From positions 130,896 through 194,895 of the forward strand of contig JABCTZ010000007.1 in NCBI GenBank assembly GCA_018238155.1: a stretch of 64,000 nt of DNA, given 5' to 3'. Under the pieces are notes generated by a model, which worked only from the letters and a program-made list of their open reading frames with translations, was not told where the DNA came from and did not search any database. The stretch is from Candidatus Heimdallarchaeota archaeon. Its GTDB lineage: Archaea; Asgardarchaeota; Heimdallarchaeia; JABLTI01. A program made the translations under genes and the position numbers. This document shows positions 1 through 64,000 of the stretch, piece after piece (position 1 is the first letter of the stretch; the number at the start of each line of letters is the position of its first letter).

Positions 1-525
1 AACGGTGAAAGTAGAACTAATGTAAAGAGTCCGAATACTAATTTTGCTATTCTCGTAACCTGCAATTTTACTGAGCCATTTAATCAACCCATTCAATATG
101 CAAAACATGTTGCATACCTTTCGAACATGCTCTCAGGTGGGAATTCCGTTTTAGTACAACGATTTGAAGATTTGAAGAATGGTCGACGTTCAACACCTGC
201 TAGATTAGCTCGTTCAGTGATCAAACCAACGTTGGAAAGTGCAATAGCAGGAGATATTACCTTTGCAATGCCAAGTAGAGTAATGAGTAATTTAAGAGAT
301 TTCTTGACTCATTTGAATGTTATAATGCCTGGAATTGATGGTCCAAATACTCTATTATATGCTCCTGAGATTAAGCTATATAGTATTCGAATTGATCTCA
401 CCAAAAATTTAGAATCCAAGGACATTAAAAATCTATACTTTTGTGGTGACGGCGCAGGAATTACTCGAGGTGTTATGCAAAGTGCTATTTCTGGAATTGT
501 TGTTGCCAAAGCTGATAAAAAATGA
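1..525 (+). CDS. FAD-dependent oxidoreductase (COG2509-like), C-terminal part, truncated by window start
   Basis: Frame is open from base 1 (NGESRTNVKSPNTNFAILV...). C-terminal NLYFCGDGAGITRGVMQSAISG is typical of this family. Confidence 0.8.
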   Translation, partial: NGESRTNVKSPNTNFAILVTCNFTEPFNQPIQYAKHVAYLSNMLSGGNSVLVQRFEDLKNGRRSTPARLARSVIKPTLESAIAGDITFAMPSRVMSNLRDFLTHLNVIMPGIDGPNTLLYAPEIKLYSIRIDLTKNLESKDIKNLYFCGDGAGITRGVMQSAISGIVVAKADKK

Positions 526-549
526 TCAATACTGAACTTTGTTTATTTG

Positions 550-1410
550 CTAGTATTTTCTTTTCTTTTTACTAGCATTTACTTCTTTTCTTAGCGTATT
601 TAGTTTCTTTTCTAGTTCTCTTCTATTTTCTCGGAGATTTCTTAATGTACCAATTAAAACCCCCTCGAGAGTAAATACTTCAGCATTTTCAAAATCAATT
701 GCATCTCTCATTAGTACTATCGTTCTAAAATACTCGCTATCTATAGAATATCCTTCGATATATCTGTTAAATGGGGGAATAATAATATGAATTCTATCCG
801 GTTTTCCTTCTAAAATATTCAACCATTTTGCTTTTACCCAAACCTTTTGAGTTATTTTAGAGCCTATTTCATCACGAAAGGTATACGCAGGATGAGCATG
901 AGCAGAAATAGTTATGTCAGCAGTCCATACATCTAATGCAGGTGATGCATGCCCATGCCAAAGACCGATTGATTTATTTGTTTCTTTTTGCGTTAATCGA
1001 AATCCTTCAGCTTGAATAAGATTGATTTCTTCGGGAATGACTTCTTCAATTTTTCCATCATGATTTCCTTTTACTATTATTACATTTGTTTTTTTCACTA
1101 ATCGTTTAAGAAACTTCCAAATTCTTCCTGCAATTGGGTGTGGTGTTCCATAAATAGCGTCTTTAAAATCACCTAGAAATATTAACGTGTCCGGTTTTTT
1201 TTCATCAAGTAACCGAATGATATCATCTTCTGGTCGTTTTGATTCTGGAAGAATGATTCCTTTTTTGTTTCTTCCATAAACATAACCAATGTGTAAATCA
1301 GAAACAATTAATGTTTTATTCATTTCCTTTTCATTAAACATTATTGCAGGTATCCCTGGAATAATTATTGAATTAGATTGCCCTTTCTTCTCATTGATGG
1401 ACTTGGTCAT
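550..1410 (-). CDS. Calcineurin-like metallophosphoesterase
   Basis: Motifs SDLHIG, LGDFKD, KGNHD, WHGH, AHAHP. Confidence 0.85.
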   Translation of the reverse strand: MTKSINEKKGQSNSIIIPGIPAIMFNEKEMNKTLIVSDLHIGYVYGRNKKGIILPESKRPEDDIIRLLDEKKPDTLIFLGDFKDAIYGTPHPIAGRIWKFLKRLVKKTNVIIVKGNHDGKIEEVIPEEINLIQAEGFRLTQKETNKSIGLWHGHASPALDVWTADITISAHAHPAYTFRDEIGSKITQKVWVKAKWLNILEGKPDRIHIIIPPFNRYIEGYSIDSEYFRTIVLMRDAIDFENAEVFTLEGVLIGTLRNLRENRRELEKKLNTLRKEVNASKKKRKY

Positions 1411-1459
1411 TCTTTCGGAGAATCCTCCTTATTAGTTTATCTAGTAATTATTGAGATTC

Positions 1460-2521
1460 TTAAAAGATTGCAACAAGTTTCACAAATAGAAAATCGATTA
1501 ATAACTCTAAACTTTCACGTGTAATTCCTGTTACAAAGAAAAATTCTGTTAGTTTTTTTCCATCTAATTCTTTTCCAATTATGCATTCTATCCATTCTCC
1601 ATGTGTTTCTTTGAAAATAGCAATTTGGTTTGCAATTTCTTCGCTCTTAAATTCGGATATGGTATATGATTCCATTGCAACTAGATATTGCGAGAAAGGC
1701 ATGTAATAGCGAATATCCACATCCTCAAGTAGCAATCTATCTAAAAATTCCAAACAAGATATTATTCTATTCTCTTTATTTGAGAAATCAATTACAACAT
1801 CTAAAATTCTTGATAATATATCTAATCCAATTTGCAAGTTATCTGGAATTCTTCTTTGGACTATAACTTCAATTCGCGTTTTTTCTGTAGAAATACTTAT
1901 TTCCTTATGAGAAAAATCTTCTTTTGACTCAAAAAATGCTTCTTTGCTTGCAATAGAAAGGCTATAGTTTGATTGTTTCAAAGAAATGATTACTTTTTGA
2001 AACACATTAAATTTTTCACTAACTAGTAAACGTGATGTTTCTTGTTTCGGAATAATTTCACTTTGAGTCTTAATCTTTGGTTTCCTTTCTTGTAGTGAAA
2101 CAATTTCATTGTTACTTAATTTGCTTGGAAGTATGAAATTAGCGATTGAAGTTAATAACCCATTTAACATCTTAAAATATGGTCTATTATTACTTCTTTT
2201 TTTACTTGTAGAAATAAGCACATCTAATATTTTCTCTGCCTCAATCAAATCTATAGCTGGTTGAGCTATTAATCCTAATCCAAACTGTCTTTTCTTTCTG
2301 GGGAAATTTGGATCATCTAAAGAAATAGCTTTTGCGAATGCAGTTTTATTTCCAACTTTTCGAACAGAGAACTCATTTGCTCTTATTATCCACATTAGTA
2401 AATTTTCATTACTTGTAACATTTGGAATTTGAAAATTCTTTGGATTTTTATTTCGTATAACCGGTCCTTTTAGCGAATCAAATTCAACAAGAATTATGCC
2501 CAACTTTGTACTTTTTATCAT
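1460..2521 (-). CDS. Longin/uDENN-like domain protein (folliculin/NPRL-type N-terminus)
   Basis: N-terminal ILVEFDSLKGPVI and LDDPNFPRKKRQFGLGLI resemble the F-D-x3-GP and D-P-x-x-R...R-x-(F/Y) motifs of uDENN/folliculin longins. Co-oriented 48 bp downstream of a GTPase-roadblock gene. Confidence 0.55.
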   Translation of the reverse strand: MIKSTKLGIILVEFDSLKGPVIRNKNPKNFQIPNVTSNENLLMWIIRANEFSVRKVGNKTAFAKAISLDDPNFPRKKRQFGLGLIAQPAIDLIEAEKILDVLISTSKKRSNNRPYFKMLNGLLTSIANFILPSKLSNNEIVSLQERKPKIKTQSEIIPKQETSRLLVSEKFNVFQKVIISLKQSNYSLSIASKEAFFESKEDFSHKEISISTEKTRIEVIVQRRIPDNLQIGLDILSRILDVVIDFSNKENRIISCLEFLDRLLLEDVDIRYYMPFSQYLVAMESYTISEFKSEEIANQIAIFKETHGEWIECIIGKELDGKKLTEFFFVTGITRESLELLIDFLFVKLVAIF

Positions 2522-2569
2522 AAACTACACCCAAATCTAATTTAATGTTTTTTTTATTTGCTCTTTTCA

Positions 2570-3529
2570 TTAAATCTTATAGTCATTATAAGCATCTCTC
2601 AAATGTTCTAACCCTGTGCGATTTATGATTCTCGACATTCCCATTTGTGTTTTTGGAAATCCAATTAAAAGTGCTAAATAATCATCTTTTGAACAATTAA
2701 TTCTAGATACAATACTATAATTTGACTCGTCCTCATCCTCAAGTACAATAATCTTTATTCCTCCAACTTCCAAATCTGTTTGGAAGTCTTCAATAGCAGA
2801 GAAAATTTTCGCTACATAAGCAGCAAAAACGGTGGAATTTTCTACTCCTGTAAATGATTCACCAATGAGTAATCCATTTGGGTCTGTTATAAGAACGATT
2901 TTTGCATTTGTTTGCTTTCGAACCCATTCAGCTAATTTATCAAAACTGATTCTATTTATGCCAACATGTTTAGCAATAACTTTAACAAATGGCTCATGAA
3001 TTGTTTCAGGATTATGAAGTGTAGTCTCAAATATCTTGAATTGATAAATAACACTTGGGAAAAGATGTTCTAAAGGGTCAAGAATTTGTTTTTTGATGGT
3101 TAACCCATTTTCCGCTTCTTCTAGGTCTTGTTTATGAGCTAAAAGTAGAAAGTTTTTACATTCAGGGGAAAGCTGCATTAAATCTTCAATTGATCTTTGT
3201 AGTTCTTCTCTAGCTTCATTTATTCTTTCAATCTCAGATGAATCCACAACAAAAATAAATGTGCTAACATTTTCAAAGTACTCGTTTTTCATCGTCCCAT
3301 GAAATTCTCTTAATCGTAAATCTTCTTGTCCTGGTGGAATGAAAAAAATATATTTCTTTTTTAAGAATATTTTTTCTGAAATCTCGAGATCTTTACTAGG
3401 TGTTCTTCTTTGAGCAGCTTCAATTGGGATATATTTCATTATATCTTGAACTGAACTTTTCCCTGCATTATCTAATCCCGCAATTAGAACTTTCTCAATT
3501 ACCATCTCCAATTCTTGCTCTGTTTGCAT
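2570..3529 (-). CDS. Rag/Arf-like small GTPase fused to a C-terminal roadblock domain
   Basis: G1 GLDNAGKSS, degenerate G3 IPPGQ, FVVDSS, G4 HKQD. C-terminal VLITDPNGLLIGES is roadblock-like. Confidence 0.75.
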   Translation of the reverse strand: MQTEQELEMVIEKVLIAGLDNAGKSSVQDIMKYIPIEAAQRRTPSKDLEISEKIFLKKKYIFFIPPGQEDLRLREFHGTMKNEYFENVSTFIFVVDSSEIERINEAREELQRSIEDLMQLSPECKNFLLLAHKQDLEEAENGLTIKKQILDPLEHLFPSVIYQFKIFETTLHNPETIHEPFVKVIAKHVGINRISFDKLAEWVRKQTNAKIVLITDPNGLLIGESFTGVENSTVFAAYVAKIFSAIEDFQTDLEVGGIKIIVLEDEDESNYSIVSRINCSKDDYLALLIGFPKTQMGMSRIINRTGLEHLRDAYNDYKI

Positions 3530-4043
3530 AAGGAATCAATCTCATTTACTTTGGATTTTTCTTTTACCATTAAATCATGAATAATTGATTTTTTGTTAAT
3601 GTTAAAGAATACTATAATTTAATTCAGATTAAAGCATTAAAAAACCACGAATTTATTTTTCATATAATAGAAAAATTTTTGTAGGAGTTAATATACTCGA
3701 ATATTGCTAAATTATAAATCATATACAGAAAGCAATCATTTCAACATGAATCAAAAAAACAGGAATATTATCTTTGAACTTAATAAAAACACTTTTTTGT
3801 AAAGGATGTATTACGGTTAGACTATTTAACGTTAAAACCATGTTGCATTATCAATAATGATAACTTATTGACAAAAAGTAGATAAAAGAATTGACAAAAT
3901 GGCGTTTCTTGCATAAGATTTAAAAGATAAAAGTTTCCGCATTGATTTCATTGCTCTTCCAGCTAAAAAGTAGCACACTTCATGATTATATTTTTGACAT
4001 GAAAAGATAGCCTTAGAAGACCGTATCAGCGAGGATAAACTGA

Positions 4044-7000
4044 ATGTCTGAGACCGAAAAAATAACAATTGAGGATAGATGGGTTCTTATTGAATCAATG
4101 GTTAAGGAACTTGGCCTTGTACGACAGCATCTGGATAGTTATAATGAATTTATTCAAAATGGGATGCAAAATGTTGTAAAAGAAATTGGTAGTATTAAGC
4201 CTGAAATTCCTAATTATTATGTAAAGATCAATAAAATCGATATGGATCCTCCCAATATACGAGAAGCTGATGGATCATTAAATAATATTTTTCCAAGTGA
4301 AGCTCGAATAAGAAATCTAACATACACAGCACCATTATATCTCGATATGACTCCAATTCGAGTTGATGAAGCTGGTAACGAAATTCCAAGAGAAACTTCT
4401 AGAGTATTTGTTGGTCGTATGCCAATTATGCTCAAATCTAAAGTTTGCCCTCTTAGTAGAATGACGAAAGAGGAGTTAATAAAAGCCGGTGAAGATCCTA
4501 ATGATCCTGGTGGATATTTTGTCATTAATGGCAGTGAAAGGGTTCTAGTAACTCAAGAAGATTTAGCTCCAAATCGTATTTTGATTGAGAAGAAAACTGG
4601 TAGCGTAACAAGTATGGCTAAAGTGTTCAGCACAGCTCAAGGTGTGCGCGCACCTGTCACTATGGAACGCTCTCGAGATGGTAGTTTAAACGTTAGTTTT
4701 CCATCCGTTCCTAGAAAAATTCCTTTTGTTGTACTTATGAAAGCTTTAGGCTTATCTTCCGATAAAGCAATTGTAGAAGCAGTTTCAGATAAAACTGATG
4801 TTCGGAAAGAATTAATTCCATCATTGGATGAAGCCTCAGAGGTTAGTGATGAAGATAGAGCTCTTGATTTTATTGGCAAACGAGTTGCTGTAGGTCAAAC
4901 AATTGATTATCGAATTAAAAGAGCTCGTGAAATATTAAATCGATATTTACTCAGACATATTGGGACGAAAGAAGAACATAGATTTGGTAAAGCATTCTTT
5001 CTCGGTCAAATGGCACAACGTTTACTCGAGCTTGAATTAGATAAGCGTGAGGAAGATGATAAAGATCATTATTCAAATAAAAGGCTTAAACTCTCTGGAG
5101 AATCACTTATTTCTCTATTCAGAGTAGCTTTTATGAGCTTATGCCGAGATATTAAATATCAACTCGAAAGAACAGCTGTACGTGGTAGAACACCTAACAT
5201 TAGAACTGCTGTAAGAGCTGATGTTATTACTGAAAGATTAAGACATGCCCTAGCAACTGGTAATTGGGTAGGTGGAAAAGCTGGAGTTAGTCAATTACTT
5301 AATAGAACTAATTACCTCTCAACTCTGAGTCATTTGAGAAGAGTTGTAAGTCCATTAAGTCGAAACCAACCTCATTTTGAAGCAAGAGATTTGCATCCAA
5401 CTCACTTCGGTAAGATATGTCCAAGTGAAACACCTGAAGGACCAAATTGTGGTTTAGTAAAGAATCTTGCATTAGATGCTTACATCAGTGTTGGGACAAA
5501 TGAAAAAAACATTGAAGATTTCCTTTATACTCTTGGTTTAAATAAACTACAAAACTTACAATCAACTGATTCAACAAAAATATTTCTTAATGGTCGCTTA
5601 CTAGGCTCACATCCAGATCCTAAGGGATTTGTTAATGATGTCCGAAAAGCGCGGAGAAAAAATTTGATTAGTTCTGAAGTTAATATCAACTTTTATGATG
5701 ATATTCAAGAAGTTCAAGTTAACAGTGATCATGGTAGAGTAAGAAGACCAATTATTGTTATTGACAAAGGAAAGATTAAACTTGATAAAAAACATGTTGA
5801 AAAGATCACTTCAGGTGCTTGGAGTTGGCATGATTTAATTCAAAGAGGAATTCTAGAATACATTGATGCAGAAGAAGAAGAGAGTGCCTATATTGCTATG
5901 CAAATAGAGGATTTAGAAAAAGATACTGGTCATACACATTTAGAGATTGCTCCAAGTTCAATTTTAGGTATTTGTGCTTCACTTATTCCTTTTGCTGAGC
6001 ATAATCAATCTCCAAGAAACACTTACGAGTCTGCAATGGCTAAACAAGCATTAGGTATGTATGCTGCAAATTATCGAATAAGAGTTGACACTCGATCTCA
6101 CATTCTCTTTTATTCCCAGAAACCACTTGTTAAAACTCATGGAATGGACATTATCAATTTTGATAAACGTCCCGCAGGGCAAAACGTGGTAATAGCTTTA
6201 TTGAGCTATGAAGGCTATAATATGGAAGATGCAATCATTTTCAATAAACAATCAATTGAACGTGGATTAGCTAGATCAGCTTTCTTCAGACGATATGAAG
6301 CAGAAGAACGACGATATCCCGCAGGTCAAGAAGATAAATTTGAGCGTATGAGTAAAGAAGTCAGAGGCTTTAGACCACCTGAAGCATATGTTCATTTAAG
6401 TTCTGATGGTATTGTTGAACCAGAAAGTCAACTTAAAGGCGATCAAGTACTTATTGGTAGAACTTCTCCACCAAGATTTCTTGAAGAATATAGTGAATTT
6501 GAAGTACGTGCTCCAATTAGACATGAAACCAGTATTAGTATGCGTCATAGTGAAGAAGGGTTTGTCGATACTGTTATCTTAACCGAAACAAGCGATGGTA
6601 ATCGTTTAGTTAAAGTTAAGATGAGAGATATGCGCATTCCTGAATTGGGTGATAAGTTTGCTTCACGACATGGACAAAAAGGCGTAATTGGTTTAATCGC
6701 ACCCCCCGAAGACTTACCATTTACTTCTGAAGGGATCGTTCCTGATATTATTGTTAATTGCCATGCTATACCTTCAAGAATGACCATTGGTCAAATTCTT
6801 GAGACTATGGCTGCAGTGTACGGAACAAAAATAGGCACAGTGGTTGATGCAACACCTTTTGAAGGAATTCCTTCCGATTATTTAGTTCAAGAAATGAAAA
6901 AATTAGGCTTGAACTATTATGGAAAACAAGCAATGTATAATGGCATTACAGGTAGAAAATATGATGTTGATATTTTCATGGGTATTGCTTATTATCAAAA

Positions 7001-7385
7001 ACTTCACCATTTAGTAAAGGATAAAACTCATGCTCGTGCAAGAGGTCCTGTCCAAATTCTCACAAGGCAACCAACAGAGGGTCGTGCAAGAGAAGGTGGT
7101 TTGCGATTTGGTGAAATGGAACGTGATTGTTTAGTAGGACATGGAGCAGCTTTGCTCCTGAAAGAGCGTTTACTTGAAGAATCAGATAAAACGAACATCA
7201 ACGTTTGTGGTAACTGTGGAGTAATCGCGACTTATGATAGAAACAGAGACAAATACCTTTGTCCAATATGCAAAGGTGAGTCTGAAGTATCAAATGTAGT
7301 GATGAGCTATGCATTCAAATTGCTTTTACAAGAACTAACATCTCTTGGAATGGCTCCAAAATTAATATTAAAGGATATGGCTTAG
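4044..7385 (+). CDS. rpoB: DNA-directed RNA polymerase subunit B (Rpo2), unsplit
   Basis: GDKFASRHGQKG, TRQPTEGRAREGGLRFGEMERD, C-terminal Zn ribbon; 1113 aa. Confidence 0.99.
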   Translation: MSETEKITIEDRWVLIESMVKELGLVRQHLDSYNEFIQNGMQNVVKEIGSIKPEIPNYYVKINKIDMDPPNIREADGSLNNIFPSEARIRNLTYTAPLYLDMTPIRVDEAGNEIPRETSRVFVGRMPIMLKSKVCPLSRMTKEELIKAGEDPNDPGGYFVINGSERVLVTQEDLAPNRILIEKKTGSVTSMAKVFSTAQGVRAPVTMERSRDGSLNVSFPSVPRKIPFVVLMKALGLSSDKAIVEAVSDKTDVRKELIPSLDEASEVSDEDRALDFIGKRVAVGQTIDYRIKRAREILNRYLLRHIGTKEEHRFGKAFFLGQMAQRLLELELDKREEDDKDHYSNKRLKLSGESLISLFRVAFMSLCRDIKYQLERTAVRGRTPNIRTAVRADVITERLRHALATGNWVGGKAGVSQLLNRTNYLSTLSHLRRVVSPLSRNQPHFEARDLHPTHFGKICPSETPEGPNCGLVKNLALDAYISVGTNEKNIEDFLYTLGLNKLQNLQSTDSTKIFLNGRLLGSHPDPKGFVNDVRKARRKNLISSEVNINFYDDIQEVQVNSDHGRVRRPIIVIDKGKIKLDKKHVEKITSGAWSWHDLIQRGILEYIDAEEEESAYIAMQIEDLEKDTGHTHLEIAPSSILGICASLIPFAEHNQSPRNTYESAMAKQALGMYAANYRIRVDTRSHILFYSQKPLVKTHGMDIINFDKRPAGQNVVIALLSYEGYNMEDAIIFNKQSIERGLARSAFFRRYEAEERRYPAGQEDKFERMSKEVRGFRPPEAYVHLSSDGIVEPESQLKGDQVLIGRTSPPRFLEEYSEFEVRAPIRHETSISMRHSEEGFVDTVILTETSDGNRLVKVKMRDMRIPELGDKFASRHGQKGVIGLIAPPEDLPFTSEGIVPDIIVNCHAIPSRMTIGQILETMAAVYGTKIGTVVDATPFEGIPSDYLVQEMKKLGLNYYGKQAMYNGITGRKYDVDIFMGIAYYQKLHHLVKDKTHARARGPVQILTRQPTEGRAREGGLRFGEMERDCLVGHGAALLLKERLLEESDKTNINVCGNCGVIATYDRNRDKYLCPICKGESEVSNVVMSYAFKLLLQELTSLGMAPKLILKDMA

Positions 7386-7398
7386 GAGGAAAAAAAGG

Positions 7399-11338
<3,940 letters not shown>

Positions 11339-11353
11339 ATAACAATTCAACAT

Positions 11354-11376
11354 TAGGGAATAATTTAAATTCCCTA
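11354..11376 (+). terminator. Intergenic hairpin between rpoA2 and rpl30e (possible terminator or processing site)
   Basis: 8-bp inverted repeat TAGGGAAT...ATTCCCTA. Confidence 0.35.
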
Positions 11377-11433
11377 TGTTAAAACAACAAAAAGTTACTT
11401 TGAGATAACTAACAAATGTTGGAGTAAAGTAAA

Positions 11434-11739
11434 ATGTCATTCGATTTGAATAGAGAAATACAAATTATCGCTAGAACCGGTAAAAAAGATTATGGTATAA
11501 AACGAACACTCAAAGCTTCAAAGCTTGGTAGGTCAAAATTGGTCATCCTTGCAAAAAATTGCATGGCTACCGAGAGATCACATATAGAATATTACTGCTC
11601 TTTAGCTTCTATACCAATTGTTGAATACAATGGAAATGGATATGAGCTTGGTGCTCTTTGTGGTAGAGAACATGTTGTATCTTCAATTTCTGTGTATGAT
11701 ACTGGTGACAGTAAAATATTGAAAGCGTTGAAGAAGTAA
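11434..11739 (+). CDS. rpl30e: 50S ribosomal protein L30e
   Basis: TGK..GIKRTLK, LVILAKNC, ELGALCGREH; conserved position after rpoA2. Confidence 0.95.
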   Translation: MSFDLNREIQIIARTGKKDYGIKRTLKASKLGRSKLVILAKNCMATERSHIEYYCSLASIPIVEYNGNGYELGALCGREHVVSSISVYDTGDSKILKALKK

Positions 11740-11777
11740 CACTAGAAAATTTCTAATAATGTAGGTCGTGTAGTGAA

Positions 11778-12218
11778 CTGTCTTCTGGCATAAAAATTAA
11801 CCTTGATGAAATGAAAACTATGGATATATTCTCCAGTATAACACGAATCAGCCCCAAAGACTGTATAATAGACAAAAGACTCGATCGAATTATTTTTCTG
11901 GTGAAACAAGGATACGTTGGTAATGCAATTGGTCGCAATGGAATATACATCAAAAAACTCAAAACTGTTTTAGGAAAAGAAATAGAGATTGTTGAGGATG
12001 ATGAACAACCCGAGAGATTCATTCAGAATGCTCTGGTTCCTGCTTCAATTGAAAAAGTTGCTGTTGTTAAAAGAAAAGATAAACCAACATTAGCTTTTGT
12101 TACAATAAAACGTGATCAAAGAGGTTTAGCTATTGGTAAAGAAGGACGTAATATTGAGCGTGCAAGATTACTAGCTAAACGGCATTTTGACATAGAAAAC
12201 GTTATCTTAAGCGATTAG
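11778..12218 (+). CDS. nusA: Archaeal NusA (KH domains); probable CTG start at 11778 (ORF track starts at 11811)
   Basis: Two KH GxxG loops (AIGRNG, AIGKEG). The upstream in-frame SSGIKINLDEM matches the usual NusA N-terminus. Confidence 0.9.
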   Translation: MSSGIKINLDEMKTMDIFSSITRISPKDCIIDKRLDRIIFLVKQGYVGNAIGRNGIYIKKLKTVLGKEIEIVEDDEQPERFIQNALVPASIEKVAVVKRKDKPTLAFVTIKRDQRGLAIGKEGRNIERARLLAKRHFDIENVILSD

Positions 12219-12254
12219 CGTTTTCCTTATATTATTTTTAAATCAAACCATTAT

Positions 12255-12475
12255 TGAGTTTAGGAACCCGAATACTTTCGGTTAACTCCATTGTTGGTTC
12301 TTTTATAATCTAATCCTTATAGTCTTATACATAAGAAGAACACATAACTTTTGGATTGATACCTCGGCAATATCATCTCCTCGGCAAGAGACTTAAAATT
12401 TAGTGATCTTCTTATGTGCACCTCGCACATACTTTGCTACTATGAAAAGGGGCTTTTTTCCCGCGCCCCTCATTC
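12255..12475. ncRNA. Putative structured intergenic RNA or cis-element
   Basis: 16-bp stem (12328-12343 with 12403-12418) enclosing two CCTCGGCAA copies; further hairpins at 12414-12430 and 12448-12470. Confidence 0.35.
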
Positions 12476-12532
12476 ATTTTAATTGTAGCTTTATATTGAA
12501 AGTTTATCATAGAAAATTGAGGATGTCATTCA

Positions 12533-13936
12533 GTGAGCAAAGTTGATCGGAAAATTGTGCCCAGAGGTTATCAAAAATTAATTCTTGATTTAATAAAATT
12601 CCATTTAGACAAGGACAAAAGTGTTATCTTGGAATTAGATTGTGGTATGGGGAAAAGAGTAATCACTTACGAATTATTGACTTCATTATTTCCAGACAAG
12701 AAAATATTGTTAATTGTTCTTTCATCTTCATCACTTGTTGAGACAAAGGAATTTTTAGTCAATGAATATGGAGGAGTTGAAGGCTTTAATTGGATAGGTC
12801 CAGGCATTGGTAATTCATATGCTCAAAAGATGTTGAAAGACTCTCGAGTAATATTATGTACTCCTCAAAAATTGGCAAATACCCTGCAGAAAGCTGCTGC
12901 AGGAATTGCAGAAAGTTTTGATTTAGTTCTCATTAATGAAGTAGATAAATTAGTTCGAAGAGTCGGTTCCAGAAGGGTTCTTGTATATCCTTGGACGACA
13001 CTTTTTGAAAAATTAAAAAATTCACTTGTTATTGGAATGAGTGGAACTCTGCGAGATTCACACTATATTCTCGATCAAGATCAAATAGAAATGCGTCAAG
13101 AGCTTGATACTCTGATGGAATATATTCCAAATACTGAATTAATTTACATGGATTATTTAGCTGGAACTGATGTTGGTGAATTTACTAAAGAAACCAGTGT
13201 AGAAGCGGTTCCAGTAATAGATTCCACAATAGCTGAAATATCATGTATTATTGGTGACCAATTAAGAGAAGCATATAAAGAAATCAGGTTAGAACTCGAG
13301 AGAGAAAATCCTTCTTATTTAAAGCAAGTTCAAGAAATAGGTCCACAGGCTTTATTACAAGCACCTGTTTCAGAAGAAATAAGAGGGAAGGCCCAATCAT
13401 TGACTTTGATTCGAAAGTATCTGTTTGCAATGGTTCCACAACAGTTGAAAAAATTCCTTTGGAAAATACCTGATGTGAATGCCAATAACTTATCAGTAAC
13501 TCCTCAGAAAATATTGAAAGTAGTTGAAATAGCTCAGTCTTCTAAAAAAACAGTTGTTATTTGTTCATATATAACCACAGCAAAAAAAGTTGTTAGTTTT
13601 CTAACAAAAGTAAAGATAAAAGCTTTTTTACTTACAGGTCAAGTTTTTGATAAAAATGCTGTTTTGCAAGCATTTAGAAATTATGATGGGCGTGCTGTTT
13701 TAATAATGTCTCCTGTTGGAGAACGTGATATTGATTTACCGGAAGCAGAGAAATTGATTATTTTTGATTGTGTTAGAACAACAAAAACAGTGTACCAACA
13801 GCTGAAAAGAATTCGTGGTGGACGTGGAATTTTTCTCTATTATGAAGATACATATGAAGCTAAAAAAGTTAATTCTGTAATAAACACAATACTCGAAAGA
13901 TATCCATGGAGCACAAAATTAATTGATGTTCAATAA
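12533..13936 (+). CDS. SF2 helicase-like protein (Hef/ERCC4-related) with degenerate motifs
   Basis: Q-motif PRGYQ, Walker A-like DCGMGKR, Walker B-like INEVD, MSGT, VGERDIDLP. Confidence 0.7.
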   Translation: MSKVDRKIVPRGYQKLILDLIKFHLDKDKSVILELDCGMGKRVITYELLTSLFPDKKILLIVLSSSSLVETKEFLVNEYGGVEGFNWIGPGIGNSYAQKMLKDSRVILCTPQKLANTLQKAAAGIAESFDLVLINEVDKLVRRVGSRRVLVYPWTTLFEKLKNSLVIGMSGTLRDSHYILDQDQIEMRQELDTLMEYIPNTELIYMDYLAGTDVGEFTKETSVEAVPVIDSTIAEISCIIGDQLREAYKEIRLELERENPSYLKQVQEIGPQALLQAPVSEEIRGKAQSLTLIRKYLFAMVPQQLKKFLWKIPDVNANNLSVTPQKILKVVEIAQSSKKTVVICSYITTAKKVVSFLTKVKIKAFLLTGQVFDKNAVLQAFRNYDGRAVLIMSPVGERDIDLPEAEKLIIFDCVRTTKTVYQQLKRIRGGRGIFLYYEDTYEAKKVNSVINTILERYPWSTKLIDVQ

Positions 13937-13970
13937 CACCAAAAATAAAAAGAAAAATTAAATGAGTTGA

Positions 13971-15239
13971 TCACTCATTTTTACTTGGTATTTGATTGGG
14001 AATATCCTTCATTAATTCCAATTGTAATTGAAGAAGTTTTGCCCATGATTTAGCGTTTTGAACAGCACCAACATCAACAAATCCTTCAACTTGGTCAAAG
14101 ATTTGGTTTAAAATGTCAAAGATTTTCAAAATTAATAATTCACTGGACTCAGTCGGTACAGCTAACAGTTTTTCTTTGGTTTTCTGTATATTCTCCTTTA
14201 TTGCTTTAAGTTCAACACGCAATTGATCCTGTTCTTTAGGACTTACAGTAGTAAAAGCTATAGGACTTATAGAAATAGTCTGACGCATATCTTTAGAATC
14301 TGAAAAGCTTAATCGAGCAGAAAGATTCAATTTTTGTGTTTCTTCTAAAACATCTTGAGATTTAACAATACATCTCCAAGTTAACGCTGTCGCAGAATTT
14401 GGTTGTATTTCTTTGACTTTCAATTTACTAAATTCTCTTACAATTGTTACTTCTTTCTTTGGAACCATTTCCAATTCAACGTCGTAAGCAATATCTTCAC
14501 CAGTATTAGTGATTAAAACTTCTATGTCGAACCCATTATCAATGGTTACTTCTCCATCCAACTTTAATTCATAATTTAATACTGGATATTTTTGTGATGA
14601 ATTGATGAAGTTTTCTACACCAAGAACAGTTCGCTCAACATAGGCGGTAAACTCTGACAACCCACTATTAGTTAAAGCGGGAACAAGACTTGTATAAATC
14701 AACGTTTTTACATTATTCATCAGTCTTATGTCGAGCTGATTTTTTGCTAACATTAATTGTATTGGTAAATCGACTATTGCATTTGCCGCAGAATCGTGTC
14801 GTAAAGCATCAATGCGTGTTCGCACTTGCTCAACAACCTGTTGTGCCTGTTCATCTTGAGATACTAGTATGAACAAAATCGATGAAGTAGCATAACATAC
14901 ACCTGCACCAACGGGTTGTTTCCAGACAATGTATTCATCACCTGCAACAACTAGATCTTGTGCAGCAAGAGAAATAGCTTGAGCGGCTTCATTTTCAATG
15001 CCTAATTTTGCAAAAATATCTGCTGCGTGCACTAAAGCTTTTGCGGAATTTTTATGGGTTTTACCATCACGCAATGCTTGGGACCATTCCAGAAAGAGCT
15101 TTGCAGCATCCATCCAAGCTTCTTTAGCTTTTTCTTGATCGTTTGTTCCTTCATAGTACGTGGCCACTTGTTCAGCCTTCGCTACTGCACTCGTATAATC
15201 TTTTTCATTAACAGCTGCTCGTAATTCTTCTCGTAGCAT
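13971..15239 (-). CDS. TPR/SNAP-like helical repeat + Ig-like (CARDB-type) domain + coiled coil
   Basis: Ala-rich helical repeats (AWMDAAKLF, ALVHAADIF, AGVCYATS), then VLITNTGEDIAYDVEL beta-sandwich motif. Confidence 0.5.
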   Translation of the reverse strand: MLREELRAAVNEKDYTSAVAKAEQVATYYEGTNDQEKAKEAWMDAAKLFLEWSQALRDGKTHKNSAKALVHAADIFAKLGIENEAAQAISLAAQDLVVAGDEYIVWKQPVGAGVCYATSSILFILVSQDEQAQQVVEQVRTRIDALRHDSAANAIVDLPIQLMLAKNQLDIRLMNNVKTLIYTSLVPALTNSGLSEFTAYVERTVLGVENFINSSQKYPVLNYELKLDGEVTIDNGFDIEVLITNTGEDIAYDVELEMVPKKEVTIVREFSKLKVKEIQPNSATALTWRCIVKSQDVLEETQKLNLSARLSFSDSKDMRQTISISPIAFTTVSPKEQDQLRVELKAIKENIQKTKEKLLAVPTESSELLILKIFDILNQIFDQVEGFVDVGAVQNAKSWAKLLQLQLELMKDIPNQIPSKNE

Positions 15240-15489
15240 TCTTTCATTCTCGCCGGACAGTATTGTTGCCTCCTCAAACGAAAATATGAATTAACCATCA
15301 TTAATTCGATTAATGATGAAAATTGTTCGCTTCTAGTATTTAATGAGAATATCCCTTTTTATGAATTATGTTAGCTAACTTCCATTTCATAAATCTATTT
15401 TTATCAAATTACATGTATATAATGGTCCTCTCACAAGAAAACAAAATTAAACAAGTAATCTGCAATAACAAAATCTACAAATCTGTTTA

Positions 15490-15906
15490 TTGATAAAAAG
15501 TATTATTTTCTATTCTCAAGTTGTTTATCTTTTTGTTTATTTTTCCTCCCCATTTGCTTTAAATAAAAGTATTGAGGAGAATAGCTTAACTATTAGATAT
15601 ATAGTGAATAAATTTTTGAAAATTACAGAAATTGTTACATACGTAAAGGAAGAGCTTAAAGAAAAATACAATCTTGACTTTCAAGTAGAAGAAAAATATG
15701 GAGATGGAAAAACCTTTGGAATAGAAGTTGCTTTTCCAGTAAAATTATTAGAATTAATTAAATCAAAAAACAGTTATTTTATTACCGGTGATGATGTTTT
15801 TAATTTACTCTGTAAACATGGATTTACAAGTGAACTATATCTGATAAATACAACATCTGACTTTCTATACTTGATTTTTAGTAATGAAAAAAAAGGTAAA
15901 AAATGA
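15490..15906 (+). CDS. Hypothetical protein (start uncertain, possibly later)
   Basis: Only ORF in the interval; no recognised motif. Confidence 0.4.
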   Translation: MIKSIIFYSQVVYLFVYFSSPFALNKSIEENSLTIRYIVNKFLKITEIVTYVKEELKEKYNLDFQVEEKYGDGKTFGIEVAFPVKLLELIKSKNSYFITGDDVFNLLCKHGFTSELYLINTTSDFLYLIFSNEKKGKK

Positions 15907-15940
15907 GTAAAAGATGATTAAGAGGATTTCTGCTTACTAT

Positions 15941-16318
15941 TTACCGAAGATACGATGCTATTTCATTAGCAATTTCTTCACGTAATCTAGCAACATCACG
16001 AATTTCTAATTCTTCTGCTTGTTTTATTGTTTCCTTTAATTGAACAACACCACCAATAGTTGCTATAGAATCAAAAGATAGTTGAAACTCTACATCTAAT
16101 CCCTTAATAATAACATTAACTTTAGTAGGTGGAAAAGTTATTTTTACATTTCTTATTACACCGATTTTACGAGCAGAAGAATCAATGACTTCCTTGCCAA
16201 TTAATTGACCTGGAATACTTAGTTCATATAGCTCTGCCATTATGCTAGCTGTTTCAGCTGTTTTATTATTCTTTTTAGGCATTTTAATCCTCCATACGCA
16301 ATTTTGATACTCGCTCAA
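15941..16318 (-). CDS. PRC-barrel domain protein
   Basis: LIGKEVIDSSARKIGVIRNV ... IATIGGVVQLK pattern. Confidence 0.75.
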   Translation of the reverse strand: MSEYQNCVWRIKMPKKNNKTAETASIMAELYELSIPGQLIGKEVIDSSARKIGVIRNVKITFPPTKVNVIIKGLDVEFQLSFDSIATIGGVVQLKETIKQAEELEIRDVARLREEIANEIASYLR

Positions 16319-16423
16319 ATCATTTCTGCTTTCTCAATAAAAAGAGTTTTAGAACTAGTTAATAAAGTATTTTGTTATAGAGATGACACTTATTTAAAGA
16401 AAAAAGAGGAAAGTAAATGGAAG

Positions 16424-18364
16424 CTAAGATTGAAATTCTTGAGCTTTCATTTGTGAAAAGACTTTTTGATTTGTTAAATCAAAGAAGAGTTTGAATAATT
16501 TTGGATTGGTAGTAACAAAAGCAATATTTTTCTCAGGGTGTATTTTTGGTGCATAAAGAATTTCTTCATTATCTTTAATTGCAATCCAATAGTCCATTCC
16601 TTTGTAATTCATTGTGTTAACATTTCCTCTTTTAACTAAAGAAGTCAGTAAGCTTACATCTTCTTCTTTAATTTTAGAAACAAGCTGATAGTTTGTTATC
16701 TGTGGTTGTTTCTCAATTTCATAGAGGAAATCCGTGAGTATTTCAGGTGTGATAATAGTAATTTCTTCTTTTGCGCGTAATAACATATCTTTCATAGCTC
16801 GAACTATACACTCATTCCCGTAAATTAGACTAATTTCGAGATCTGCAAGAGGCATAACTTTCTCAGACATATTGACAATACCATCAAAGGTCTTTCCAGA
16901 ATCATCAAGGAGAAAAATAGTATTTCCAAGAGTATTATCTAATTTTGTTCCTGCTTCTTCCATGATTGTTGTCGTTGTATTAATTTTCTCTGAGTTTTCG
17001 TTGATAACATTCTTAATTAAATTTTGAATGATGTCTTCTGTGTCTATTCTTGAAAGTGATATTATATCTTTGATCTCCAGCTTGCTTAGGTCAGTTTTTT
17101 CTTCAATTTTTGCAAGTCTATCTGTAATCGAAGCACGAGCAATTTCATCTTGTTTATGTGCTTGTTTGGTTATATTTTCCTTAAATTGAGAAATGTCTTG
17201 AGTAATGTCACCTTTCATTTTCTCAAGTTCTTTGAAGGGCTCAGTAATTTTTTGGTCAATAAATTTAGCTGACTCGTCTCTACTCTCTTCAAGATGAACA
17301 GTAACTACTTCCAAAACATCAGGAACAGTAGATTCAACAGTAGTATTTACATATCGAATAAATTTGGTTACTTCTTCTGAATGCTCTTCTAGGAGAGTTC
17401 CTAAAGTAGTTTTAACTTCACTTTGTAGAAAATCAAATTGCCTAAATAATGGACCAAGTGAGTTGTTTATCATTTGAGAAGTATGGCTGCCAATATCGCC
17501 TTCCATATCACGTGCGAGAATAACTACATTCTTGATTAGTTCACTGATAATTTGAGCAGCGTTTTCCCTAGCAGTGATGTCTTTCTCATCAAGATTAGCA
17601 CTATAGCTAGATGTTGTTGTGAAATTTTGTTTAACTATATTATCACGAAGTTCAGTCAGAGAATCTTCAATATCCCTTTTTAATTTCTCAAGCCTTTCTG
17701 CAACAAGGATTTTATGGTGAATAGTTGATTTCTCTAATTTATCTCGAATCTCTCTGGAATCAATAACAAGCGAGTCTGCGTATTTGGAAATTGCACCAAC
17801 AAAATCATCCTTACTTGTTTCTAAATCTTTATCAAAAGCAGGTATTGTTTTTGCTATGCTATCTGAGGGCCATGCACTAAGGGTTACTCCCAAATGGTTC
17901 AATTGTTGAAAATTGTTATCAACCATTTGATTCAAACTGTGTTCCAAGCGGTCAAATTTCTTTGCTAACTCATCAGTCCGAGTATTTTTTTCCAGTTCAC
18001 AAAAATCGGCTAATTGAGGGACAACAGTTTTGATTTTAGTATTGAACTCATTTACTTGAACATGAAAATTATCCTTAATACTTATCAGTCCTAGTTTAAC
18101 TTCAGAACTTAGCTGTGCATAATCTTTCAAGAAGGGTTCCATAGCAATGTAACGGGGGACTCTACCTGGAAGTTTTTTGATATAACTGATCTCCTCTAAT
18201 TGCTTAATTTGAATATAAATTTCGGGAAGTTCCATTTTAATAGCTAAGTTGATTTCTCCAATAGTAGCATTACCAAGACCCAATACAGTAGAATAAACTA
18301 GAATCTCAGATTCGCTTAAACCACGAGCACGTAAGTAATCAGAACTAACTTCTTTCAGTGACAC
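16424..18364 (-). CDS. TrmB-family regulator with a long central helical/coiled-coil insert
   Basis: N-terminal GLSESEILVYSTVL...PRYIAMEP TrmB HTH; C-terminal PLD-like effector domain (AKEEITIITP, IAIKDNEEIL). Confidence 0.75.
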   Translation of the reverse strand: MSLKEVSSDYLRARGLSESEILVYSTVLGLGNATIGEINLAIKMELPEIYIQIKQLEEISYIKKLPGRVPRYIAMEPFLKDYAQLSSEVKLGLISIKDNFHVQVNEFNTKIKTVVPQLADFCELEKNTRTDELAKKFDRLEHSLNQMVDNNFQQLNHLGVTLSAWPSDSIAKTIPAFDKDLETSKDDFVGAISKYADSLVIDSREIRDKLEKSTIHHKILVAERLEKLKRDIEDSLTELRDNIVKQNFTTTSSYSANLDEKDITARENAAQIISELIKNVVILARDMEGDIGSHTSQMINNSLGPLFRQFDFLQSEVKTTLGTLLEEHSEEVTKFIRYVNTTVESTVPDVLEVVTVHLEESRDESAKFIDQKITEPFKELEKMKGDITQDISQFKENITKQAHKQDEIARASITDRLAKIEEKTDLSKLEIKDIISLSRIDTEDIIQNLIKNVINENSEKINTTTTIMEEAGTKLDNTLGNTIFLLDDSGKTFDGIVNMSEKVMPLADLEISLIYGNECIVRAMKDMLLRAKEEITIITPEILTDFLYEIEKQPQITNYQLVSKIKEEDVSLLTSLVKRGNVNTMNYKGMDYWIAIKDNEEILYAPKIHPEKNIAFVTTNPKLFKLFFDLTNQKVFSQMKAQEFQS

Positions 18365-18446
18365 TTTTTTTTCCTCAATAGGATTTAGGATAAGTATATC
18401 AAAATCATTTCGGTAGGGGACAAGCGAAAATGAAGAACATTAAGAT

Positions 18447-18480
18447 AAAAAAAAGAGAGGTCAGAGAAAATCCGACCTCT
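18447..18480 (-). terminator. Hairpin plus U-tract terminator of the large surface-protein gene
   Basis: Minus strand AGAGGTCGGA-TTTTC-TCTGACCTCT followed by C and a T run, 30 nt after the stop codon. Confidence 0.6.
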
Positions 18481-18510
18481 ACATCATTTGAGGGGAGATA
18501 CTTAAGTAAT

Positions 18511-21500
18511 CTAATGTTTTTTTCCGTTTGCACGGAAATAGATAAGCACTGCTACACCTGTGATAGCGATAAGCCCTACACCTATATAGATGAAGTTGAG
18601 CCAACCTAAATTATTATCTCCAAATGATTGTATCGAAAATGACAAACTATTGGAATAGGAACCCCAACTATTTGTAGATGAACTACTAAAGTCATTCATG
18701 GAAAGATCTCTGATGATGTCACTAGATTCGCTCGTAGTATAGAGAACGCCAAGCATTGATTCTCCTGTTTCATTTGTTGGTGCAGTAGAATCGTCATTTA
18801 TTCCATTTCTAGATGTCATATTGTATTTACTATTGTAACGAATCTCTGCAGATGGGATGTAAATTTCTCCAGAATCTTTGACTAAGAGATTTACTTCAAT
18901 TACCATTGTTTCATTTACACCAAGTGTAATGCCAACCGCTTCGTTAGAATTATAAAATCTTGCAATTCTACCAACAGTCATACCAATTTGAGGATTAATC
19001 CAATCCTTGACGTAAGAGGAGACTTCAACACCTTCAACAGCAACACTATCTGTATCTGCAACGAATCCTAAGTTTCCAGGAATTCTCTGAATATAGATGA
19101 TATTAGTTGGTTCATTACCAATATTGGTAATTGTTGTTCTAAGAGTTATTTCATCTCCAACTTTTGTGTTATTTGTTAGACCAATAAGTTCAGTAGTAAC
19201 TTCAACTTCTGGAGTCGGATATAATGGATCAGTTGAGCCATCTTTTCCAGGTGGTGGTAAAACAAATCCAAAATCCATGGAACTAATAACATATTTATGT
19301 CTCGTAGTGTTGAATATTGGGTGAGAATAAATTAGTGTTTCAATTTCTGCAATTGATTCATTTGACATTCCACGAGTAAGGAACTCTGGTAAAGGTTGAT
19401 AAACATCTCTTGGGTCTGTACCTGTTTCATTACTTGTATAGCCAAATACTGCAAACACTGGTTGTAATCCAAAATAACCTTGAGCTGTAAAGGTGAATTC
19501 AATTGAGACAGTTTCACCGGCTTTAACTAATGGAAAAGTTCCATATGAGTCTTGAACTAGATGAATCTCCTCTAATTCTAAGTCACTAGTAATAAGTGCT
19601 TGATAGAATCGATAATCTATATCAATTGCATCTGCATTGCCAATATTTTCTAGCTCTAAAGTGAAAGTTAGGTTATCACCAAATTGATAAACGTCTTTGT
19701 CTAAACTGACTTTACCAACTAATACAGCTTCATCATCATAGAGTTGTATTACTAAACCATTTGTTAATCCCATGAATTCTGTACCATCTTCTTCATAATA
19801 GACGAAAGGTGATCCTACAACATCCTGAGGGAACAAATTGGTCCAAGTAACTTGGTCTTCAGGAATATGCAATGTTGAACCTCCCATTCTAAGCATTAGT
19901 GTGAAATATTCCTCCCAATCTACTTGCTCTTGTATGAAAATAGTAGCATTAGTTGTTATTCCATCGTCATAATTGTAATAATTGAAAGTACCTGTTGGTA
20001 TATCTCTTACAGCAAAGCTCTTGGTTACATTCTCTCCAGGCGCTAATTCGTCTATAATTGTTGTCAATGTGAAATGGTCTGGAACACCCGTGATATTTGT
20101 TACATCAAAATCACCATTATCAAGCTGTAAGAACGTTTGATCTACATGAGCTAAATCAATTAAATCATCTATACCTTCATCAGGATGATATTCACCTGCT
20201 CCTAACCAAGTGCCAGAAGTGCCATTAAAGAACCAGCCTTCAATTGTATAGATATCTGAACCTGTAATCATTGTATCAGAAATATATCCATCTGTTAAAT
20301 TATAATAAATGATTTTGTTTTCATCAAAGTTTAATTCTTGGTTTTCTACGGGAGCTGAATATCCTGTCAATTCCTCATATGCAAAATCTCCATAAGATAG
20401 AGTTATATTATATGCTGTTTCAACAGCATCAACATTTTCCCAAGTGAAAACATACTCGATATCTTGAGAACCATTAATTGGTAAACTTGAGTTTAATGAC
20501 AATTCGCCAATAACTTGTGGGTATGAACGCTTGTCGGATAAATTAAGATCATAAGATACAAAAATATCCTCATAATTAAAATCTATACCGAAATCAATGA
20601 ATTTTACAAGCCAGAAATATATCCCTCGGTTCTCGTTATATGGCTGATTTGTAATTGGATTAACATCTAACATATCAACAATATAGGGCAAGTTCAATCT
20701 GACTAAACTAGCCCAAGCATTAGATGCTCCAGTAATACTGGTTAAATCTGGCATGGTGTTAAGCAAGCTGAAATCCATAATCGTGCCATCTTTCTCTAAT
20801 CCATCGGGATTGACCCAAGCACATTGAAGAACTGGAACTAAACCCAAATCAATGTGCATAGCATCCAAAAACTTGGCCTTTATTAATGTGATAGCCATGG
20901 CTTTAACAGGAGCCTCATTTAAAACACTTGTAGTAATTCCTTCGCCAAATCCCTCATCTGATATATAACTTGCATAGACATCAGTAAATGAATCAAGATA
21001 ACTTTCTGATATTATACTCTGATAAACAAGAGTAGATACTCCATCATATCCATTCCATTTACCATATATTAGTGTAAATGAGAGATTATAGCTTGTTTCT
21101 ATCATTGAAGCAATAGCATTCCCTTGAGTGAGGCATTCGCTTGTGGTCAAACCTTGGAAGGTTAATGATAATGTTGCTCCATCTCCAATATCCCAGAATC
21201 TTCTCTGAGAATATTCTCTCCAAGATATTTGATTTGCAACAATAAAATTCAAAGCTTCTAAATTGTCATATGATGTAACATCAAAAGGCAACTCTACAGT
21301 TCCTCCAAAAAATCCTACATGAGCACCAATAGCTGTATCCTTTAGTGGATGTATATCAATCTGTTCAAAATATCTGCTTCCTGTATATTCCGCTTCAGCT
21401 AATTGTACATTACTTTCATTTAATGAATTACCTTTAAGCTGTGCTGTCGAAATAGACATGGCAATAAATAGAAGTGTGATTACTATTACCATTGATCCTT

Positions 21501-21522
21501 TGATTATTCTATTTTTTGTCAT
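18511..21522 (-). CDS. Large secreted, membrane-anchored cell-surface glycoprotein with Ig-like (CARDB/DUF11-type) domains
   Basis: N-terminal signal, repeated ENIGN/TNIGN motifs, many N-x-S/T sequons, Ser/Thr linker, C-terminal TM with basic tail. Confidence 0.7.
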   Translation of the reverse strand: MTKNRIIKGSMVIVITLLFIAMSISTAQLKGNSLNESNVQLAEAEYTGSRYFEQIDIHPLKDTAIGAHVGFFGGTVELPFDVTSYDNLEALNFIVANQISWREYSQRRFWDIGDGATLSLTFQGLTTSECLTQGNAIASMIETSYNLSFTLIYGKWNGYDGVSTLVYQSIISESYLDSFTDVYASYISDEGFGEGITTSVLNEAPVKAMAITLIKAKFLDAMHIDLGLVPVLQCAWVNPDGLEKDGTIMDFSLLNTMPDLTSITGASNAWASLVRLNLPYIVDMLDVNPITNQPYNENRGIYFWLVKFIDFGIDFNYEDIFVSYDLNLSDKRSYPQVIGELSLNSSLPINGSQDIEYVFTWENVDAVETAYNITLSYGDFAYEELTGYSAPVENQELNFDENKIIYYNLTDGYISDTMITGSDIYTIEGWFFNGTSGTWLGAGEYHPDEGIDDLIDLAHVDQTFLQLDNGDFDVTNITGVPDHFTLTTIIDELAPGENVTKSFAVRDIPTGTFNYYNYDDGITTNATIFIQEQVDWEEYFTLMLRMGGSTLHIPEDQVTWTNLFPQDVVGSPFVYYEEDGTEFMGLTNGLVIQLYDDEAVLVGKVSLDKDVYQFGDNLTFTLELENIGNADAIDIDYRFYQALITSDLELEEIHLVQDSYGTFPLVKAGETVSIEFTFTAQGYFGLQPVFAVFGYTSNETGTDPRDVYQPLPEFLTRGMSNESIAEIETLIYSHPIFNTTRHKYVISSMDFGFVLPPPGKDGSTDPLYPTPEVEVTTELIGLTNNTKVGDEITLRTTITNIGNEPTNIIYIQRIPGNLGFVADTDSVAVEGVEVSSYVKDWINPQIGMTVGRIARFYNSNEAVGITLGVNETMVIEVNLLVKDSGEIYIPSAEIRYNSKYNMTSRNGINDDSTAPTNETGESMLGVLYTTSESSDIIRDLSMNDFSSSSTNSWGSYSNSLSFSIQSFGDNNLGWLNFIYIGVGLIAITGVAVLIYFRANGKKH

Positions 21523-21766
21523 TTTTAGTTTTCATCTCTCTTAAATTATTGCCTTCATCATGTTGTTCCTGAGAATCTCATGATTAAGGGCATTTTATTA
21601 GATGAACATCTTACTATATAAGCATTCATTTAAAGAAAAGTTGAATTTGGAGTTCAAGAAAAGTTGAACTACGGAAAACGTGTTTTTTATAACAAAAACA
21701 AAATCTTAGATAGTATTAAAATTGTTATCAAATAAAAATGCTTTAGTTTGGTGTCTGTGATTAAAA

Positions 21767-23158
21767 ATGATGGATAAAACCCAGAAGATATTGGAAAAAT
21801 TTAGTTTTAAGAAGGGGGATTTCGCAGATATTAGAATTGAGAAAGGGAAAGGAATTTCAATTGCTATACAAAACGGAAGACCAGAGCAAATTAGTTATGA
21901 TCATGATATTGGCGTGGGTGTTCGAGCATTAATTGATGGAGGGTGGGGTTTTGTTTCAATGGTTGGAACTAAGTCAGATGAAATTGAAGCAGCATTATAT
22001 AAAGCAATTAAAATCGCTAAAGCAGTTGCAACAAAAACTAAAGAAAAAGGCATGATTACTGAGGATTATGTTGTAGAGGGCTCATATAAAGTAAAATACA
22101 AAAATGATCCTAGAGATATTCCATTGGAACAAAAGTATGAAATCATAGAGGAATTTGAAAAAACAACAAGAACCTTCTCAGATAAAATTGTCTCTACTAA
22201 TGCTTCAATAAAGAATTGGTTTCAGAAGGAAATCATTGTTAATTCTCTAGGCACAAAAGTTTACACAGAATATGGAAACTTGAACATATTATGTATGGCT
22301 ACAGCACGCCAAGGGGATACAATGCAAAATGTTTACCTCTCAAAAGGAACCACTTTTGGTTGGGATGAAATTGAGAAATTTAACACTACACAAAAAGGTG
22401 TTGAATTAGCTGAACGCGCTGTCATGCTGCTTAATGCACAAAAACCACCAAGTGGAAAAATGGATATTGTAATGGATCCTTCTCTTGTAGGAGTATATGT
22501 TCACGAATCATTTGGGCATGCTGAAGAAGCAGATAGTATACTCGCTGATGATTCTATTCTCAAAGGAAAAATGGGTGAACAATTAGGTTCAGAGAAAATA
22601 GATATCTATGATGATCCTACTATTCCTGGTTTACGTGGTAGTTACTGTTATGATTCTGAGGGAACAAAGACAAGTAAAAGGCAACTAGTAAAAGAGGGAA
22701 TACAAATCGGTTATCTTCATTCATTAGAAACTGCAGCAAAAATGGGTACTAAACCAAATGGTGCTGCAAGAGCAATGAACTTTAATCATCGTCCTGTTGT
22801 AAGAATGGGAAACACCTACATCGATGCAGGTGACCATACATTAGAAGAATTACTTGAAACAATCAAAAATGGCGTTTATCTTGAGAATTCATATGGTGGA
22901 TATGTTGATACCGCAAAAGGAGAATTCTATTTCTCTGCTCAAGGAGGTCATCTCATTGAGAATGGTGAGCTTGGTGCAGCGATACAAAATGTAAGTATGA
23001 GCGGTCTTTGTCTAGAGGTATTAGAACGCACCATTGCTCTTGGAAAGAATCTCGAATTTGCTTTTCCAGGTAGTTGTGGAAAGGCTTCTCAATGGGTTCC
23101 TGTTCATGCTGGAGGTCCACCTTTAGCTGTTAAACAAATTGTTGTTGGAGGTCTCTAG
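21767..23158 (+). CDS. tldD: TldD metalloprotease subunit
   Basis: HESFGHAEEAD motif, C-terminal CGK...VP...GGP. Confidence 0.92.
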   Translation: MMDKTQKILEKFSFKKGDFADIRIEKGKGISIAIQNGRPEQISYDHDIGVGVRALIDGGWGFVSMVGTKSDEIEAALYKAIKIAKAVATKTKEKGMITEDYVVEGSYKVKYKNDPRDIPLEQKYEIIEEFEKTTRTFSDKIVSTNASIKNWFQKEIIVNSLGTKVYTEYGNLNILCMATARQGDTMQNVYLSKGTTFGWDEIEKFNTTQKGVELAERAVMLLNAQKPPSGKMDIVMDPSLVGVYVHESFGHAEEADSILADDSILKGKMGEQLGSEKIDIYDDPTIPGLRGSYCYDSEGTKTSKRQLVKEGIQIGYLHSLETAAKMGTKPNGAARAMNFNHRPVVRMGNTYIDAGDHTLEELLETIKNGVYLENSYGGYVDTAKGEFYFSAQGGHLIENGELGAAIQNVSMSGLCLEVLERTIALGKNLEFAFPGSCGKASQWVPVHAGGPPLAVKQIVVGGL

Positions 23159-23161
23159 TAA

Positions 23162-24493
23162 ATGAATGATTTATTTGAAAAAGGTATAAAATATGGCATT
23201 AAGAAGGGTGCAGATCAAGTTGAGATTTTTGTTCTTGAAGGAGCTTCAGATATCGTTCAATTAGAGAAGAATGCAATCTTTGCCTCTGAAAGTAAAACTA
23301 TTACCGGATTTGGCGTTAGAGCTTACACAAAAAAGGGTTTGGGCATTGCTACCACATCATTGCTTGATAAAGATTCAATAAAAGATTCTGTGAGTAAGGC
23401 AGTGAAATTAAGCAAGCTATCACCACCAGATGATTTATTCTCATCATTACCAGGTCCCTTTACAAAATATCCAAATGTGAGAGGGTTAGAGGATAAGGCT
23501 ATCAGTGAATTGCCCACAGAAAATTTAACAGAAATGGCTATTGAAGCAATAGATTCTGCAATAGAAAAAGATGATGTAATTGTTAGTGGGAATTTCAAGC
23601 GAGTTGGTGTAACTGAATCTATTTTCAATAGTTTAGGTATTGAGATTTCTCAAACACTGAGTTCCTTAACAGGAGTTATTTTTGCTAAAGCTGAAAGAAA
23701 TGGTGATATTGCGACATCTTGGGATTTTCAAAAAGTTCGAGTAAAAACTGATTTCAAACCAAAACAAATTGGAAAGATAGCTGCAAAAAATGCCATTTCT
23801 TTACTAGGCTCAAAGAAAATCACGAGCGATGAATTACCGGTAATTCTTGATCATAGAAGCACTTTGGATACCTTTTCTTCAATTGTTGCTGCGGGTTTAG
23901 ATGCTTATGAAGTAATTCTTGGTACTGCTTACTTTAAAGATCGTTTAGGAGAAAAAATCACTTCAGAAGAAATAACGATTAAGGATAATCCGCTTTATGA
24001 AGGCGGAGTTGGTTCTGCAATTTTTGATGATGAGGGGGTACCTCATCAGGAATTAACCCTAATTGATAAAGGAGTTGCCAAAGCTTATTTCTCAAATTCC
24101 TATTGCGCAAATGTATTAGGGGTTGATAATACAGCAAACGCACAAAAAAGTAGCCTTGGTAGTAAACCACATCCGGATTTGACCCAAGTGCAAATTGAAG
24201 CAGGTAATTGGTCTCTTGAGGAAATGATTGCTGAAACTAAAAAAGGTATATATCTCAAAGATAGTGCGCTAGGACCATCAGCAGGTTCACCGAATATTTC
24301 TGTTTTAATTGATCAAGGATTTTTAATCGAAAATGGTGAAATCTCTTATCCTCTGAAAGAGACTATGGTTGGTACAACAATTTTTGAATTGTTCAAAAGT
24401 GTAGTGGGAGTATCAAAGAGTTTGATAAATGAATCTGGTTCAATTTCACCCGCAGTAAAAATTAGCAAAGCCTCTATTGCAGGGGGAAAATAA
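23162..24493 (+). CDS. pmbA: PmbA/TldE subunit
   Basis: FDDEGVP, LIENGEI, no HExxxH; directly after tldD. Confidence 0.88.
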   Translation: MNDLFEKGIKYGIKKGADQVEIFVLEGASDIVQLEKNAIFASESKTITGFGVRAYTKKGLGIATTSLLDKDSIKDSVSKAVKLSKLSPPDDLFSSLPGPFTKYPNVRGLEDKAISELPTENLTEMAIEAIDSAIEKDDVIVSGNFKRVGVTESIFNSLGIEISQTLSSLTGVIFAKAERNGDIATSWDFQKVRVKTDFKPKQIGKIAAKNAISLLGSKKITSDELPVILDHRSTLDTFSSIVAAGLDAYEVILGTAYFKDRLGEKITSEEITIKDNPLYEGGVGSAIFDDEGVPHQELTLIDKGVAKAYFSNSYCANVLGVDNTANAQKSSLGSKPHPDLTQVQIEAGNWSLEEMIAETKKGIYLKDSALGPSAGSPNISVLIDQGFLIENGEISYPLKETMVGTTIFELFKSVVGVSKSLINESGSISPAVKISKASIAGGK

Positions 24494-24562
24494 TTTTTCT
24501 TTAGGAAAGTTTTTGTTATCAATAGATTATTTTTTCATAGTAATAGATAAAGATCAATAAAA

Positions 24563-25270
24563 TTGACGAAGGTAAGACATATGGGCGATGATAGTGCTTT
24601 TAGAATTCTGGGTCCAATAATGACTGGACCATCTAGTTCACATACCGCTGGTGCGGTAAGAATAGGTAGAACAGCGAGGTTGCTCTATGGTAAAGATCCA
24701 AAAGAAGTAACCGTTTATTTTCATGGTTCTTTTGCCGAAACTTGGAAAGGGCATGGTAGCGATAAAGCAGTAATTGGTGGATTGTTAGGTTTCAAAACAT
24801 TTGATGAACGAATTAAAATTGCTGATGAACTTGCAAAGAAAGCAAAAGTAGACATTAAATTCAAACGAATAAGACTAGGAGCAAATTACCATCCCAATAG
24901 TATTAAAATTGTTATTGAAGACCCAGAGCAACCAACTGAGATAATCGCTGAGTCTGTTGGTGGTGGAGATATTGTAATTAGAGAAATACTAGGTTTTCAA
25001 ACTGAAATTACTGGAAATGAAGTTACATTAATTTTACGGCATAAAGATTTTGTTGGAACATTATCAAGAATAACTGGAATAATCTCTGAATTCAATCTTA
25101 ATATCGTATCACTTAGCAGTAGAGATATTCCACGAGAAGATATAGCAATGACCACTATTGAAATTGAAGAAAAAGCACCTGCTGAATTGAAAGCAAAATT
25201 AGCTAAAATAAAAGGTATGGATTTAGTGCGCATACTACCAAGATTAACTGAAGGAGAAGAAATGTTTTGA
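24563..25270 (+). CDS. sdaAB: Fe-S L-serine dehydratase beta subunit with ACT domain
   Basis: GPIMTGPSSSHTAGAVRIG, GHGSDKA, HPNS, SVGGG. Confidence 0.93.
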   Translation: MTKVRHMGDDSAFRILGPIMTGPSSSHTAGAVRIGRTARLLYGKDPKEVTVYFHGSFAETWKGHGSDKAVIGGLLGFKTFDERIKIADELAKKAKVDIKFKRIRLGANYHPNSIKIVIEDPEQPTEIIAESVGGGDIVIREILGFQTEITGNEVTLILRHKDFVGTLSRITGIISEFNLNIVSLSSRDIPREDIAMTTIEIEEKAPAELKAKLAKIKGMDLVRILPRLTEGEEMF

Positions 25271-26172
25271 CAATTACAAGCGTTGAGCCATTTATTTTAC
25301 GGGCAGAAAATGAAGGTAAATCATTAGGCGAAATAATGATTGAACATGAAATGGAGATACAAGAAGTAAGTCGAGAGGAAGTAATGTCTGCAATGGGCAA
25401 AATTTGGAAGGTTATGGTAAGTTCAATTACTAATGGTGTCAAAATTGAACAAAGATCTCCAAGTGGTATGAGCGGTGGTGATGCCACTAAATTACTAAAA
25501 AACCGAAAAAGTAAATCTATAACGGGTTCAACAATTGTCAAGGTAGTTGCTCGAGCAATTGGTGTTGGTGAATTTAATTCTTCAATGGGTACTATAGTTG
25601 CTTCTCCAACTGCTGGATCCTCTGGTGTTGTTCCTGCAGTTGTTTATACTGTCGCTGAGAAGCTTAAATCATCTGAAGAAACAATTATCAAAGGACTATT
25701 TGCTTCATCATTGATTGGACTTGTTTGTGATGCAGTTGCTTCAACAAGTGGTTCAGAGCACGGTTGTCAAGCTGAAATTGGTGTATCTGCTGCAATGGCT
25801 GCTGCTGCTGCAGTTGAAATAGCTGGTGGCACTAGTAAACAAGCTGTGAATGCTGCTGCAATAATGCTAAAAAATTCTTTGGGATTAGCTTGTGATCCAA
25901 TTGCTGGTTTAGTGGAAGTACCTTGTATTAAGAGAAATGGTGTTATGGCTGCCAGTGCTCTTGTATCTGCAGATATGTCATTAGCAGGTATCGAAAGTGT
26001 TGTTCCATTTGATGATGTCGTAATAGCTATGGATGAAATAGGTCGAATGATGCCTTGTGAGATCAAAGAAACATCAGAAGGTGGCTTAGCTAATACTAAA
26101 ACTGGTCGAGGTTACAAGAATTGGTTGAGAAGTAGTGGAGCTAACCAATTACAAGATGCTAGCGATGAATAG
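25267..26172 (+). CDS. sdaAA: Fe-S L-serine dehydratase alpha subunit
   Basis: PTAGSSG, GCQAEIG, LGLACDPIAGLVEVPCIKRN; overlaps the sdaAB stop. Confidence 0.93.
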   Translation: MTITSVEPFILRAENEGKSLGEIMIEHEMEIQEVSREEVMSAMGKIWKVMVSSITNGVKIEQRSPSGMSGGDATKLLKNRKSKSITGSTIVKVVARAIGVGEFNSSMGTIVASPTAGSSGVVPAVVYTVAEKLKSSEETIIKGLFASSLIGLVCDAVASTSGSEHGCQAEIGVSAAMAAAAAVEIAGGTSKQAVNAAAIMLKNSLGLACDPIAGLVEVPCIKRNGVMAASALVSADMSLAGIESVVPFDDVVIAMDEIGRMMPCEIKETSEGGLANTKTGRGYKNWLRSSGANQLQDASDE

Positions 26173-26191
26173 TCTAGCTCTTTCATTTCTT

Positions 26192-27463
26192 TTATTGCTT
26201 AAAGCATTCGCTATTCAACTTTTGCAACAAATCGCATAGTTCGTAATATTTTTGTTTATGGATTTTGCTCAGTAATGTAGCAAAATAGTCTTGGACTTTG
26301 CTGTCGCCATATTCGATTTTCTTTAAGAATTGACTGATTTCGTGCAAAACTTGAATAAATTCTTGAGAGACTCCTCGAGTTTCCCGAGTAAATTTATCGA
26401 TTTTCTTGCGAAGATCAATGATATTTGTTGACTCTTCTGTACTTGAACAACTATTCATTATTTCTAATAATTCTTTCATAGATCTATTTTCGGACATAAC
26501 TTTAAGGTTAAACCCTTTCACTCCGGAATGGAGAAGATCTAAGTTTTTCATGGTTTCGTAATCTGTTAAGGTAAATGTTTCGAAATTTTTGATAGTTTGT
26601 TCTTTTAGTGAGGAACTTACTCTTATTGATTTCACTATCTCAGTTGCTCTCTCTTTAATAAATTGAAAATTTTTCTCTTGATTTTCAGGTTCTAAGTTCA
26701 TTATCATAAGAGCAATGTATTTCAAAATACAGTCATTAATTCTATTCTGCCAATAAAGGATGTCATTTGATGAACCTGATTCCCTTTGCTCAATTTCAAC
26801 GAGTCTCAAACCAATTTCAAGTAATGCTTCGCTACAGATATAAACTAAATCAATCTCTTTTATCTTAATTGCTTGTGAAATACCTGCCCTTAATAAATTC
26901 CATAAAATTCTAATGAATGCTTTATCTTGATTTAATTTATCTACTACAATCTCAGGTGCAATTTTGCTCTTTAATTCTGGTTTATTCTCAGAAACTTGAA
27001 AAATAGATTTGACAATGAAATCTTGAGGTGTTTTTCCTGCAAGTTGCACGCCTCTAATGAAACCAATTACTTGCTGTGTTGGAAGCTTTTCTTCGAAATC
27101 TGCTTTATTTAGGAAATCAAATTCGAAGTGTTGTAGTGCTTTTTTTAATTCTTTTGTAACTAAATGTTCTATTATTATTTGAGAAGCTTTACTTACAATT
27201 TCTCTGAGTGTCTCAGAGGCACCTTTAGTAAAAATTAGAGCTGCAGGAATTATTTTTGCTGTTCTCTTTTTCAGCAACCTTCCAGAAACAATAATTTCAG
27301 TAACTTGTGAGGGATCAAAAGCAATCGAACTAGAATTTTGAAGCTCAAATCTAGCAAATCTGTCTGAATAGATTTTTTTGATTACTCCAATTTCTGCTCC
27401 ACTTTCATTAAGAATAATTGTACCGCTTTCGATTTTCTCTTGATTCATTGTAATTCCTCGCAA
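26192..27463 (-). CDS. Hypothetical protein, possible N-terminal PRC-like barrel plus helical region
   Basis: GTIILNESGAEIGVIKKI resembles a PRC-barrel start; the remainder is helical. Confidence 0.5.
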   Translation of the reverse strand: MRGITMNQEKIESGTIILNESGAEIGVIKKIYSDRFARFELQNSSSIAFDPSQVTEIIVSGRLLKKRTAKIIPAALIFTKGASETLREIVSKASQIIIEHLVTKELKKALQHFEFDFLNKADFEEKLPTQQVIGFIRGVQLAGKTPQDFIVKSIFQVSENKPELKSKIAPEIVVDKLNQDKAFIRILWNLLRAGISQAIKIKEIDLVYICSEALLEIGLRLVEIEQRESGSSNDILYWQNRINDCILKYIALMIMNLEPENQEKNFQFIKERATEIVKSIRVSSSLKEQTIKNFETFTLTDYETMKNLDLLHSGVKGFNLKVMSENRSMKELLEIMNSCSSTEESTNIIDLRKKIDKFTRETRGVSQEFIQVLHEISQFLKKIEYGDSKVQDYFATLLSKIHKQKYYELCDLLQKLNSECFKQ

Positions 27464-27611
27464 TTTTGAGTATAATTTTGTGCTGGTATGAAAAAGGACT
27501 TCCAGTTTTAATGCTTCTTAATCCTTTCTTGCTTTAAACTAAAATCGGTCTCTATAGGATACCTAAAGAATCTTTCCTTAAATTCTATTGTATCATTCCA
27601 ATTATGTTCTT

Positions 27612-28370
27612 TTAATCTTTTATTGGAAGCCCAATACCAATCTCTACATTTTGTTCATGTTGGATTTTCAATCTCTTCAACTCAGTGATTTTAGTAATTG
27701 AGGAATCTGTTGCTTTGTTAAGTATACGAATGTATTTCCTTTGATCTTCGGATAATTCTGCAGAAGATAGAAGTTCTAATGCGAGTGCTATTGATTGCAC
27801 ATCATTTGCAAAATCGTGACGTATATGTTTAATTGTATCTTGAAGTTCATTAACTCTTTTTTGAAAATTCTCTTGAAGAATCATGTTTCCAATTGATGTA
27901 CTTACTAAAATACTAATATTTTCGAAAAAAAGCATTTCATCATGGCTGAATTTTTCCTTTTTTCGATAGCCGACTGTTATCAATCCAAGAATATTTTTTT
28001 TGAAGATAACAGGTGCAATGGCTACAGATTTGAACTTAACGAACTCAGGCAATAATTTATTGTGTTTGGGTCTTTTGGTCCAATTTTGATAAATAAATAA
28101 TTTCTGTTCTGAAAGGTTATCAATGATAATATCATAATCTTGTGTTTTTGTCTTTTCAATTTCTTTTTGAATATTGATTCCAAAATTAGCTCTCAATTGA
28201 AGCTTCTGTTCTAAATTGAAGATGTGAATAGTAACTGCATCATAAAATAGACAATCTTGAATTACTTTTATTGTTTCCTCCATCAACTTTTGAGAAGTAT
28301 TACAAACTTGCAATGTTTTAGCTATTTCATTTAAACATTGAATTAGTTTTTTTGAGTTAGATTGATCCAA
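27612..28370 (-). CDS. GAF domain + HisKA-like domain protein lacking an ATPase domain
   Basis: SVAIAPV...LGLITV...FSHDEMLFFENI (GAF); IRHDFAN (H-box); ORF ends without HATPase_c boxes. Confidence 0.7.
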   Translation of the reverse strand: MDQSNSKKLIQCLNEIAKTLQVCNTSQKLMEETIKVIQDCLFYDAVTIHIFNLEQKLQLRANFGINIQKEIEKTKTQDYDIIIDNLSEQKLFIYQNWTKRPKHNKLLPEFVKFKSVAIAPVIFKKNILGLITVGYRKKEKFSHDEMLFFENISILVSTSIGNMILQENFQKRVNELQDTIKHIRHDFANDVQSIALALELLSSAELSEDQRKYIRILNKATDSSITKITELKRLKIQHEQNVEIGIGLPIKD

Positions 28371-28456
28371 TTTAACACATCCGTAATTATTGATTGTTCA
28401 ATTATTCTTGAATCTTCTGTCAATATACCATACTATATGAACGTATCACTGCAATA

Positions 28457-29821
28457 TTAAGAATTTTCTTGCTGCTGAGAAGTATTAGCTCGAAGTGCAT
28501 TGTACTTTTCAATTTCTTTTGGTCTAACGAAAAAGAACATCAGTATTACACTGACTATATAGAAGCCCATTGCTGTGTATCCGCAATATATGTAATTTCC
28601 AGTAAAGTCAAATATTATTTTACCAAGGATGGCAGCAGCAGCAGCTTGGCTAATTTGACCAAAAGTATTGTTTATTGCTAATGCTGTTCCTTTTGAGGAT
28701 GGAGTAACTTCTGTTATAAATGCATTATAGCTCCCCATCGAAATGGCGCCTACGAAATTTAGTATCAGAATATTTACAATAGCTAAATTTGATGTGAATG
28801 AAATCAATGGAAATATTCCAATCCAAATAGCGGTTAAACTTGTACCTACAATGATGATTAGTTTTTTACCAACTTTATCTGCAAGCCAACTGAAAAAAGT
28901 ATTACTAATGAGAGCTGCTATTCCTGCTCCCATAAAGATAAATCCAATTGTTGTAGTTTCTAATTGAAATTTCTTATAAAGCCAAGTTGATAATAAGGTA
29001 GTCATAGCAAAAAGACCTCCTCTTTGAAAAAGAGTGATGAAAAAGGTTCCTAATGCATATTTATTTGAGAGGACTCGTTTCATTCGATTGAAATACGAGA
29101 GCTCAATCTGATTTTCAAGTTGTTCATTTTTCATAGGTGAAGTTTCATTGCTATCAACATTGCATTCCTTTAGTTTAAATAAGTCAATAATTTTCTTTCC
29201 TTTAATCCTTGGAATAATAAAGACTATCATTAAGAAGACAAGAAAACTAAAGATGCTCATTATTCTTACGCTCCATTGCCAATCAAGTAAATCAGCAACA
29301 AAGGTATTAATTGGTACTGCAACAATACTTCCAATATAAAAGGAAGACATGATCAATCCTATAGCAGTAGTTCTTTTAGCTTTTGGAAAATAATCACCTG
29401 CATAAGCAATATTCGCCGGACCAAAACAAGCTGCTCCAATACCGGCAACTGCTTGAGCTGTAGCCATCATCCAGAATTCAGTAGCAAAGGTTGAAAACAT
29501 TGTAGCTGTTGCGAAAATGAACATCCCTGTGTACATCATTAATTTATAACCAAATCTTTCAACAATAGGACCAATAAGAAGCGATACGATAGCTGCTGAG
29601 AGATTATAGATTGCAAACATGATTGTAATAGTTCCTTCTGTCACCTCGAATGAGGTACTTAAATTTGGAACAAAAACTTGCAATATTGTAACAGTTGAAC
29701 GCATAGTAAACATGACGAGAAAGAGTACAGCAAGAATAAGATTTACTTTCAAAAAACTCTTCCATGATTTATCATTTTTTTGTGGTTCCTTCACTAATTG
29801 AAGAGTTTCTTTGCTTTTCAT
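28457..29821 (-). CDS. MFS transporter
   Basis: About 12 TM segments; GPIVERFGYK and WLADKVGKK motif-A variants. Confidence 0.9.
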   Translation of the reverse strand: MKSKETLQLVKEPQKNDKSWKSFLKVNLILAVLFLVMFTMRSTVTILQVFVPNLSTSFEVTEGTITIMFAIYNLSAAIVSLLIGPIVERFGYKLMMYTGMFIFATATMFSTFATEFWMMATAQAVAGIGAACFGPANIAYAGDYFPKAKRTTAIGLIMSSFYIGSIVAVPINTFVADLLDWQWSVRIMSIFSFLVFLMIVFIIPRIKGKKIIDLFKLKECNVDSNETSPMKNEQLENQIELSYFNRMKRVLSNKYALGTFFITLFQRGGLFAMTTLLSTWLYKKFQLETTTIGFIFMGAGIAALISNTFFSWLADKVGKKLIIIVGTSLTAIWIGIFPLISFTSNLAIVNILILNFVGAISMGSYNAFITEVTPSSKGTALAINNTFGQISQAAAAAILGKIIFDFTGNYIYCGYTAMGFYIVSVILMFFFVRPKEIEKYNALRANTSQQQENS

Positions 29822-29898
29822 GATTTCTTCCCCATTTTAGGAATTAAAAGCTGAATTAGTCAGCTAAAATAATTCGATTATTAATCTTCGATTGATTT

Positions 29899-30255
29899 TT
29901 ACTTTGTAAGAAAGAGACCTTTGAATGGTGCCCATTTTATGTATGGATTTGCTAGTATCGCTAAGAAGATGAGCAGAGTAAATCTTGTAACTATAAAGAT
30001 GTAAAAAAGTAAATCTTCTTTCCAGTAGAATGTATTCAACCCTACAAAGACTATAACAACAACAGCTAAAATTATTATTGAAATTGACCAAGCAACTTCT
30101 TTCTTCTTTCCTGGCTCAAGTTTGATCCATTGAACTATGGCAAAGATTGCTGTGCCTCCAAAAATAAATGGACAAAAAGCAAAAGACATTATATGTGTTT
30201 GATCTGTAATTGTTTGAGCAAGTAAAACTATAGATGATATTAAGAACTGTAACAT
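29899..30255 (-). CDS. Small multi-pass membrane protein
   Basis: Three to four hydrophobic segments; GGAGAG upstream. Confidence 0.55.
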   Translation of the reverse strand: MLQFLISSIVLLAQTITDQTHIMSFAFCPFIFGGTAIFAIVQWIKLEPGKKKEVAWSISIIILAVVVIVFVGLNTFYWKEDLLFYIFIVTRFTLLIFLAILANPYIKWAPFKGLFLTK

Positions 30256-30362
30256 GTTGTTCTCTCCATTTCTTTGAGTGATAAAGATATTTGGTGTTAT
30301 TTAACTTTCTGCAAATAGACTAAATAATAACAATGATTAAGGAAAAATCTGAGTGACTCTCT

Positions 30363-31286
30363 TTGAAAATAAATTACATCGAACAAAATTGTAAAAATGC
30401 TTTACATAAAATAAACAAATCAAATTTGCCTTTTAAATGGGGTATGAATCCATACCGTGGGTGTTTGCATTCTTGTATCTATTGTTATGCAAGATATACT
30501 CACAGCTATCTAGATTTGAATCCATCAAAAGATTTTGAAACAACAATTATAGTAAAAATGAACTCCCCACAAATATTGCGAAAGGAGCTTTCTAAACCTA
30601 AATGGAAAAAGGAATTCGTTAATTTAGGATCAATTTGTGACCCATATCAACCTGCAGAGAAAAAATACAAGCTAACCAGAGAAATACTAAAGATATTTAG
30701 ACAATACCGCAGCCCACTAACAATTGCAACCAAATCAGATTTAATCACTCGAGATATTGATCTCTTAAGTGAAATGTCTCAAGAAATGTTTGTGAATATT
30801 GTACTATCTATTTCTTCCCTCTCACAAAAAGCGGCTAAAAAATTGGAACCAAGAGCTCCCTCTACAGAAAGAAGATTACAAGCGATAAGTAAACTTCGAG
30901 CTGCTGAATTAAAAGTGGGAATTTTAATGATGCCTGTAGTTCCTTTCATTAATGATACAGATGAAGAAATAGAGTCACTTTTTGAAGCAATTGCAAATGC
31001 AGGAGCAAATTTTGTTATACCTGGAATCCTTTATCTTCAAGGTGCATCTAAAAGTCGGTTCTTTGATTTTATTAGAGAAGAGTTTCCAGAATTAGAAAAT
31101 AAATATAAGCAATTTTACTCAACGAGGTCTCCGCCGAAATTTTATCGTGATAAAAAATACCAACTCTTTAAAACAATGCTCAAAAAATACCAACTTGATG
31201 ACTACAATACATTACAACCCAAAAGTCAGAGTGAACAACTAACAATAGAACATTGGTTGAAAAAAGAAGGAAAAGGAGCAAAGTAA
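30363..31286 (+). CDS. Radical SAM protein (SplB-related, COG1533-like)
   Basis: NPYRGCLHSCIYCYA, DPYQPAE, TKS...RDIDLL, LEPRAPS. Confidence 0.9.
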   Translation: MKINYIEQNCKNALHKINKSNLPFKWGMNPYRGCLHSCIYCYARYTHSYLDLNPSKDFETTIIVKMNSPQILRKELSKPKWKKEFVNLGSICDPYQPAEKKYKLTREILKIFRQYRSPLTIATKSDLITRDIDLLSEMSQEMFVNIVLSISSLSQKAAKKLEPRAPSTERRLQAISKLRAAELKVGILMMPVVPFINDTDEEIESLFEAIANAGANFVIPGILYLQGASKSRFFDFIREEFPELENKYKQFYSTRSPPKFYRDKKYQLFKTMLKKYQLDDYNTLQPKSQSEQLTIEHWLKKEGKGAK

Positions 31287-31304
31287 TTAAACCTTCTTTG
31301 AAGG

Positions 31305-32318
31305 TTAAAACTTATTACTACCTTTATTGCTGATTTCCAATCTTCTGTGAGCTTCCATTTTTTGGTGATGAATCATCTCTTCATATTCTTCAATTGAGTA
31401 TTCTTCTTTTAGCTGCATGTAATCTTTGTCAATGATGTATTGGTAAACTCGCTGAAAATCATACTCAATGTTATATTCCTTTGCAAAATAATCACCTATC
31501 GTTTTCAAATCTTTCTGCATCACTTGAAGGTTTCTTTTCAAATTTGTTGGAAAACGCATTTCTCGCATACTCATATCGATTGCTTGTGGGAAGTCAATGA
31601 AAATAGGTAATCCATTGTGAAATAGGATATTATATTCAGATAAATCTCCATGGATGAGCTTTGCTTCATTATACATTTTCCACATTTGTTCAATGATTTC
31701 ATCAAAGGTATCTTCAGGGTTCTCAAGAATTACATTTCGTAGTTGTGGAGCCGGTTTCCATTCTGTGCCAATGAAGCTCATAATTATTGTATTATTGATT
31801 TGTTTTGCAGGAGTTGGTACCCGTAATCCCGATCGAAATGCCTTTAGTAGCAGATAGTATTCCCTTGCAGCAAATGCTGTTGCTCTTAATTGGGGATTTC
31901 CTTTAGCTCGATTATGGCAAGTCAATTGATGCCGAAATGCTTTCACTATTAAAGGTGCTCCATTCAAATGAGCAATATAAATTGAAGCTTCCTTTCCAGC
32001 ATTAACCTCTGAAACCAAATCAGTAATTAATCCTGTTTTCTTTAGTTCATCACGTAATAGTTTGTAAGTAAACTCTTGAGTATGCATTTGCATAAATCCG
32101 GGATCAAATGTTTTTTTGTCAAAGCGTGTGATGCTTTCCTTTGGGTCTCTTTCAGCTACTCGAGTAACTCTTTCTATACCATCAATCTTTTTTATGATTG
32201 GTACTCGTTCAGCTTTCTCTAAATCCTCAACACAAAGCTGAGCATATAATACCGTTGATTTATTATTATCATTTATTGATTCTAGTTCGTTTTCTTCTTC
32301 TAGTTTTACTTTAGTCAA
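31305..32318 (-). CDS. RIO-type Ser/Thr kinase (Rio1-like)
   Basis: GKEASIY, LIHGDLSEYNIL, IDFPQA. Confidence 0.9.
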   Translation of the reverse strand: MTKVKLEEENELESINDNNKSTVLYAQLCVEDLEKAERVPIIKKIDGIERVTRVAERDPKESITRFDKKTFDPGFMQMHTQEFTYKLLRDELKKTGLITDLVSEVNAGKEASIYIAHLNGAPLIVKAFRHQLTCHNRAKGNPQLRATAFAAREYYLLLKAFRSGLRVPTPAKQINNTIIMSFIGTEWKPAPQLRNVILENPEDTFDEIIEQMWKMYNEAKLIHGDLSEYNILFHNGLPIFIDFPQAIDMSMREMRFPTNLKRNLQVMQKDLKTIGDYFAKEYNIEYDFQRVYQYIIDKDYMQLKEEYSIEEYEEMIHHQKMEAHRRLEISNKGSNKF

Positions 32319-32526
32319 TTTCGATTCCTCTTTTTTTTGTGGAAGTATGCTTTTGTTTTGATTGATTTTTTGAAAAAGGATGCACTAATTCCAACTCCTT
32401 CTTACATTTCCTAAGAATAAGCTGAAAAAAACTTGGAATCCTTTATCTAAGAAAAAATTTGACATTATCTTTGTCGGAACAAAGCATCACATTGATTGAA
32501 AAGATAGAATCTAAATGATATTTTAT

Positions 32527-32601
32527 TTAGAAAATCTCAGTCGAGATGCTTTGTGTTTCAAAAATAATTATCGAATTTCTAACAACAACCATGATAAACA
32601 T
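32527..32601 (-). CDS. Putative 24-aa leader peptide (MFIMVVVRNSIIIFETQSISTEIF) upstream of the RIO kinase
   Basis: Strong SD GGAGGTG 5 nt before the ATG; the 3' end overlaps one arm of a 10-bp inverted repeat. Confidence 0.45.
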   Translation of the reverse strand: MFIMVVVRNSIIIFETQSISTEIF

Positions 32602-32677
32602 AAAAGCACCTCCATTCAGGTAGATAAATCTTGAAGCAATTCCTTAAAAAATGTATTGGGCAATCAAAAAAAAACAA

Positions 32678-34582
32678 TTAAAAAGAAGAAATTATTTTCT
32701 TCTTCTTAATTTTTAACAATATTGATAATATTATTGGGACAATAATAACTCCTCCTAATTCAATGTTTATCCCAGTAGTTTTGACAGTTGATGTTGTTTT
32801 TTGATAATCATTGATATACTCCAATAGGTCAAGTACTTCGATACTCAATGTTGTAGAAGAGTTATAGTCCATTTGTTGATAATAGGAAGGAATTATTTCA
32901 AGTAAACTCTCAATTTGTTCAAATGTTTCATTTATTACTTCTGGCATTTCTAAGCCTTCATATAATGTCAACGTTTGTTCAAGTTTTGATAGAGCACTCA
33001 AATAATGACCATCTGAATGTGCTCTTCCTATAGCATCTTTGTAAAAAATGCTGAAACTTTGTTCATAAGCGAAATAGCTCATTACATCCGCAACAAAAGC
33101 GGAACCCCATCCATATGTACTACTATGAGGGTGAGGTAATCCTAGAGAATGACCTAATTCGTGGATCATTACTGAAGACATTCCTCGTTTTGGTTCTGTA
33201 ACTATTCCATCTTGAAATATAGAGTTTTGAGTACCAAGCAAAATTTCCCAACCCATACCGCCTAAACCTGCAAAAGATATTCCATTCCACTTGAAATGAA
33301 CATCATTAGTTAAAAAGAAGTAGCATGGAAGTACTTTATCCGCAAGAGATAAATTAAAATGAACACTGAGTTCACTTTGCAAATAATTAAACAATCCACT
33401 CGAAACTTCGACGTATTTGACACCTGTGGAATCAATTTCAATATTATTTTGAATATAATCAAATAAATTAGGGTAATCTGTCAATTCCACCCATTCAATA
33501 TCTATTAACCAATTAATCCAAGGAAAATCATTCTTGAGCTGATCTATAATTCTGTTTTGGGATATACACCAAGTAAGATCTTCAAATGCATATCCATTAT
33601 TTGTGAGGTTATTAAACACCTTAACTTGCAAAGAAATAGATCTCCCAAGGGGAGGGTTGTTTACAGGTCCTGAGAAAACATTACCTAAGTAAGTATTAAT
33701 CCAATCAACAAGATATTCAGTTAATTTTTCCTTTCCCTCAACAGTTTCCATATCAAATGTTTGGGTAAGATTGTCTAAATCCGGATGATTGTAATAGGAC
33801 TTGTATCCTAAACCTAAACTTTGCCACGCAGTAGTAATATAATCAAAAAACCATGTTCTTGCTGAAAGATCCAAAAAACAAAATCGATAATTTCCACCCC
33901 AACCCATTGCGGAACGCTTACTAAGGTTTCCATACCCGGAATACCACCAAGATATTGATTCATTTGTATCTGAACTTACTCCTTCAACATCATACCAATG
34001 TTCCAAACTATGGTCTTGTGAATCTAATTTAGAATAATTTAAAACGAACAAAGTATATCCGGGATCATTAACGGGTTCTGTATAGAGATTATTATAAAGA
34101 TAATCCTCTACTAATCCGGCATCAATTGATAATCCATCTGCTGGTAAGAAAATGTCTGATCTTTCACCTGAAATTAAATCCTCTTCCAATAACGTAGTAT
34201 TGACTTCATAACCAGTACCTGTTCCATTATTTCCTATGGAAACAAGATAACTTTCCAAATCATTTGTTACGTTTTCTTCTGCGTAACTAAACTCAAAATT
34301 GAAATGGAAATTGGAATGAGGGTTGGAACTTACAAAAGAGAAATCATCTTTAAGTTCAGATCTGATTGCTGTTTCATTGATTAATTCTTCATTATAACCA
34401 ATAAATTCGATTTTCAATTTAAGGTTCTCATCTTTTGTCCAAGCATTTATTCTTTCGAAATCATTTTGATCATTTAGTATTGCTCGTCCAAAATAATTTG
34501 AGTCGTTAAAATTGCCAATCATAATAACTGAAATCACTAAAATTGCAGCAAGAAATATTTTAATACTTTTATTAATTTTCAA
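32678..34582 (-). CDS. Secreted, membrane-anchored metzincin zinc metalloprotease
   Basis: HELGHSLGLPH, Met-turn DVMSY, N-terminal signal, C-terminal TM with KKKK. Confidence 0.8.
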   Translation of the reverse strand: MKINKSIKIFLAAILVISVIMIGNFNDSNYFGRAILNDQNDFERINAWTKDENLKLKIEFIGYNEELINETAIRSELKDDFSFVSSNPHSNFHFNFEFSYAEENVTNDLESYLVSIGNNGTGTGYEVNTTLLEEDLISGERSDIFLPADGLSIDAGLVEDYLYNNLYTEPVNDPGYTLFVLNYSKLDSQDHSLEHWYDVEGVSSDTNESISWWYSGYGNLSKRSAMGWGGNYRFCFLDLSARTWFFDYITTAWQSLGLGYKSYYNHPDLDNLTQTFDMETVEGKEKLTEYLVDWINTYLGNVFSGPVNNPPLGRSISLQVKVFNNLTNNGYAFEDLTWCISQNRIIDQLKNDFPWINWLIDIEWVELTDYPNLFDYIQNNIEIDSTGVKYVEVSSGLFNYLQSELSVHFNLSLADKVLPCYFFLTNDVHFKWNGISFAGLGGMGWEILLGTQNSIFQDGIVTEPKRGMSSVMIHELGHSLGLPHPHSSTYGWGSAFVADVMSYFAYEQSFSIFYKDAIGRAHSDGHYLSALSKLEQTLTLYEGLEMPEVINETFEQIESLLEIIPSYYQQMDYNSSTTLSIEVLDLLEYINDYQKTTSTVKTTGINIELGGVIIVPIILSILLKIKKKKIISSF

Positions 34583-34770
34583 AGATAATCCACACCAATT
34601 TTGTATGAGACATAAAATAGTCTATCTACAGATATATTCGTATCTTATCTAATAAATAGGTGTTTGAATCTTATTTCTCTTTATATTTCCTTGAAAAAAA
34701 TATGGTACAGTAAGAATCTTTAATTGTAAGTAATCCTTGGTTTTTAATTCCAGAATAAGAGAGATTTCAT

Positions 34771-36090
34771 TTGGAGATTAATAAAAATATGAAACAAGAC
34801 ATATCAAAAATACTTAATGATATTGATTATTTACAACTACAATTCACAAATATTGCCGGTCAATTGAAAGTTGTAGAAGTACCTAAGAAATTCGCTGAAA
34901 AATACCTTAAGGAAGGGTTAGGTATAGATGGTTCATCAATCGGGTTCTTGTCTACTGAGAGTAGTGATATGCGTGTTATCCCTGACGTATCAACTTTGCA
35001 TGTTATACCTTGGAATAATCGTATTGCTCGAGTAATTTGTGATATTTATGATACAAATGGACAACCTATCCGAAGTGATCCAAGAAGCATTTTGAAAAGA
35101 GCAATTAATATGGCAAAACTTGAATTTGGTTTTAATATGTTAGCTCGTCCTGAATTGGAATGGTATATAATGGATCAAGATGGGGAACCATGTGATATTG
35201 GTGGATATATGGATGCACCTCCTTTAGATTCTGAAATTGAGTTGCGAAGGATGATGACTGACTTTATGATTGGTTTTGGTATACATCCTAAAATGCTTCA
35301 TCACGAAGTTGGTCCCGGTCAAATGGAAATTGAATTTCCAATGATTGACCCTCTTACTGCAGGGGATATGATACAAACTGTCAAACAAATCGTTAAGATG
35401 GTTTCTTGGAATGCAGGATTAGTTGCCTGTTTCATGCCAAAACCATATACCACTGAAGCTGGAAATGGCTTACATGTTCATCACATGCTCCTCAAAGGAG
35501 AAGATAATTACTTCAATTCTAAAGGAGGTAAACCTTCTGAAACGCTCAAATATTTTGTGGGTGGCTTGTTGAAACATGCACATGGCTTAACAGCGATTTT
35601 CAATCCTACAGTTAATTCATATAAGAGATTAGTTCCTAATCATGAAGCTCCAGTCTATGTAGCTTGGGGGCTTGCAAATAGAACTGCTCTTGTAAGAGTT
35701 CCTGGTTACGAAAAATCTGCTCGAATTGAATTTAGAGGAGCTGATACGTCAGCCAATATCTATCTTGTACTTGCATTATTACTCGTAGCTGGTTTAGATG
35801 GAGTAAAAAATAAGATTAATCCCATAGACGGGACACAATTAAACATAGATCAGCTGACGGATGAAAAACGAAGTGAAATGGGGATATCAAAAACACCGAG
35901 TACTTTGAAAGAAGCATTAGCTGCACTAAATGCTGATAAATATCTCTGTGATTTCTTAGGTCCTCAATTTATTGAAATATTTAATAAAACAAAGAATAAG
36001 GAATGGGGAGAATACGAAAAGAACGTTAAAAATCCCAAAACCGAAGAAGTTACAGAATGGGAATTCAATCAAATGTTTGAAAAAGTATAA
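34771..36090 (+). CDS. glnA: Glutamine synthetase type I family protein
   Basis: DGSSI, HHEVGPGQMEI, FMPKP, GNGLHVH, NRTALVRVP, RIEFR. Confidence 0.9.
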   Translation: MEINKNMKQDISKILNDIDYLQLQFTNIAGQLKVVEVPKKFAEKYLKEGLGIDGSSIGFLSTESSDMRVIPDVSTLHVIPWNNRIARVICDIYDTNGQPIRSDPRSILKRAINMAKLEFGFNMLARPELEWYIMDQDGEPCDIGGYMDAPPLDSEIELRRMMTDFMIGFGIHPKMLHHEVGPGQMEIEFPMIDPLTAGDMIQTVKQIVKMVSWNAGLVACFMPKPYTTEAGNGLHVHHMLLKGEDNYFNSKGGKPSETLKYFVGGLLKHAHGLTAIFNPTVNSYKRLVPNHEAPVYVAWGLANRTALVRVPGYEKSARIEFRGADTSANIYLVLALLLVAGLDGVKNKINPIDGTQLNIDQLTDEKRSEMGISKTPSTLKEALAALNADKYLCDFLGPQFIEIFNKTKNKEWGEYEKNVKNPKTEEVTEWEFNQMFEKV

Positions 36091-36264
36091 ACAGATTCAA
36101 GCATTATTACTAAATCGGAAAAGCATTCTATACAAGGTGAATTCATTCACCTTACCTATTTCTTTTTTCAATTAAACTAAGAAATTTGTTTGTTATTTCA
36201 ATAGATTGTTGATAGCAAAAATTATGAAGTATATAATTATTGTAATTGAAGTACCGAAAGTTAT

Positions 36265-37008
36265 GTGCTTGTGGAACAAATGCAAACAACTATGCTATAT
36301 ATGAAAGATAATTATCTCAAAACCTTTTCAGCAAAAGTTATTGCCGTAGGTGAAGATTATGTTGTTCTAAATCAAACAGCATTTTATCCATTAGGTGGTG
36401 GACAAGAAAGTGATTTAGGAACCCTAACATATAATGAAAATATTTTTTCCATTAAGAGTGTTAGAAGAGATCAAGGTCAAGTTAAACATTTTATAGTTGA
36501 AACAGAGAAATTACTCAAAGTTGGGAACTTGGTTGAATGTTCAATTGATTGGAAAAGACGATTTATTCATATGAGATATCATACAGCTATTCATGTATTA
36601 AGTAGGTATATGCAATTAGAGCATAATGCAGATGTTCTTGGAAATAATATTTCAACAAGAAGCGGTCGAGTAGATTTTGATATAGAAGATGCTCTGACAG
36701 AAGAGCAACTTAAAGATATAGAAGTTGGAGTAAATAAGATAATCGATCAAAATCTTCCTATTGAAATTAATTTTATTCCAAGAGACGAAGCAATTACATT
36801 TCTCAAAAAACATGGCTATCAAACCGATTATATCGATATGATTCCATCATCAGTAAAGATCTTCCGAATAATTTCAGTTGGTGACTATGATTTTGCTTCT
36901 TGTGCAGGCACTCATTTAGCTAATACATCTGAAATTGGTAAGATAAGAATTACAAAAAGGAGAAGCATGGGTAAAGGAAAAGAGCGAATCACTTTAGCAT
37001 TAGACTAA
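36265..37008 (+). CDS. alaX: Free-standing alanyl-tRNA editing protein AlaX
   Basis: TAFYPLGGGQ, MRYHTAIHVL, CAGTH. Confidence 0.9.
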   Translation: MLVEQMQTTMLYMKDNYLKTFSAKVIAVGEDYVVLNQTAFYPLGGGQESDLGTLTYNENIFSIKSVRRDQGQVKHFIVETEKLLKVGNLVECSIDWKRRFIHMRYHTAIHVLSRYMQLEHNADVLGNNISTRSGRVDFDIEDALTEEQLKDIEVGVNKIIDQNLPIEINFIPRDEAITFLKKHGYQTDYIDMIPSSVKIFRIISVGDYDFASCAGTHLANTSEIGKIRITKRRSMGKGKERITLALD

Positions 37009-37097
37009 AGTCAATAGTTTATTTCCAACAGAATTGGTCACAATTTTATCATTGTATCTACAAAGAAACGTAGGAAATAAAGCTATACTCAAGACTT

Positions 37098-37981
37098 TTA
37101 TGTTCTGCTCTTTTCTATCTTACAAATACGAATGAAACTACAACCCCAACAAGAGCTTTTATCTAAAAAGAATTCATTATCAAGTATTTTTTCTAATGAA
37201 TTCGCAAAAATTCTTTCAAATGCTATACTGTTTGCTTCTTTCAAATTGTAGACTTTTCTTATGCCCATTTCATAATAATAACAGCCAACCTCTAGCACAT
37301 CAAAATCATATTCTCCTTCTTCTTTATTCTCTAAGCGATATTCATTGAATAAACTTGCATAAAACAATAATAGAAGATGATCATTAGGTTCAGGAGTTGG
37401 TTTATAATCTATAATCCTAAAACCATTCTTTTTTTCACATAATTCTATACAATCTATCCGCCCTCTTTTCTTTTCAGTAATTAACCGAACTTCATTGTCA
37501 ACTGGATACCAATAACAATCCTCCTTCCCCTTAAGATAGTCCTTCTGTTGTTCGGTCCAGTAAAGTAATTTTACATTGTCCTTGCATACTTCATCTGGCG
37601 GTATTGTTTGAGTGATTACATTTGCATATTTTCTATGAAATGTTTCAAGTTATGATAATCGATACCATCACCCTTCTTCCCTTGGTATCCTCGCATTTTG
37701 TAAGAAGACAATGACCTTCTACTACTCAAGAAATTTTCTTTGTTATATCCCACACAACTCACTTGCACGAATCCTCTATAGGCTTTTAAAATGGTTGGTG
37801 CTCTTCGTTCTCCTTTTACCAGTTTGCTGAGGGAAGTGAATAGTGGATACTTGTTTCCTTCTTGATTTCCAACAATTTTTATCCAATAATCACATTTCTT
37901 GATGAGTGGTTTAGAAGTAACCATTGGTGTTTCTAATCGTCCTAATAATGTTACTTTTTTCTTTAGTTCTGTTGTTGCCAT
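37098..37981 (-). pseudogene. OB-fold-like + Cas4-like PD-(D/E)XK nuclease, split by one frameshift near 37650
   Basis: ORF 37616-37981 ends ...GDGIDYHN. The adjacent frame is open from 37649 to 37098: LETFHRK...RGRIDCIE...RIIDYKP...LLFYASL...CWGCSFIRIC. Confidence 0.65.
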
Positions 37982-38094
37982 GCTTCTCTCACCTGTGTTA
38001 ACTTCGTATTCAAGTTCACTATTCGTTCTTCTTCAATAATGGAAATTCTTCCATCATCATTTTCTTGCCCTAGTTTTCTCTCAAAAGCAACCAA
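37963..38094 (-). pseudogene. C-terminal remnant of an upstream gene overlapping the nuclease start
   Basis: LVAFERKLGQENDDGRISIIEEERIVNLNTKLTQVREAWQQQN*; overlaps the next start in operon fashion. Confidence 0.35.
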
Positions 38095-38171
38095 AGAAAA
38101 AGAAATTCAAAATACGAAAAGGACTAGGTCCTAATTATCCAGAAGAACTGCAAAGACTACTCATTGCTCTA

Positions 38172-38738
38172 ATGTTACACGATTTTATTCATACCAAAAA
38201 ACATCCAAGTAAGATTTACCAACAAATAAACATTGAGGATAAAGAGATTAGAGAAGCTTGTAATAACCACCACAATGGAGAGGAAAGTATAAATGCTCTT
38301 TTACCGATTGTAAAACACTATGATAGACTTGCATCTTCTATCAGTCGGAAGAAGCGATTCAAAAGCACAAGTCGATATGATTGGGAAAATGGAGAAATAG
38401 ATTTCAAACTTCTGAAACAAGAACTTGAGCAAGTTCAACACTCTCCTTATCAGTTATACAGTTACATCTATCAGTCAAAAAAATTAGGAAGAATAGTCGA
38501 GGCAATGGATTATGGAAATAATAGTTTAAAGAAACACCTTTTATTGATGGTAAATTTAGCAATAAATGATTTTTATGACGAAAAATTAAAAATAAGTGAT
38601 GACACTATCTCATTATCGGCAAGTGACCAAGACGCACTCGTCACTGCTACGGATGCTGAGATGCATGCTTTTCTGACCATGAGCAATGCTAATTCTGAGA
38701 GGGCAACCACCTCGAAGAAGAGAAGGCTCGGAACATAG
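38172..38738 (+). CDS. HD-domain protein resembling the Cas10/Csm1 N-terminus, probably 5'-truncated (frame open from 38040)
   Basis: LLIALMLHD ... NHHN ... YDRLASSISR ... SLKKHLLLMVNLA. Confidence 0.55.
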   Translation: MLHDFIHTKKHPSKIYQQINIEDKEIREACNNHHNGEESINALLPIVKHYDRLASSISRKKRFKSTSRYDWENGEIDFKLLKQELEQVQHSPYQLYSYIYQSKKLGRIVEAMDYGNNSLKKHLLLMVNLAINDFYDEKLKISDDTISLSASDQDALVTATDAEMHAFLTMSNANSERATTSKKRRLGT

Positions 38739-38782
38739 GTAGAGAAAGTCAAATTAGAGAAAAATTTGAAGGTTACTAACAA

Positions 38783-39964
38783 ATGTCCAAATCTCTTCAA
38801 GTCATTGATGAACAACCTATAATTAATTTAGCAAAACGACTAATAAAAAGTGAAAGTCCAAGTGGCAATGAGAAGAAACTAGCAACTTTAATGGCAATCG
38901 AGATGAAGAAGGCTGGTTTTAATAAAGTTCAATATGATGAGAACACAAATGATATTGTTGGTGTGATGTTGGGCTTAGGGAAAGGTAAATCCCTTGTTTT
39001 AGCTGGTTATATTGATACTGTCCCACCTGGTTCAATGCCTGAACCATTTCTTGCAAAAGAAATGGATGGTTCAAAGTTGGGTACAAAGGGAAAGGTGCTT
39101 TATGGTCGTGGTGCATGTGATATGAAAGCTGGACTTGCAGCTATGATTAGTACAGGAGCTGCATTGAAAAGATCAAGAGCACGATTGAAAGGAGATTTTA
39201 CCATAGTTGGATTAGCCAATTCAAAAACAGGTAATTCTACCAGCATAAAAAAACTAATTCAGAAATTTGAACTCAATCCTGATTATCTTGTATCCTGTGC
39301 TCCAACAAATTTAGATATAAATATTGCTCATCCTGGTCAAGCCACTTATAGTGTAATAACTAAAGGAAAAATGTCCAATATTGGCTATCCTTCAAATGGC
39401 GATAATGCAATTCTTAAAATGAATAAGGTTATTGAATGTTTAATAAATGATTCAGTATTGCCTGAAGATAAGCGCTTTGGAAAAGCGAATATGATTCTAA
39501 GTTCTATTTCTTCTCTTCCATTAGGTGAATCTCATTCAGTACCTTGTTTATGTCAGTCTTTATTAGTTAGACAGATTTTCAAAGGAGAAAATCCTGAGAA
39601 AATTAAGAGTGATTTTATGAACATCTTAAAGAAAAATAACTTCAAAGAAGATGAAATTAGAATTAGTATGACAAGATACTTTAAAGCTCTAGAAACCGCA
39701 TCAGATGTAGAAATCATATCGATTCTTCAAGATGCAAGAAACCTTGCATTAGGCAAGCCTGCAAAAATTGGTCAATGGACAAGTGGTGTTAACATTTCGG
39801 AAATGTTTGATATCGATAAACCATTAGTGGGTTTTGGTCCTGGAGATGAGAAATACGCTCATTCACCTTTTGAGCATGTACCTGTTGATCAAATTATCAA
39901 AGCAACAAAAGTTTATTCAGTTTTAGCAGAAAAAATTTGTGTACAGATGAAGGATAAAAGTTAG
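38783..39964 (+). CDS. M20/ArgE-family (YgeY-like) metallo-hydrolase with degenerate metal ligands
   Basis: SPSGNE, GYIDTVP, YGRGACDMK, GFGPG...AHSPFE. Confidence 0.8.
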   Translation: MSKSLQVIDEQPIINLAKRLIKSESPSGNEKKLATLMAIEMKKAGFNKVQYDENTNDIVGVMLGLGKGKSLVLAGYIDTVPPGSMPEPFLAKEMDGSKLGTKGKVLYGRGACDMKAGLAAMISTGAALKRSRARLKGDFTIVGLANSKTGNSTSIKKLIQKFELNPDYLVSCAPTNLDINIAHPGQATYSVITKGKMSNIGYPSNGDNAILKMNKVIECLINDSVLPEDKRFGKANMILSSISSLPLGESHSVPCLCQSLLVRQIFKGENPEKIKSDFMNILKKNNFKEDEIRISMTRYFKALETASDVEIISILQDARNLALGKPAKIGQWTSGVNISEMFDIDKPLVGFGPGDEKYAHSPFEHVPVDQIIKATKVYSVLAEKICVQMKDKS

Positions 39965-40035
39965 TGATGGGTATTGATTTTCATCAATACCAATTAATTT
40001 ATTTTTAGCAGGTACAAGGAAATCAACGAGCGACC

Positions 40036-40875
40036 ATGATAGATATTCACAAAGTAAGTTTTCAATATCTGAGTTCTTCAACAAATATCCTCGATAACAT
40101 CTCATTGAAGATAGAGAAAGGTGAATTTGTAGGTATCATTGGTCCTACCGGTTGTGGGAAAAGTACTCTTTGTTATATGTTAAATGGTCTAATACCTCAT
40201 TCAATTAAAGGTTATTTTTCAGGTACAGTATCAGTTTCAGGGAAAAAATTAGTTAATGAGTCTGTTGAAGAAATGAGTGCGATAGTTGGTTACATGCTGC
40301 AGGAACCTAGCTTCCAAATAGCTACTCCAAATGTCACTTCTGAAATTGCTTTTGGAATGGAAAATCTTGGTATTTCAAGAGAAGAAATACTAAATCGATT
40401 AGACAGAGTATTAGAAACTTTGAGTATCAATTACATTAGAAATAGAGCTACTGCTGATTTAAGTGAGGGAGAAAAACAAAGAGTTATTTTGGCATCAATC
40501 TTAGCTATGAATCCTCAAATTTTAGTGTTAGACGAATGTTCTAGTATGCTAGATTTACCAAGTAAGTTAAATTTGGCAACTACATTGAAGCAACTCAATA
40601 AGAATGAACAAAAAACGATTGTTATGATTGAACATGATTTGGATTATTTGCTTGAGTTGGCAGATCGAATAATTCTAATTAATAATGGTCAAATTATAGC
40701 TGATGGTCCTACGGCAAAGATTCTAACTGATATCGAATTACTTAGAGCTAATGATTTAGTTCCACCAACTGTTGTTAGTCTTTTTCAGGAAATTCAGAAA
40801 GAATCTAAGATCGCAGTAGAAATTCCTTCATCGCATTCTCAAGCAACAGAAATATTGAGGAGAATGCTAAAATGA
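40036..40875 (+). CDS. ECF transporter ATPase (EcfA-type)
   Basis: GPTGCGKST, EIAFGMENLG, LSEGEKQR, VLDE. Confidence 0.88.
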   Translation: MIDIHKVSFQYLSSSTNILDNISLKIEKGEFVGIIGPTGCGKSTLCYMLNGLIPHSIKGYFSGTVSVSGKKLVNESVEEMSAIVGYMLQEPSFQIATPNVTSEIAFGMENLGISREEILNRLDRVLETLSINYIRNRATADLSEGEKQRVILASILAMNPQILVLDECSSMLDLPSKLNLATTLKQLNKNEQKTIVMIEHDLDYLLELADRIILINNGQIIADGPTAKILTDIELLRANDLVPPTVVSLFQEIQKESKIAVEIPSSHSQATEILRRMLK

Positions 40876-41699
40876 CTTCTATTGAATTAAATGATGTTAG
40901 TTTTAGCCATATTGCCGGTAAGAAAGGAATTTTCTCTAATCTCTCTCTAAAATTACATCCTTCTGAACAAGTTGCTATTGTTGGTCGAAATGGTTCTGGT
41001 AAAACGACTTTAGCTAAGCTTATTCTCGGAATGTTAAAACCTAGTACAGGTCAAATTAGTTTTGATGGGAAATTAATCGAGAAGAAATCAATCGCAGAAA
41101 TAGCTGAAAAAGTGGGTTTTGTTTTTCAGAATCCTAATATCATGCTTTTTACTAATTCTGTGAAAAATGAGCTTTTACTAAGTCTACAGAGGTTCAACTT
41201 TTCAAAAAATGAAAAGAACGAGAAAATAAATTCAATGTTGGATTTCTTTGGTATGACGAAATATCGGAAAATACATCCTCGATTGCTAAGTCGAGGAGAA
41301 AAACAGAAGCTAGCTTTAGCGACAGTATTGATTCAAGAACCTGATGCCATCATTTTGGATGAACCATTTTCAGGTATTGATATGGCACAAAAAATCATCA
41401 TACGAAAATACATTGGAAAATTAAAAGAACAAAAGAAGCTAGTTATTATCATTACACATGATCTCGATTCAGCTCTCGAAGAAAGTAATAGAATCATTGC
41501 TTTATCCTCTGGAAAAATTGTTTTTGATGGAAAGAAAACTGATTTCTTTAAAGATTCAACAAATCTTCGTAAAGCAGAACTGATTGAAACTTGTATGCTT
41601 AACATGCTTTACTCTTTACACGAAGACGGCTTACCTGAGACAATTTTAGAGAGAAAAGAAGTAATTAGTTATTTTAGTAAAAGAATCAATGATACTTAG
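40872..41699 (+). CDS. ECF transporter ATPase (EcfA'-type)
   Basis: GRNGSGKTT, VFQNP, LSRGEKQK, LDEP, ITHD. Confidence 0.88.
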   Translation: MTSIELNDVSFSHIAGKKGIFSNLSLKLHPSEQVAIVGRNGSGKTTLAKLILGMLKPSTGQISFDGKLIEKKSIAEIAEKVGFVFQNPNIMLFTNSVKNELLLSLQRFNFSKNEKNEKINSMLDFFGMTKYRKIHPRLLSRGEKQKLALATVLIQEPDAIILDEPFSGIDMAQKIIIRKYIGKLKEQKKLVIIITHDLDSALEESNRIIALSSGKIVFDGKKTDFFKDSTNLRKAELIETCMLNMLYSLHEDGLPETILERKEVISYFSKRINDT

Positions 41700-42204
41700 C
41701 AATTAGTTCTGTAGCATCAATTGCATTCTTCTCTATTAAATCAACAAGTTCCTTTATGTTTGTTAACCCATTAACAACATTGATTCCTTTGAATTCCTTA
41801 ATTTCCGAAGAAATAATTCCTGATATGACAAAAACAGTTTCTTCACATTTTTCATCCAAATCAGTTAGATTTTTCGCGCACAGAATTTTTGGCACTAATT
41901 TTTCCTCAGAAAATCCTTCTAATACAAGAAAGTCACTATTAAAATGCGGAAGAAGTTCTTTTACATTTAGTGCTTTTTTGTATATAATAGCTGTTTCATT
42001 ATCACCTCTTACCGCAGTAATTGATGCTCCAGCTTCACAATGCCTCCATGAATCCTTTCCTTCAGTATCAATGGTGAAATTTGCTATATGAACGTGTTTT
42101 ACACTATTAACATTATAGCCTCTCGTAACCAATTCTTTGATGATTTCAATTAACGTGGTAGTTTTTCCTGAATTGGTGTAACCAATAATAGTAAAGATCT
42201 TCAT
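41686..42204 (-). CDS. mobB: Molybdopterin-guanine dinucleotide biosynthesis protein B
   Basis: GYTNSGKTT, VKH, IDTEGKDSWRH, VLEGF. Confidence 0.9.
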   Translation of the reverse strand: MKIFTIIGYTNSGKTTTLIEIIKELVTRGYNVNSVKHVHIANFTIDTEGKDSWRHCEAGASITAVRGDNETAIIYKKALNVKELLPHFNSDFLVLEGFSEEKLVPKILCAKNLTDLDEKCEETVFVISGIISSEIKEFKGINVVNGLTNIKELVDLIEKNAIDATELIAKYH

Positions 42205-42381
42205 GATGCATTCGTAAATAATTGTCTACTTAAAATTTTAGATTAATATTTGCTATTAGGAAGATGATTCATATAGATTAACTTTTTGTCGGTTAATTTT
42301 ATAAACCTCAAGAACTATTTTATTTGTACAATCACAATTGAATTGTACCTATCTTCGATAATTCACTTGAGGTGGATTATT

Positions 42382-42783
42382 ATGACATATGATGAAAGAC
42401 AAATTCAACAGCTACTAAAGAATTTGAAAGATAGGGATGGATGGATTCGTTCAAATGCCGCCTCCCGACTAGGAGAACTCCATGTAAAAGAAGCTGTAAA
42501 AGAACTAACAAAGCTTCTGAAAGTAGATAGAGATTCACTAGTTCGTTCATCTGCTGCATCTGCTCTTGGTAATTTAGGTGTAGAAGCAAAGGAAGCAGTT
42601 GAAGTTTTAATTGAAACGATGAAAACTGATCAAATTGTAGGTGTCCGATTAGAAGCAGCTGTAGCTCTGGGAAATATCGGTAATAATGAAGCAATACCGG
42701 AATTAACTCAACTAGCATTAGACGATGAGGATATCCGAGTTCGATCTTGGGCTGCAGATGCAATCCGAAAGATTAAGCAATAA
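42382..42783 (+). CDS. HEAT (PBS lyase-type) repeat protein
   Basis: Repeats IRSNAASRLGEL, VRSSAASALGNL, VRLEAAVALGNI; SD GAGGTGG before ATG 42382. Confidence 0.85.
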   Translation: MTYDERQIQQLLKNLKDRDGWIRSNAASRLGELHVKEAVKELTKLLKVDRDSLVRSSAASALGNLGVEAKEAVEVLIETMKTDQIVGVRLEAAVALGNIGNNEAIPELTQLALDDEDIRVRSWAADAIRKIKQ

Positions 42784-42972
42784 TTTGGTTATGAATAAAC
42801 ATCCCCCTAAACTAGCAAATACAACAAATTGATTCTTCTGATACATTACATGGTTGTGTAATTAATTAAAGGTCAAAACAATTATTTTGTATAAAGGAAA
42901 AAATCCTTTTAAAGACTGAAAAGAAGTTTGAAATTATATACAAAAAATAACCTTTATTTGAGTTGAATTGTT

Positions 42973-44286
42973 ATGGTTGATCTTTCAAAGACCTTTATCA
43001 AAGATGCTAAGAAATTGACTGATGGTACCAAAGTTGCGATTGGTGGATGGGCAGAACACCTTATCCATAAAGGAAAAATCTGTTTTCTAACAGTAAGAGA
43101 TTCCACAGGGCGCATTCAAGTTACTGGAATTAAAACAAAATTGCCAGAAGAACTTTGGGAAAAATTGCTTGCGCTAAAAAATGAGACTATTATTAGAATT
43201 GAAGGTCTTGTAAAGAAAAATGACAAAGCACCTGGTGGATTGGAAGTTATTCCAGAAAAGCTAGATATCCTCAATCCTGTGTTTGGACCAATACCTATTG
43301 ATGTCACTGGTAGAACACCAATGGATGAAGGAACAATATATGCACAAAGAGAATTAACTATACGTATGCCTCTCAACAAGGCACCTTTAGAAGTAAAAAG
43401 TTTTGTCGCACATGCAACAAGAGAATTTTTTATTAAACGAGGGTTTACAGAAATCTTTACTCCACTAATAGTTGCAACAGCAACAGAAGGTGGCGCATCA
43501 CTCTTTCCAATAAAATACTTTGAAGAAGATGCTTATTTAGCTCAAAGTGGGCAATTTTACAAACAAGCTGCAATTACTGCCCATGAAAAAGTGTTTGGAA
43601 TAATACCTTCATTTAGAATGGAAAAATCGAGAACACGGAAACACGTTTCAGAATTCTGGCAAATAGAAGTTGAGGCTGCTTTTGAAGATCATATTAGTAT
43701 CATGCAAGTATTAGATGATATGATGGTCTATGTGGTAAACCAAACAATTAAAACAGCAAAAGAACCATTAGCTGTGTTAGGGGTAAAACCTAAAAAATTG
43801 AAAGGCGGATTTCCAAGAATTAGTTTCAAAGATGCAAAAGAGCTGTGTACCAGTTTTGAACTTGAAGTTTCCGTTGATATGAATGATGACTTTACCACCC
43901 CTGAAGAAACAGCTTTGTCAAATCATTTCAAAACACCATTCTTTATTACGGAATGGCCAACTCATACTCGAGGTATTTATTATCGTGTAAATGATGATGA
44001 CCCAAATATTTCAAATAGTTTTGATTTAGTTGCTCCTGGAGGGTTTGCTGAACTTTGTACAGGTGGGCAACGTGTCCATGAATATGATAAAATGATTGAA
44101 GCGATTAAAAAACAAGGCTTTGGAGTAGATTCATATAAATGGTACCTTAATTTATTCAAATATGGAATTCCTCCTCATGCAGGCTATGGAGTGGGAATTG
44201 AGCGGTTAACTTGGTGGATTTGTGGAAATCACAATGTAAAACAAGCAATTATGTTCCCAAGAAATGTAGATATTCTCAGACCATAG
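42973..44286 (+). CDS. Archaeal-type class IIb Asp/Asn-tRNA synthetase
   Basis: OB anticodon domain, TEGGASLF, FRMEKSRTRKH, PPHAGYGVGIERL. Confidence 0.9.
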   Translation: MVDLSKTFIKDAKKLTDGTKVAIGGWAEHLIHKGKICFLTVRDSTGRIQVTGIKTKLPEELWEKLLALKNETIIRIEGLVKKNDKAPGGLEVIPEKLDILNPVFGPIPIDVTGRTPMDEGTIYAQRELTIRMPLNKAPLEVKSFVAHATREFFIKRGFTEIFTPLIVATATEGGASLFPIKYFEEDAYLAQSGQFYKQAAITAHEKVFGIIPSFRMEKSRTRKHVSEFWQIEVEAAFEDHISIMQVLDDMMVYVVNQTIKTAKEPLAVLGVKPKKLKGGFPRISFKDAKELCTSFELEVSVDMNDDFTTPEETALSNHFKTPFFITEWPTHTRGIYYRVNDDDPNISNSFDLVAPGGFAELCTGGQRVHEYDKMIEAIKKQGFGVDSYKWYLNLFKYGIPPHAGYGVGIERLTWWICGNHNVKQAIMFPRNVDILRP

Positions 44287-44582
44287 AGAAAAAAAGTTTG
44301 TAGAAGAAAAATTTGCTTGAACGGCAAAGTATTAAAGAACCGTTTGAAATGAGAAAGTGGAATAACGAAGCATGAAATTCGAGCGAATTCAATATCAAAA
44401 AGTTTAAGAAATTAAATTTAGTATTTGAAGTCAAAACTCGCTCTTAATTCACTTATTTAAAAACGTCTGAAATATGATAACGATCCCTAGGTGGACGGGA
44501 TTGCCGGATGGATGTAGAGAAGGACGTAATGTCACGTTTGTCCTTTTAGGAATAATTAAGGTGGCTAGTAGGTTCATTAGAA

Positions 44583-47500
44583 ATGATAGCGCGTGAGAAA
44601 ATAATTGAAAGATCTGCTGCAGAATTCTTTGAAGCAAATAAGGCAATTGCAGGATTCGATAATCCTACCAGGTCTACTTATACAAGTATTAGAGAACTAG
44701 TTGAAAATGCATTAGATGCTGCAGAAAAAGGGGGAATTTTACCTGATGTCAATATTCTAATCGAATTGATGTCTACAGAGGAAATCGGCGAATTAATGGG
44801 TATTAAAGATTACCGACCACCAGATGAAGAATCAGGAATTGAATTCATTAGATTGTCTGTGCGAGATAATGGTATTGGTATTCGTCACGCAGACATTCCA
44901 AAATTATTTGGAAGAGTACTTACCGGTTCAAATTACGGAGAACGACAATCACGTGGTCGATTTGGTTTAGGGGCAAAAATGGTTTTAATTTATTCTCAAT
45001 CAACTATTCGAGTTCCATTTGAAATTAAATCACGATTAGCTCTTTCTAAGAAAAAATCAGCCGAATTTACAAGTCATTACAAATTGTTTATTGATATTGT
45101 TAGAAATGCTCCTGAAATCGTTGATTCAACAAAATATACCGGCAAATCAAAGAATCAATTAAAAGTACATGGTACTGAGGTTACTTGTTGTTTTGCAGGC
45201 ACATGGAGAAGGTCGAAAAGATATATCTTTGAATATTTAGAAGAGATGGCTGTTATAACACCATATGCGTCATTCACTATTACTACTCCTGATAATCCCG
45301 ATGAACCTATCCTTCATAATAGAACCGTTGATGTAATTCCTGACCCACCAATAGAAGTACCATTACATCCAATCGGGACAGATATTAATCAAATAAAAAG
45401 TGAGATTTCTAGAACAAGATGTAAAGACATGAAGAATTTTCTGAAAACCCATTTTCAGAGAATTGGTGATAAAACTGCTGCTCAGGTTCTAAAGGTATCT
45501 AAAATTAAAGCAAGTAAAAATCCTCTGAATCTAGATGAAATGGAACTCCGAAGATTAATTCATGAAGGCTTTACAAAGGTTAAATTTTTCCCTCCTGATG
45601 GTAAATGTTTGTCACCGTTAGGACATGAAAATTTAGCAGCAGGTTTAGAAGATGTATACCTACCTGAATTCAGCTGTTCAGAAGGCAGACCACCTTCAAG
45701 CTATAGTGGACATGCTTTTCAAGTTGAAGTAGCTATAGGCTATGGTGGGGAAAACCTTAGTGCGCCTTACAAATTAATGCGTTTTGCCAATAGAATTCCT
45801 TTACTTTTTGGTGAAGGAAATGATTTGATAAAGAAAACAATTGAAAGCATTAATTGGTCCAATTATAAGACCAATCTCAATAATGATCCAATAATATTTG
45901 CCGTGTCATTAGTTAGTACTAAAATACCTTTCCCAGAAACAAGCAAGGAATATATTGCTGAAGTAGATGAGATTAGAAGGGAACTTCGGTTATGTTTACA
46001 AAAAGCCGGAAGGAAGCTAATGAGTTTCCAAAGAGCTTTGAAGAAAAAAGAGCAAGCAGCGCGAAGATCGAAAATATTCGAAAAATACGCCCCAACCGTT
46101 TCTTCAATTGTAGGACAAATGCTTGGAAAAATGGATGAAGATGAATTTCCATTTATGTTCAGTTCAACACAATTTAGTAAATGTTTGAAACAAAGAGATG
46201 GTTCGATTTTTCTACCAAAGAACCCCATCCCAGTTGAAGCTCTACCTATAGATTCAATTGAGGGTGTCAATCTTGATAGATATGATATTCAGACACTACA
46301 AGATCTCATTTTAATCGATGATGAGCAAATGCAAGAATTAATTTCTCTCGGATTATCTGAAGAAGCATTAGATCAAGCAGAACAAATACTACGGGCAATT
46401 CTTGAGCTGCCTGAACTAGCAAAAGATGAATTAGTAGAATCTGTAAGTGCTAAAGCCCTGGATGAATTTGCTCGAGAGAGAGGAATAATTGATGGTATGA
46501 ATCTTTATGAAGGAATGGATTCAGTATCAATCCTTCCAGGTGTTGGTCCCGCGACTCAGAAATCACTTCGAGCTCGTGGTGTTAAAACAATTAAAGATTT
46601 CTTCTTAATGGAAAATGAAGAACTTACCAAAAGTAGTTTGAATATTGCTATAATCGCTGAACTTAAATCTAAATGCAATGTTGATGTTTTACCAAATATT
46701 GATCAAAGAACGGTAGAGGAATTGCATAACAAAAAAGTTTACAGTGTACTTGAATTTCTAGAAGCAGATGATGAAGAGCTAAGCCAATTGTCTGGTTTAT
46801 CAGAAGAACGTGTGACTGCGTTATTTGAATTAATCAAAACATTACTTGATTTAGATATTACATCTCTTAGAGAAGAAAGTACCAAAATAGAAATTGACGA
46901 ATCAATAGATGATGAGGAACTTGTCACTCAACCCACTAAGGTCAAAATACCCACTCCACCTCCTGGCTTCCTAGAAGCAGATGCTGAAGTTGATGAATTG
47001 GGAGGTGTAGGAAAAACAATGGCTGCGAGATTATCAGCTAAAGGTATTGAAACAGTAGCCAAATTCTATATGGTTACTAATAGTCGCTTACTTAAGATTA
47101 AAGGTCTTGGAGCAAAAACAATAGCCGACAATCGTGGGAATACGGATGTAATAGTATTACCAAGAATAAATTTTGAGGGTAAAAGTGATCTGAATCTAAT
47201 GGGTATATTTACTGTGCAACAATTTTTCGACGCCGATGATGATAGTTTAACAAATGCAAGAGGATTACGATCATTAACGATTACAAAGTTAAAATTAGAC
47301 ATTGAAGAAAAACTGCTGATGACGCCTGGCTCAAAAATAGTTCCTTTGAGGAAAAAGAAAAAACCTGTGAAGAAACCAACGAAAACAGCACCAACTAAAG
47401 AAAAAATCACTCCTGTTAAACCATCTAAAGCCAAAAAAGCAGCAAAGACTGTTGTAAAGAAGGATACTTCTATAGCTGAGTTTCTAGGCACAAAGAAACC

Positions 47501-47927
47501 TAAAGTAGATGATGAGGAAACCACTAAAGTTGTAAGAGGACCACCAAAAGGGATGCTAGAACCTACACTTAGAATTAGTAAAATCCCAGGTATGGGCAAA
47601 ACAACAGAAGAACGATTAGCAAAGGTGGGCGTAAAATCAGTAGGGGATGTTTACAAGAAAAGCATCGCTCGATTAGGTTCAGTAAAAGGAGTAAAAGAAG
47701 AAGATATTATCGAAATGCGAAAAATGCTCTCGGTTGCAGTATTGCCTCATGTCTCACAAATGGTGCAAGAAGAACTGAACAAAGCAGGAATTTACACTGT
47801 GAAACAATTCCAAAGTGCAAAAATAGCTAAAACATCAGCTGTCAAAGGTTTGGGAGTAAAAACAGTGAAAAATATTAGAAAGCAAATAAACAGAGCACTA
47901 AAAACATCAGCAGAATTAGAAGGGTAG
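44583..47927 (+). CDS. top6B: DNA topoisomerase VI subunit B with a long C-terminal HhH-repeat extension
   Basis: GHKL motifs ELVENALDA, DNGIGI, SRGRFGLGAK; RFANRIPLL; SKE; then repeated HhH motifs. Confidence 0.95.
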   Translation: MIAREKIIERSAAEFFEANKAIAGFDNPTRSTYTSIRELVENALDAAEKGGILPDVNILIELMSTEEIGELMGIKDYRPPDEESGIEFIRLSVRDNGIGIRHADIPKLFGRVLTGSNYGERQSRGRFGLGAKMVLIYSQSTIRVPFEIKSRLALSKKKSAEFTSHYKLFIDIVRNAPEIVDSTKYTGKSKNQLKVHGTEVTCCFAGTWRRSKRYIFEYLEEMAVITPYASFTITTPDNPDEPILHNRTVDVIPDPPIEVPLHPIGTDINQIKSEISRTRCKDMKNFLKTHFQRIGDKTAAQVLKVSKIKASKNPLNLDEMELRRLIHEGFTKVKFFPPDGKCLSPLGHENLAAGLEDVYLPEFSCSEGRPPSSYSGHAFQVEVAIGYGGENLSAPYKLMRFANRIPLLFGEGNDLIKKTIESINWSNYKTNLNNDPIIFAVSLVSTKIPFPETSKEYIAEVDEIRRELRLCLQKAGRKLMSFQRALKKKEQAARRSKIFEKYAPTVSSIVGQMLGKMDEDEFPFMFSSTQFSKCLKQRDGSIFLPKNPIPVEALPIDSIEGVNLDRYDIQTLQDLILIDDEQMQELISLGLSEEALDQAEQILRAILELPELAKDELVESVSAKALDEFARERGIIDGMNLYEGMDSVSILPGVGPATQKSLRARGVKTIKDFFLMENEELTKSSLNIAIIAELKSKCNVDVLPNIDQRTVEELHNKKVYSVLEFLEADDEELSQLSGLSEERVTALFELIKTLLDLDITSLREESTKIEIDESIDDEELVTQPTKVKIPTPPPGFLEADAEVDELGGVGKTMAARLSAKGIETVAKFYMVTNSRLLKIKGLGAKTIADNRGNTDVIVLPRINFEGKSDLNLMGIFTVQQFFDADDDSLTNARGLRSLTITKLKLDIEEKLLMTPGSKIVPLRKKKKPVKKPTKTAPTKEKITPVKPSKAKKAAKTVVKKDTSIAEFLGTKKPKVDDEETTKVVRGPPKGMLEPTLRISKIPGMGKTTEERLAKVGVKSVGDVYKKSIARLGSVKGVKEEDIIEMRKMLSVAVLPHVSQMVQEELNKAGIYTVKQFQSAKIAKTSAVKGLGVKTVKNIRKQINRALKTSAELEG

Positions 47928-47989
47928 AAGTACTATGCTTAAATCAAAAAGTTAAGATTATTACATTATAAAAAATCGGAGGACAAAAA

Positions 47990-49201
47990 ATGTCCAGTAA
48001 AAGTGGAAAAACAAAAAAATACCCAAGGGAAGTCTCAAGAGATAAACTCAAAAGTGTAATAGAAGTACGTGAGGAGCTAAAAAAGACCTCTCGAATGAAG
48101 ATAGAAGACTTACCTGATGGCATTCATGAGATTACAGACATAGATAGAGAAGAAGGAATGAGAAGAATAGAAGAAATATTCAGAAAAGTTTTCGTTGAAA
48201 CAATACAATCAGGACAACCAATATTGAAAGTTCCTTCGAGAAGTGCAAGTAATGTAATTTATGATGAAGCATCAGATTTACTCTTGTTAGGTCAAAATTA
48301 TATGGATAGAAAATGGGATGATATTGGTACCATCAAGAAATTCACAGCACAATTAAGAGTTCTACAAATTATACACGAATTATTAGAAATGAATGTTCAT
48401 GGTAGCAAGAGAGAAGTGTTTTACACAGATGTAGCACTCTTCGAAGACCAAAATAGAGGGAGTGACCCTCTTATTGAAGATAGTGCAGTAACACTAGGAA
48501 CATATAGAAAAAATATTCACGTAACGGCAAATGACAGAGGATTGGTTGTTGGAAGAGTCAGTTATCTTGATAACGGTGATCTAATAGATTGTACAAAACA
48601 AGGGTCAGCTGGAAAAAATGTCAATCCAATGCAAGACCATATCACAGATCTAGAATCAGATGCAGAATTCATTCTGGTGGTAGAGAAACAAGCAGCATTC
48701 TTGAGGTTAGCTGAAGATAAATTCTATGAAAAATACCCATGCGTTATTTTAACCGGAAGCGGGCAACCAAATGTTGCAACAAGAATATTCTTACGAAAAA
48801 TGAATCAAGACCTGCAATTACCTGTGTTGGCAGTAATGGATTCAGATCCATATGGTTTGGATATTCTCAGAGTCTACGGTTTAGGTAGTAAAGCTCTATC
48901 TTACGAATCTTATGAGCTTGCCACTCCTGATATTAAATGGTTAGGTGTCCGCCCTTCAGATTTGAACAAATATAATCTCCCCAAAAACACTCGCTTACCT
49001 ATGAGCAAGATGGACATTTCTCGAGCCAAGATTATGATGGAAGAGAAATTCGTTAAAATTCGTCCTGAATGGGTTAAAGAGCTTAGACTTATGATTGAAA
49101 CAAAAGAAAAAGCAGAAATTCAAGCTCTAGCAAGTAGAGGTATTAAGTTCTTTACTGAAGAATACTTGCCAACTAAAATTGAAACTGGTGATTGGGTCTA
49201 A
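47990..49201 (+). CDS. top6A: DNA topoisomerase VI subunit A (Spo11 homologue)
   Basis: KREVFY catalytic Tyr, TOPRIM VVEK...DSDPYG, KAEIQAL. Confidence 0.95.
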   Translation: MSSKSGKTKKYPREVSRDKLKSVIEVREELKKTSRMKIEDLPDGIHEITDIDREEGMRRIEEIFRKVFVETIQSGQPILKVPSRSASNVIYDEASDLLLLGQNYMDRKWDDIGTIKKFTAQLRVLQIIHELLEMNVHGSKREVFYTDVALFEDQNRGSDPLIEDSAVTLGTYRKNIHVTANDRGLVVGRVSYLDNGDLIDCTKQGSAGKNVNPMQDHITDLESDAEFILVVEKQAAFLRLAEDKFYEKYPCVILTGSGQPNVATRIFLRKMNQDLQLPVLAVMDSDPYGLDILRVYGLGSKALSYESYELATPDIKWLGVRPSDLNKYNLPKNTRLPMSKMDISRAKIMMEEKFVKIRPEWVKELRLMIETKEKAEIQALASRGIKFFTEEYLPTKIETGDWV

Positions 49202-49319
49202 TCTCAATTCTCCTTCTTTCTAATCTTTGATTGAAAGGTATCTATGAAGATGCTTTTTATTGAAATTCCTTTGCAATCAAAAGTTTTTTGAGCTAGCAAT
49301 TTTGCTGAGTACTAAGTAA

Positions 49320-49787
49320 GTGAATCCTATGGTAGATATTGAAAGAGAATTTGTAATGGTTAAACCTGATGGAGTTAAACGTCGTCTTGTAGGTGAAACA
49401 ATCTCACGCTTAGAAAAAGTTGGTCTAAGAATTGTTGCAATGAAGATGTTGCGTTTAACAAAAACTATGGCTGAAAAGCACTATGCAGTGCACAAAGACA
49501 AACCATTCTATGAAGGGTTAGTAAAATTCATTTCTAGTGGTCCCGTTGTTGCAATGGTAGTAGAAGGGAAGGATGCTGTTACCCGTGTTAGGAAACTCGT
49601 TGGTGCAACAAAGCCAGGTGAAGCAGAAGTTGGTACCATTCGTGGAGATTTTGGTATGGAAATTGGTCGAAATGTTATCCATGCGGGTGATTCTCCGGAA
49701 AATGCTAAAATAGAGTATTCTATCTATTTTAAAGAGTCTGAGATTATTAAGAATGTTTTACCTGATGAAACATGGATATATGAGTGA
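49320..49787 (+). CDS. ndk: Nucleoside-diphosphate kinase
   Basis: [21 protein letters not shown]. Confidence 0.97.
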
Positions 49788-49810
49788 ATCGATGAATTTT
49801 CAGAGGTGAA

Positions 49811-51676
49811 TTGAATATGTCACAAGAAAAGAAAAAACCAGCCAGTAAACCTAAAAAGAAAGCTGAAATCCAAATAGATGAAACCAAACGTTTGAAAGCA
49901 CCCATCTGTGTTATCTTAGGACATATTGATCATGGTAAAACATCCATTTTAGATGCAGTTCGTGGTACTGCTGTTCAAGCAAGAGAAGCAGGCGGTATTA
50001 CCCAACAAATTGGTGCATCCTATTTTCCTATTGAAACTATTCAAGAGATTTGCGGAAATATGATGAAGCAAGATACTATCAAGCTTAAAATTCCTGGTAT
50101 TTTAATTGTTGACACTCCAGGTCATGCTGCTTTTCTTAATCTCCGTACAAGAGGCACTTCGGTGGCTGATATTGCTATTGTTGTCATAGAAGTAAGAACG
50201 GGTTTTCAGCCACAAACATTCGAATCTATGCGTTTACTCAAGCAAAGAAAAATCCCTTTTTTGGTTGCTGCTAATAAAACTGATCGTGTTGCCGGGTGGA
50301 AAATTCACGAAGGAGAATCTTTCCATAATACGCTTAAGAAACAAACAGTAGATACTCAAAAAGCGCTAGATGTTCATTTGTATGAGATTATGGGTGAATT
50401 ATCTAAACTGGGCTATCCTTCTGATAGATATGATCGAATTCGTAATTATACCGAAAACGTTGCTATTATTCCTACTAGTGCTAAAACCCATGAAGGTATT
50501 CAAGACCTTTTCTTAGTTCTTTCTGGTTTGGCTCAACAATTTTTGTTGGACAAGCTTGTTTATAGCGAGGGTCCTGGAGAAGGGACCATTCTTGAAGTAA
50601 CAGAAGAAGCGGGTATGGGTACAACAATCAATGTTATCGTTCATTCCGGAACGTTCTCAAAAACAGATCACATAGTTTTTGGTGGAAAAGATAAAGCCTA
50701 TGATGCTAAAATTAGATCACTATTGGAACCTAAAGAATTAGATGAGATTCGTGATCCTAAAGAGAAATTCAATGCAATTGATATGGTTCATGCTGCTGCT
50801 GGAATAAAAATAACTGGTTCGGGTATGAATGATGCAGCTGCTGGTGCGCCTGTAATGGTTGCTAATACTCCTGCTGAGATAAAGGCTGCTAAGAAGCTCA
50901 TTGAAGATGAAATGAAAGTAATCAAAATTGAAACTGACAAAGAAGGTATAATCATAAAAGCCGATACATTGGGAGCATTAGAAGCTCTCGTTAAAGAATT
51001 TACTGACCGAAGGATTCCTATCAAGCTAGCAGATATTGGTGATGTTAACAAAGGAAATGTCTCAGTAGCAATTGTCGTTAAAGAAAACGCTCCCGCCTCG
51101 GCAGCTATTGTAGCATTTAATGTTGCTATTCTAGCTGATGCCCAGGAAGAACTTGAAGTCAACAATATAGCTCTCTTTGAGAGTGATATTATCTATACTC
51201 TTCTAGATGAGTATGAGCATTGGAGAGTTGATGTAGAAACTAAACTGAAAGCAGATAGTTTGAAAGATTTGGTGCTTCCTGGAAAAATAAAGATTATACC
51301 TGGTAACGTGTTCCGCGCTAAAAGACCTGCTGTAGTTGGTGTTGAAGTTCTTGCAGGTAAAATAACCCCTCGAGTAGGTTTGATTAGAGGTACAGACGGA
51401 CGGAAATGTGGTTATATTCAACAAATTCAAGAAAGTGGCGTATCTCTCAAAGAAGCTGGTAAAGGAAAACAAGTTGCTATATCAATCAGAGGACCTACTG
51501 TTGGAAGACAGATAACTGAAGATATGGAACTTCATGTTGACTTACCAGAAAGTGTTGTTCGACGTATTAAAGAGAAATTTTTTGAAGATCTTACTGTAGA
51601 TCAGAGAGAAGCTTTGGATGATCTAATAGCCTTGAAACGCAGTTTAAGTGAGGATAACAAATTCTGGGGCTATTGA
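49811..51676 (+). CDS. infB: Translation initiation factor aIF5B (IF-2)
   Basis: GHIDHGKT, EAGGITQQIGA, DTPGH, NKTD. Confidence 0.97.
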   Translation: MNMSQEKKKPASKPKKKAEIQIDETKRLKAPICVILGHIDHGKTSILDAVRGTAVQAREAGGITQQIGASYFPIETIQEICGNMMKQDTIKLKIPGILIVDTPGHAAFLNLRTRGTSVADIAIVVIEVRTGFQPQTFESMRLLKQRKIPFLVAANKTDRVAGWKIHEGESFHNTLKKQTVDTQKALDVHLYEIMGELSKLGYPSDRYDRIRNYTENVAIIPTSAKTHEGIQDLFLVLSGLAQQFLLDKLVYSEGPGEGTILEVTEEAGMGTTINVIVHSGTFSKTDHIVFGGKDKAYDAKIRSLLEPKELDEIRDPKEKFNAIDMVHAAAGIKITGSGMNDAAAGAPVMVANTPAEIKAAKKLIEDEMKVIKIETDKEGIIIKADTLGALEALVKEFTDRRIPIKLADIGDVNKGNVSVAIVVKENAPASAAIVAFNVAILADAQEELEVNNIALFESDIIYTLLDEYEHWRVDVETKLKADSLKDLVLPGKIKIIPGNVFRAKRPAVVGVEVLAGKITPRVGLIRGTDGRKCGYIQQIQESGVSLKEAGKGKQVAISIRGPTVGRQITEDMELHVDLPESVVRRIKEKFFEDLTVDQREALDDLIALKRSLSEDNKFWGY

Positions 51677-51858
51677 TTAACCATTAATTTAGTGGCACTC
51701 ATCTTTAATGTGGTTTATCTTGACGATTAAACTTAATAGAGAAGAATAACTTCATTACTCATAACACCAACATCACGACAGCTAAACTTGGAAAAAAAAT
51801 CTGATAGACCACTAAATCACTAATATTAACTATAACCTGATAGGATAATGAAGGTCAC

Positions 51859-54147
51859 TTGGTAATGATACAATTCGTATGGATACTCATTAAAGATACA
51901 CCCATTACAGGTATGAAATTCATAAAAATATCCGATCAAGAAGAAAGAGATCGCTTAGAGAAATTTTATGGCTGGCTTAGTGGACCTTCAAGTGAATACA
52001 CTGAAAAAGTTCAAAATATAATCTTACAAGACACTAAATATTATTATCATTCTAATAACTCGGTTCTATTTGTTATTGGAGCGGATTTGGATGAAACAAG
52101 CATTCCATCCGTATTTCTTCCTGAATTAAAAGAAAGGTTCTTTGGTGTTTTTCCACATGATGTTACTGCTACTTTTAACGGAAAAGACACATCACAGTTT
52201 AGAAGCTTTGATCCTGTGCTAGTTGAATTATCAATAGCTTTTGAACAGAGAAAAATTGAAGCTTTTGGCAATCGAAAAGAGCTTGATGCTTTTGAGGTTT
52301 TGAATTTACCAAATGAATTGCAAATGGTCACACTTGTACTGGTAAAAATGCAAGTTGTTACTCCTGATATGATTTCTCAAGTGACAGGAATTTCATCCAC
52401 AGAAGTCGAAAGACAGCTACGCGAAGTCTATCAAAGAGGGTATCTATATATAACGACAATTTCTAATAAATCATATTTCTCGATTAAACCATTTGATTCC
52501 GAAGACTCGCACAAAATTAAAAATCAAAAAACACCCACAGAAAAACTCATAGGAGCTTCATCTGACACAGTCGTTCTGTCTGATCATTTACAAGATATCT
52601 CTCAATCGTCATTGGATATTGAGAAAACATTCCCTCCAGATAAGGGAGGAACACCTAGATTTAGTTTAGATGATGCAAAAGTTAGTGAAGAAACAACCCC
52701 AAAATTTGACACAAAAGAATCTGCTATGATGCCTCCGCCCAGCTTGGATAAGAGTTCAAGCTCAGGACTTTATGCTTTATCTCAAGGTGAGATGAAAGTT
52801 CCTTCATTAACTAATGATATAAAACCAAAACCGAAAGATTCAGTAGAACCTGCCAAAGATAAGAAAGAATCTAAAGGTGTTAAACTTAAAATTGATCCTA
52901 TCGCCCAAGAAATCGATCGTAATCATAAATTGACAATCGTCATCCCAAAGAATGGTTCTCTTCCTTCAAATTCTCTTCGAAGAGAAAAAGGATATTCTTC
53001 TGGTAAAGTTAGAATTCCTAATGAAAAGAATAAAGATCCTTTCCTATTAAATTCAATGATTAAAAAAGATCTTGAAAATATTTTCGAAGCATTACTAATG
53101 GGAAAACTAATAGTAATTTCTGGTGATACACCAGAAGTGATTACTACAGGTCTAGTGGATAAAGTTTTTGAAACTTTGACTCTCCTTGCGCCATATAGGT
53201 CTCTTCGCTGTATGAAAAGTGAGATCTTTGTTCATCCAAAGGATGCAGATATTGTTTATCTTCCTAAACATTTGCTTAAATATTATTCATGGGCTACAAT
53301 TATAGATTTAGATCAGAAAAAAGTTACAAGTGGTTCTTCTTCCGAGTTCTCCAGAAACTTAGTCAAGAAAATACGTAAAATAACTGACCCAAAGGAACTA
53401 GTAAAGGAAGTTACTAACATCTCTTCAGTTTTACTGAAAGTTGGTCGAGATATAAATACTCTGAAAATAGAAGGAAGACCTCCTGATTTATATCTGAATG
53501 AGGTAAAGAAAACTTTTGGCGTTGCAACATTAGAAGCAGGTTTAGCTTTAAGTGAGAAACTGATTCGTTTACACAAAGATTGTGCTTACATCGCCGGATT
53601 CTATATCCGAAAAGGTCTAGATGTCATTGTTCGTGCAATAGTTGTTGGGTACCCAGTTGTTGTTATTGGTGATGATCCATTGGATGTATTGCATGTTATT
53701 GAAGCCTTGTCAATATTTGCACCGAATAAAGCAGTTAATGCACAAGTATGGACAACGAATTTTGCTGGTATAAATCTGAAAGAATTTGATTTTATGGGTG
53801 CACAAGAAGGGACTGATAAACTCTTTAGAGATGCAGTGAAAGTTAATCTGCGCTCAATGAGCGCATATGGTGGTCCCCGTTCGGAATTTCTACATGAACT
53901 ATTACGTAAAATGTGGCGAAGAAGATCAAAAGAGAGACCGAAATTTATTCGTGAGAACATTTCCCTTATGTTCAATGATGTCGAAAAAATCGTTAAAGCT
54001 TTCAATTCTTTAGGAAATAGAGAACCTACAAAGCAAGAAATTAGAGAATTATTTAACAAGTATGAACAACATTTTCATGTACTGGTAATTGACATACTAA
54101 AAAATGAGCAGAAGGACATTGTTGCTAAAATCAAACAAGCATTCTGA
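51859..54147 (+). CDS. Longin + winged-helix + disordered linker + two DENN/folliculin-C-like domains
   Basis: N-terminal longin-like region (VLFVIGAD...FLPELKERF), wHTH (TPDMISQVTG...LREVYQRGYL), repeated IFEALLMGKLIVISGD / IVRAIVVGYPVVVIGD. Confidence 0.55.
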   Translation: MVMIQFVWILIKDTPITGMKFIKISDQEERDRLEKFYGWLSGPSSEYTEKVQNIILQDTKYYYHSNNSVLFVIGADLDETSIPSVFLPELKERFFGVFPHDVTATFNGKDTSQFRSFDPVLVELSIAFEQRKIEAFGNRKELDAFEVLNLPNELQMVTLVLVKMQVVTPDMISQVTGISSTEVERQLREVYQRGYLYITTISNKSYFSIKPFDSEDSHKIKNQKTPTEKLIGASSDTVVLSDHLQDISQSSLDIEKTFPPDKGGTPRFSLDDAKVSEETTPKFDTKESAMMPPPSLDKSSSSGLYALSQGEMKVPSLTNDIKPKPKDSVEPAKDKKESKGVKLKIDPIAQEIDRNHKLTIVIPKNGSLPSNSLRREKGYSSGKVRIPNEKNKDPFLLNSMIKKDLENIFEALLMGKLIVISGDTPEVITTGLVDKVFETLTLLAPYRSLRCMKSEIFVHPKDADIVYLPKHLLKYYSWATIIDLDQKKVTSGSSSEFSRNLVKKIRKITDPKELVKEVTNISSVLLKVGRDINTLKIEGRPPDLYLNEVKKTFGVATLEAGLALSEKLIRLHKDCAYIAGFYIRKGLDVIVRAIVVGYPVVVIGDDPLDVLHVIEALSIFAPNKAVNAQVWTTNFAGINLKEFDFMGAQEGTDKLFRDAVKVNLRSMSAYGGPRSEFLHELLRKMWRRRSKERPKFIRENISLMFNDVEKIVKAFNSLGNREPTKQEIRELFNKYEQHFHVLVIDILKNEQKDIVAKIKQAF

Positions 54148-54257
54148 AATGAACTTTTACTCGAGTATTCTTTACATACAATCAATATAGGAATAAAATT
54201 CAAAAAGGCTAAAGGCTTTCTAAAAGTATATCTATGTGATGTTAATTAGCAAAGGAT

Positions 54258-54494
54258 GTGCAAAAAATGAGAAAAGGTCCTTTAATCGCAGCAGGAGTCG
54301 AAGGAATAACTGGTTTGATAATGATCATTGTTGGTGCTATTTTCTACAATGAAATAGATTTACTTCTCTGGCCCGAATGGATAATGTGGATTGGAATCGT
54401 TATTCTTGGGTTCGGTATGATTATATTAGTCGTTGCTTTTATCAAAAAACCTAGTGAAGTCGAAGAAAAAGTACAAACAGCAGAAACAACTTAA
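54258..54494 (+). CDS. Small two-TM membrane protein
   Basis: Two hydrophobic helices and a charged tail. Confidence 0.6.
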   Translation: MQKMRKGPLIAAGVEGITGLIMIIVGAIFYNEIDLLLWPEWIMWIGIVILGFGMIILVVAFIKKPSEVEEKVQTAETT

Positions 54495-54634
54495 TTTCTC
54501 CATTGTTTTTTTCTTTTTACAAATCAATACTAGCTCATGGAAGAATATTTTTTAAGTATAAAAGCTTAGGTTAACCTAGCATTTTTTAGTCTTGATATGG
54601 AATAGAAAATTAAGCATAAAAGGATGAAACTGCC

Positions 54635-56659
54635 TTGATTACAAAAATATTTCGAAGTCGAAAAAATAGTCTATTAGCATTGATCTTTATTTTTATTTTT
54701 TTGTTGCCATTTTTTGTTAATGATCAGATGATTTTTCTGAATGCAATATCAAATTATGATAATGAACTTGAAATTGATGCTAAGAAAAAAGCACCAATAG
54801 ATTCAACAAATGTAACAGAGTTGAGCTATTGGGATGACAACTACGGAGATATCTTTGAAGTTGTTGTAACTGGGAGCTATGCATATTTAACACTTGGAGA
54901 TAATGGATTATTAATTGTTGATGTTTCTGATGTAACAGCACCTAGTGTTGTTGCTGAATGGGATACTTATGCATGTAGATACATTTACATTGAGTCTGAT
55001 GTAATTTATGCAACAAATTTATCATCAGTTTACATACTTGATGCATCTGATTTCAGTAACATGAATGTTATTAGCAACTGGACAGTATCTAATACTATTA
55101 GAGATATTCTTGTAGATGGTAGCTTTGTACATCTTACAACAGATGCACAATATGCAATATACAACATCACAGATTTAGCAACCCCAACTCAAACCGACAG
55201 TTTTATTCAAGCTGGTTTGACAACTCTCCAACTAGATGGTGATATTTTATATGTTGAAGATTCAAATCGTGTGCGAATACTAAATGTATCTGATGTTACT
55301 TCTATAGTTCAACTGGATGATGTTTACTTTTCAGGTTTAGACAATTTCTACTATTCAAATGATTTCTTGTACATAACTGATTCAGTTGGTATTTACATCT
55401 ATAATACAACTTTACCCGATACTCCTATTTTGGTGAGCTTATTTGCCCTCAATTTCACAGGTGGAGATGCTGATCTTTTACTCAAAGGAAATTACCTTCT
55501 TGTAAATAATGTTGTTACCATTGAAATGTTTGATATTTCAAATAAAAATGCTCCACTTTACTATACAACTTATAAGGACATATTCACTTCCTCTGATTTC
55601 CAAATAGTAGGAGATAACATTTATCTTTGGGATGATCTATCAATGGAAATTCTCGATTCTTCTGATTTAACAGCAATATCTGTAATTTGGTTGGATCAAT
55701 TCAATGGTTATGCTAAGGATGTTTTCTTAGATGGAGATTTTGCATTTATTGCAGATGGATCAAATCTTCAAATAATGGACATTACTGATTTTAATAATCC
55801 TGTAGAAGTTGGCCAATTCTTTGATGAAAATGGTGCCTTTACTGATGTTTATGTAAATAATGGTTTTGCATATCTCCTAGAGGATGGATTAGGTCTTCGA
55901 ATAGTTGATATATCTGATCCTGCAAATCCTATTGAAAGGGGCAATCTTACATTGCCTGGAGATTTTCAAAGACTCTGTGCAAATGATGAATACGTTTTCG
56001 TTGCAAACGGTGTTGCTGGACTTAGTATAATCGATGTATATTATCCTGGGTATCCACAACTATCTTTACTATATGATGAAGTAGGCAGTGTTTATGATGT
56101 TGCTTTGATGGGGAATAATCTGTTTCTAGCAACTGGTTCTTATTTACAAATTGTAGATATAAGCAACCCATATGAACCTGAGGCAATAGCTAATTATACA
56201 CGAGCTACTTCCTTCTACACTTCTCTAGTCGTTTCTGAAAACTATATTTACGCAGTATCATTTTTTGAAGGATTTGATATTATTGATATAGCCACTGATA
56301 TTACCATTCCTGCAAAAGTTGGTCAGTACTTTACTAATCAATTTCCTATGGATATCTGTGTTGAAGGTGACTATATCTATCTTTTAGATGGTCTTTTTGG
56401 TCATAGTCTATTTGATGCCTTTAACATTGCTCATCCTAAGTTGATTGCTAGTTTTGATACTTTTGCTGGTATTACTGAAGGTTTTGCTGTCAGAAATGGA
56501 TACATCTTTGTTACTACAGGTTTAAATGGAACACATATTCTAACTACTAATCCATTACTTACTCTTAAATCACCATTCTTAGGACCACTGGCATTTTTTG
56601 CCGGACTGACTATTTTCTCAGTGATTGTTATCTTTATTCGCAAGAAGAAGAGAAACTAA
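54635..56659 (+). CDS. LVIVD-repeat beta-propeller surface protein, paralog 1
   Basis: Repeats GLLIVDVSD, GLRIVDISDP, GLSIIDV; signal peptide; C-terminal TM with RKKKR. Confidence 0.85.
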   Translation: MITKIFRSRKNSLLALIFIFIFLLPFFVNDQMIFLNAISNYDNELEIDAKKKAPIDSTNVTELSYWDDNYGDIFEVVVTGSYAYLTLGDNGLLIVDVSDVTAPSVVAEWDTYACRYIYIESDVIYATNLSSVYILDASDFSNMNVISNWTVSNTIRDILVDGSFVHLTTDAQYAIYNITDLATPTQTDSFIQAGLTTLQLDGDILYVEDSNRVRILNVSDVTSIVQLDDVYFSGLDNFYYSNDFLYITDSVGIYIYNTTLPDTPILVSLFALNFTGGDADLLLKGNYLLVNNVVTIEMFDISNKNAPLYYTTYKDIFTSSDFQIVGDNIYLWDDLSMEILDSSDLTAISVIWLDQFNGYAKDVFLDGDFAFIADGSNLQIMDITDFNNPVEVGQFFDENGAFTDVYVNNGFAYLLEDGLGLRIVDISDPANPIERGNLTLPGDFQRLCANDEYVFVANGVAGLSIIDVYYPGYPQLSLLYDEVGSVYDVALMGNNLFLATGSYLQIVDISNPYEPEAIANYTRATSFYTSLVVSENYIYAVSFFEGFDIIDIATDITIPAKVGQYFTNQFPMDICVEGDYIYLLDGLFGHSLFDAFNIAHPKLIASFDTFAGITEGFAVRNGYIFVTTGLNGTHILTTNPLLTLKSPFLGPLAFFAGLTIFSVIVIFIRKKKRN

Positions 56660-56675
56660 CTAATATAAATTTAAC

Positions 56676-56712
56676 AGAGAAAGATATTCTTCTTTCTCTT
56701 CCATTCTTTTTT
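56676..56712 (+). terminator. Hairpin plus T-rich tail after LVIVD paralog 1
   Basis: AGAGAAAGA-TATTCT-TCTTTCTCT followed by a T-rich run. Confidence 0.5.
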
Positions 56713-56915
56713 CTCAAAAAGTTCAGGTCATTCAAGATCTCCTTCTAGAAGAATCCTTGCTTCTTTTTTACTCTTGAGAAGAGCTATAATCTGGTTTGAT
56801 TTACTTTAAAAAATTAGAAATATTAATTGAGTAATAATCTTTTTTAAGCTAGAGAATGTTTGAGATAATATCGTTTTCTTATTCTAGAATTTGAGTAGAG
56901 AGTTATATTAAAAAG

Positions 56916-58955
56916 GTGAAAAAAATTACGAATTCAAAAATATTTTCTAGCCGAAAAAAAAGCTTTGTAGTATTAATCTTTATTGTTATTTTTCTGTTGC
57001 CATTTTTTATTAATGATCAAATGACTTTTCTGAGTGCAACTTCAAATACCAATTATGATTTTGAAATAAATGCTAAGAAAAAATCACCAATAGATTCAGC
57101 TAATGTATCAGAATTAGCTTATTGGGACGACAACTATGGGTCAATCCGAGAAGTTGTAGTTGAAGGAAATTTCGCTTATCTAACACTCAATGCTGATGGT
57201 TTTGTAATAGTTGATATCTCAGATATCTCAGCTCCATTAGTTGTTGGAAAATGGGATACATATAGATGTAATTACATCGATATTGTTGATAATAGGCTTT
57301 ATTGCGTAAATAATACTCAAGTTTACATTATTGATGCAACTGATTTCAGCAATTTGAATGTTATTTGCAACTGGACAATTGGTCTTACAATCCATGATAT
57401 CAAAGCAGTTGGTGATACTGTTCATCTTACATCTTCGAGTTATTATCGTATATACAATATCACTGATTTAGTGAACCCTTATGAAGTAGATACATTCATA
57501 GAAAATGGTTTATCCGAGTTCCAAATTGTAGATAACTTCGTATATCTCGAAGATTCACATCGTATTCGAATACTAAATATATCCGATCTCAGTAATATTG
57601 TTCAATTGTATGATATCTATAGATCAAACTTGAATGATTTTATCGTAAAAAATGGTTACTTGTATATGAACGCTATCAGTGATGTATTTGTTTTTAATGT
57701 AACAGACCTTACTGCTCCTGAAATTATGGACACCTATGCTCTTAATAATTCATACGCATCAGGTGATATCTGCGCTATGGGAAATTATTTTCTATCAAAT
57801 AATGGACAAGTCATTGAAATCATTGATAGTTCAAATAAAAGTGCTCTTCTCTATTATACATTGTATAAAGATACTTTCACTTTTGATGATTTTCTATTGG
57901 TAGGAAATAATCTCTATCTTTGGGATGACACCACCCTTAAAATCCTCGATGTATCAGATTTAATGACTATCTCTACGGTTTGGTTAGATCAATTCAATGG
58001 CTTTGCTTATGATATTTTCTTAGACGGAAATTTTGCCTTTATCGCTGATGGTTCAAATCTTCAAATAATGGATATTTCCGATATTGATAATCCTGTAGAA
58101 GTTGGACAATTCTTTGATGAAAATTCTGCTTTTAGTCACGTTTACGTGAATAATGGTTTTGCATATCTCCTTGAATTTGGATTTGGTCTTCGAATAGTTG
58201 ATATCACAGATCCAACTAATCCTATTGAAAGAGGAAATCTCACTGGATTGCCTAGAGGTTTTGAAGATATTTATGCTAATGATGAATATGTTTTCGTTTC
58301 TCATGGTTCTGCAGGACTGAGCATAATCGATGTTTACTATCCCGATTATCCCCAATTATCTTTACTTTATGAAGAAGTTGGTGATGTCTTTGAAGCTGAG
58401 ATGGTAGAAACTACTCTATATCTGGCTGCTGGAGAATATTTACATGTCATTGACTTGAGTAATCCATATGAACCAGAACCAATTGTTAATTATACACGAG
58501 CTACTTCTGACTATAGATCTCTTGTCGTTACTGAAGACTATATTTATGCTCTATCAAGATTAGAAGGATTTGATATTATTGATATAGTCACAGATATCAC
58601 CACTCCCTCAAAAGTTGGTCAATACTTTACTAATCAGTTTCCTATGGATATCTGTGTTGAAGGTGATTATATCTATCTTTTAGATGATTCTTTCGGTTTT
58701 AGCCTATTTGATGCCTTTAATATTGCTCATCCAAAGTTGATTGCTACTTTTGATGCATTTGTTGGTACTGAGCAAGGTTTTACTGTTAGAAATGGTAATA
58801 TCTTTGTCACAACAGGCATGAATGGAACACACATTCTTACTACTAGTCCACTACTTACTGCCAAAACACCATTCCTCGGTCCATTAACATTCTTTGCCGG
58901 TTTGACTATTTTCTCAGTGATTGTTATCTTTATTCGTAAGAAGAAGAGAAGCTAA
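56916..58955 (+). CDS. LVIVD-repeat beta-propeller surface protein, paralog 2
   Basis: Same architecture as 54635-56659. Confidence 0.85.
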   Translation: MKKITNSKIFSSRKKSFVVLIFIVIFLLPFFINDQMTFLSATSNTNYDFEINAKKKSPIDSANVSELAYWDDNYGSIREVVVEGNFAYLTLNADGFVIVDISDISAPLVVGKWDTYRCNYIDIVDNRLYCVNNTQVYIIDATDFSNLNVICNWTIGLTIHDIKAVGDTVHLTSSSYYRIYNITDLVNPYEVDTFIENGLSEFQIVDNFVYLEDSHRIRILNISDLSNIVQLYDIYRSNLNDFIVKNGYLYMNAISDVFVFNVTDLTAPEIMDTYALNNSYASGDICAMGNYFLSNNGQVIEIIDSSNKSALLYYTLYKDTFTFDDFLLVGNNLYLWDDTTLKILDVSDLMTISTVWLDQFNGFAYDIFLDGNFAFIADGSNLQIMDISDIDNPVEVGQFFDENSAFSHVYVNNGFAYLLEFGFGLRIVDITDPTNPIERGNLTGLPRGFEDIYANDEYVFVSHGSAGLSIIDVYYPDYPQLSLLYEEVGDVFEAEMVETTLYLAAGEYLHVIDLSNPYEPEPIVNYTRATSDYRSLVVTEDYIYALSRLEGFDIIDIVTDITTPSKVGQYFTNQFPMDICVEGDYIYLLDDSFGFSLFDAFNIAHPKLIATFDAFVGTEQGFTVRNGNIFVTTGMNGTHILTTSPLLTAKTPFLGPLTFFAGLTIFSVIVIFIRKKKRS

Positions 58956-59102
58956 TTACCAAAAAATTAAACAGAGAAAGAAAGTTTTTTTCTTTCTTTT
59001 CCCAACCTTTTTTATTCCTCAATAAGCAAAGCTTTTTTTGTATAATGAGCATTCTTTCAATTGATATTCACTATTTTCTAGGTGAATTAGTCTAATGATT
59101 AG

Positions 59103-60224
59103 TTGGTACTAAAAATGGGATATGCCAGTCAATTGGGAACATTCAGTGTGACCATTAAAAAGAAATTTGTTTCATTATCAATCCCTATTATGATTATATC
59201 TGTTTTGAGTGGTTTGTGCAGTATAATCATTTTTGGTTATTTTAATTCAGATGCAAGTGGTGGAGGTGGACCTCCTCCTGCAACACCAATACAAGGTGAC
59301 ACTCCAGGTATTGCTGCCTTAAATGCATTATTTTATGTTGGAATAGCTTTTATTGGTGCTTTTGCTATTTTTCTTGTTTTCAAGTTTGGAAAGATCAAAC
59401 TATTGAAAGCTTTCTTTGCAGTTGCTGTAGGAATTACCTCGTTCTTCTTTGTCTTTCTTCTTATCTATAGTGCTCCCTATTTCTTCCTTGATATCTTTTT
59501 ACATGGTGGAGTTTTCCAAGTTTCCACTGATTGGATTATACTCTCAATTGCCATTGTTGTTGGTTTAGCTTATGCTATCTTTACAGTAGTCTCAATGGTC
59601 TACACTTTGACTTCAGAACCAATATCTCAAGTAATGGCAATGCTCTTTGCAGTTTTAGCTGGAACCTTTCTAGCAACTTTTCTACCGATGTTAGCTTCGA
59701 TTTTTATTATGATTGGTTTAAGCATATATGATATTATTTCAGTTTTCAAAGGACCAATTAAGAAAATTGCTGAAGTAAGTGACGAACGAGAAAATGCAAA
59801 GTATCAAGAGGTTGTTTCAACAACAGCTATAACTGATGATTCCAATGAAACAGAATTTACTGTTAAAATCGAAGATACAGTAGACTCTCCTGAACCTGCA
59901 ATAGACACTAAACTTGAAGATGTTGAATATGAATATTCAGATTATATAGAATTAGGTTTAGGGGATCTTGCATTTTTTGGTATGCTCTTTAGTTTTGCAC
60001 TCATTAGATTAGGTTTCTTTTCTGCAATTGGTGCTTTTATTGGTGTAGTTGTTGGAGCCATTGGTACAATAAAACTTCTTGAGAAGGTTAAAATGATGCC
60101 TGGTCTGCCATTATCAATCGGATTAGGTTTAATACTGGCATTTGGTATATGGGGAATTTTTGCTTTGGCAGGTTACTCTGGCTGGGGCTGGATTTCTCCT
60201 GAGTGGTTAAGTTTAGCTGTTTGA
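59103..60224 (+). CDS. Presenilin-type GxGD intramembrane aspartyl protease
   Basis: SIYDIISV, ELGLGDLAFF, MPGLP (PAL-like); about 9 TMs; acidic loop between the two catalytic helices. Confidence 0.88.
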   Translation: MVLKMGYASQLGTFSVTIKKKFVSLSIPIMIISVLSGLCSIIIFGYFNSDASGGGGPPPATPIQGDTPGIAALNALFYVGIAFIGAFAIFLVFKFGKIKLLKAFFAVAVGITSFFFVFLLIYSAPYFFLDIFLHGGVFQVSTDWIILSIAIVVGLAYAIFTVVSMVYTLTSEPISQVMAMLFAVLAGTFLATFLPMLASIFIMIGLSIYDIISVFKGPIKKIAEVSDERENAKYQEVVSTTAITDDSNETEFTVKIEDTVDSPEPAIDTKLEDVEYEYSDYIELGLGDLAFFGMLFSFALIRLGFFSAIGAFIGVVVGAIGTIKLLEKVKMMPGLPLSIGLGLILAFGIWGIFALAGYSGWGWISPEWLSLAV

Positions 60225-60355
60225 TTTTTTTAGAAAAACAGCTAAGAATCATTTTTTTCAGTATTTTTTTTGTTAATAAAAAATTAAGTAGATGAAAAAA
60301 AAAAATAGGTCTAAAAAAGAAAAAATAAAGAAAAATGTTGCAAAATGCAACTTGA

Positions 60356-61042
60356 TTACGTTTGTTCTTTTACTCGTTCTCCCTCTTCTCCACCTTTTGC
60401 AGTAATTTGCATACTACTTGGTAATACTTTGAAGGTAAAGTCTTCAACGGAGAGAGGAATAGTTCCATCAGGTGGAATTTCACCTCGTGCCCTCAAGATT
60501 TCTCTTGCTAAAAGCCAATAAACTAATGCTAAAGCTCTTCGACCTTTGTTGTTGGATGGGACGAGAATATCAACACCTTTGATTTCATTATCTGTGTCGC
60601 ACATAGCAGCAACAACGATGCCAACTTTGTTGGCTTCTTTAATTGCTTGTTTATCTGCACGAGGATCTGTAACGAGGACAACTTCAGGTTCGATAAAACC
60701 TGTGAATTCTGGATTTGTTAAAGTTCCTGGAATAAATCTACCTGGAACACTTCTAAATCCGCACGTTTTGGCAAGCTTGCTTCCTGGGACTTGTCCATAT
60801 TGTCTTGCAGAGAAAATTGCTACTTGATTAGGTTCATAGCGAGCTAGGAATTTTGCCAACGTTCTTATTCTATTATCTGTTGCTCGCACATCTAAAACGT
60901 AAAGCCCATCACTTCTTATTAAATAAATGAATTTTTTCATTGATTTTGTGCCTATACGTGTACCTATATGTACACCGGCAGCTAAATATTCATCTAAACC
61001 AATTAGTAAATCTTCAGTTATTTGATCTGGTTCTATAGCCAA
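60356..61042 (-). CDS. rps2: 30S ribosomal protein S2
   Basis: YLAAGVHIGT, GRFIPGTLTNP, PSNNKGRRALAL. Confidence 0.97.
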   Translation of the reverse strand: MAIEPDQITEDLLIGLDEYLAAGVHIGTRIGTKSMKKFIYLIRSDGLYVLDVRATDNRIRTLAKFLARYEPNQVAIFSARQYGQVPGSKLAKTCGFRSVPGRFIPGTLTNPEFTGFIEPEVVLVTDPRADKQAIKEANKVGIVVAAMCDTDNEIKGVDILVPSNNKGRRALALVYWLLAREILRARGEIPPDGTIPLSVEDFTFKVLPSSMQITAKGGEEGERVKEQT

Positions 61043-61541
61043 TTTTAGTACCTCTAGTAATCTTAAACGAAATTATATAGTAAATATTCTTTCTGGAGCA
61101 GAATTCTACTTAAACCGTATAAAATCTTTTTGTTAGGTTTTTTGTATCCTCTGCCTTTCTCTCTTTTAATAACTGTCTTTAAGTCTTTTCCTTCTCTCTT
61201 ATCATCTTTTTGACTCTTTTTTTCCCTTCTTTTTCTTTCTGTCCTCAAGTTCTTAATCCCTTTTTTTTCTTAGCGACTCCTTGGTCTTTTTATATTTTCT
61301 TTTCCATTCTTTACTGTTGTTGTTCTTCATGGTCAAGCGTGTTTCTTCCTCCAAGCCCCCCATTATTCCTCCTGGATGACCTTCTCATTCCACCCTTAAT
61401 TTCAATTCTCTTCTTTTCCACCTTCTCTCCAAGCCTGAGCGCTGTTTCTTGTAAGCCCTCTGCTCCAACCCTTTTGGCTCTCCTCAACCTCTTTTCTCTC
61501 GTTCTAACTTTCTCTTCCTACTCCGTCGTTTCTTCAGTGAC

Positions 61542-62377
61542 TTGCTCTCTCCTTTCAGTGATGCCACCCTTCTTTCCCATCTTTTCTCCTGTGAGTGCTA
61601 TGCTGACCTGGAATATCCTTCCGGTTCCTCTCTTCGCCTCTTCCGCTTGGGTCTTGTCCATGCTTATCCCATGTCTCGTAAGGGCGTTTGCTTTGAGTAC
61701 TGGTTCGGCTTTTCCCGTGAATATTATCCTCTCTTTCCCCGTAATTTTCGTGCTCGCTTTCCCCCCATGACTCTTTTGCCGAGCTCTGTTTTCGCACACT
61801 TCGTGCTGGTTTGGCTGACAGTCTTTTCCATGCTGACTCCTCTCTTTGGCGTCTTCCCCATTGGGATGGCAGTGGTACCTTTGTCGTTGATAACTACCTT
61901 CGCGTCGAGCATACCCGTCAGAGCAACAGTTATTGGTGGTTCGAGGTTCACACTGGCAGCAAAGGATTTGATGAGCGCGATTTTCTGAAGCGTTTGTTGA
62001 CCGCTGAGAAGGAGTCCTTGAGGAATTCTTCTCTTTTAGAGCCAAGCTGGGAAAAGTTCAAAGTGGGAACTTTTAGAGTTATCACTCAAGAGGGTAAGGT
62101 CTATACTTGTGAGGTTATGAAGGCAAGACACAATTATGTTAATATCAAAGTTACAGAGAATCACGAGCCTTTCGCTACGGATTACATTGTCTTGATCCGA
62201 AACTATGATAATTGCCGGATAGATTTTCTTCGAAAACGCTCACGTTATGCTCTGGGTTTTGTTGCTCGAAACTTTTTGGTTGGCCTACTAAATCAACAGA
62301 AGGATTCTCTTGCTCAAATGGGTTCAAGTCCATTCATAGAGACCATAGAAGCAGTTCACAGAGGGATTGCTCAATGA
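61542..62377 (+). pseudogene. Orphan gene apparently frameshifted at the C6 run (61761-61766)
   Basis: ...NFRARFP in one frame continues as HDSFAELCFRTLRAGLADSLF... in the -1 frame; codon bias switches frame at the same point; the stop overlaps the next ATG. Confidence 0.4.
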
Positions 62378-63081
62378 GCGGTGCCGAGAGCAAGGGTAAA
62401 GGAAATACCATTTCTAAACCCTTCTTAAATGAAATCGTTGGAGTCATTCAAACGGTAAATCTGTTCAAGGATGAAACCGACCAAGTTATTGGTGTAAGAG
62501 GACAAATGAGCCTTACACCTAAGAGTGTCGAAGCAATCAAAGCGTTAGGATTTATGCTTGATTCTGATCGAGTCATTTACAAAGTTGTTAATGAAAAGCT
62601 CTCAAACTGGGACGGAGAAGAAGCTTTCCAAAAAGGAGATGTGCTTACTTTTGGTTCAGCACATATAACAGCCTATAAAGGAAAAATTGTCGATTGGAAT
62701 GGTTTACTTTATACAAGCTTATGTAGAAGCGGTTTTGTAAAAGTAGTCGCTGGTGAGAGGAAAACTTCTGGAAAATTCAGCGCAAAGGAGTACAGAAATC
62801 CCCTTCTAAAGACCGCAGCAAAAGAGAAACCTGTAACTGAAACTAAACCAGAATTACAACAGCTTGCTAAGACCTTCGTTACAACTGATTACCGACTCTT
62901 TGAAACATTGATAACAGGTATAGAGCAAGCAGAAGAAGCACTTGGTGAACTAAAGAAGATTGTAAGTGCAGGTGAAGTATTAGCTATTCCTGAGCGAGAA
63001 TTCCATCACCACAGCACCAAAGTTTCCTTGGCTTATCTTCGTCTGTTCTCAACTATCTTGCATATTTCGGAGAGAGAATAA
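62374..63081 (+). CDS. Putative OB-fold (SSB/RPA-like) protein with a helical C-terminus
   Basis: ATG 62374 overlaps the upstream TGA. NWDGEEAFQKGDVLTFGSAHITAYKG resembles the OB-fold W...GDV.....(v)..Y.G pattern. Confidence 0.5.
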   Translation: MSGAESKGKGNTISKPFLNEIVGVIQTVNLFKDETDQVIGVRGQMSLTPKSVEAIKALGFMLDSDRVIYKVVNEKLSNWDGEEAFQKGDVLTFGSAHITAYKGKIVDWNGLLYTSLCRSGFVKVVAGERKTSGKFSAKEYRNPLLKTAAKEKPVTETKPELQQLAKTFVTTDYRLFETLITGIEQAEEALGELKKIVSAGEVLAIPEREFHHHSTKVSLAYLRLFSTILHISERE

Positions 63082-63172
63082 CTCTCCAATGAACCTTTTT
63101 TCCTTTTATTTTAAACTCAGAGCAGTTTCAACTCTCTGAGGAAAAACAAAACTAATAAGAGGTGATGAGTAA

Positions 63173-63397
63173 ATGATACCACCAGAGGAGCAACAATCAA
63201 TGGTTAAGGACACACGACGAAGTTCTGAAGAAATAATTCCAATCTTGCTAAAGATCCTAACTAATCAACCCCAGTCTGTTAGTCGGTTATCGAGTGGTTC
63301 TAAAGAGCTTGATGATTATCTTAGTAATGAGACAATTGGCGTCGAGTATATAAAGAAGCTTGGCTCGAAGAACAATAATTCCGTTTGTTTTAGTTAG
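63173..63397 (+). CDS. Small protein, possibly a truncated winged-HTH regulator
   Basis: SD GAGGTGA; RRSSEEIIPILLKILTNQPQSVSRLS resembles a wHTH start. Confidence 0.4.
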   Translation: MIPPEEQQSMVKDTRRSSEEIIPILLKILTNQPQSVSRLSSGSKELDDYLSNETIGVEYIKKLGSKNNNSVCFS

Positions 63398-63719
63398 CGG
63401 GGAAGCATCCTCAAATAAAACTATTGTAATTGGGATTAACAATGATTCTGTTCGGATACATCCCCAGCTACTACTTTTCTTTTTAATTATTTTAACTCTT
63501 TGTTTAGTGGAGTAGAACTGAGAGGAGAATTCTTCGCGAAGAACTACTTTACAATGAAAAGAGTTTTTTACAAAAAAGATAATTCAGAGTTTTACTATTA
63601 GTTTTTTCTCAGAATAAAATTTAAAACCTTCGAAATTATTTCCTATATAATACAAAAATAGTTTAACATGAAAAATACAAACCTTTAAATGAATCTTTTT
63701 GCTGTATTTTCTATTGAAG

Positions 63720-64000
63720 ATGGATGTAAAGATATTGATGAATAGAATGTTAGTACCATTAATAGTGTTGATTTTATCCTCTTCAACACTTTTGAATCCA
63801 ATGGTTGAGCAAGGAGATACACTACAGTATCAGGTTAATAAGTCAAACTTTTCAGCACAAATAGACGAAAATACAGTTTCTATTAGAGGATTCAAGTTTC
63901 ATGGTTTATTTTACAAACCAAGAACTTCAGTAGATGTTTTTGTTGGAAATTTACATACAGGCATGAATGCAAATTATTCTATTGGTGATAATTCCTACAG
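63720..64000 (+). CDS. Secreted/surface protein, N-terminal part, runs off the window end
   Basis: Open frame MDVKILMNRMLVPLIVLILSS...VEQGDTLQYQVNKS... with a signal-like hydrophobic stretch. Confidence 0.55.
   Translation, partial: MDVKILMNRMLVPLIVLILSSSTLLNPMVEQGDTLQYQVNKSNFSAQIDENTVSIRGFKFHGLFYKPRTSVDVFVGNLHTGMNANYSIGDNSY

Follow-up and report, generated by a model that had tools for sequence, protein, structure and literature searches.

Whether two neighbouring genes of a Heimdallarchaeota genome encode a GTPase and the longin protein that regulates it is the question raised by a locus near one end of a 64,000-nucleotide stretch of contig JABCTZ010000007.1 (the window, to which all coordinates refer). 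In eukaryotes, Rag GTPases and longin-domain GTPase-activating proteins (GAPs; GATOR1, folliculin) control lysosomal nutrient signalling. Rag-like GTPases and folliculin/NPRL2-like longins are already known from Asgard archaea, including the 'FLCN/SMCR8-type longin' proteins of Heimdallarchaeia (Liu et al., bioRxiv 10.1101/2020.10.19.343400; PMC12290439). Which GTPases partner the longins carrying a Gly-Pro (GP) motif is a question posed in PMC12290439, and the Rag-like GTPases and longins could not be matched from gene order (PMC10933270). In the literature searched the components are described, a GTPase partner for the Asgard FLCN/SMCR8-type longins is not named, and a GTPase-longin gene pairing is not reported. 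A conserved pair of this kind would be a concrete proposal for the GTPase partner of GP-motif longins.

Organization of the Locus

The genes and intervals of the locus are as follows.

550..1410, minus strand: metallophosphoesterase gene, 286 aa, the third co-oriented gene (Pfam Metallophos, 1.1e-9)
1460..2521, minus strand: gene for a 353-aa tandem-longin protein (open reading frame)
2522..2569, minus strand: 48-bp spacer separating the GTPase gene from the longin gene (sequence read)
2570..3529, minus strand: GTPase gene, 319 aa, Rag-type architecture (open reading frame)
3530..4043, no strand assigned: AT-rich intergenic region of 514 bp between the GTPase gene and rpoB (sequence read)
4044-7385, plus strand: rpoB, divergent from the GTPase gene (open reading frame)

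The GTPase and longin genes are co-oriented and 48 bp apart, with open reading frames exactly as described in the initial annotation, and judged by their sequences both are real genes; across genomes, orthologues of the GTPase are 59-91% identical and those of the longin protein 38-80%. The spacer is A-rich and carries GGGTG 8 nt ahead of the ATG, and the gap of 49 bp between the longin gene and the metallophosphoesterase gene contains an AAGGAGG ribosome-binding site preceding the latter. Each of the two gaps therefore has a Shine-Dalgarno-like sequence, neither has a T-run, and the GTPase and longin genes are probably co-transcribed. The 514-bp region on the other side of the GTPase gene presumably contains the promoters of both divergent genes.

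Conservation and Distribution of the Gene Pair

Adjacency of the GTPase and longin genes was found in 11 of 11 other genomes of the same Heimdall family wherever the contig permits, and is retained in the most distant family members (38-43% identity). The whole neighbourhood is syntenic in this family, including the unrelated rpoB, FAD protein and DHDPS genes, so that adjacency there is weak evidence when taken alone. The same order, GTPase then longin, recurs in three further families (eight genomes), the named records of which are labelled Njordarchaeota (hereafter Njord-type). Zero to few bases lie between the genes of the Njord-type pairs, or the genes overlap, and the gene context differs on both flanks, the aIF2-gamma gene adjoining the pair wherever the upstream side can be seen. 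The GTPases of the two lineages are reciprocal best hits in three of the four genomes tested, and in the reverse direction too. Within the class both genes are found in the same family only, and among the genomes searched the GTPase-longin family occurs only in one Heimdall family and the Njord-type genomes.

The linkage on which the initial annotation had based an operon-encoded pair is thus conserved in two settings, and the conserved order in a different gene context supports a functional unit, as read from the sequences. The immediate surroundings of the pair appear to be of less consequence. The initial annotation placed it divergently from the RNA polymerase operon, which agrees with the start of rpoB at 4044, although the position is incidental, the Njord-type pairs adjoining aIF2-gamma. 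The metallophosphoesterase gene (TIGR00024, 74.8 bits, under the cut-off of that model) is syntenic with the pair in the Heimdall family and was not found at the single Njord-type locus read downstream; it is therefore treated as a lineage-specific neighbour and not as part of the core module.

A very low probability is given to the view that a functional link is absent and that the two genes are neighbours through inherited gene order only. This would account for the synteny of the whole block in the Heimdall family, housekeeping genes included, and is in keeping with the absence of GTPase genes beside the other Folliculin-type longins of the genome and with the observation that GTPases of MK-D1 generally lie outside operons with longin or roadblock genes (Tran et al., PMC10933270). 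Inherited order does not readily explain why the same near-abutting pair occurs in three further families with both flanks changed, nor the single phyletic pattern common to both genes, nor the short gaps with ribosome-binding sites and without a terminator-like T-run.

The GTPase

Four features of the GTPase are placed as follows.

3452..3478, minus strand: P-loop (G1) GLDNAGKSS, residues 18-26, invariant in 24 orthologues
3326..3340, minus strand: G3 motif IPPGQ, residues 64-68, from the Arf1 and family alignments
3125..3136, minus strand: G4 motif HKQD, residues 132-135, with H132, K133 and D135 invariant in 24 orthologues
2573..2962, minus strand: probable C-terminal roadblock domain, residues 190-319, from Robl_LC7 matches and the alignment to 8yl2_A

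In the protein this roadblock domain follows a G domain that takes up residues 1-189. Against Pfam the G domain scores nearly equally with Arf (57.0 bits) and Gtr1_RagA (PF04670; 56.8 bits against a cut-off of 22), the latter match spanning residues 13-218 and model positions 1-206 of 232 and recurring in 24 of 24 orthologues, and phmmer gave 40.5 bits for Arf1 and 37 bits for RagA. The genome contains 26 matches to the Gtr1_RagA model, of which this GTPase is the fourth best, three other genes scoring higher. An HKxD G4 motif, instead of NKxD, is typical of Rags, and HKQD is also present in seven of the eight Njord-type GTPases, the remaining one having NKQD. Robl_LC7 matches the roadblock region weakly in this protein (E 0.0017, 18.5 bits, cut-off 23) and reaches E <= 0.01 in 21 of the 24 orthologues (best 4e-5), and the GTPase aligns over its full length, roadblock part included, to PDB 8yl2_A (E 2.2e-14). 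A protein-language-model search with the roadblock part gave a top score of 0.82, which serves as a lead only. The fusion of a GTPase with an HKxD G4 to a C-terminal roadblock domain, proposed in the initial annotation, is supported by these results, the roadblock being the less certain part. Its description as Rag-like holds for the architecture and is less apt for the G domain itself, given the equal Arf score, the fourth rank among the Gtr1_RagA matches of the genome and a G3 motif that lacks its aspartate.

Ile or Val takes the place of the G3 aspartate in 24 of 24 orthologues (IPPGQ or VPPGQ), with Gln68, of catalytic type, retained; in the Arf1 alignment 'ffippgq' of the GTPase lies opposite 'vwdvggq'. 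The canonical DxxGQ of the Rag G3 is not found in the Njord-type orthologues either, all of which have the Asp replaced (VTPGQ, VFPGQ, ALPGQ). Three to four residues ahead of G2 Ser45, the own-family GTPases have an invariant R41-R42 pair, whereas the Njord-type proteins have TEPST and no RR pair.

The absence of this aspartate is a hallmark of the MglA family (PMC3000849), and the GTPase could be a self-contained switch of the MglA/MglB kind, operating through a roadblock dimer and R41/R42, with the longin protein acting as an effector or regulating another GTPase. We consider this improbable. The likeness to MglA/MglB comprises the xxPGQ form of the G3 motif, the association with a roadblock and the adjoining regulator gene (PMC3000849; PMC4316618). 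The GAP of MglA is itself a roadblock protein that repositions an intrinsic Arg and Gln, and among prokaryotic proteins the archaeal MglA-like GTPases are closest to Arf/Sar/SRbeta (PMC4316618); R41-R42 is invariant ahead of the switch I Pro-Ser, and the 26 Gtr1_RagA matches in the genome mean that other clients for the longin protein exist. The sequence comparisons nevertheless favour Arf/Rag, since Arf, Rag and an Asgard GTPase-roadblock protein head the Pfam and PDB results and the best 60 PDB sequence matches do not include MglA. The GTPase also differs from MglA in having Ile or Val where MglA has Thr, in its HKQD G4 and in a roadblock that is fused instead of separate, and the presumed regulator encoded beside it is a GAP-class longin protein instead of MglB. 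Furthermore, the Njord-type GTPases have retained the longin partner without the RR pair, and the adjacency of the two genes in two lineages would be left unexplained.

The Longin Protein

The 353-aa protein can be divided as follows.

2126..2521, minus strand: N-terminal GAP-type longin domain, residues 1-132 (AF2 model; VIA-align, Foldseek, hhalign)
2462..2467, minus strand: Gly19-Pro20, the 'GP motif', ahead of strand beta-2 (alignments; DSSP on the AF2 model)
2279..2314, minus strand: Arg-rich loop D70-P-N-F-x-R75-K76-x-R78-Q-F-G81, with R75 or R78 as candidate arginine finger (alignments)
2039..2125, minus strand: low-confidence linker, residues 133-161, variable in length (pLDDT < 50 for residues 134-161)
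1721..2038, minus strand: second longin-like domain, about residues 162-267 (AF2; VIA-align)
1463..1720, minus strand: conserved C-terminal helical domain, residues 268-353, with high pLDDT and many invariant residues

Searches with the sequence alone remained within a narrow circle. Phmmer against 1.8 billion representative proteins returned 12 clusters, all of the protein's own narrow family, and each named member of the 47 homologues is an Asgard-group MAG or mislabelled. Nothing relevant was found in Pfam and NCBIfam, or in phmmer and profile searches of PDB sequences with the full-length protein and the N-terminal domain; no Folliculin (PF11704) or NPR2 (PF06218) match was found among 23 family members searched against Pfam at E <= 10, and NPR2 has zero matches in the whole genome.

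In the AF2 model (pLDDT 80.8), residues 8-127 adopt the beta-beta-alpha-beta-beta-beta-alpha-alpha longin fold. The best VIA-align match of the N-terminal domain was NPRL2 (8fw5_B; Z 10.7, rmsd 3.4, 130 residues aligned), with Npr2 (8adl_S) at Z 10.0 and FLCN (6nzd_H) at Z 8.6. The top seven Foldseek matches were chains of GATOR1/SEA-complex entries (best E 1.7e-6), their identity as NPRL2/Npr2 being read from chain length, and in the structure atlas NPR2 clusters came first among the named matches. Mon1-Ccz1, CPLANE/Fuzzy and BLOC-3, all tri-longin exchange factors, were weaker structural matches of the protein, as was, in the atlas, a cluster containing Fuz_longin_1 and Fuz_longin_2 (TM 0.45 by query). 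The longin fold expected in the initial annotation is thus present in the model, and its proposed kinship to NPRL2 and FLCN agrees with the best structural matches.

A link at the level of sequence was obtained with hhalign, in which a profile of the own family plus Njord-type sequences matched a profile of 30 Folliculin-positive Heimdall longins with a probability of 96.5% and E 7.7e-10 (score 61.5 over 128 columns, against a maximum of 18.6 in 40 column shuffles), a match detectable only after the Njord-type sequences had been added and with profiles on both sides. The own-family longin profile alone gave P 5.5e-4 against the Folliculin-type longins and no significant hhalign match to single Folliculin-type paralogues. 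One Njord-type longin orthologue passes the Pfam Folliculin cut-off (23.4 bits versus 23.3), and a profile search with the Njord-type alignment returned only two proteins.

The motifs FDxxGP and D..R..R are common to the longin protein and the Folliculin-positive Heimdall longins. G19-P20 is invariant in 24 family members and in eight Njord-type sequences and, with strands at residues 8-15 and 19-26 of the AF2 model (DSSP), GP starts beta-2. The GP motif was defined, and reported to be specific to GAP longins and absent from non-GAP longins, in PMC12290439. In the Arg-rich loop, the family shows no variation at D70, P71, N72, R75, K76, R78, F80 and G81, and a loop Arg is retained in eight of nine aligned lineages, the Njord-type lineage G114 having none there; the alignment sets this loop opposite ARGGxR in the Folliculin-positive longins, with residue equivalence uncertain by one position. 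The assignment of the N-terminal longin domain to the folliculin/NPRL2/SMCR8 class is supported by the modelled structure and the profiles together.

Beyond this domain the protein departs from folliculin and NPRL2. According to the model, two further domains follow the N-terminal longin, one longin-like and one helical, and neither gave a match to a DENN or an NPRL2 C-terminal domain. VIA-align matched the second domain to the longins of synbindin, SRX, VAMP7, Sec22 and C9orf72 with Z 7.5-6, at the noise limit; the matches were consistently longin domains and solely over residues 173-267. The helical domain had no significant fold match in Foldseek or VIA-align. Modelled alone, the C-terminal half reached pLDDT 91, and Foldseek found nothing in the PDB under E 0.03 and weak matches in the atlas, on which grounds an NPRL2-type or DENN-type C-terminus, also not found by VIA-align, was dropped. 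The folliculin-like partner of the initial annotation is therefore upheld for the first domain, as a longin of the folliculin/NPRL2 class, and not for the remainder.

A Proposed GTPase Switch Module

The two genes plausibly encode a GTPase-regulator pair. It is proposed, at about even confidence, that they form a co-transcribed switch module made up of a G domain-roadblock GTPase of the Arf/Rag/MglA kind and a dedicated longin regulator, likely a GAP. The first gene would supply the GTPase, with Rag architecture, and the second a regulator dedicated to it which, because its N-terminal longin is of the folliculin/NPRL2/SMCR8 class, would most likely act as a GTPase-activating protein. The longin face with the Gly19-Pro20 turn is predicted to dock onto the nucleotide pocket of the GTPase, and an arginine of the R75-K-x-R78 loop, either of the two being the putative catalytic residue, would be inserted beside Gln68. 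In eukaryotes FNIP, NPRL3 or C9orf72 provides a partner longin in trans, a part that the second longin-like domain may play in cis; another possibility is that it pairs with the roadblock of the GTPase. Binding, GAP activity and the roles of the later domains are what we infer. Complex prediction for the GTPase and the longin protein, with alignments, GTP and Mg, gave an ipSAE of 0.00 in both runs, a neutral outcome that provides no answer. The invariant R41-R42 of the GTPase counts against the GAP model in that arginines provided in cis would make a trans arginine finger unnecessary.

It is also conceivable, if rather unlikely, that the longin protein binds the neighbouring GTPase as an exchange factor, scaffold or effector platform and not as a GAP. 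Assemblies of several longin or roadblock domains include Mon1-Ccz1, Fuzzy-Inturned, TRAPP, Ragulator and SRX-SRbeta, and the tandem of two longin-like domains with a helical domain, together with the weaker matches to Mon1-Ccz1, CPLANE/Fuzzy, BLOC-3 and the Fuz_longin cluster, would be in line with such a role. Regulators of the longin and roadblock kinds mostly serve as exchange factors or scaffolds and not as GAPs, exchange-factor activity being the more typical of longins (PMC12290439), and the loop arginine is missing from one lineage. A non-GAP binder is, however, at odds with the structures that match the N-terminal domain best, which are catalytic GAP subunits, with the invariance of a GP motif reported absent from non-GAP longins, and with the profile homology to Folliculin-type longins.

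Taken as a GTPase with its longin GAP, the pair bears on whether the arginine-finger mechanism of longin GAPs predates eukaryotes and on how a GTPase without the G3 aspartate works, and both proteins are small, soluble and open to expression and assay. We give a low probability to the further view that the pair is the surviving minimal form of the machinery ancestral to the Rag-GATOR1/folliculin switch, in which one GTPase of Rag architecture would be turned off by a single two-longin GAP chain whose Gly-Pro/arginine catalytic face is that of NPRL2 and FLCN; if this were true, both the mechanism of longin GAPs and their association with GTPases that carry a roadblock would predate eukaryotes. 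Since the distribution is narrow, covering one Heimdall family and the Njord-type genomes, the forerunner of the Rag nutrient-sensing module envisaged in the initial annotation is speculation.

Comparison with Known Systems

The closest parallel to the longin domain is NPRL2 (Npr2) of GATOR1/SEACIT, its best structural match, with which it has in common a Gly-Pro turn ahead of beta-2 and, following the beta-hairpin, a loop that contains arginine. NPRL2 acts on RagA/Gtr1, and the presumed client here likewise combines a G domain and a roadblock with an HKxD G4. Unlike NPRL2, the longin protein has no Pfam NPR2 match and a C-terminal half that gave no match to the NPRL2 C-terminal domain, and in contrast to GATOR1 no counterpart of NPRL3 or DEPDC5 is present in the predicted operon. 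The client differs from RagA/RagC in its lack of the G3 aspartate and in being encoded singly and not as a pair, only one GTPase gene being present in the unit, whereas Rags function as obligate heterodimers of RagA/B with RagC/D. With respect to folliculin (FLCN-FNIP), the second longin-like and helical domains appear to stand in place of DENN.

The FLCN/SMCR8-type longins of Heimdallarchaeia are related to the longin protein through the profile-profile homology described above. In this genome the Folliculin-positive paralogues differ from it in being separate genes away from GTPases. That all Folliculin-type longins of the genome adjoin GTPases was ruled out, the neighbours of the others being of other types, namely genes for a response regulator, a TPR protein, a V4R protein and a HerA-like ATPase.

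The GTPase is similar in overall build to the Asgard GTPase-roadblock proteins (Tran et al. 2024, PMC10933270; PDB 8yl2, 8zla), with which it shares full-length alignment and the HKxD G4. The two are distinguished by the G3 motif, 8yl2_A having the canonical aspartate (DLGGQ) in place of IPPGQ, and by genomic setting, the pairing with a longin gene being conserved here whereas the MK-D1 GTPases are generally not operonic with longin or roadblock genes (PMC10933270). The switch II insert of the GTPase-roadblock architectures (PMC10933270) is also found in the GTPase of this locus.

Gene Organization

A GTPase of predicted Rag architecture with an MglA-like G3 motif is conserved beside a single-chain protein that, as modelled, carries tandem longin domains of which the first is of the folliculin/NPRL2 class. 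The features concerned are:

550-1410, minus strand, metallophosphoesterase gene (286 aa), third co-oriented gene, 49 bp downstream of the longin gene
1460-2521, minus strand, longin protein gene (353 aa, ORF listing)
2570-3529, minus strand, GTPase gene (319 aa, ORF listing)
3326-3340, minus strand, G3 motif IPPGQ, GTPase residues 64-68 (alignment)
4044-7385, plus strand, rpoB, divergent from the GTPase gene
7399-10080, plus strand, rpoA', on the same divergent side as rpoB

The initial annotation had recognized two co-oriented genes 48 bp apart (1460-3529), divergent from the RNA polymerase genes; its coordinates are identical to ours and the gene pair is confirmed, whereas its interpretation is supported in part. 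The GTPase gene is separated from rpoB/rpoA' by an AT-rich spacer of 514 bp. Both short gaps contain a Shine-Dalgarno-like sequence ahead of the ATG, GGGTG in the 48-bp gap before the longin gene and AAGGAGG in the 49-bp gap before the third, and a T-run was found in neither when their sequence was read. These gaps and ribosome-binding-like sequences are compatible with a single transcript and would suggest co-transcription. The metallophosphoesterase matches TIGR00024 (74.8 bits) and TIGR04123 (56.4 bits), both under cut-off, and resembles archaeal SbcD-related and PdeM-like phosphoesterases; throughout that family of Heimdall genomes its gene, which has a strong ribosome-binding site, is kept 3' of the pair.

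The GTPase

The 319-aa GTPase matches the Pfam models Arf (57.0 bits), Gtr1_RagA (56.8 bits, or 57.6 in a genome-wide ranking) and SRPRB (31 bits). Of the 232 positions in the Gtr1_RagA model, 1-206 align to residues 13-218. Robl_LC7 matches residues 205-264 weakly (E = 0.0017) and is matched by 21 of 24 orthologues. When the family profile was compared with PDB sequences, the closest solved relative was 8yl2_A, a 342-residue "GTP-binding protein" aligned to query positions 12-293 (E = 2.2e-14), G domain and C-terminal domain jointly; Arf1 ranked behind it at ∼53 bits, and RagA scored 37 bits with the single GTPase sequence as query. The related PDB entry 8zla is titled "monomeric Rag-like small GTPase from Asgard Lokiarchaeota." These matches support, as a prediction, the Rag-like GTPase-roadblock architecture proposed in the initial annotation, but three other genes of the same genome outscore this one on the Gtr1_RagA model (113.8, 81.8, and 79.2 bits) and its Arf and Rag scores are near equal, so that on sequence grounds it is not a clear Rag orthologue.

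Much stronger Rag candidates than the 319-aa protein are encoded elsewhere in the genome (contig C8, ∼10.4-13.5 kb), where two convergent genes, L087 4425-5648 (+) and 5721-7466 (-), are its first- and third-ranked Gtr1_RagA matches (407 aa, 112.5 bits; 581 aa, 77.7 bits), adjoined by a 1376-aa PKD-domain protein.

In the alignment of 24 orthologues the P-loop (GLDNAGKSS) is intact and G4 reads HKQD. The arginines R41-R42 are invariant directly ahead of the switch I Pro-Ser, a feature confined to the Heimdall family. They could represent a candidate intrinsic arginine finger, for which G-alpha and MglA are analogues. To our knowledge the G3 aspartate is near-universal elsewhere among GTPases. 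In all 24 orthologues this aspartate of DxxGQ is replaced, with the glutamine retained (I/V-P-P-G-Q), and the orthologues of the Njord-type genomes, a second lineage with the same gene order, also lack it, their P-loop, G4, and glutamine being intact. MglA is the known family with a replaced G3 aspartate, although the residue is Thr78 there (PMC3000849) and Ile or Val here. Among prokaryotic proteins, the nearest relatives of Arf/Sar/SRbeta are archaeal and MglA-like (PMC4316618). Switch II has an insert of about six residues relative to Arf1, of a kind described for GTPase-roadblock architectures (Tran et al., PMC10933270). One alternative to a dedicated GAP is that the GTPase is a self-contained, MglA/MglB-like switch, the longin protein being its effector.

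The Longin Protein

Searches of Pfam, NCBIfam and PDB sequences gave no match for the 353-aa protein. Its small family comprises 47 proteins among 5.8 billion clusters searched, the named ones all from Heimdall or Asgard MAGs or mislabelled MAGs; of 1.8 billion representative proteins searched, it accounts for 12 clusters. The AF2 model (23 sequences, pLDDT 80.8) has four parts, namely a longin fold (residues 8-127), a disordered linker of variable length (134-161), a beta-rich domain and a helical domain. The top seven Foldseek matches of the whole model in the PDB are all chains in GATOR1/SEA-complex entries and include 9o5a_H (E = 1.7e-6), 9v0j_A, 9o5d_D, 8adl_S, 9h4q_T, and 7t3a_B; from their lengths (362-405 residues) we take these chains to be NPRL2/Npr2. 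A Foldseek-independent structure search gave NPRL2 (8fw5_B; Z 10.7, rmsd 3.4, 130 residues aligned), Npr2 (8adl_S; Z 10.0), a Lokiarchaeal longin (8yqg_B; Z 9.7), FLCN (6nzd_H; Z 8.6), and generic longins (Z ∼8). The postulated longin fold is thus present at residues 8-127, and since NPRL2-type chains lead other longins by just 1-2 Z units, the fold by itself leaves the longin subclass undecided.

Modelled alone, the second half of the protein reached pLDDT 91 and pTM 0.88. Residues 173-267 match solely longin domains (synbindin, SRX, VAMP7, Sec22, and C9orf72) at Z 7.5-6, which is the noise limit of the tool, though the matches are consistent; the last 85 residues gave no convincing match with Foldseek against the PDB or in the second structure search. 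Because of the longin fold at 8-127, the longin-only matches at 173-267 and the unmatched helical end, the protein is predicted to hold two longin domains in tandem, followed by a helical tail. A rival and less probable reading is that the longin protein is a partner of another kind than a GAP, for instance an exchange factor or a scaffold; its layout is reminiscent of Mon1-Ccz1 and Fuzzy. Among the structural matches of the second-half model, neither an FLCN layout (longin and DENN) nor an NPRL2 layout (longin and NPRL2 C-terminal domain) appeared.

A Gly-Pro (GP) motif at the start of beta-2, adjoining the arginine finger, is reported for FLCN, NPRL2, SMCR8, C9orf72, and some Heimdall longins, and as absent in non-GAP longins (PMC12290439). 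G19-P20 of the 353-aa protein are invariant and lie exactly at this position (model strands 8-15 and 19-26), and the hairpin loop D70-P-N-F-x-R75-K76-x-R78-Q-F-G81 is invariant in the family alignment. Three further genes of the genome pass Pfam Folliculin. For comparison, 30 Folliculin-positive Heimdall longin domains were used, all of which carry [FL]D[DE]xxGP and ARGxxR motifs. Against these, the profile of the source family alone scored 28.0 (P = 5.5e-4, 124 collinear columns; maximum of 30 column shuffles, 17.4), and with Njord-type homologues added 61.5 (probability 96.5%, E = 7.7e-10, 128 columns; maximum of 40 shuffles, 18.6). A single Njord-type orthologue itself passes Pfam Folliculin (23.4 bits, cut-off 23.3). 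Given the GP motif, the invariant arginine loop, the profile-profile homology and this Pfam match, we assign the first longin domain by sequence to the folliculin/NPRL2-type class. The folliculin likeness claimed earlier therefore applies to this domain, but no DENN domain was matched after it. The counterpart of the catalytic arginine is uncertain and may be R75 or R78, the alignment being ambiguous by one position.

The 311-aa homologues P0040-P0045 begin at the residue aligned to position 46 of the 353-aa protein, and at L048 the called gene is preceded by a 160-bp gap (4841-5000); their start codon was probably called too late, which would remove strand beta-1 and the GP motif. Elsewhere on contig C8 (∼71.9-73.4 kb), a gene for a 232-aa Folliculin-positive longin (L085 5695-6393, -) is followed 13 bp downstream by one for a V4R-domain protein (4935-5681, -; Pfam V4R 6.7e-10). 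V4R and TRAPPC3/Bet3 belong to one superfamily, and the two genes could form a longin and TRAPP-like pair.

Conservation of the Pair

Within the class, the GTPase and longin genes were found in a single family, one weak GTPase match aside. In the phylum sample, all 10 genomes of the family had a match to the longin profile, as against none of the 65 from other families of the same class; the GTPase profile detected 10 of 11 family genomes, the eleventh being cut by a contig end, and outside the family it gave a weak match in 1 of 69 genomes of the class. The order GTPase-longin-phosphoesterase is retained in the 11 other family genomes wherever the contig permits, including the most distant members (38-43% identity), whose flanks are conserved too (rpoB and rpoA' on one side; FAD protein, peptidase A24, and DHDPS on the other). 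Mere synteny is a rival explanation for the adjacency, and the linkage inside the family, taken alone, is just that.

Weak N-terminal matches of the longin profile in a different family led to the loci termed Njord-type here; four of six records from the related-locus search are titled Njordarchaeota or Njordarchaeum. Across three families, eight genomes have a gene for a 253-303-aa GP-longin directly downstream of one for a 320-338-aa GTPase, with a gap of zero to few bases or an overlap. The G3 motif of these GTPases is VTPGQ, VFPGQ or ALPGQ and their G4 motif HKQD (NKQD in one), and Gtr1_RagA is the top Pfam match in three of the four scanned. Reciprocal best matches join the Heimdall GTPase to its Njord-type counterpart in three of four genomes; the fourth gave a near tie, and the relation also holds in the reverse direction. 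An aIF2-gamma gene is divergent upstream of the pair in four of five genomes of one family (f21), and in the single locus read downstream an L15e-like gene comes next and the phosphoesterase is absent. The linkage is thus conserved in both lineages with different flanks, and this retention by two deep lineages amid changed surroundings is what chiefly speaks for a functional unit. Several contigs with this Asgard-specific pair are publicly labelled Zixibacteria, Bathyarchaeia, Thorarchaeota, Nitrososphaerota or Crenarchaeota, and are probably mis-binned or mislabelled MAGs.

Proposed Function

Liu et al. (bioRxiv 10.1101/2020.10.19.343400) described FLCN-like proteins from Heimdall and NPRL2-like ones from MAGs of Thor and, in a few cases, Loki. 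They also described an operon in which a roadblock protein is encoded with a DENN protein and a Rab-like GTPase, this GTPase being explicitly outside the Rag family. GTPases of MK-D1 generally lie outside operons with longin or roadblock genes, so that partners are hard to assign (Tran et al., PMC10933270), and the question has been posed what GTPases act as partners of the Asgard longins with a GP motif (PMC12290439). No report of the GTPase-longin pairing was found in the literature searched. The pairing is concrete, testable and relevant to that question, its weight being limited by the narrow distribution, by the lack of clear Rag orthology and by the putative nature of binding and GAP activity. 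In the best reading, which we hold at about even chances, the GTPase would act with the adjacent longin protein as its dedicated GAP; complex prediction for the two proteins gave no answer and weighs neither way. In one Njord-type lineage (G114, family f26; L098 1240-2055, -, and 2064-3023, -) the longin partner retains a Gly-Pro turn, but its loop (LNSYHQFS) is without arginine, and the GTPase has NKQD and ALPGQ, which may represent a degenerate or rewired form of the pair.

Follow-up and report, generated by a model that had tools for sequence, protein, structure and literature searches.

A probable relic of an ARAMP cassette, with a structured RNA element, in a Heimdallarchaeota genome

HRAMP and ARAMP, in the passages devoted to them by two reviews of the group behind the CRISPR classification, are array-less systems derived from type III CRISPR-Cas, built of diverged Cas5 and Cas7 homologues and accompanied by HNH or PD-(D/E)xK nucleases; most ARAMPs are described there as carrying a distinct Cas1 as well (PMC8730458, PMC12669027). 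ARAMP (for 'Asgard RAMP') was named in 2020 by Makarova, Wolf, Shmakov, Liu, Li, and Koonin (CRISPR J 3:156, as given in PMC8730458 and PMC12669027). HRAMP, from Haloarchaea, resembles the loci considered here in lacking an array and in associating highly diverged Cas5 and Cas7 with extra nucleases (Makarova et al. 2019, FEMS Microbiol Lett, as summarized in PMC8730458), but according to the reviews it is only distantly related to ARAMP, and it is set apart here on the strength of its description (PMC8730458).

The locus at issue lies in a stretch of 64,000 nucleotides (the window; contig JABCTZ010000007.1, positions 130,896 to 194,895) from a metagenome-assembled Candidatus Heimdallarchaeota genome of 46 contigs, with an estimated contamination of 5.9%. 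A first-pass annotation of the window had seen in it a miniature Cas10-like HD protein beside a Cas4-like nuclease, and had offered the two as a candidate for an undescribed system. The loci of the family fit ARAMP as the reviews describe it, so the family is probably not an undescribed one (PMC8730458, PMC12669027). Like the ARAMPs of those descriptions, they have Asgard hosts, diverged homologues of Cas7 and Cas5, no array, PD-(D/E)xK nucleases, and type III as the nearest relative, and perhaps also a distinct Cas1, the Cas1-like neighbour found here being putative (from a motif alignment). The copy in the window differs in that it appears as a scrambled relic, with its Cas7 and Cas5 parts present as fragments only.

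The RAMP::HD family, its fold, and its neighbours

A six-frame search of the same genome gave 17 matches to the family, several of them interrupted by stops, with intact forms of 320-363 aa. One intact paralogue of 363 aa (G000:C42) carries an N-terminal domain that the HD frame of the window is without. From 1.84 billion cluster representatives, 97 were recovered as relatives at E ≤ 1e-3 and 16 at E ≤ 1e-30; judged as a sequence match, the relation of the window's HD sequence to this family is far beyond chance. The relatives go by the public name 'hypothetical protein' and come mostly from Candidatus Heimdallarchaeota, with one from Thorarchaeota. Full-length members have about 270-380 aa, and well over half of the 97 representatives have fewer than 200. 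The family is present in 27 of the 61 related genomes and in three of the 13 genera of the class, mainly in two. Invariant or nearly so are the HD pair, two further histidines, an aspartate, a tyrosine, and a late histidine, and the N-terminal domain contains a glycine-rich loop, LGxxxxEGxGxIxW. Pfam recognizes the family only through a weak match to HD (PF01966; 11 of 23 members at E ≤ 1, best 7.5e-5). The H...HD...D metal-binding set of that family is present (H47/D48, H78, and D95 of the window frame are conserved), which speaks at the level of the superfamily only. A profile of the family run against PDB sequences returned noise (best E 0.079, type IV Cas6 at E 0.68).

Comparison of folds was more informative. 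AlphaFold2 models were set against 48,161 PDB representatives (VIA-align). In the model of the intact paralogue (pLDDT 84.7), residues 143-302 best match the HD domain of Csm1/Cas10 (6ifk_A, Z 8.3; 6mua_A, Z 7.8), and residues 1-127 match RAMP proteins, foremost Csm4 (9g9a_G, Z 7.8) and also chains of type IV, type VII, Cas6, Cas7, and Cmr (Z 5-7). The window's own sequence, 38094-38735 modelled alone (pLDDT 88.9), matches Csm1 at Z 8.2 (6ifk_A; 145 residues aligned, rmsd 3.8, 20% identity) and Z 7.9 (6mua_A), and Cmr2 at Z 5.0 (9x25_B). Generic HD enzymes (Rel/SpoT, small alarmone hydrolases, YpgQ) follow after a clear gap, at Z 3.0-3.8, and the structural matches listed for the window model include no Cas3 HD chain. 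With Foldseek, neither model had a PDB match at E ≤ 1e-3, and the weak lists were filled by RAMP and Csm1 chains. The comparison with generic HD enzymes is one that the first-pass annotation had itself proposed, and its assignment comes through intact: on the models, the HD domain belongs with those of Cas10/Csm1 rather than with generic HD hydrolases.

The likeness to Cas10, Csm1, and Cmr2 covers the HD fold and the order of motifs (HD, H, HH, D, late H), and 20-21% of the 135-145 aligned residues are identical. In type III systems, the HD-bearing subunit sits on the Cas5-family protein Csm4, whereas here the two are fused. The models show the protein, called RAMP::HD in what follows, as a fusion of two domains, a small Cas5-like RAMP and a Cas10-type HD nuclease. 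It does not qualify as a Cas10, for it has no Palm domain: in the models of both the intact paralogue and the window, the HD domain is followed by nothing but a low-confidence tail. A Palm/GGDD part was found neither in the window nor in full-length members of the family, which end shortly after the HD domain. Unlike Cas10 (700-1000 aa), RAMP::HD proteins (320-380 aa) lack the Palm/cyclase domains, GGDD, the zinc finger, and the D4 domain, and cyclic oligoadenylate signalling is therefore not expected of them. The large subunit of type IV-C (Csf1/Cas10-like) offers another parallel, as a reduced effector in which a Cas10-related HD domain without a working Palm stands alongside Cas7 and Cas5 (PMC8730458, PMC13676074). 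That effector, with Csf2 as its Cas7 and Csf3 as its Cas5, uses a CRISPR array, whereas the HD domain considered here is fused to a small RAMP domain and has no linked array; no type IV-C large subunit is among the listed structural matches of either model.

To compile gene neighbourhoods, up to 20 kb was taken around each of 25 copies from this genome and related ones, and all ORFs were clustered. Of 24 loci, 21 have a gene of 250-330 aa ahead of the HD gene, in most cases with an overlap between the two. This partner is in Pfam RAMPs (28.3 bits, cut-off 22.1) and is Cas7-like on account of that match; one example also has a weak match to NCBIfam Csf2 (22.4 bits against a cut-off of 130). A modelled complex of the Cas7-like protein with RAMP::HD reaches an ipSAE of 0.66 against 0.44 for the best control (the ipSAE mark is reached by 58 of 80 solved complexes and by 2 of 110 mismatched pairs), a pass that may only mirror the likeness of the pair to solved Cas5-Cas7 complexes. 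The runs have at least 46% of their contacts in common, with a partner pLDDT of at least 70, and the modelled interface is on the RAMP domain, glycine-rich loop included. The core unit in these 21 loci is the pair consisting of a Cas7-like RAMP protein and the Cas5-like RAMP::HD fusion. What had been proposed from the window alone was a CRISPR-independent module of an HD protein and a Cas4-like nuclease; the lack of a linked array was borne out, but the two-gene composition was not.

In the genus of the window, a divergent block often lies near the core pair, and its four-gene part is found in about six loci. In order, the block comprises a 523-aa protein with LAGLIDADG and XRE-HTH domains (the LAGLIDADG-HTH protein is present in 11 loci), a wHTH protein, a 670-aa protein, a second wHTH protein, and a Cas4-like PD-(D/E)XK nuclease of 250 aa. 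The gene for the Cas4-like nuclease, present in six loci, is oriented opposite to the HD gene in the intact cassette. An intact paralogue scores 38.9 bits with Pfam PDDEXK_1, the columns D134, D/E148, and K151 (in GRID and IIDYK) are conserved throughout the alignment, window fragment included, and five intact copies have all four cysteines (one N-terminal, then a C-terminal C-x2-C-x5-C). In their nuclease motifs, their cysteines, and their position beside a putative Cas1-like gene, these neighbours resemble Cas4, but they match only PDDEXK_1 and no Cas4-specific model. The association that had been suspected between the HD protein and a Cas4-like nuclease thus does recur in Heimdall-type genomes, but by way of a separate block in a single genus.

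The 670-aa protein may be the Cas1 expected of an ARAMP. A stretch of its C-terminal half, EGG...CHR...GL-LD-IE, aligns with the Cas1 encoded elsewhere in this genome, on its catalytic E, H, and D/E, at a non-significant hhalign E of 0.08; the protein has no Pfam Cas1 match, only wHTH matches in a PDB profile search, and nothing above 0.80 in the protein atlas. It is regarded here as a putative Cas1-like protein. A second genus has an operon with two additional small genes and a divergent gene of 990-1440 aa without a Pfam match.

A repeat scan found three CRISPR arrays in the genome, none of them within the stretches of 10-20 kb examined around intact copies and none in the window, in accord with the first-pass annotation, which had reported the absence of both an array and a Palm/GGDD part. 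In 430 kb around 26 loci, the sole array is on contig C12 (9 kb), where it lies 5.5 kb from a pseudogene fragment of the family. A canonical Cas1 gene adjoins a CRISPR array elsewhere in this genome.

A structured RNA element at the end of the HD gene

A candidate structured RNA (Table 1), which recurs 12 times in the genome, is encoded by the last part of this gene and the sequence just beyond it. In the protein models, the tail that the same nucleotides encode has low confidence. Several copies, each folded as a single sequence, have a common architecture: inner stems enclosed by a closing helix (AUCUCA/UGAGAU); a second domain, whose own closing helix runs across the stop codon; and, in the 3' part, a hairpin of variable sequence followed by GGUGAU or GGUUAC, which resembles a Shine-Dalgarno (SD) sequence. 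In the stop-codon helix, the complementarity of strands with their own partners exceeds that in all 2000 permutations, and the terminal hairpin has at least six perfect pairs in 14 of 24 copies, with differing stem sequences.

A covariance model (R1) was used to re-align 32 copies. Counted on this alignment, which is fitted to the structure of the model, paired cells amount to 82.2% as against 70.0% in shuffled alignments, 38 of 52 pairs change on both sides as against 25, and the covariation score is 0.327, a value reached by 0 of 500 shuffles, as against 0.155 in shuffled alignments or 0.05-0.075 when partners are slid. The alternation of G-U with G-C at many pairs is consistent with an RNA of this strand. 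RNAalifold on a plain MAFFT alignment found two short hairpins only, and the full fold emerged only through single-sequence folding and re-alignment to the covariance model. A search of 36900-38900 against Rfam gave no credible family. The copy in the window scores highest with the model, and copies in relics keep the fold while their coding parts decay. In one such comparison, the element of the window is 90% identical to that of another relic, and the adjoining coding DNA 68%.

The elements are found in particular places. In nine of the 12 copies of this genome, a co-oriented gene starts no more than 21 nt from the end of the element, and the number of such sites rises to 10 with a weaker-scoring copy (31.6 bits) in front of the gene for elongation factor 2 (EF-2). 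The genes so abutted encode the M20 peptidase of the window, ABCE1/RLI, ribosomal proteins L37e and S19e, an RFC-like AAA+ protein, an Arf/Ras-like GTPase, and Roadblock/LC7, Snf7, and DUF6320 proteins. In the window, the SD-like GGUUAC at the 3' end of the element lies 5 nt before the ATG of the peptidase gene. Two further elements abut intron-bearing tRNA genes (Rfam tRNA, 28.6 and 32.9 bits); ARAGORN detected no adjoining tRNA at two elements. At the L37e site, the closest congener holds a deletion derivative of the same element, so the relic there predates the split from that congener. At the S19e site, the closest congener has the whole element as well, and in the four others that were searched the match begins only at about the start of the gene. 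No meaningful second copy of the sequence 3' of the element was found within 16 loci (exact 13-mers, 110 nt after the stop codon).

The copy in the window and its alternative readings

The frame that gave rise to the first-pass annotation, 38040-38738 on the plus strand, is open from stop to stop over 232 codons. At a G+C content of 33%, about 7% of random codons should be stops (by our own arithmetic), so a run of this length is not the product of chance. Its translation, ...ALMLHDFIH...NNHHNGE...HYDRLASSISRKKR...NSLKKHLLLMVNLA, presents the order of motifs that had been claimed for it: LHD (38175-38183), HH, DRLASSISR, and SLKKHLLLMVNLA. Its conserved positions H47/D48 (38178-38183), H78, D95, and H166 fall in columns that vary hardly or not at all across the family alignments, and the HD part retains every such residue that belongs to it. 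Searches of the window's ORFs against Pfam, NCBIfam, and PADLOC gave nothing useful and left this frame unrecognised. By tblastn, 38121-38735 is 75% identical to residues 134-338 of the intact protein of the closest congener (G009:C67). The frame has no ATG before 38172, and the models place this codon within the first helix of the HD domain. For this reason, and as intact relatives carry an N-terminal RAMP domain, the ORF is not the miniature protein it was taken for; aligned with those relatives, it is a 5'-truncated fragment comprising the C-terminal two-thirds of a protein of about 320-380 aa.

That so long a frame should still be open, with every conserved residue in place, suggests that the damage is recent or that some constraint persists.

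Table 1. Features of the segment between the AlaX-like and M20 peptidase genes, in coordinates of the window. Protein parts were mapped by tblastn with the proteins of the intact cassette of the closest congener (G009:C67).
Feature	Coordinates	Strand	Remarks
Whole inserted segment (1.76 kb), probable relic	37020..38779		Between AlaX-like gene (end 37008) and M20 peptidase gene (start 38783)
Cas4-like PD-(D/E)XK, residues 69-254 of 254 aa	37092..37649	-	No usable start; 85% identity to G009:C67
Cas4-like, residues 37-68	37646..37741	-	Other frame, in frame with RAMP head; 94% identity to intact gene
RAMP head, residues 1-82 of RAMP::HD gene	37736..37981	-	70% identity to G009:C67 protein
Cas7-like partner, last 47 codons (residues 268-314)	37966..38106	-	66% identity, E 2.8e-14
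Cas10-type HD domain, C-terminal, of RAMP::HD gene, about residues 115-338	38094..38738	+	Open from 38040; conserved HD residues all kept
Structured RNA element, 172 nt	38606..38777	+	Last 44 codons, stop codon, and 39 nt beyond; covariance model R1, 185.5 bits

The missing N-terminal domain lies close by, on the opposite strand. A minus-strand ORF of 121 aa matches the N-terminal domain of the intact G000:C42 paralogue (residues 4-78, E 1.3e-8) and holds the RAMP head; next to it is the end of a Cas7-like gene (Table 1). The statement that no other cas genes were present must therefore be given up. In intact loci, the end of the Cas7-like gene overlaps the start of the RAMP::HD gene. The RAMP head is inverted with respect to its own HD part and, at a Y-(N)-K-E common to both, runs in frame into the Cas4-like fragment. 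The Cas4-like neighbour itself is real, as a PD-(D/E)XK frame at 37098-37649 on the minus strand, with a frameshift near 37646-37649; a frameshift join had been rightly noted, but the N-terminal piece there, taken for an OB fold, is the RAMP head of the very gene to which the HD part belongs. The fragment scores only 12.1 bits with Pfam PDDEXK_1. It keeps GRID...IIDYK and C-x2-C-x5-C but is without residues 1-36, hence without the N-terminal cysteine of the Fe-S cluster, so that its set of four cysteines is incomplete; in this, and in its frameshift and fusion to the RAMP head, it departs from Cas4.

The genes around the segment are housekeeping genes (glutamine synthetase, AlaX-like, M20 peptidase, ABC ATPases, MobB, a class II aminoacyl-tRNA synthetase). 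In nine congeners, the AlaX-like and M20 genes are 120-170 bp apart, with nothing between them that matches 37020-38779. A further congener (G001) is without this region and so falls outside the comparison. The native intergenic sequence, including the upstream region of the peptidase gene, has been replaced in this genome. The mobile element that had been postulated is thus supported by inserted DNA that nine congeners lack, but not by an integrase, none being seen among the annotated neighbouring genes. No target-site duplication is visible at the junctions of the segment, and no perfect inverted repeats were found flanking the inverted part.

Taken as a whole, the segment is very probably a rearranged relic of an ARAMP cassette, dead as far as its proteins are concerned, and the suspicion of decay already voiced for this copy agrees with the fragments, frameshift, and inversion of the tblastn map. 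As the sequence reads, none of the remaining protein pieces can make a working protein, and only the 172-nt RNA element is whole. A full cassette may have been inserted between the AlaX-like and M20 genes after the lineage split from its congeners. An inversion between about residue 82 of RAMP::HD and about residue 37 of the Cas4-like protein, at the shared Y-(N)-K-E, would then have produced the observed fusion, and a deletion of about 8 kb would have removed the remainder of the cassette. This order, inversion then deletion, fits the end state from which it was derived; a similar picture would be given by two truncated copies arranged head to head.

Of the other readings, the one that fares best accepts that the protein parts are dead and holds that the region persists because the RNA element is still used, either as a leader or ribosome-binding region for the peptidase or in trans by ARAMP proteins. 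The element is complete and top-scoring, it is far better preserved between relics than the adjoining coding DNA, relic copies retain the fold despite decay of the coding parts, the peptidase gene has lost its native upstream region, and in most copies of the element in this genome a co-oriented gene starts within 21 nt. Yet high identity between copies could mean recent copying instead of selection, and the covariation was counted on an alignment fitted to the structure of the model. Persistence through use of the RNA is a possible explanation, though a rather doubtful one.

Much less can be said for a working, stand-alone mini HD nuclease (188 aa from the ATG at 38172, or 232 aa) acting with its Cas4-like neighbour. 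It would account for 232 open codons at 33% G+C and for the retention of all conserved HD residues; the domain folds confidently alone in the model, and several database proteins of the family start at the same M-LHDF position as the window ATG. Such a protein would, however, begin inside its first helix, and the RAMP domain, with which the Cas7-like protein makes contact in the modelled complex, is missing or inverted. Its supposed partner is a frameshifted Cas4-like frame without residues 1-36 and without a start, and no Cas7-like gene is left. The short database entries are most simply taken as truncated relics or the ends of contigs. We consider this reading very improbable.

It is just as hard to believe that the head-to-head layout is a chimera, assembled from reads of different copies of the family. 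The assembly does have about a dozen copies or fragments to draw on, in addition to its 46 contigs and estimated contamination, but apart from the RNA element, the DNA of the relic is at most 72% identical to that of any other copy in the assembly, so it could not have been stitched together from those copies. Moreover, both flanks run into host genes that are syntenic in nine congeners, and the junction of the RAMP and Cas4-like pieces is in frame at a short shared motif. That the HD frame is a generic HD-superfamily phosphohydrolase unrelated to CRISPR proteins, as its weak matches to PF01966 and its lack of any NCBIfam or PADLOC match might have suggested, is scarcely credible, given the gap in Z between Cas10 and generic HD domains, the fusion of the domain to a RAMP domain, and the pairing of the gene with a second RAMP gene.

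Possible roles of the system and its RNA

As a relic, the locus is ordinary: a broken copy of a system that is already catalogued, if experimentally untested. The absence of the insertion from nine congeners supports the idea that ARAMP cassettes move. The comparison of structures, backed by controls, finds a Cas10-type nuclease domain fused to a Cas5-like subunit, and points to a minimal effector that would consist of a Cas7-like protein, RAMP::HD, and an RNA. In the intact system, Cas7-like subunits and the Cas5-like domain would assemble on an RNA, for which the structured element at the 3' end of the HD gene is the likeliest candidate, and the tethered HD domain would then cut nucleic acid, as the HD domain of Cas10 does in type III.

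Decay in this family shows what survives: the proteins are lost, and a covarying RNA with an SD-like end is kept at the start codon of a host gene, a pattern that recurs at about ten sites in the genome. Perhaps, and we put this forward tentatively, the 172-nt RNA is the RNA partner of array-less Cas7/Cas5-HD effectors and may, besides, be the end marker of a mobile cassette landing directly on gene starts or next to tRNA genes. If so, relics with dead proteins and an intact RNA at a start codon would be orphan RNA loci, kept as the leader of a host gene or used in trans by intact ARAMP proteins encoded elsewhere in the genome.

Elements beside host genes and tRNA genes

Eight copies of the 172-nt element, the structured RNA found at the 3' end of the RAMP::HD gene, stand before host genes in the window's own genome assembly, G000, and the start codon of the downstream gene lies anywhere from 1 nt of overlap with the element to 21 nt from it. 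The host genes are mutually unrelated: they encode ABCE1/RLI, ribosomal proteins L37e and S19e, and RFC-like AAA+, Arf/Ras-like GTPase, Roadblock/LC7, Snf7, and DUF6320 proteins. Decayed remains of the HD gene, alone, were found 5' of most of these copies.

At L015 (a stretch of G000 contig C17), the roughly 14 kb between two direct copies of the element (5432-19550) holds a full cassette, in the order Cas4-like, wHTH, putative Cas1-like, wHTH, LAGLIDADG-HTH, and then Cas7-like and RAMP::HD. Recombination between these direct copies could give rise to solo elements. There and at locus L047, elements are also found beside tRNA genes, detected by Rfam with 28.6 and 32.9 bits; ARAGORN called neither gene. 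These tRNA genes are long (134-142 nt) and probably carry introns.

Proteins of the cassette and its surroundings

The 523-aa protein joins an XRE-type HTH to a domain resembling LAGLIDADG homing endonucleases (E 1.9e-5 against PDB 1dq3), and its gene adjoins the RAMP pair (Cas7-like and RAMP::HD), an arrangement conserved in 11 loci. The 670-aa putative Cas1-like protein has an N-terminal wHTH and zinc ribbons before its C-terminal half, in which an invariant EGG...W-CHR...GL-LD-IE aligns with the catalytic residues of Cas1, though the sequence match is not significant.

A variant operon occurs in the second genus (L057:2981-10468, also L058, L060, and L050), where two additional small genes lie 5' of Cas7-like and RAMP::HD, accompanied by a divergent gene of 990-1440 aa; none of these three extras has a Pfam match.

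A 1113-aa protein (cluster c39) is encoded in the window near the relic, the decayed ARAMP copy; the closest congener has the counterpart gene directly 3' of its intact ARAMP cassette, and the cassette's surroundings may thus bear a mark of past rearrangement. A 634-aa protein of the window, with no match in Pfam, has hydrophobic stretches at both termini and a zincin-like HELGHSLGLPHPH motif.

Coordinates of elements, genes, and arrays
Feature	Location	Strand	Remark
172-nt element	G000 C39:46937-47110	-	directly 5' of co-oriented host gene
172-nt element	G000 C39:63752-63923	+	same
172-nt element	G000 C13:48240-48410	+	same
172-nt element	G000 C6:18536-18705	+	same
172-nt element	G000 C6:11468-11638	+	same
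172-nt element	G000 C11:59526-59701	+	same
172-nt element	G000 C10:6717-6893	-	same
172-nt element	G000 C17:5432-5602	+	same
tRNA gene	L015:19558-19699	-	Rfam; 6-8 nt from element end
tRNA gene	L047:10637-10770	+	Rfam; 6-8 nt from element end
670-aa putative Cas1-like protein gene	L045:15513-17531	+	with relatives in alignment A2
523-aa LAGLIDADG + HTH protein gene	L045:12911-14482	+	with 10 further loci in alignment A3
634-aa protein gene	window 32678-34582	-	
1113-aa protein gene	window 44583-47927	+	about 6 kb right of relic
Cluster c39 counterpart of 1113-aa protein gene	L045:5774-9115	-	
CRISPR array, ordinary	G000 C12:7829-8992		37-nt repeat GTTTCAATACTCGTAAATGAGCTTTATTCTTTGCAAT
CRISPR array, ordinary	G000 C15:363585-364603		37-nt repeat GTTTCAATACTCGTAAATGAGCTTTATTCTTTGCAAT
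CRISPR array, ordinary	G000 C27:25158-26771		37-nt repeat GTTTCAATACTCGTAAATGAGCTTTATTCTTTGCAAT
Canonical Cas1 gene	G000 C15:365909-366790		

Ordinary CRISPR-Cas in the same genome

Since G000 carries three ordinary arrays and a canonical Cas1, a normal CRISPR-Cas system coexists with the copies of ARAMP, the array-less CRISPR derivative of Asgard archaea.
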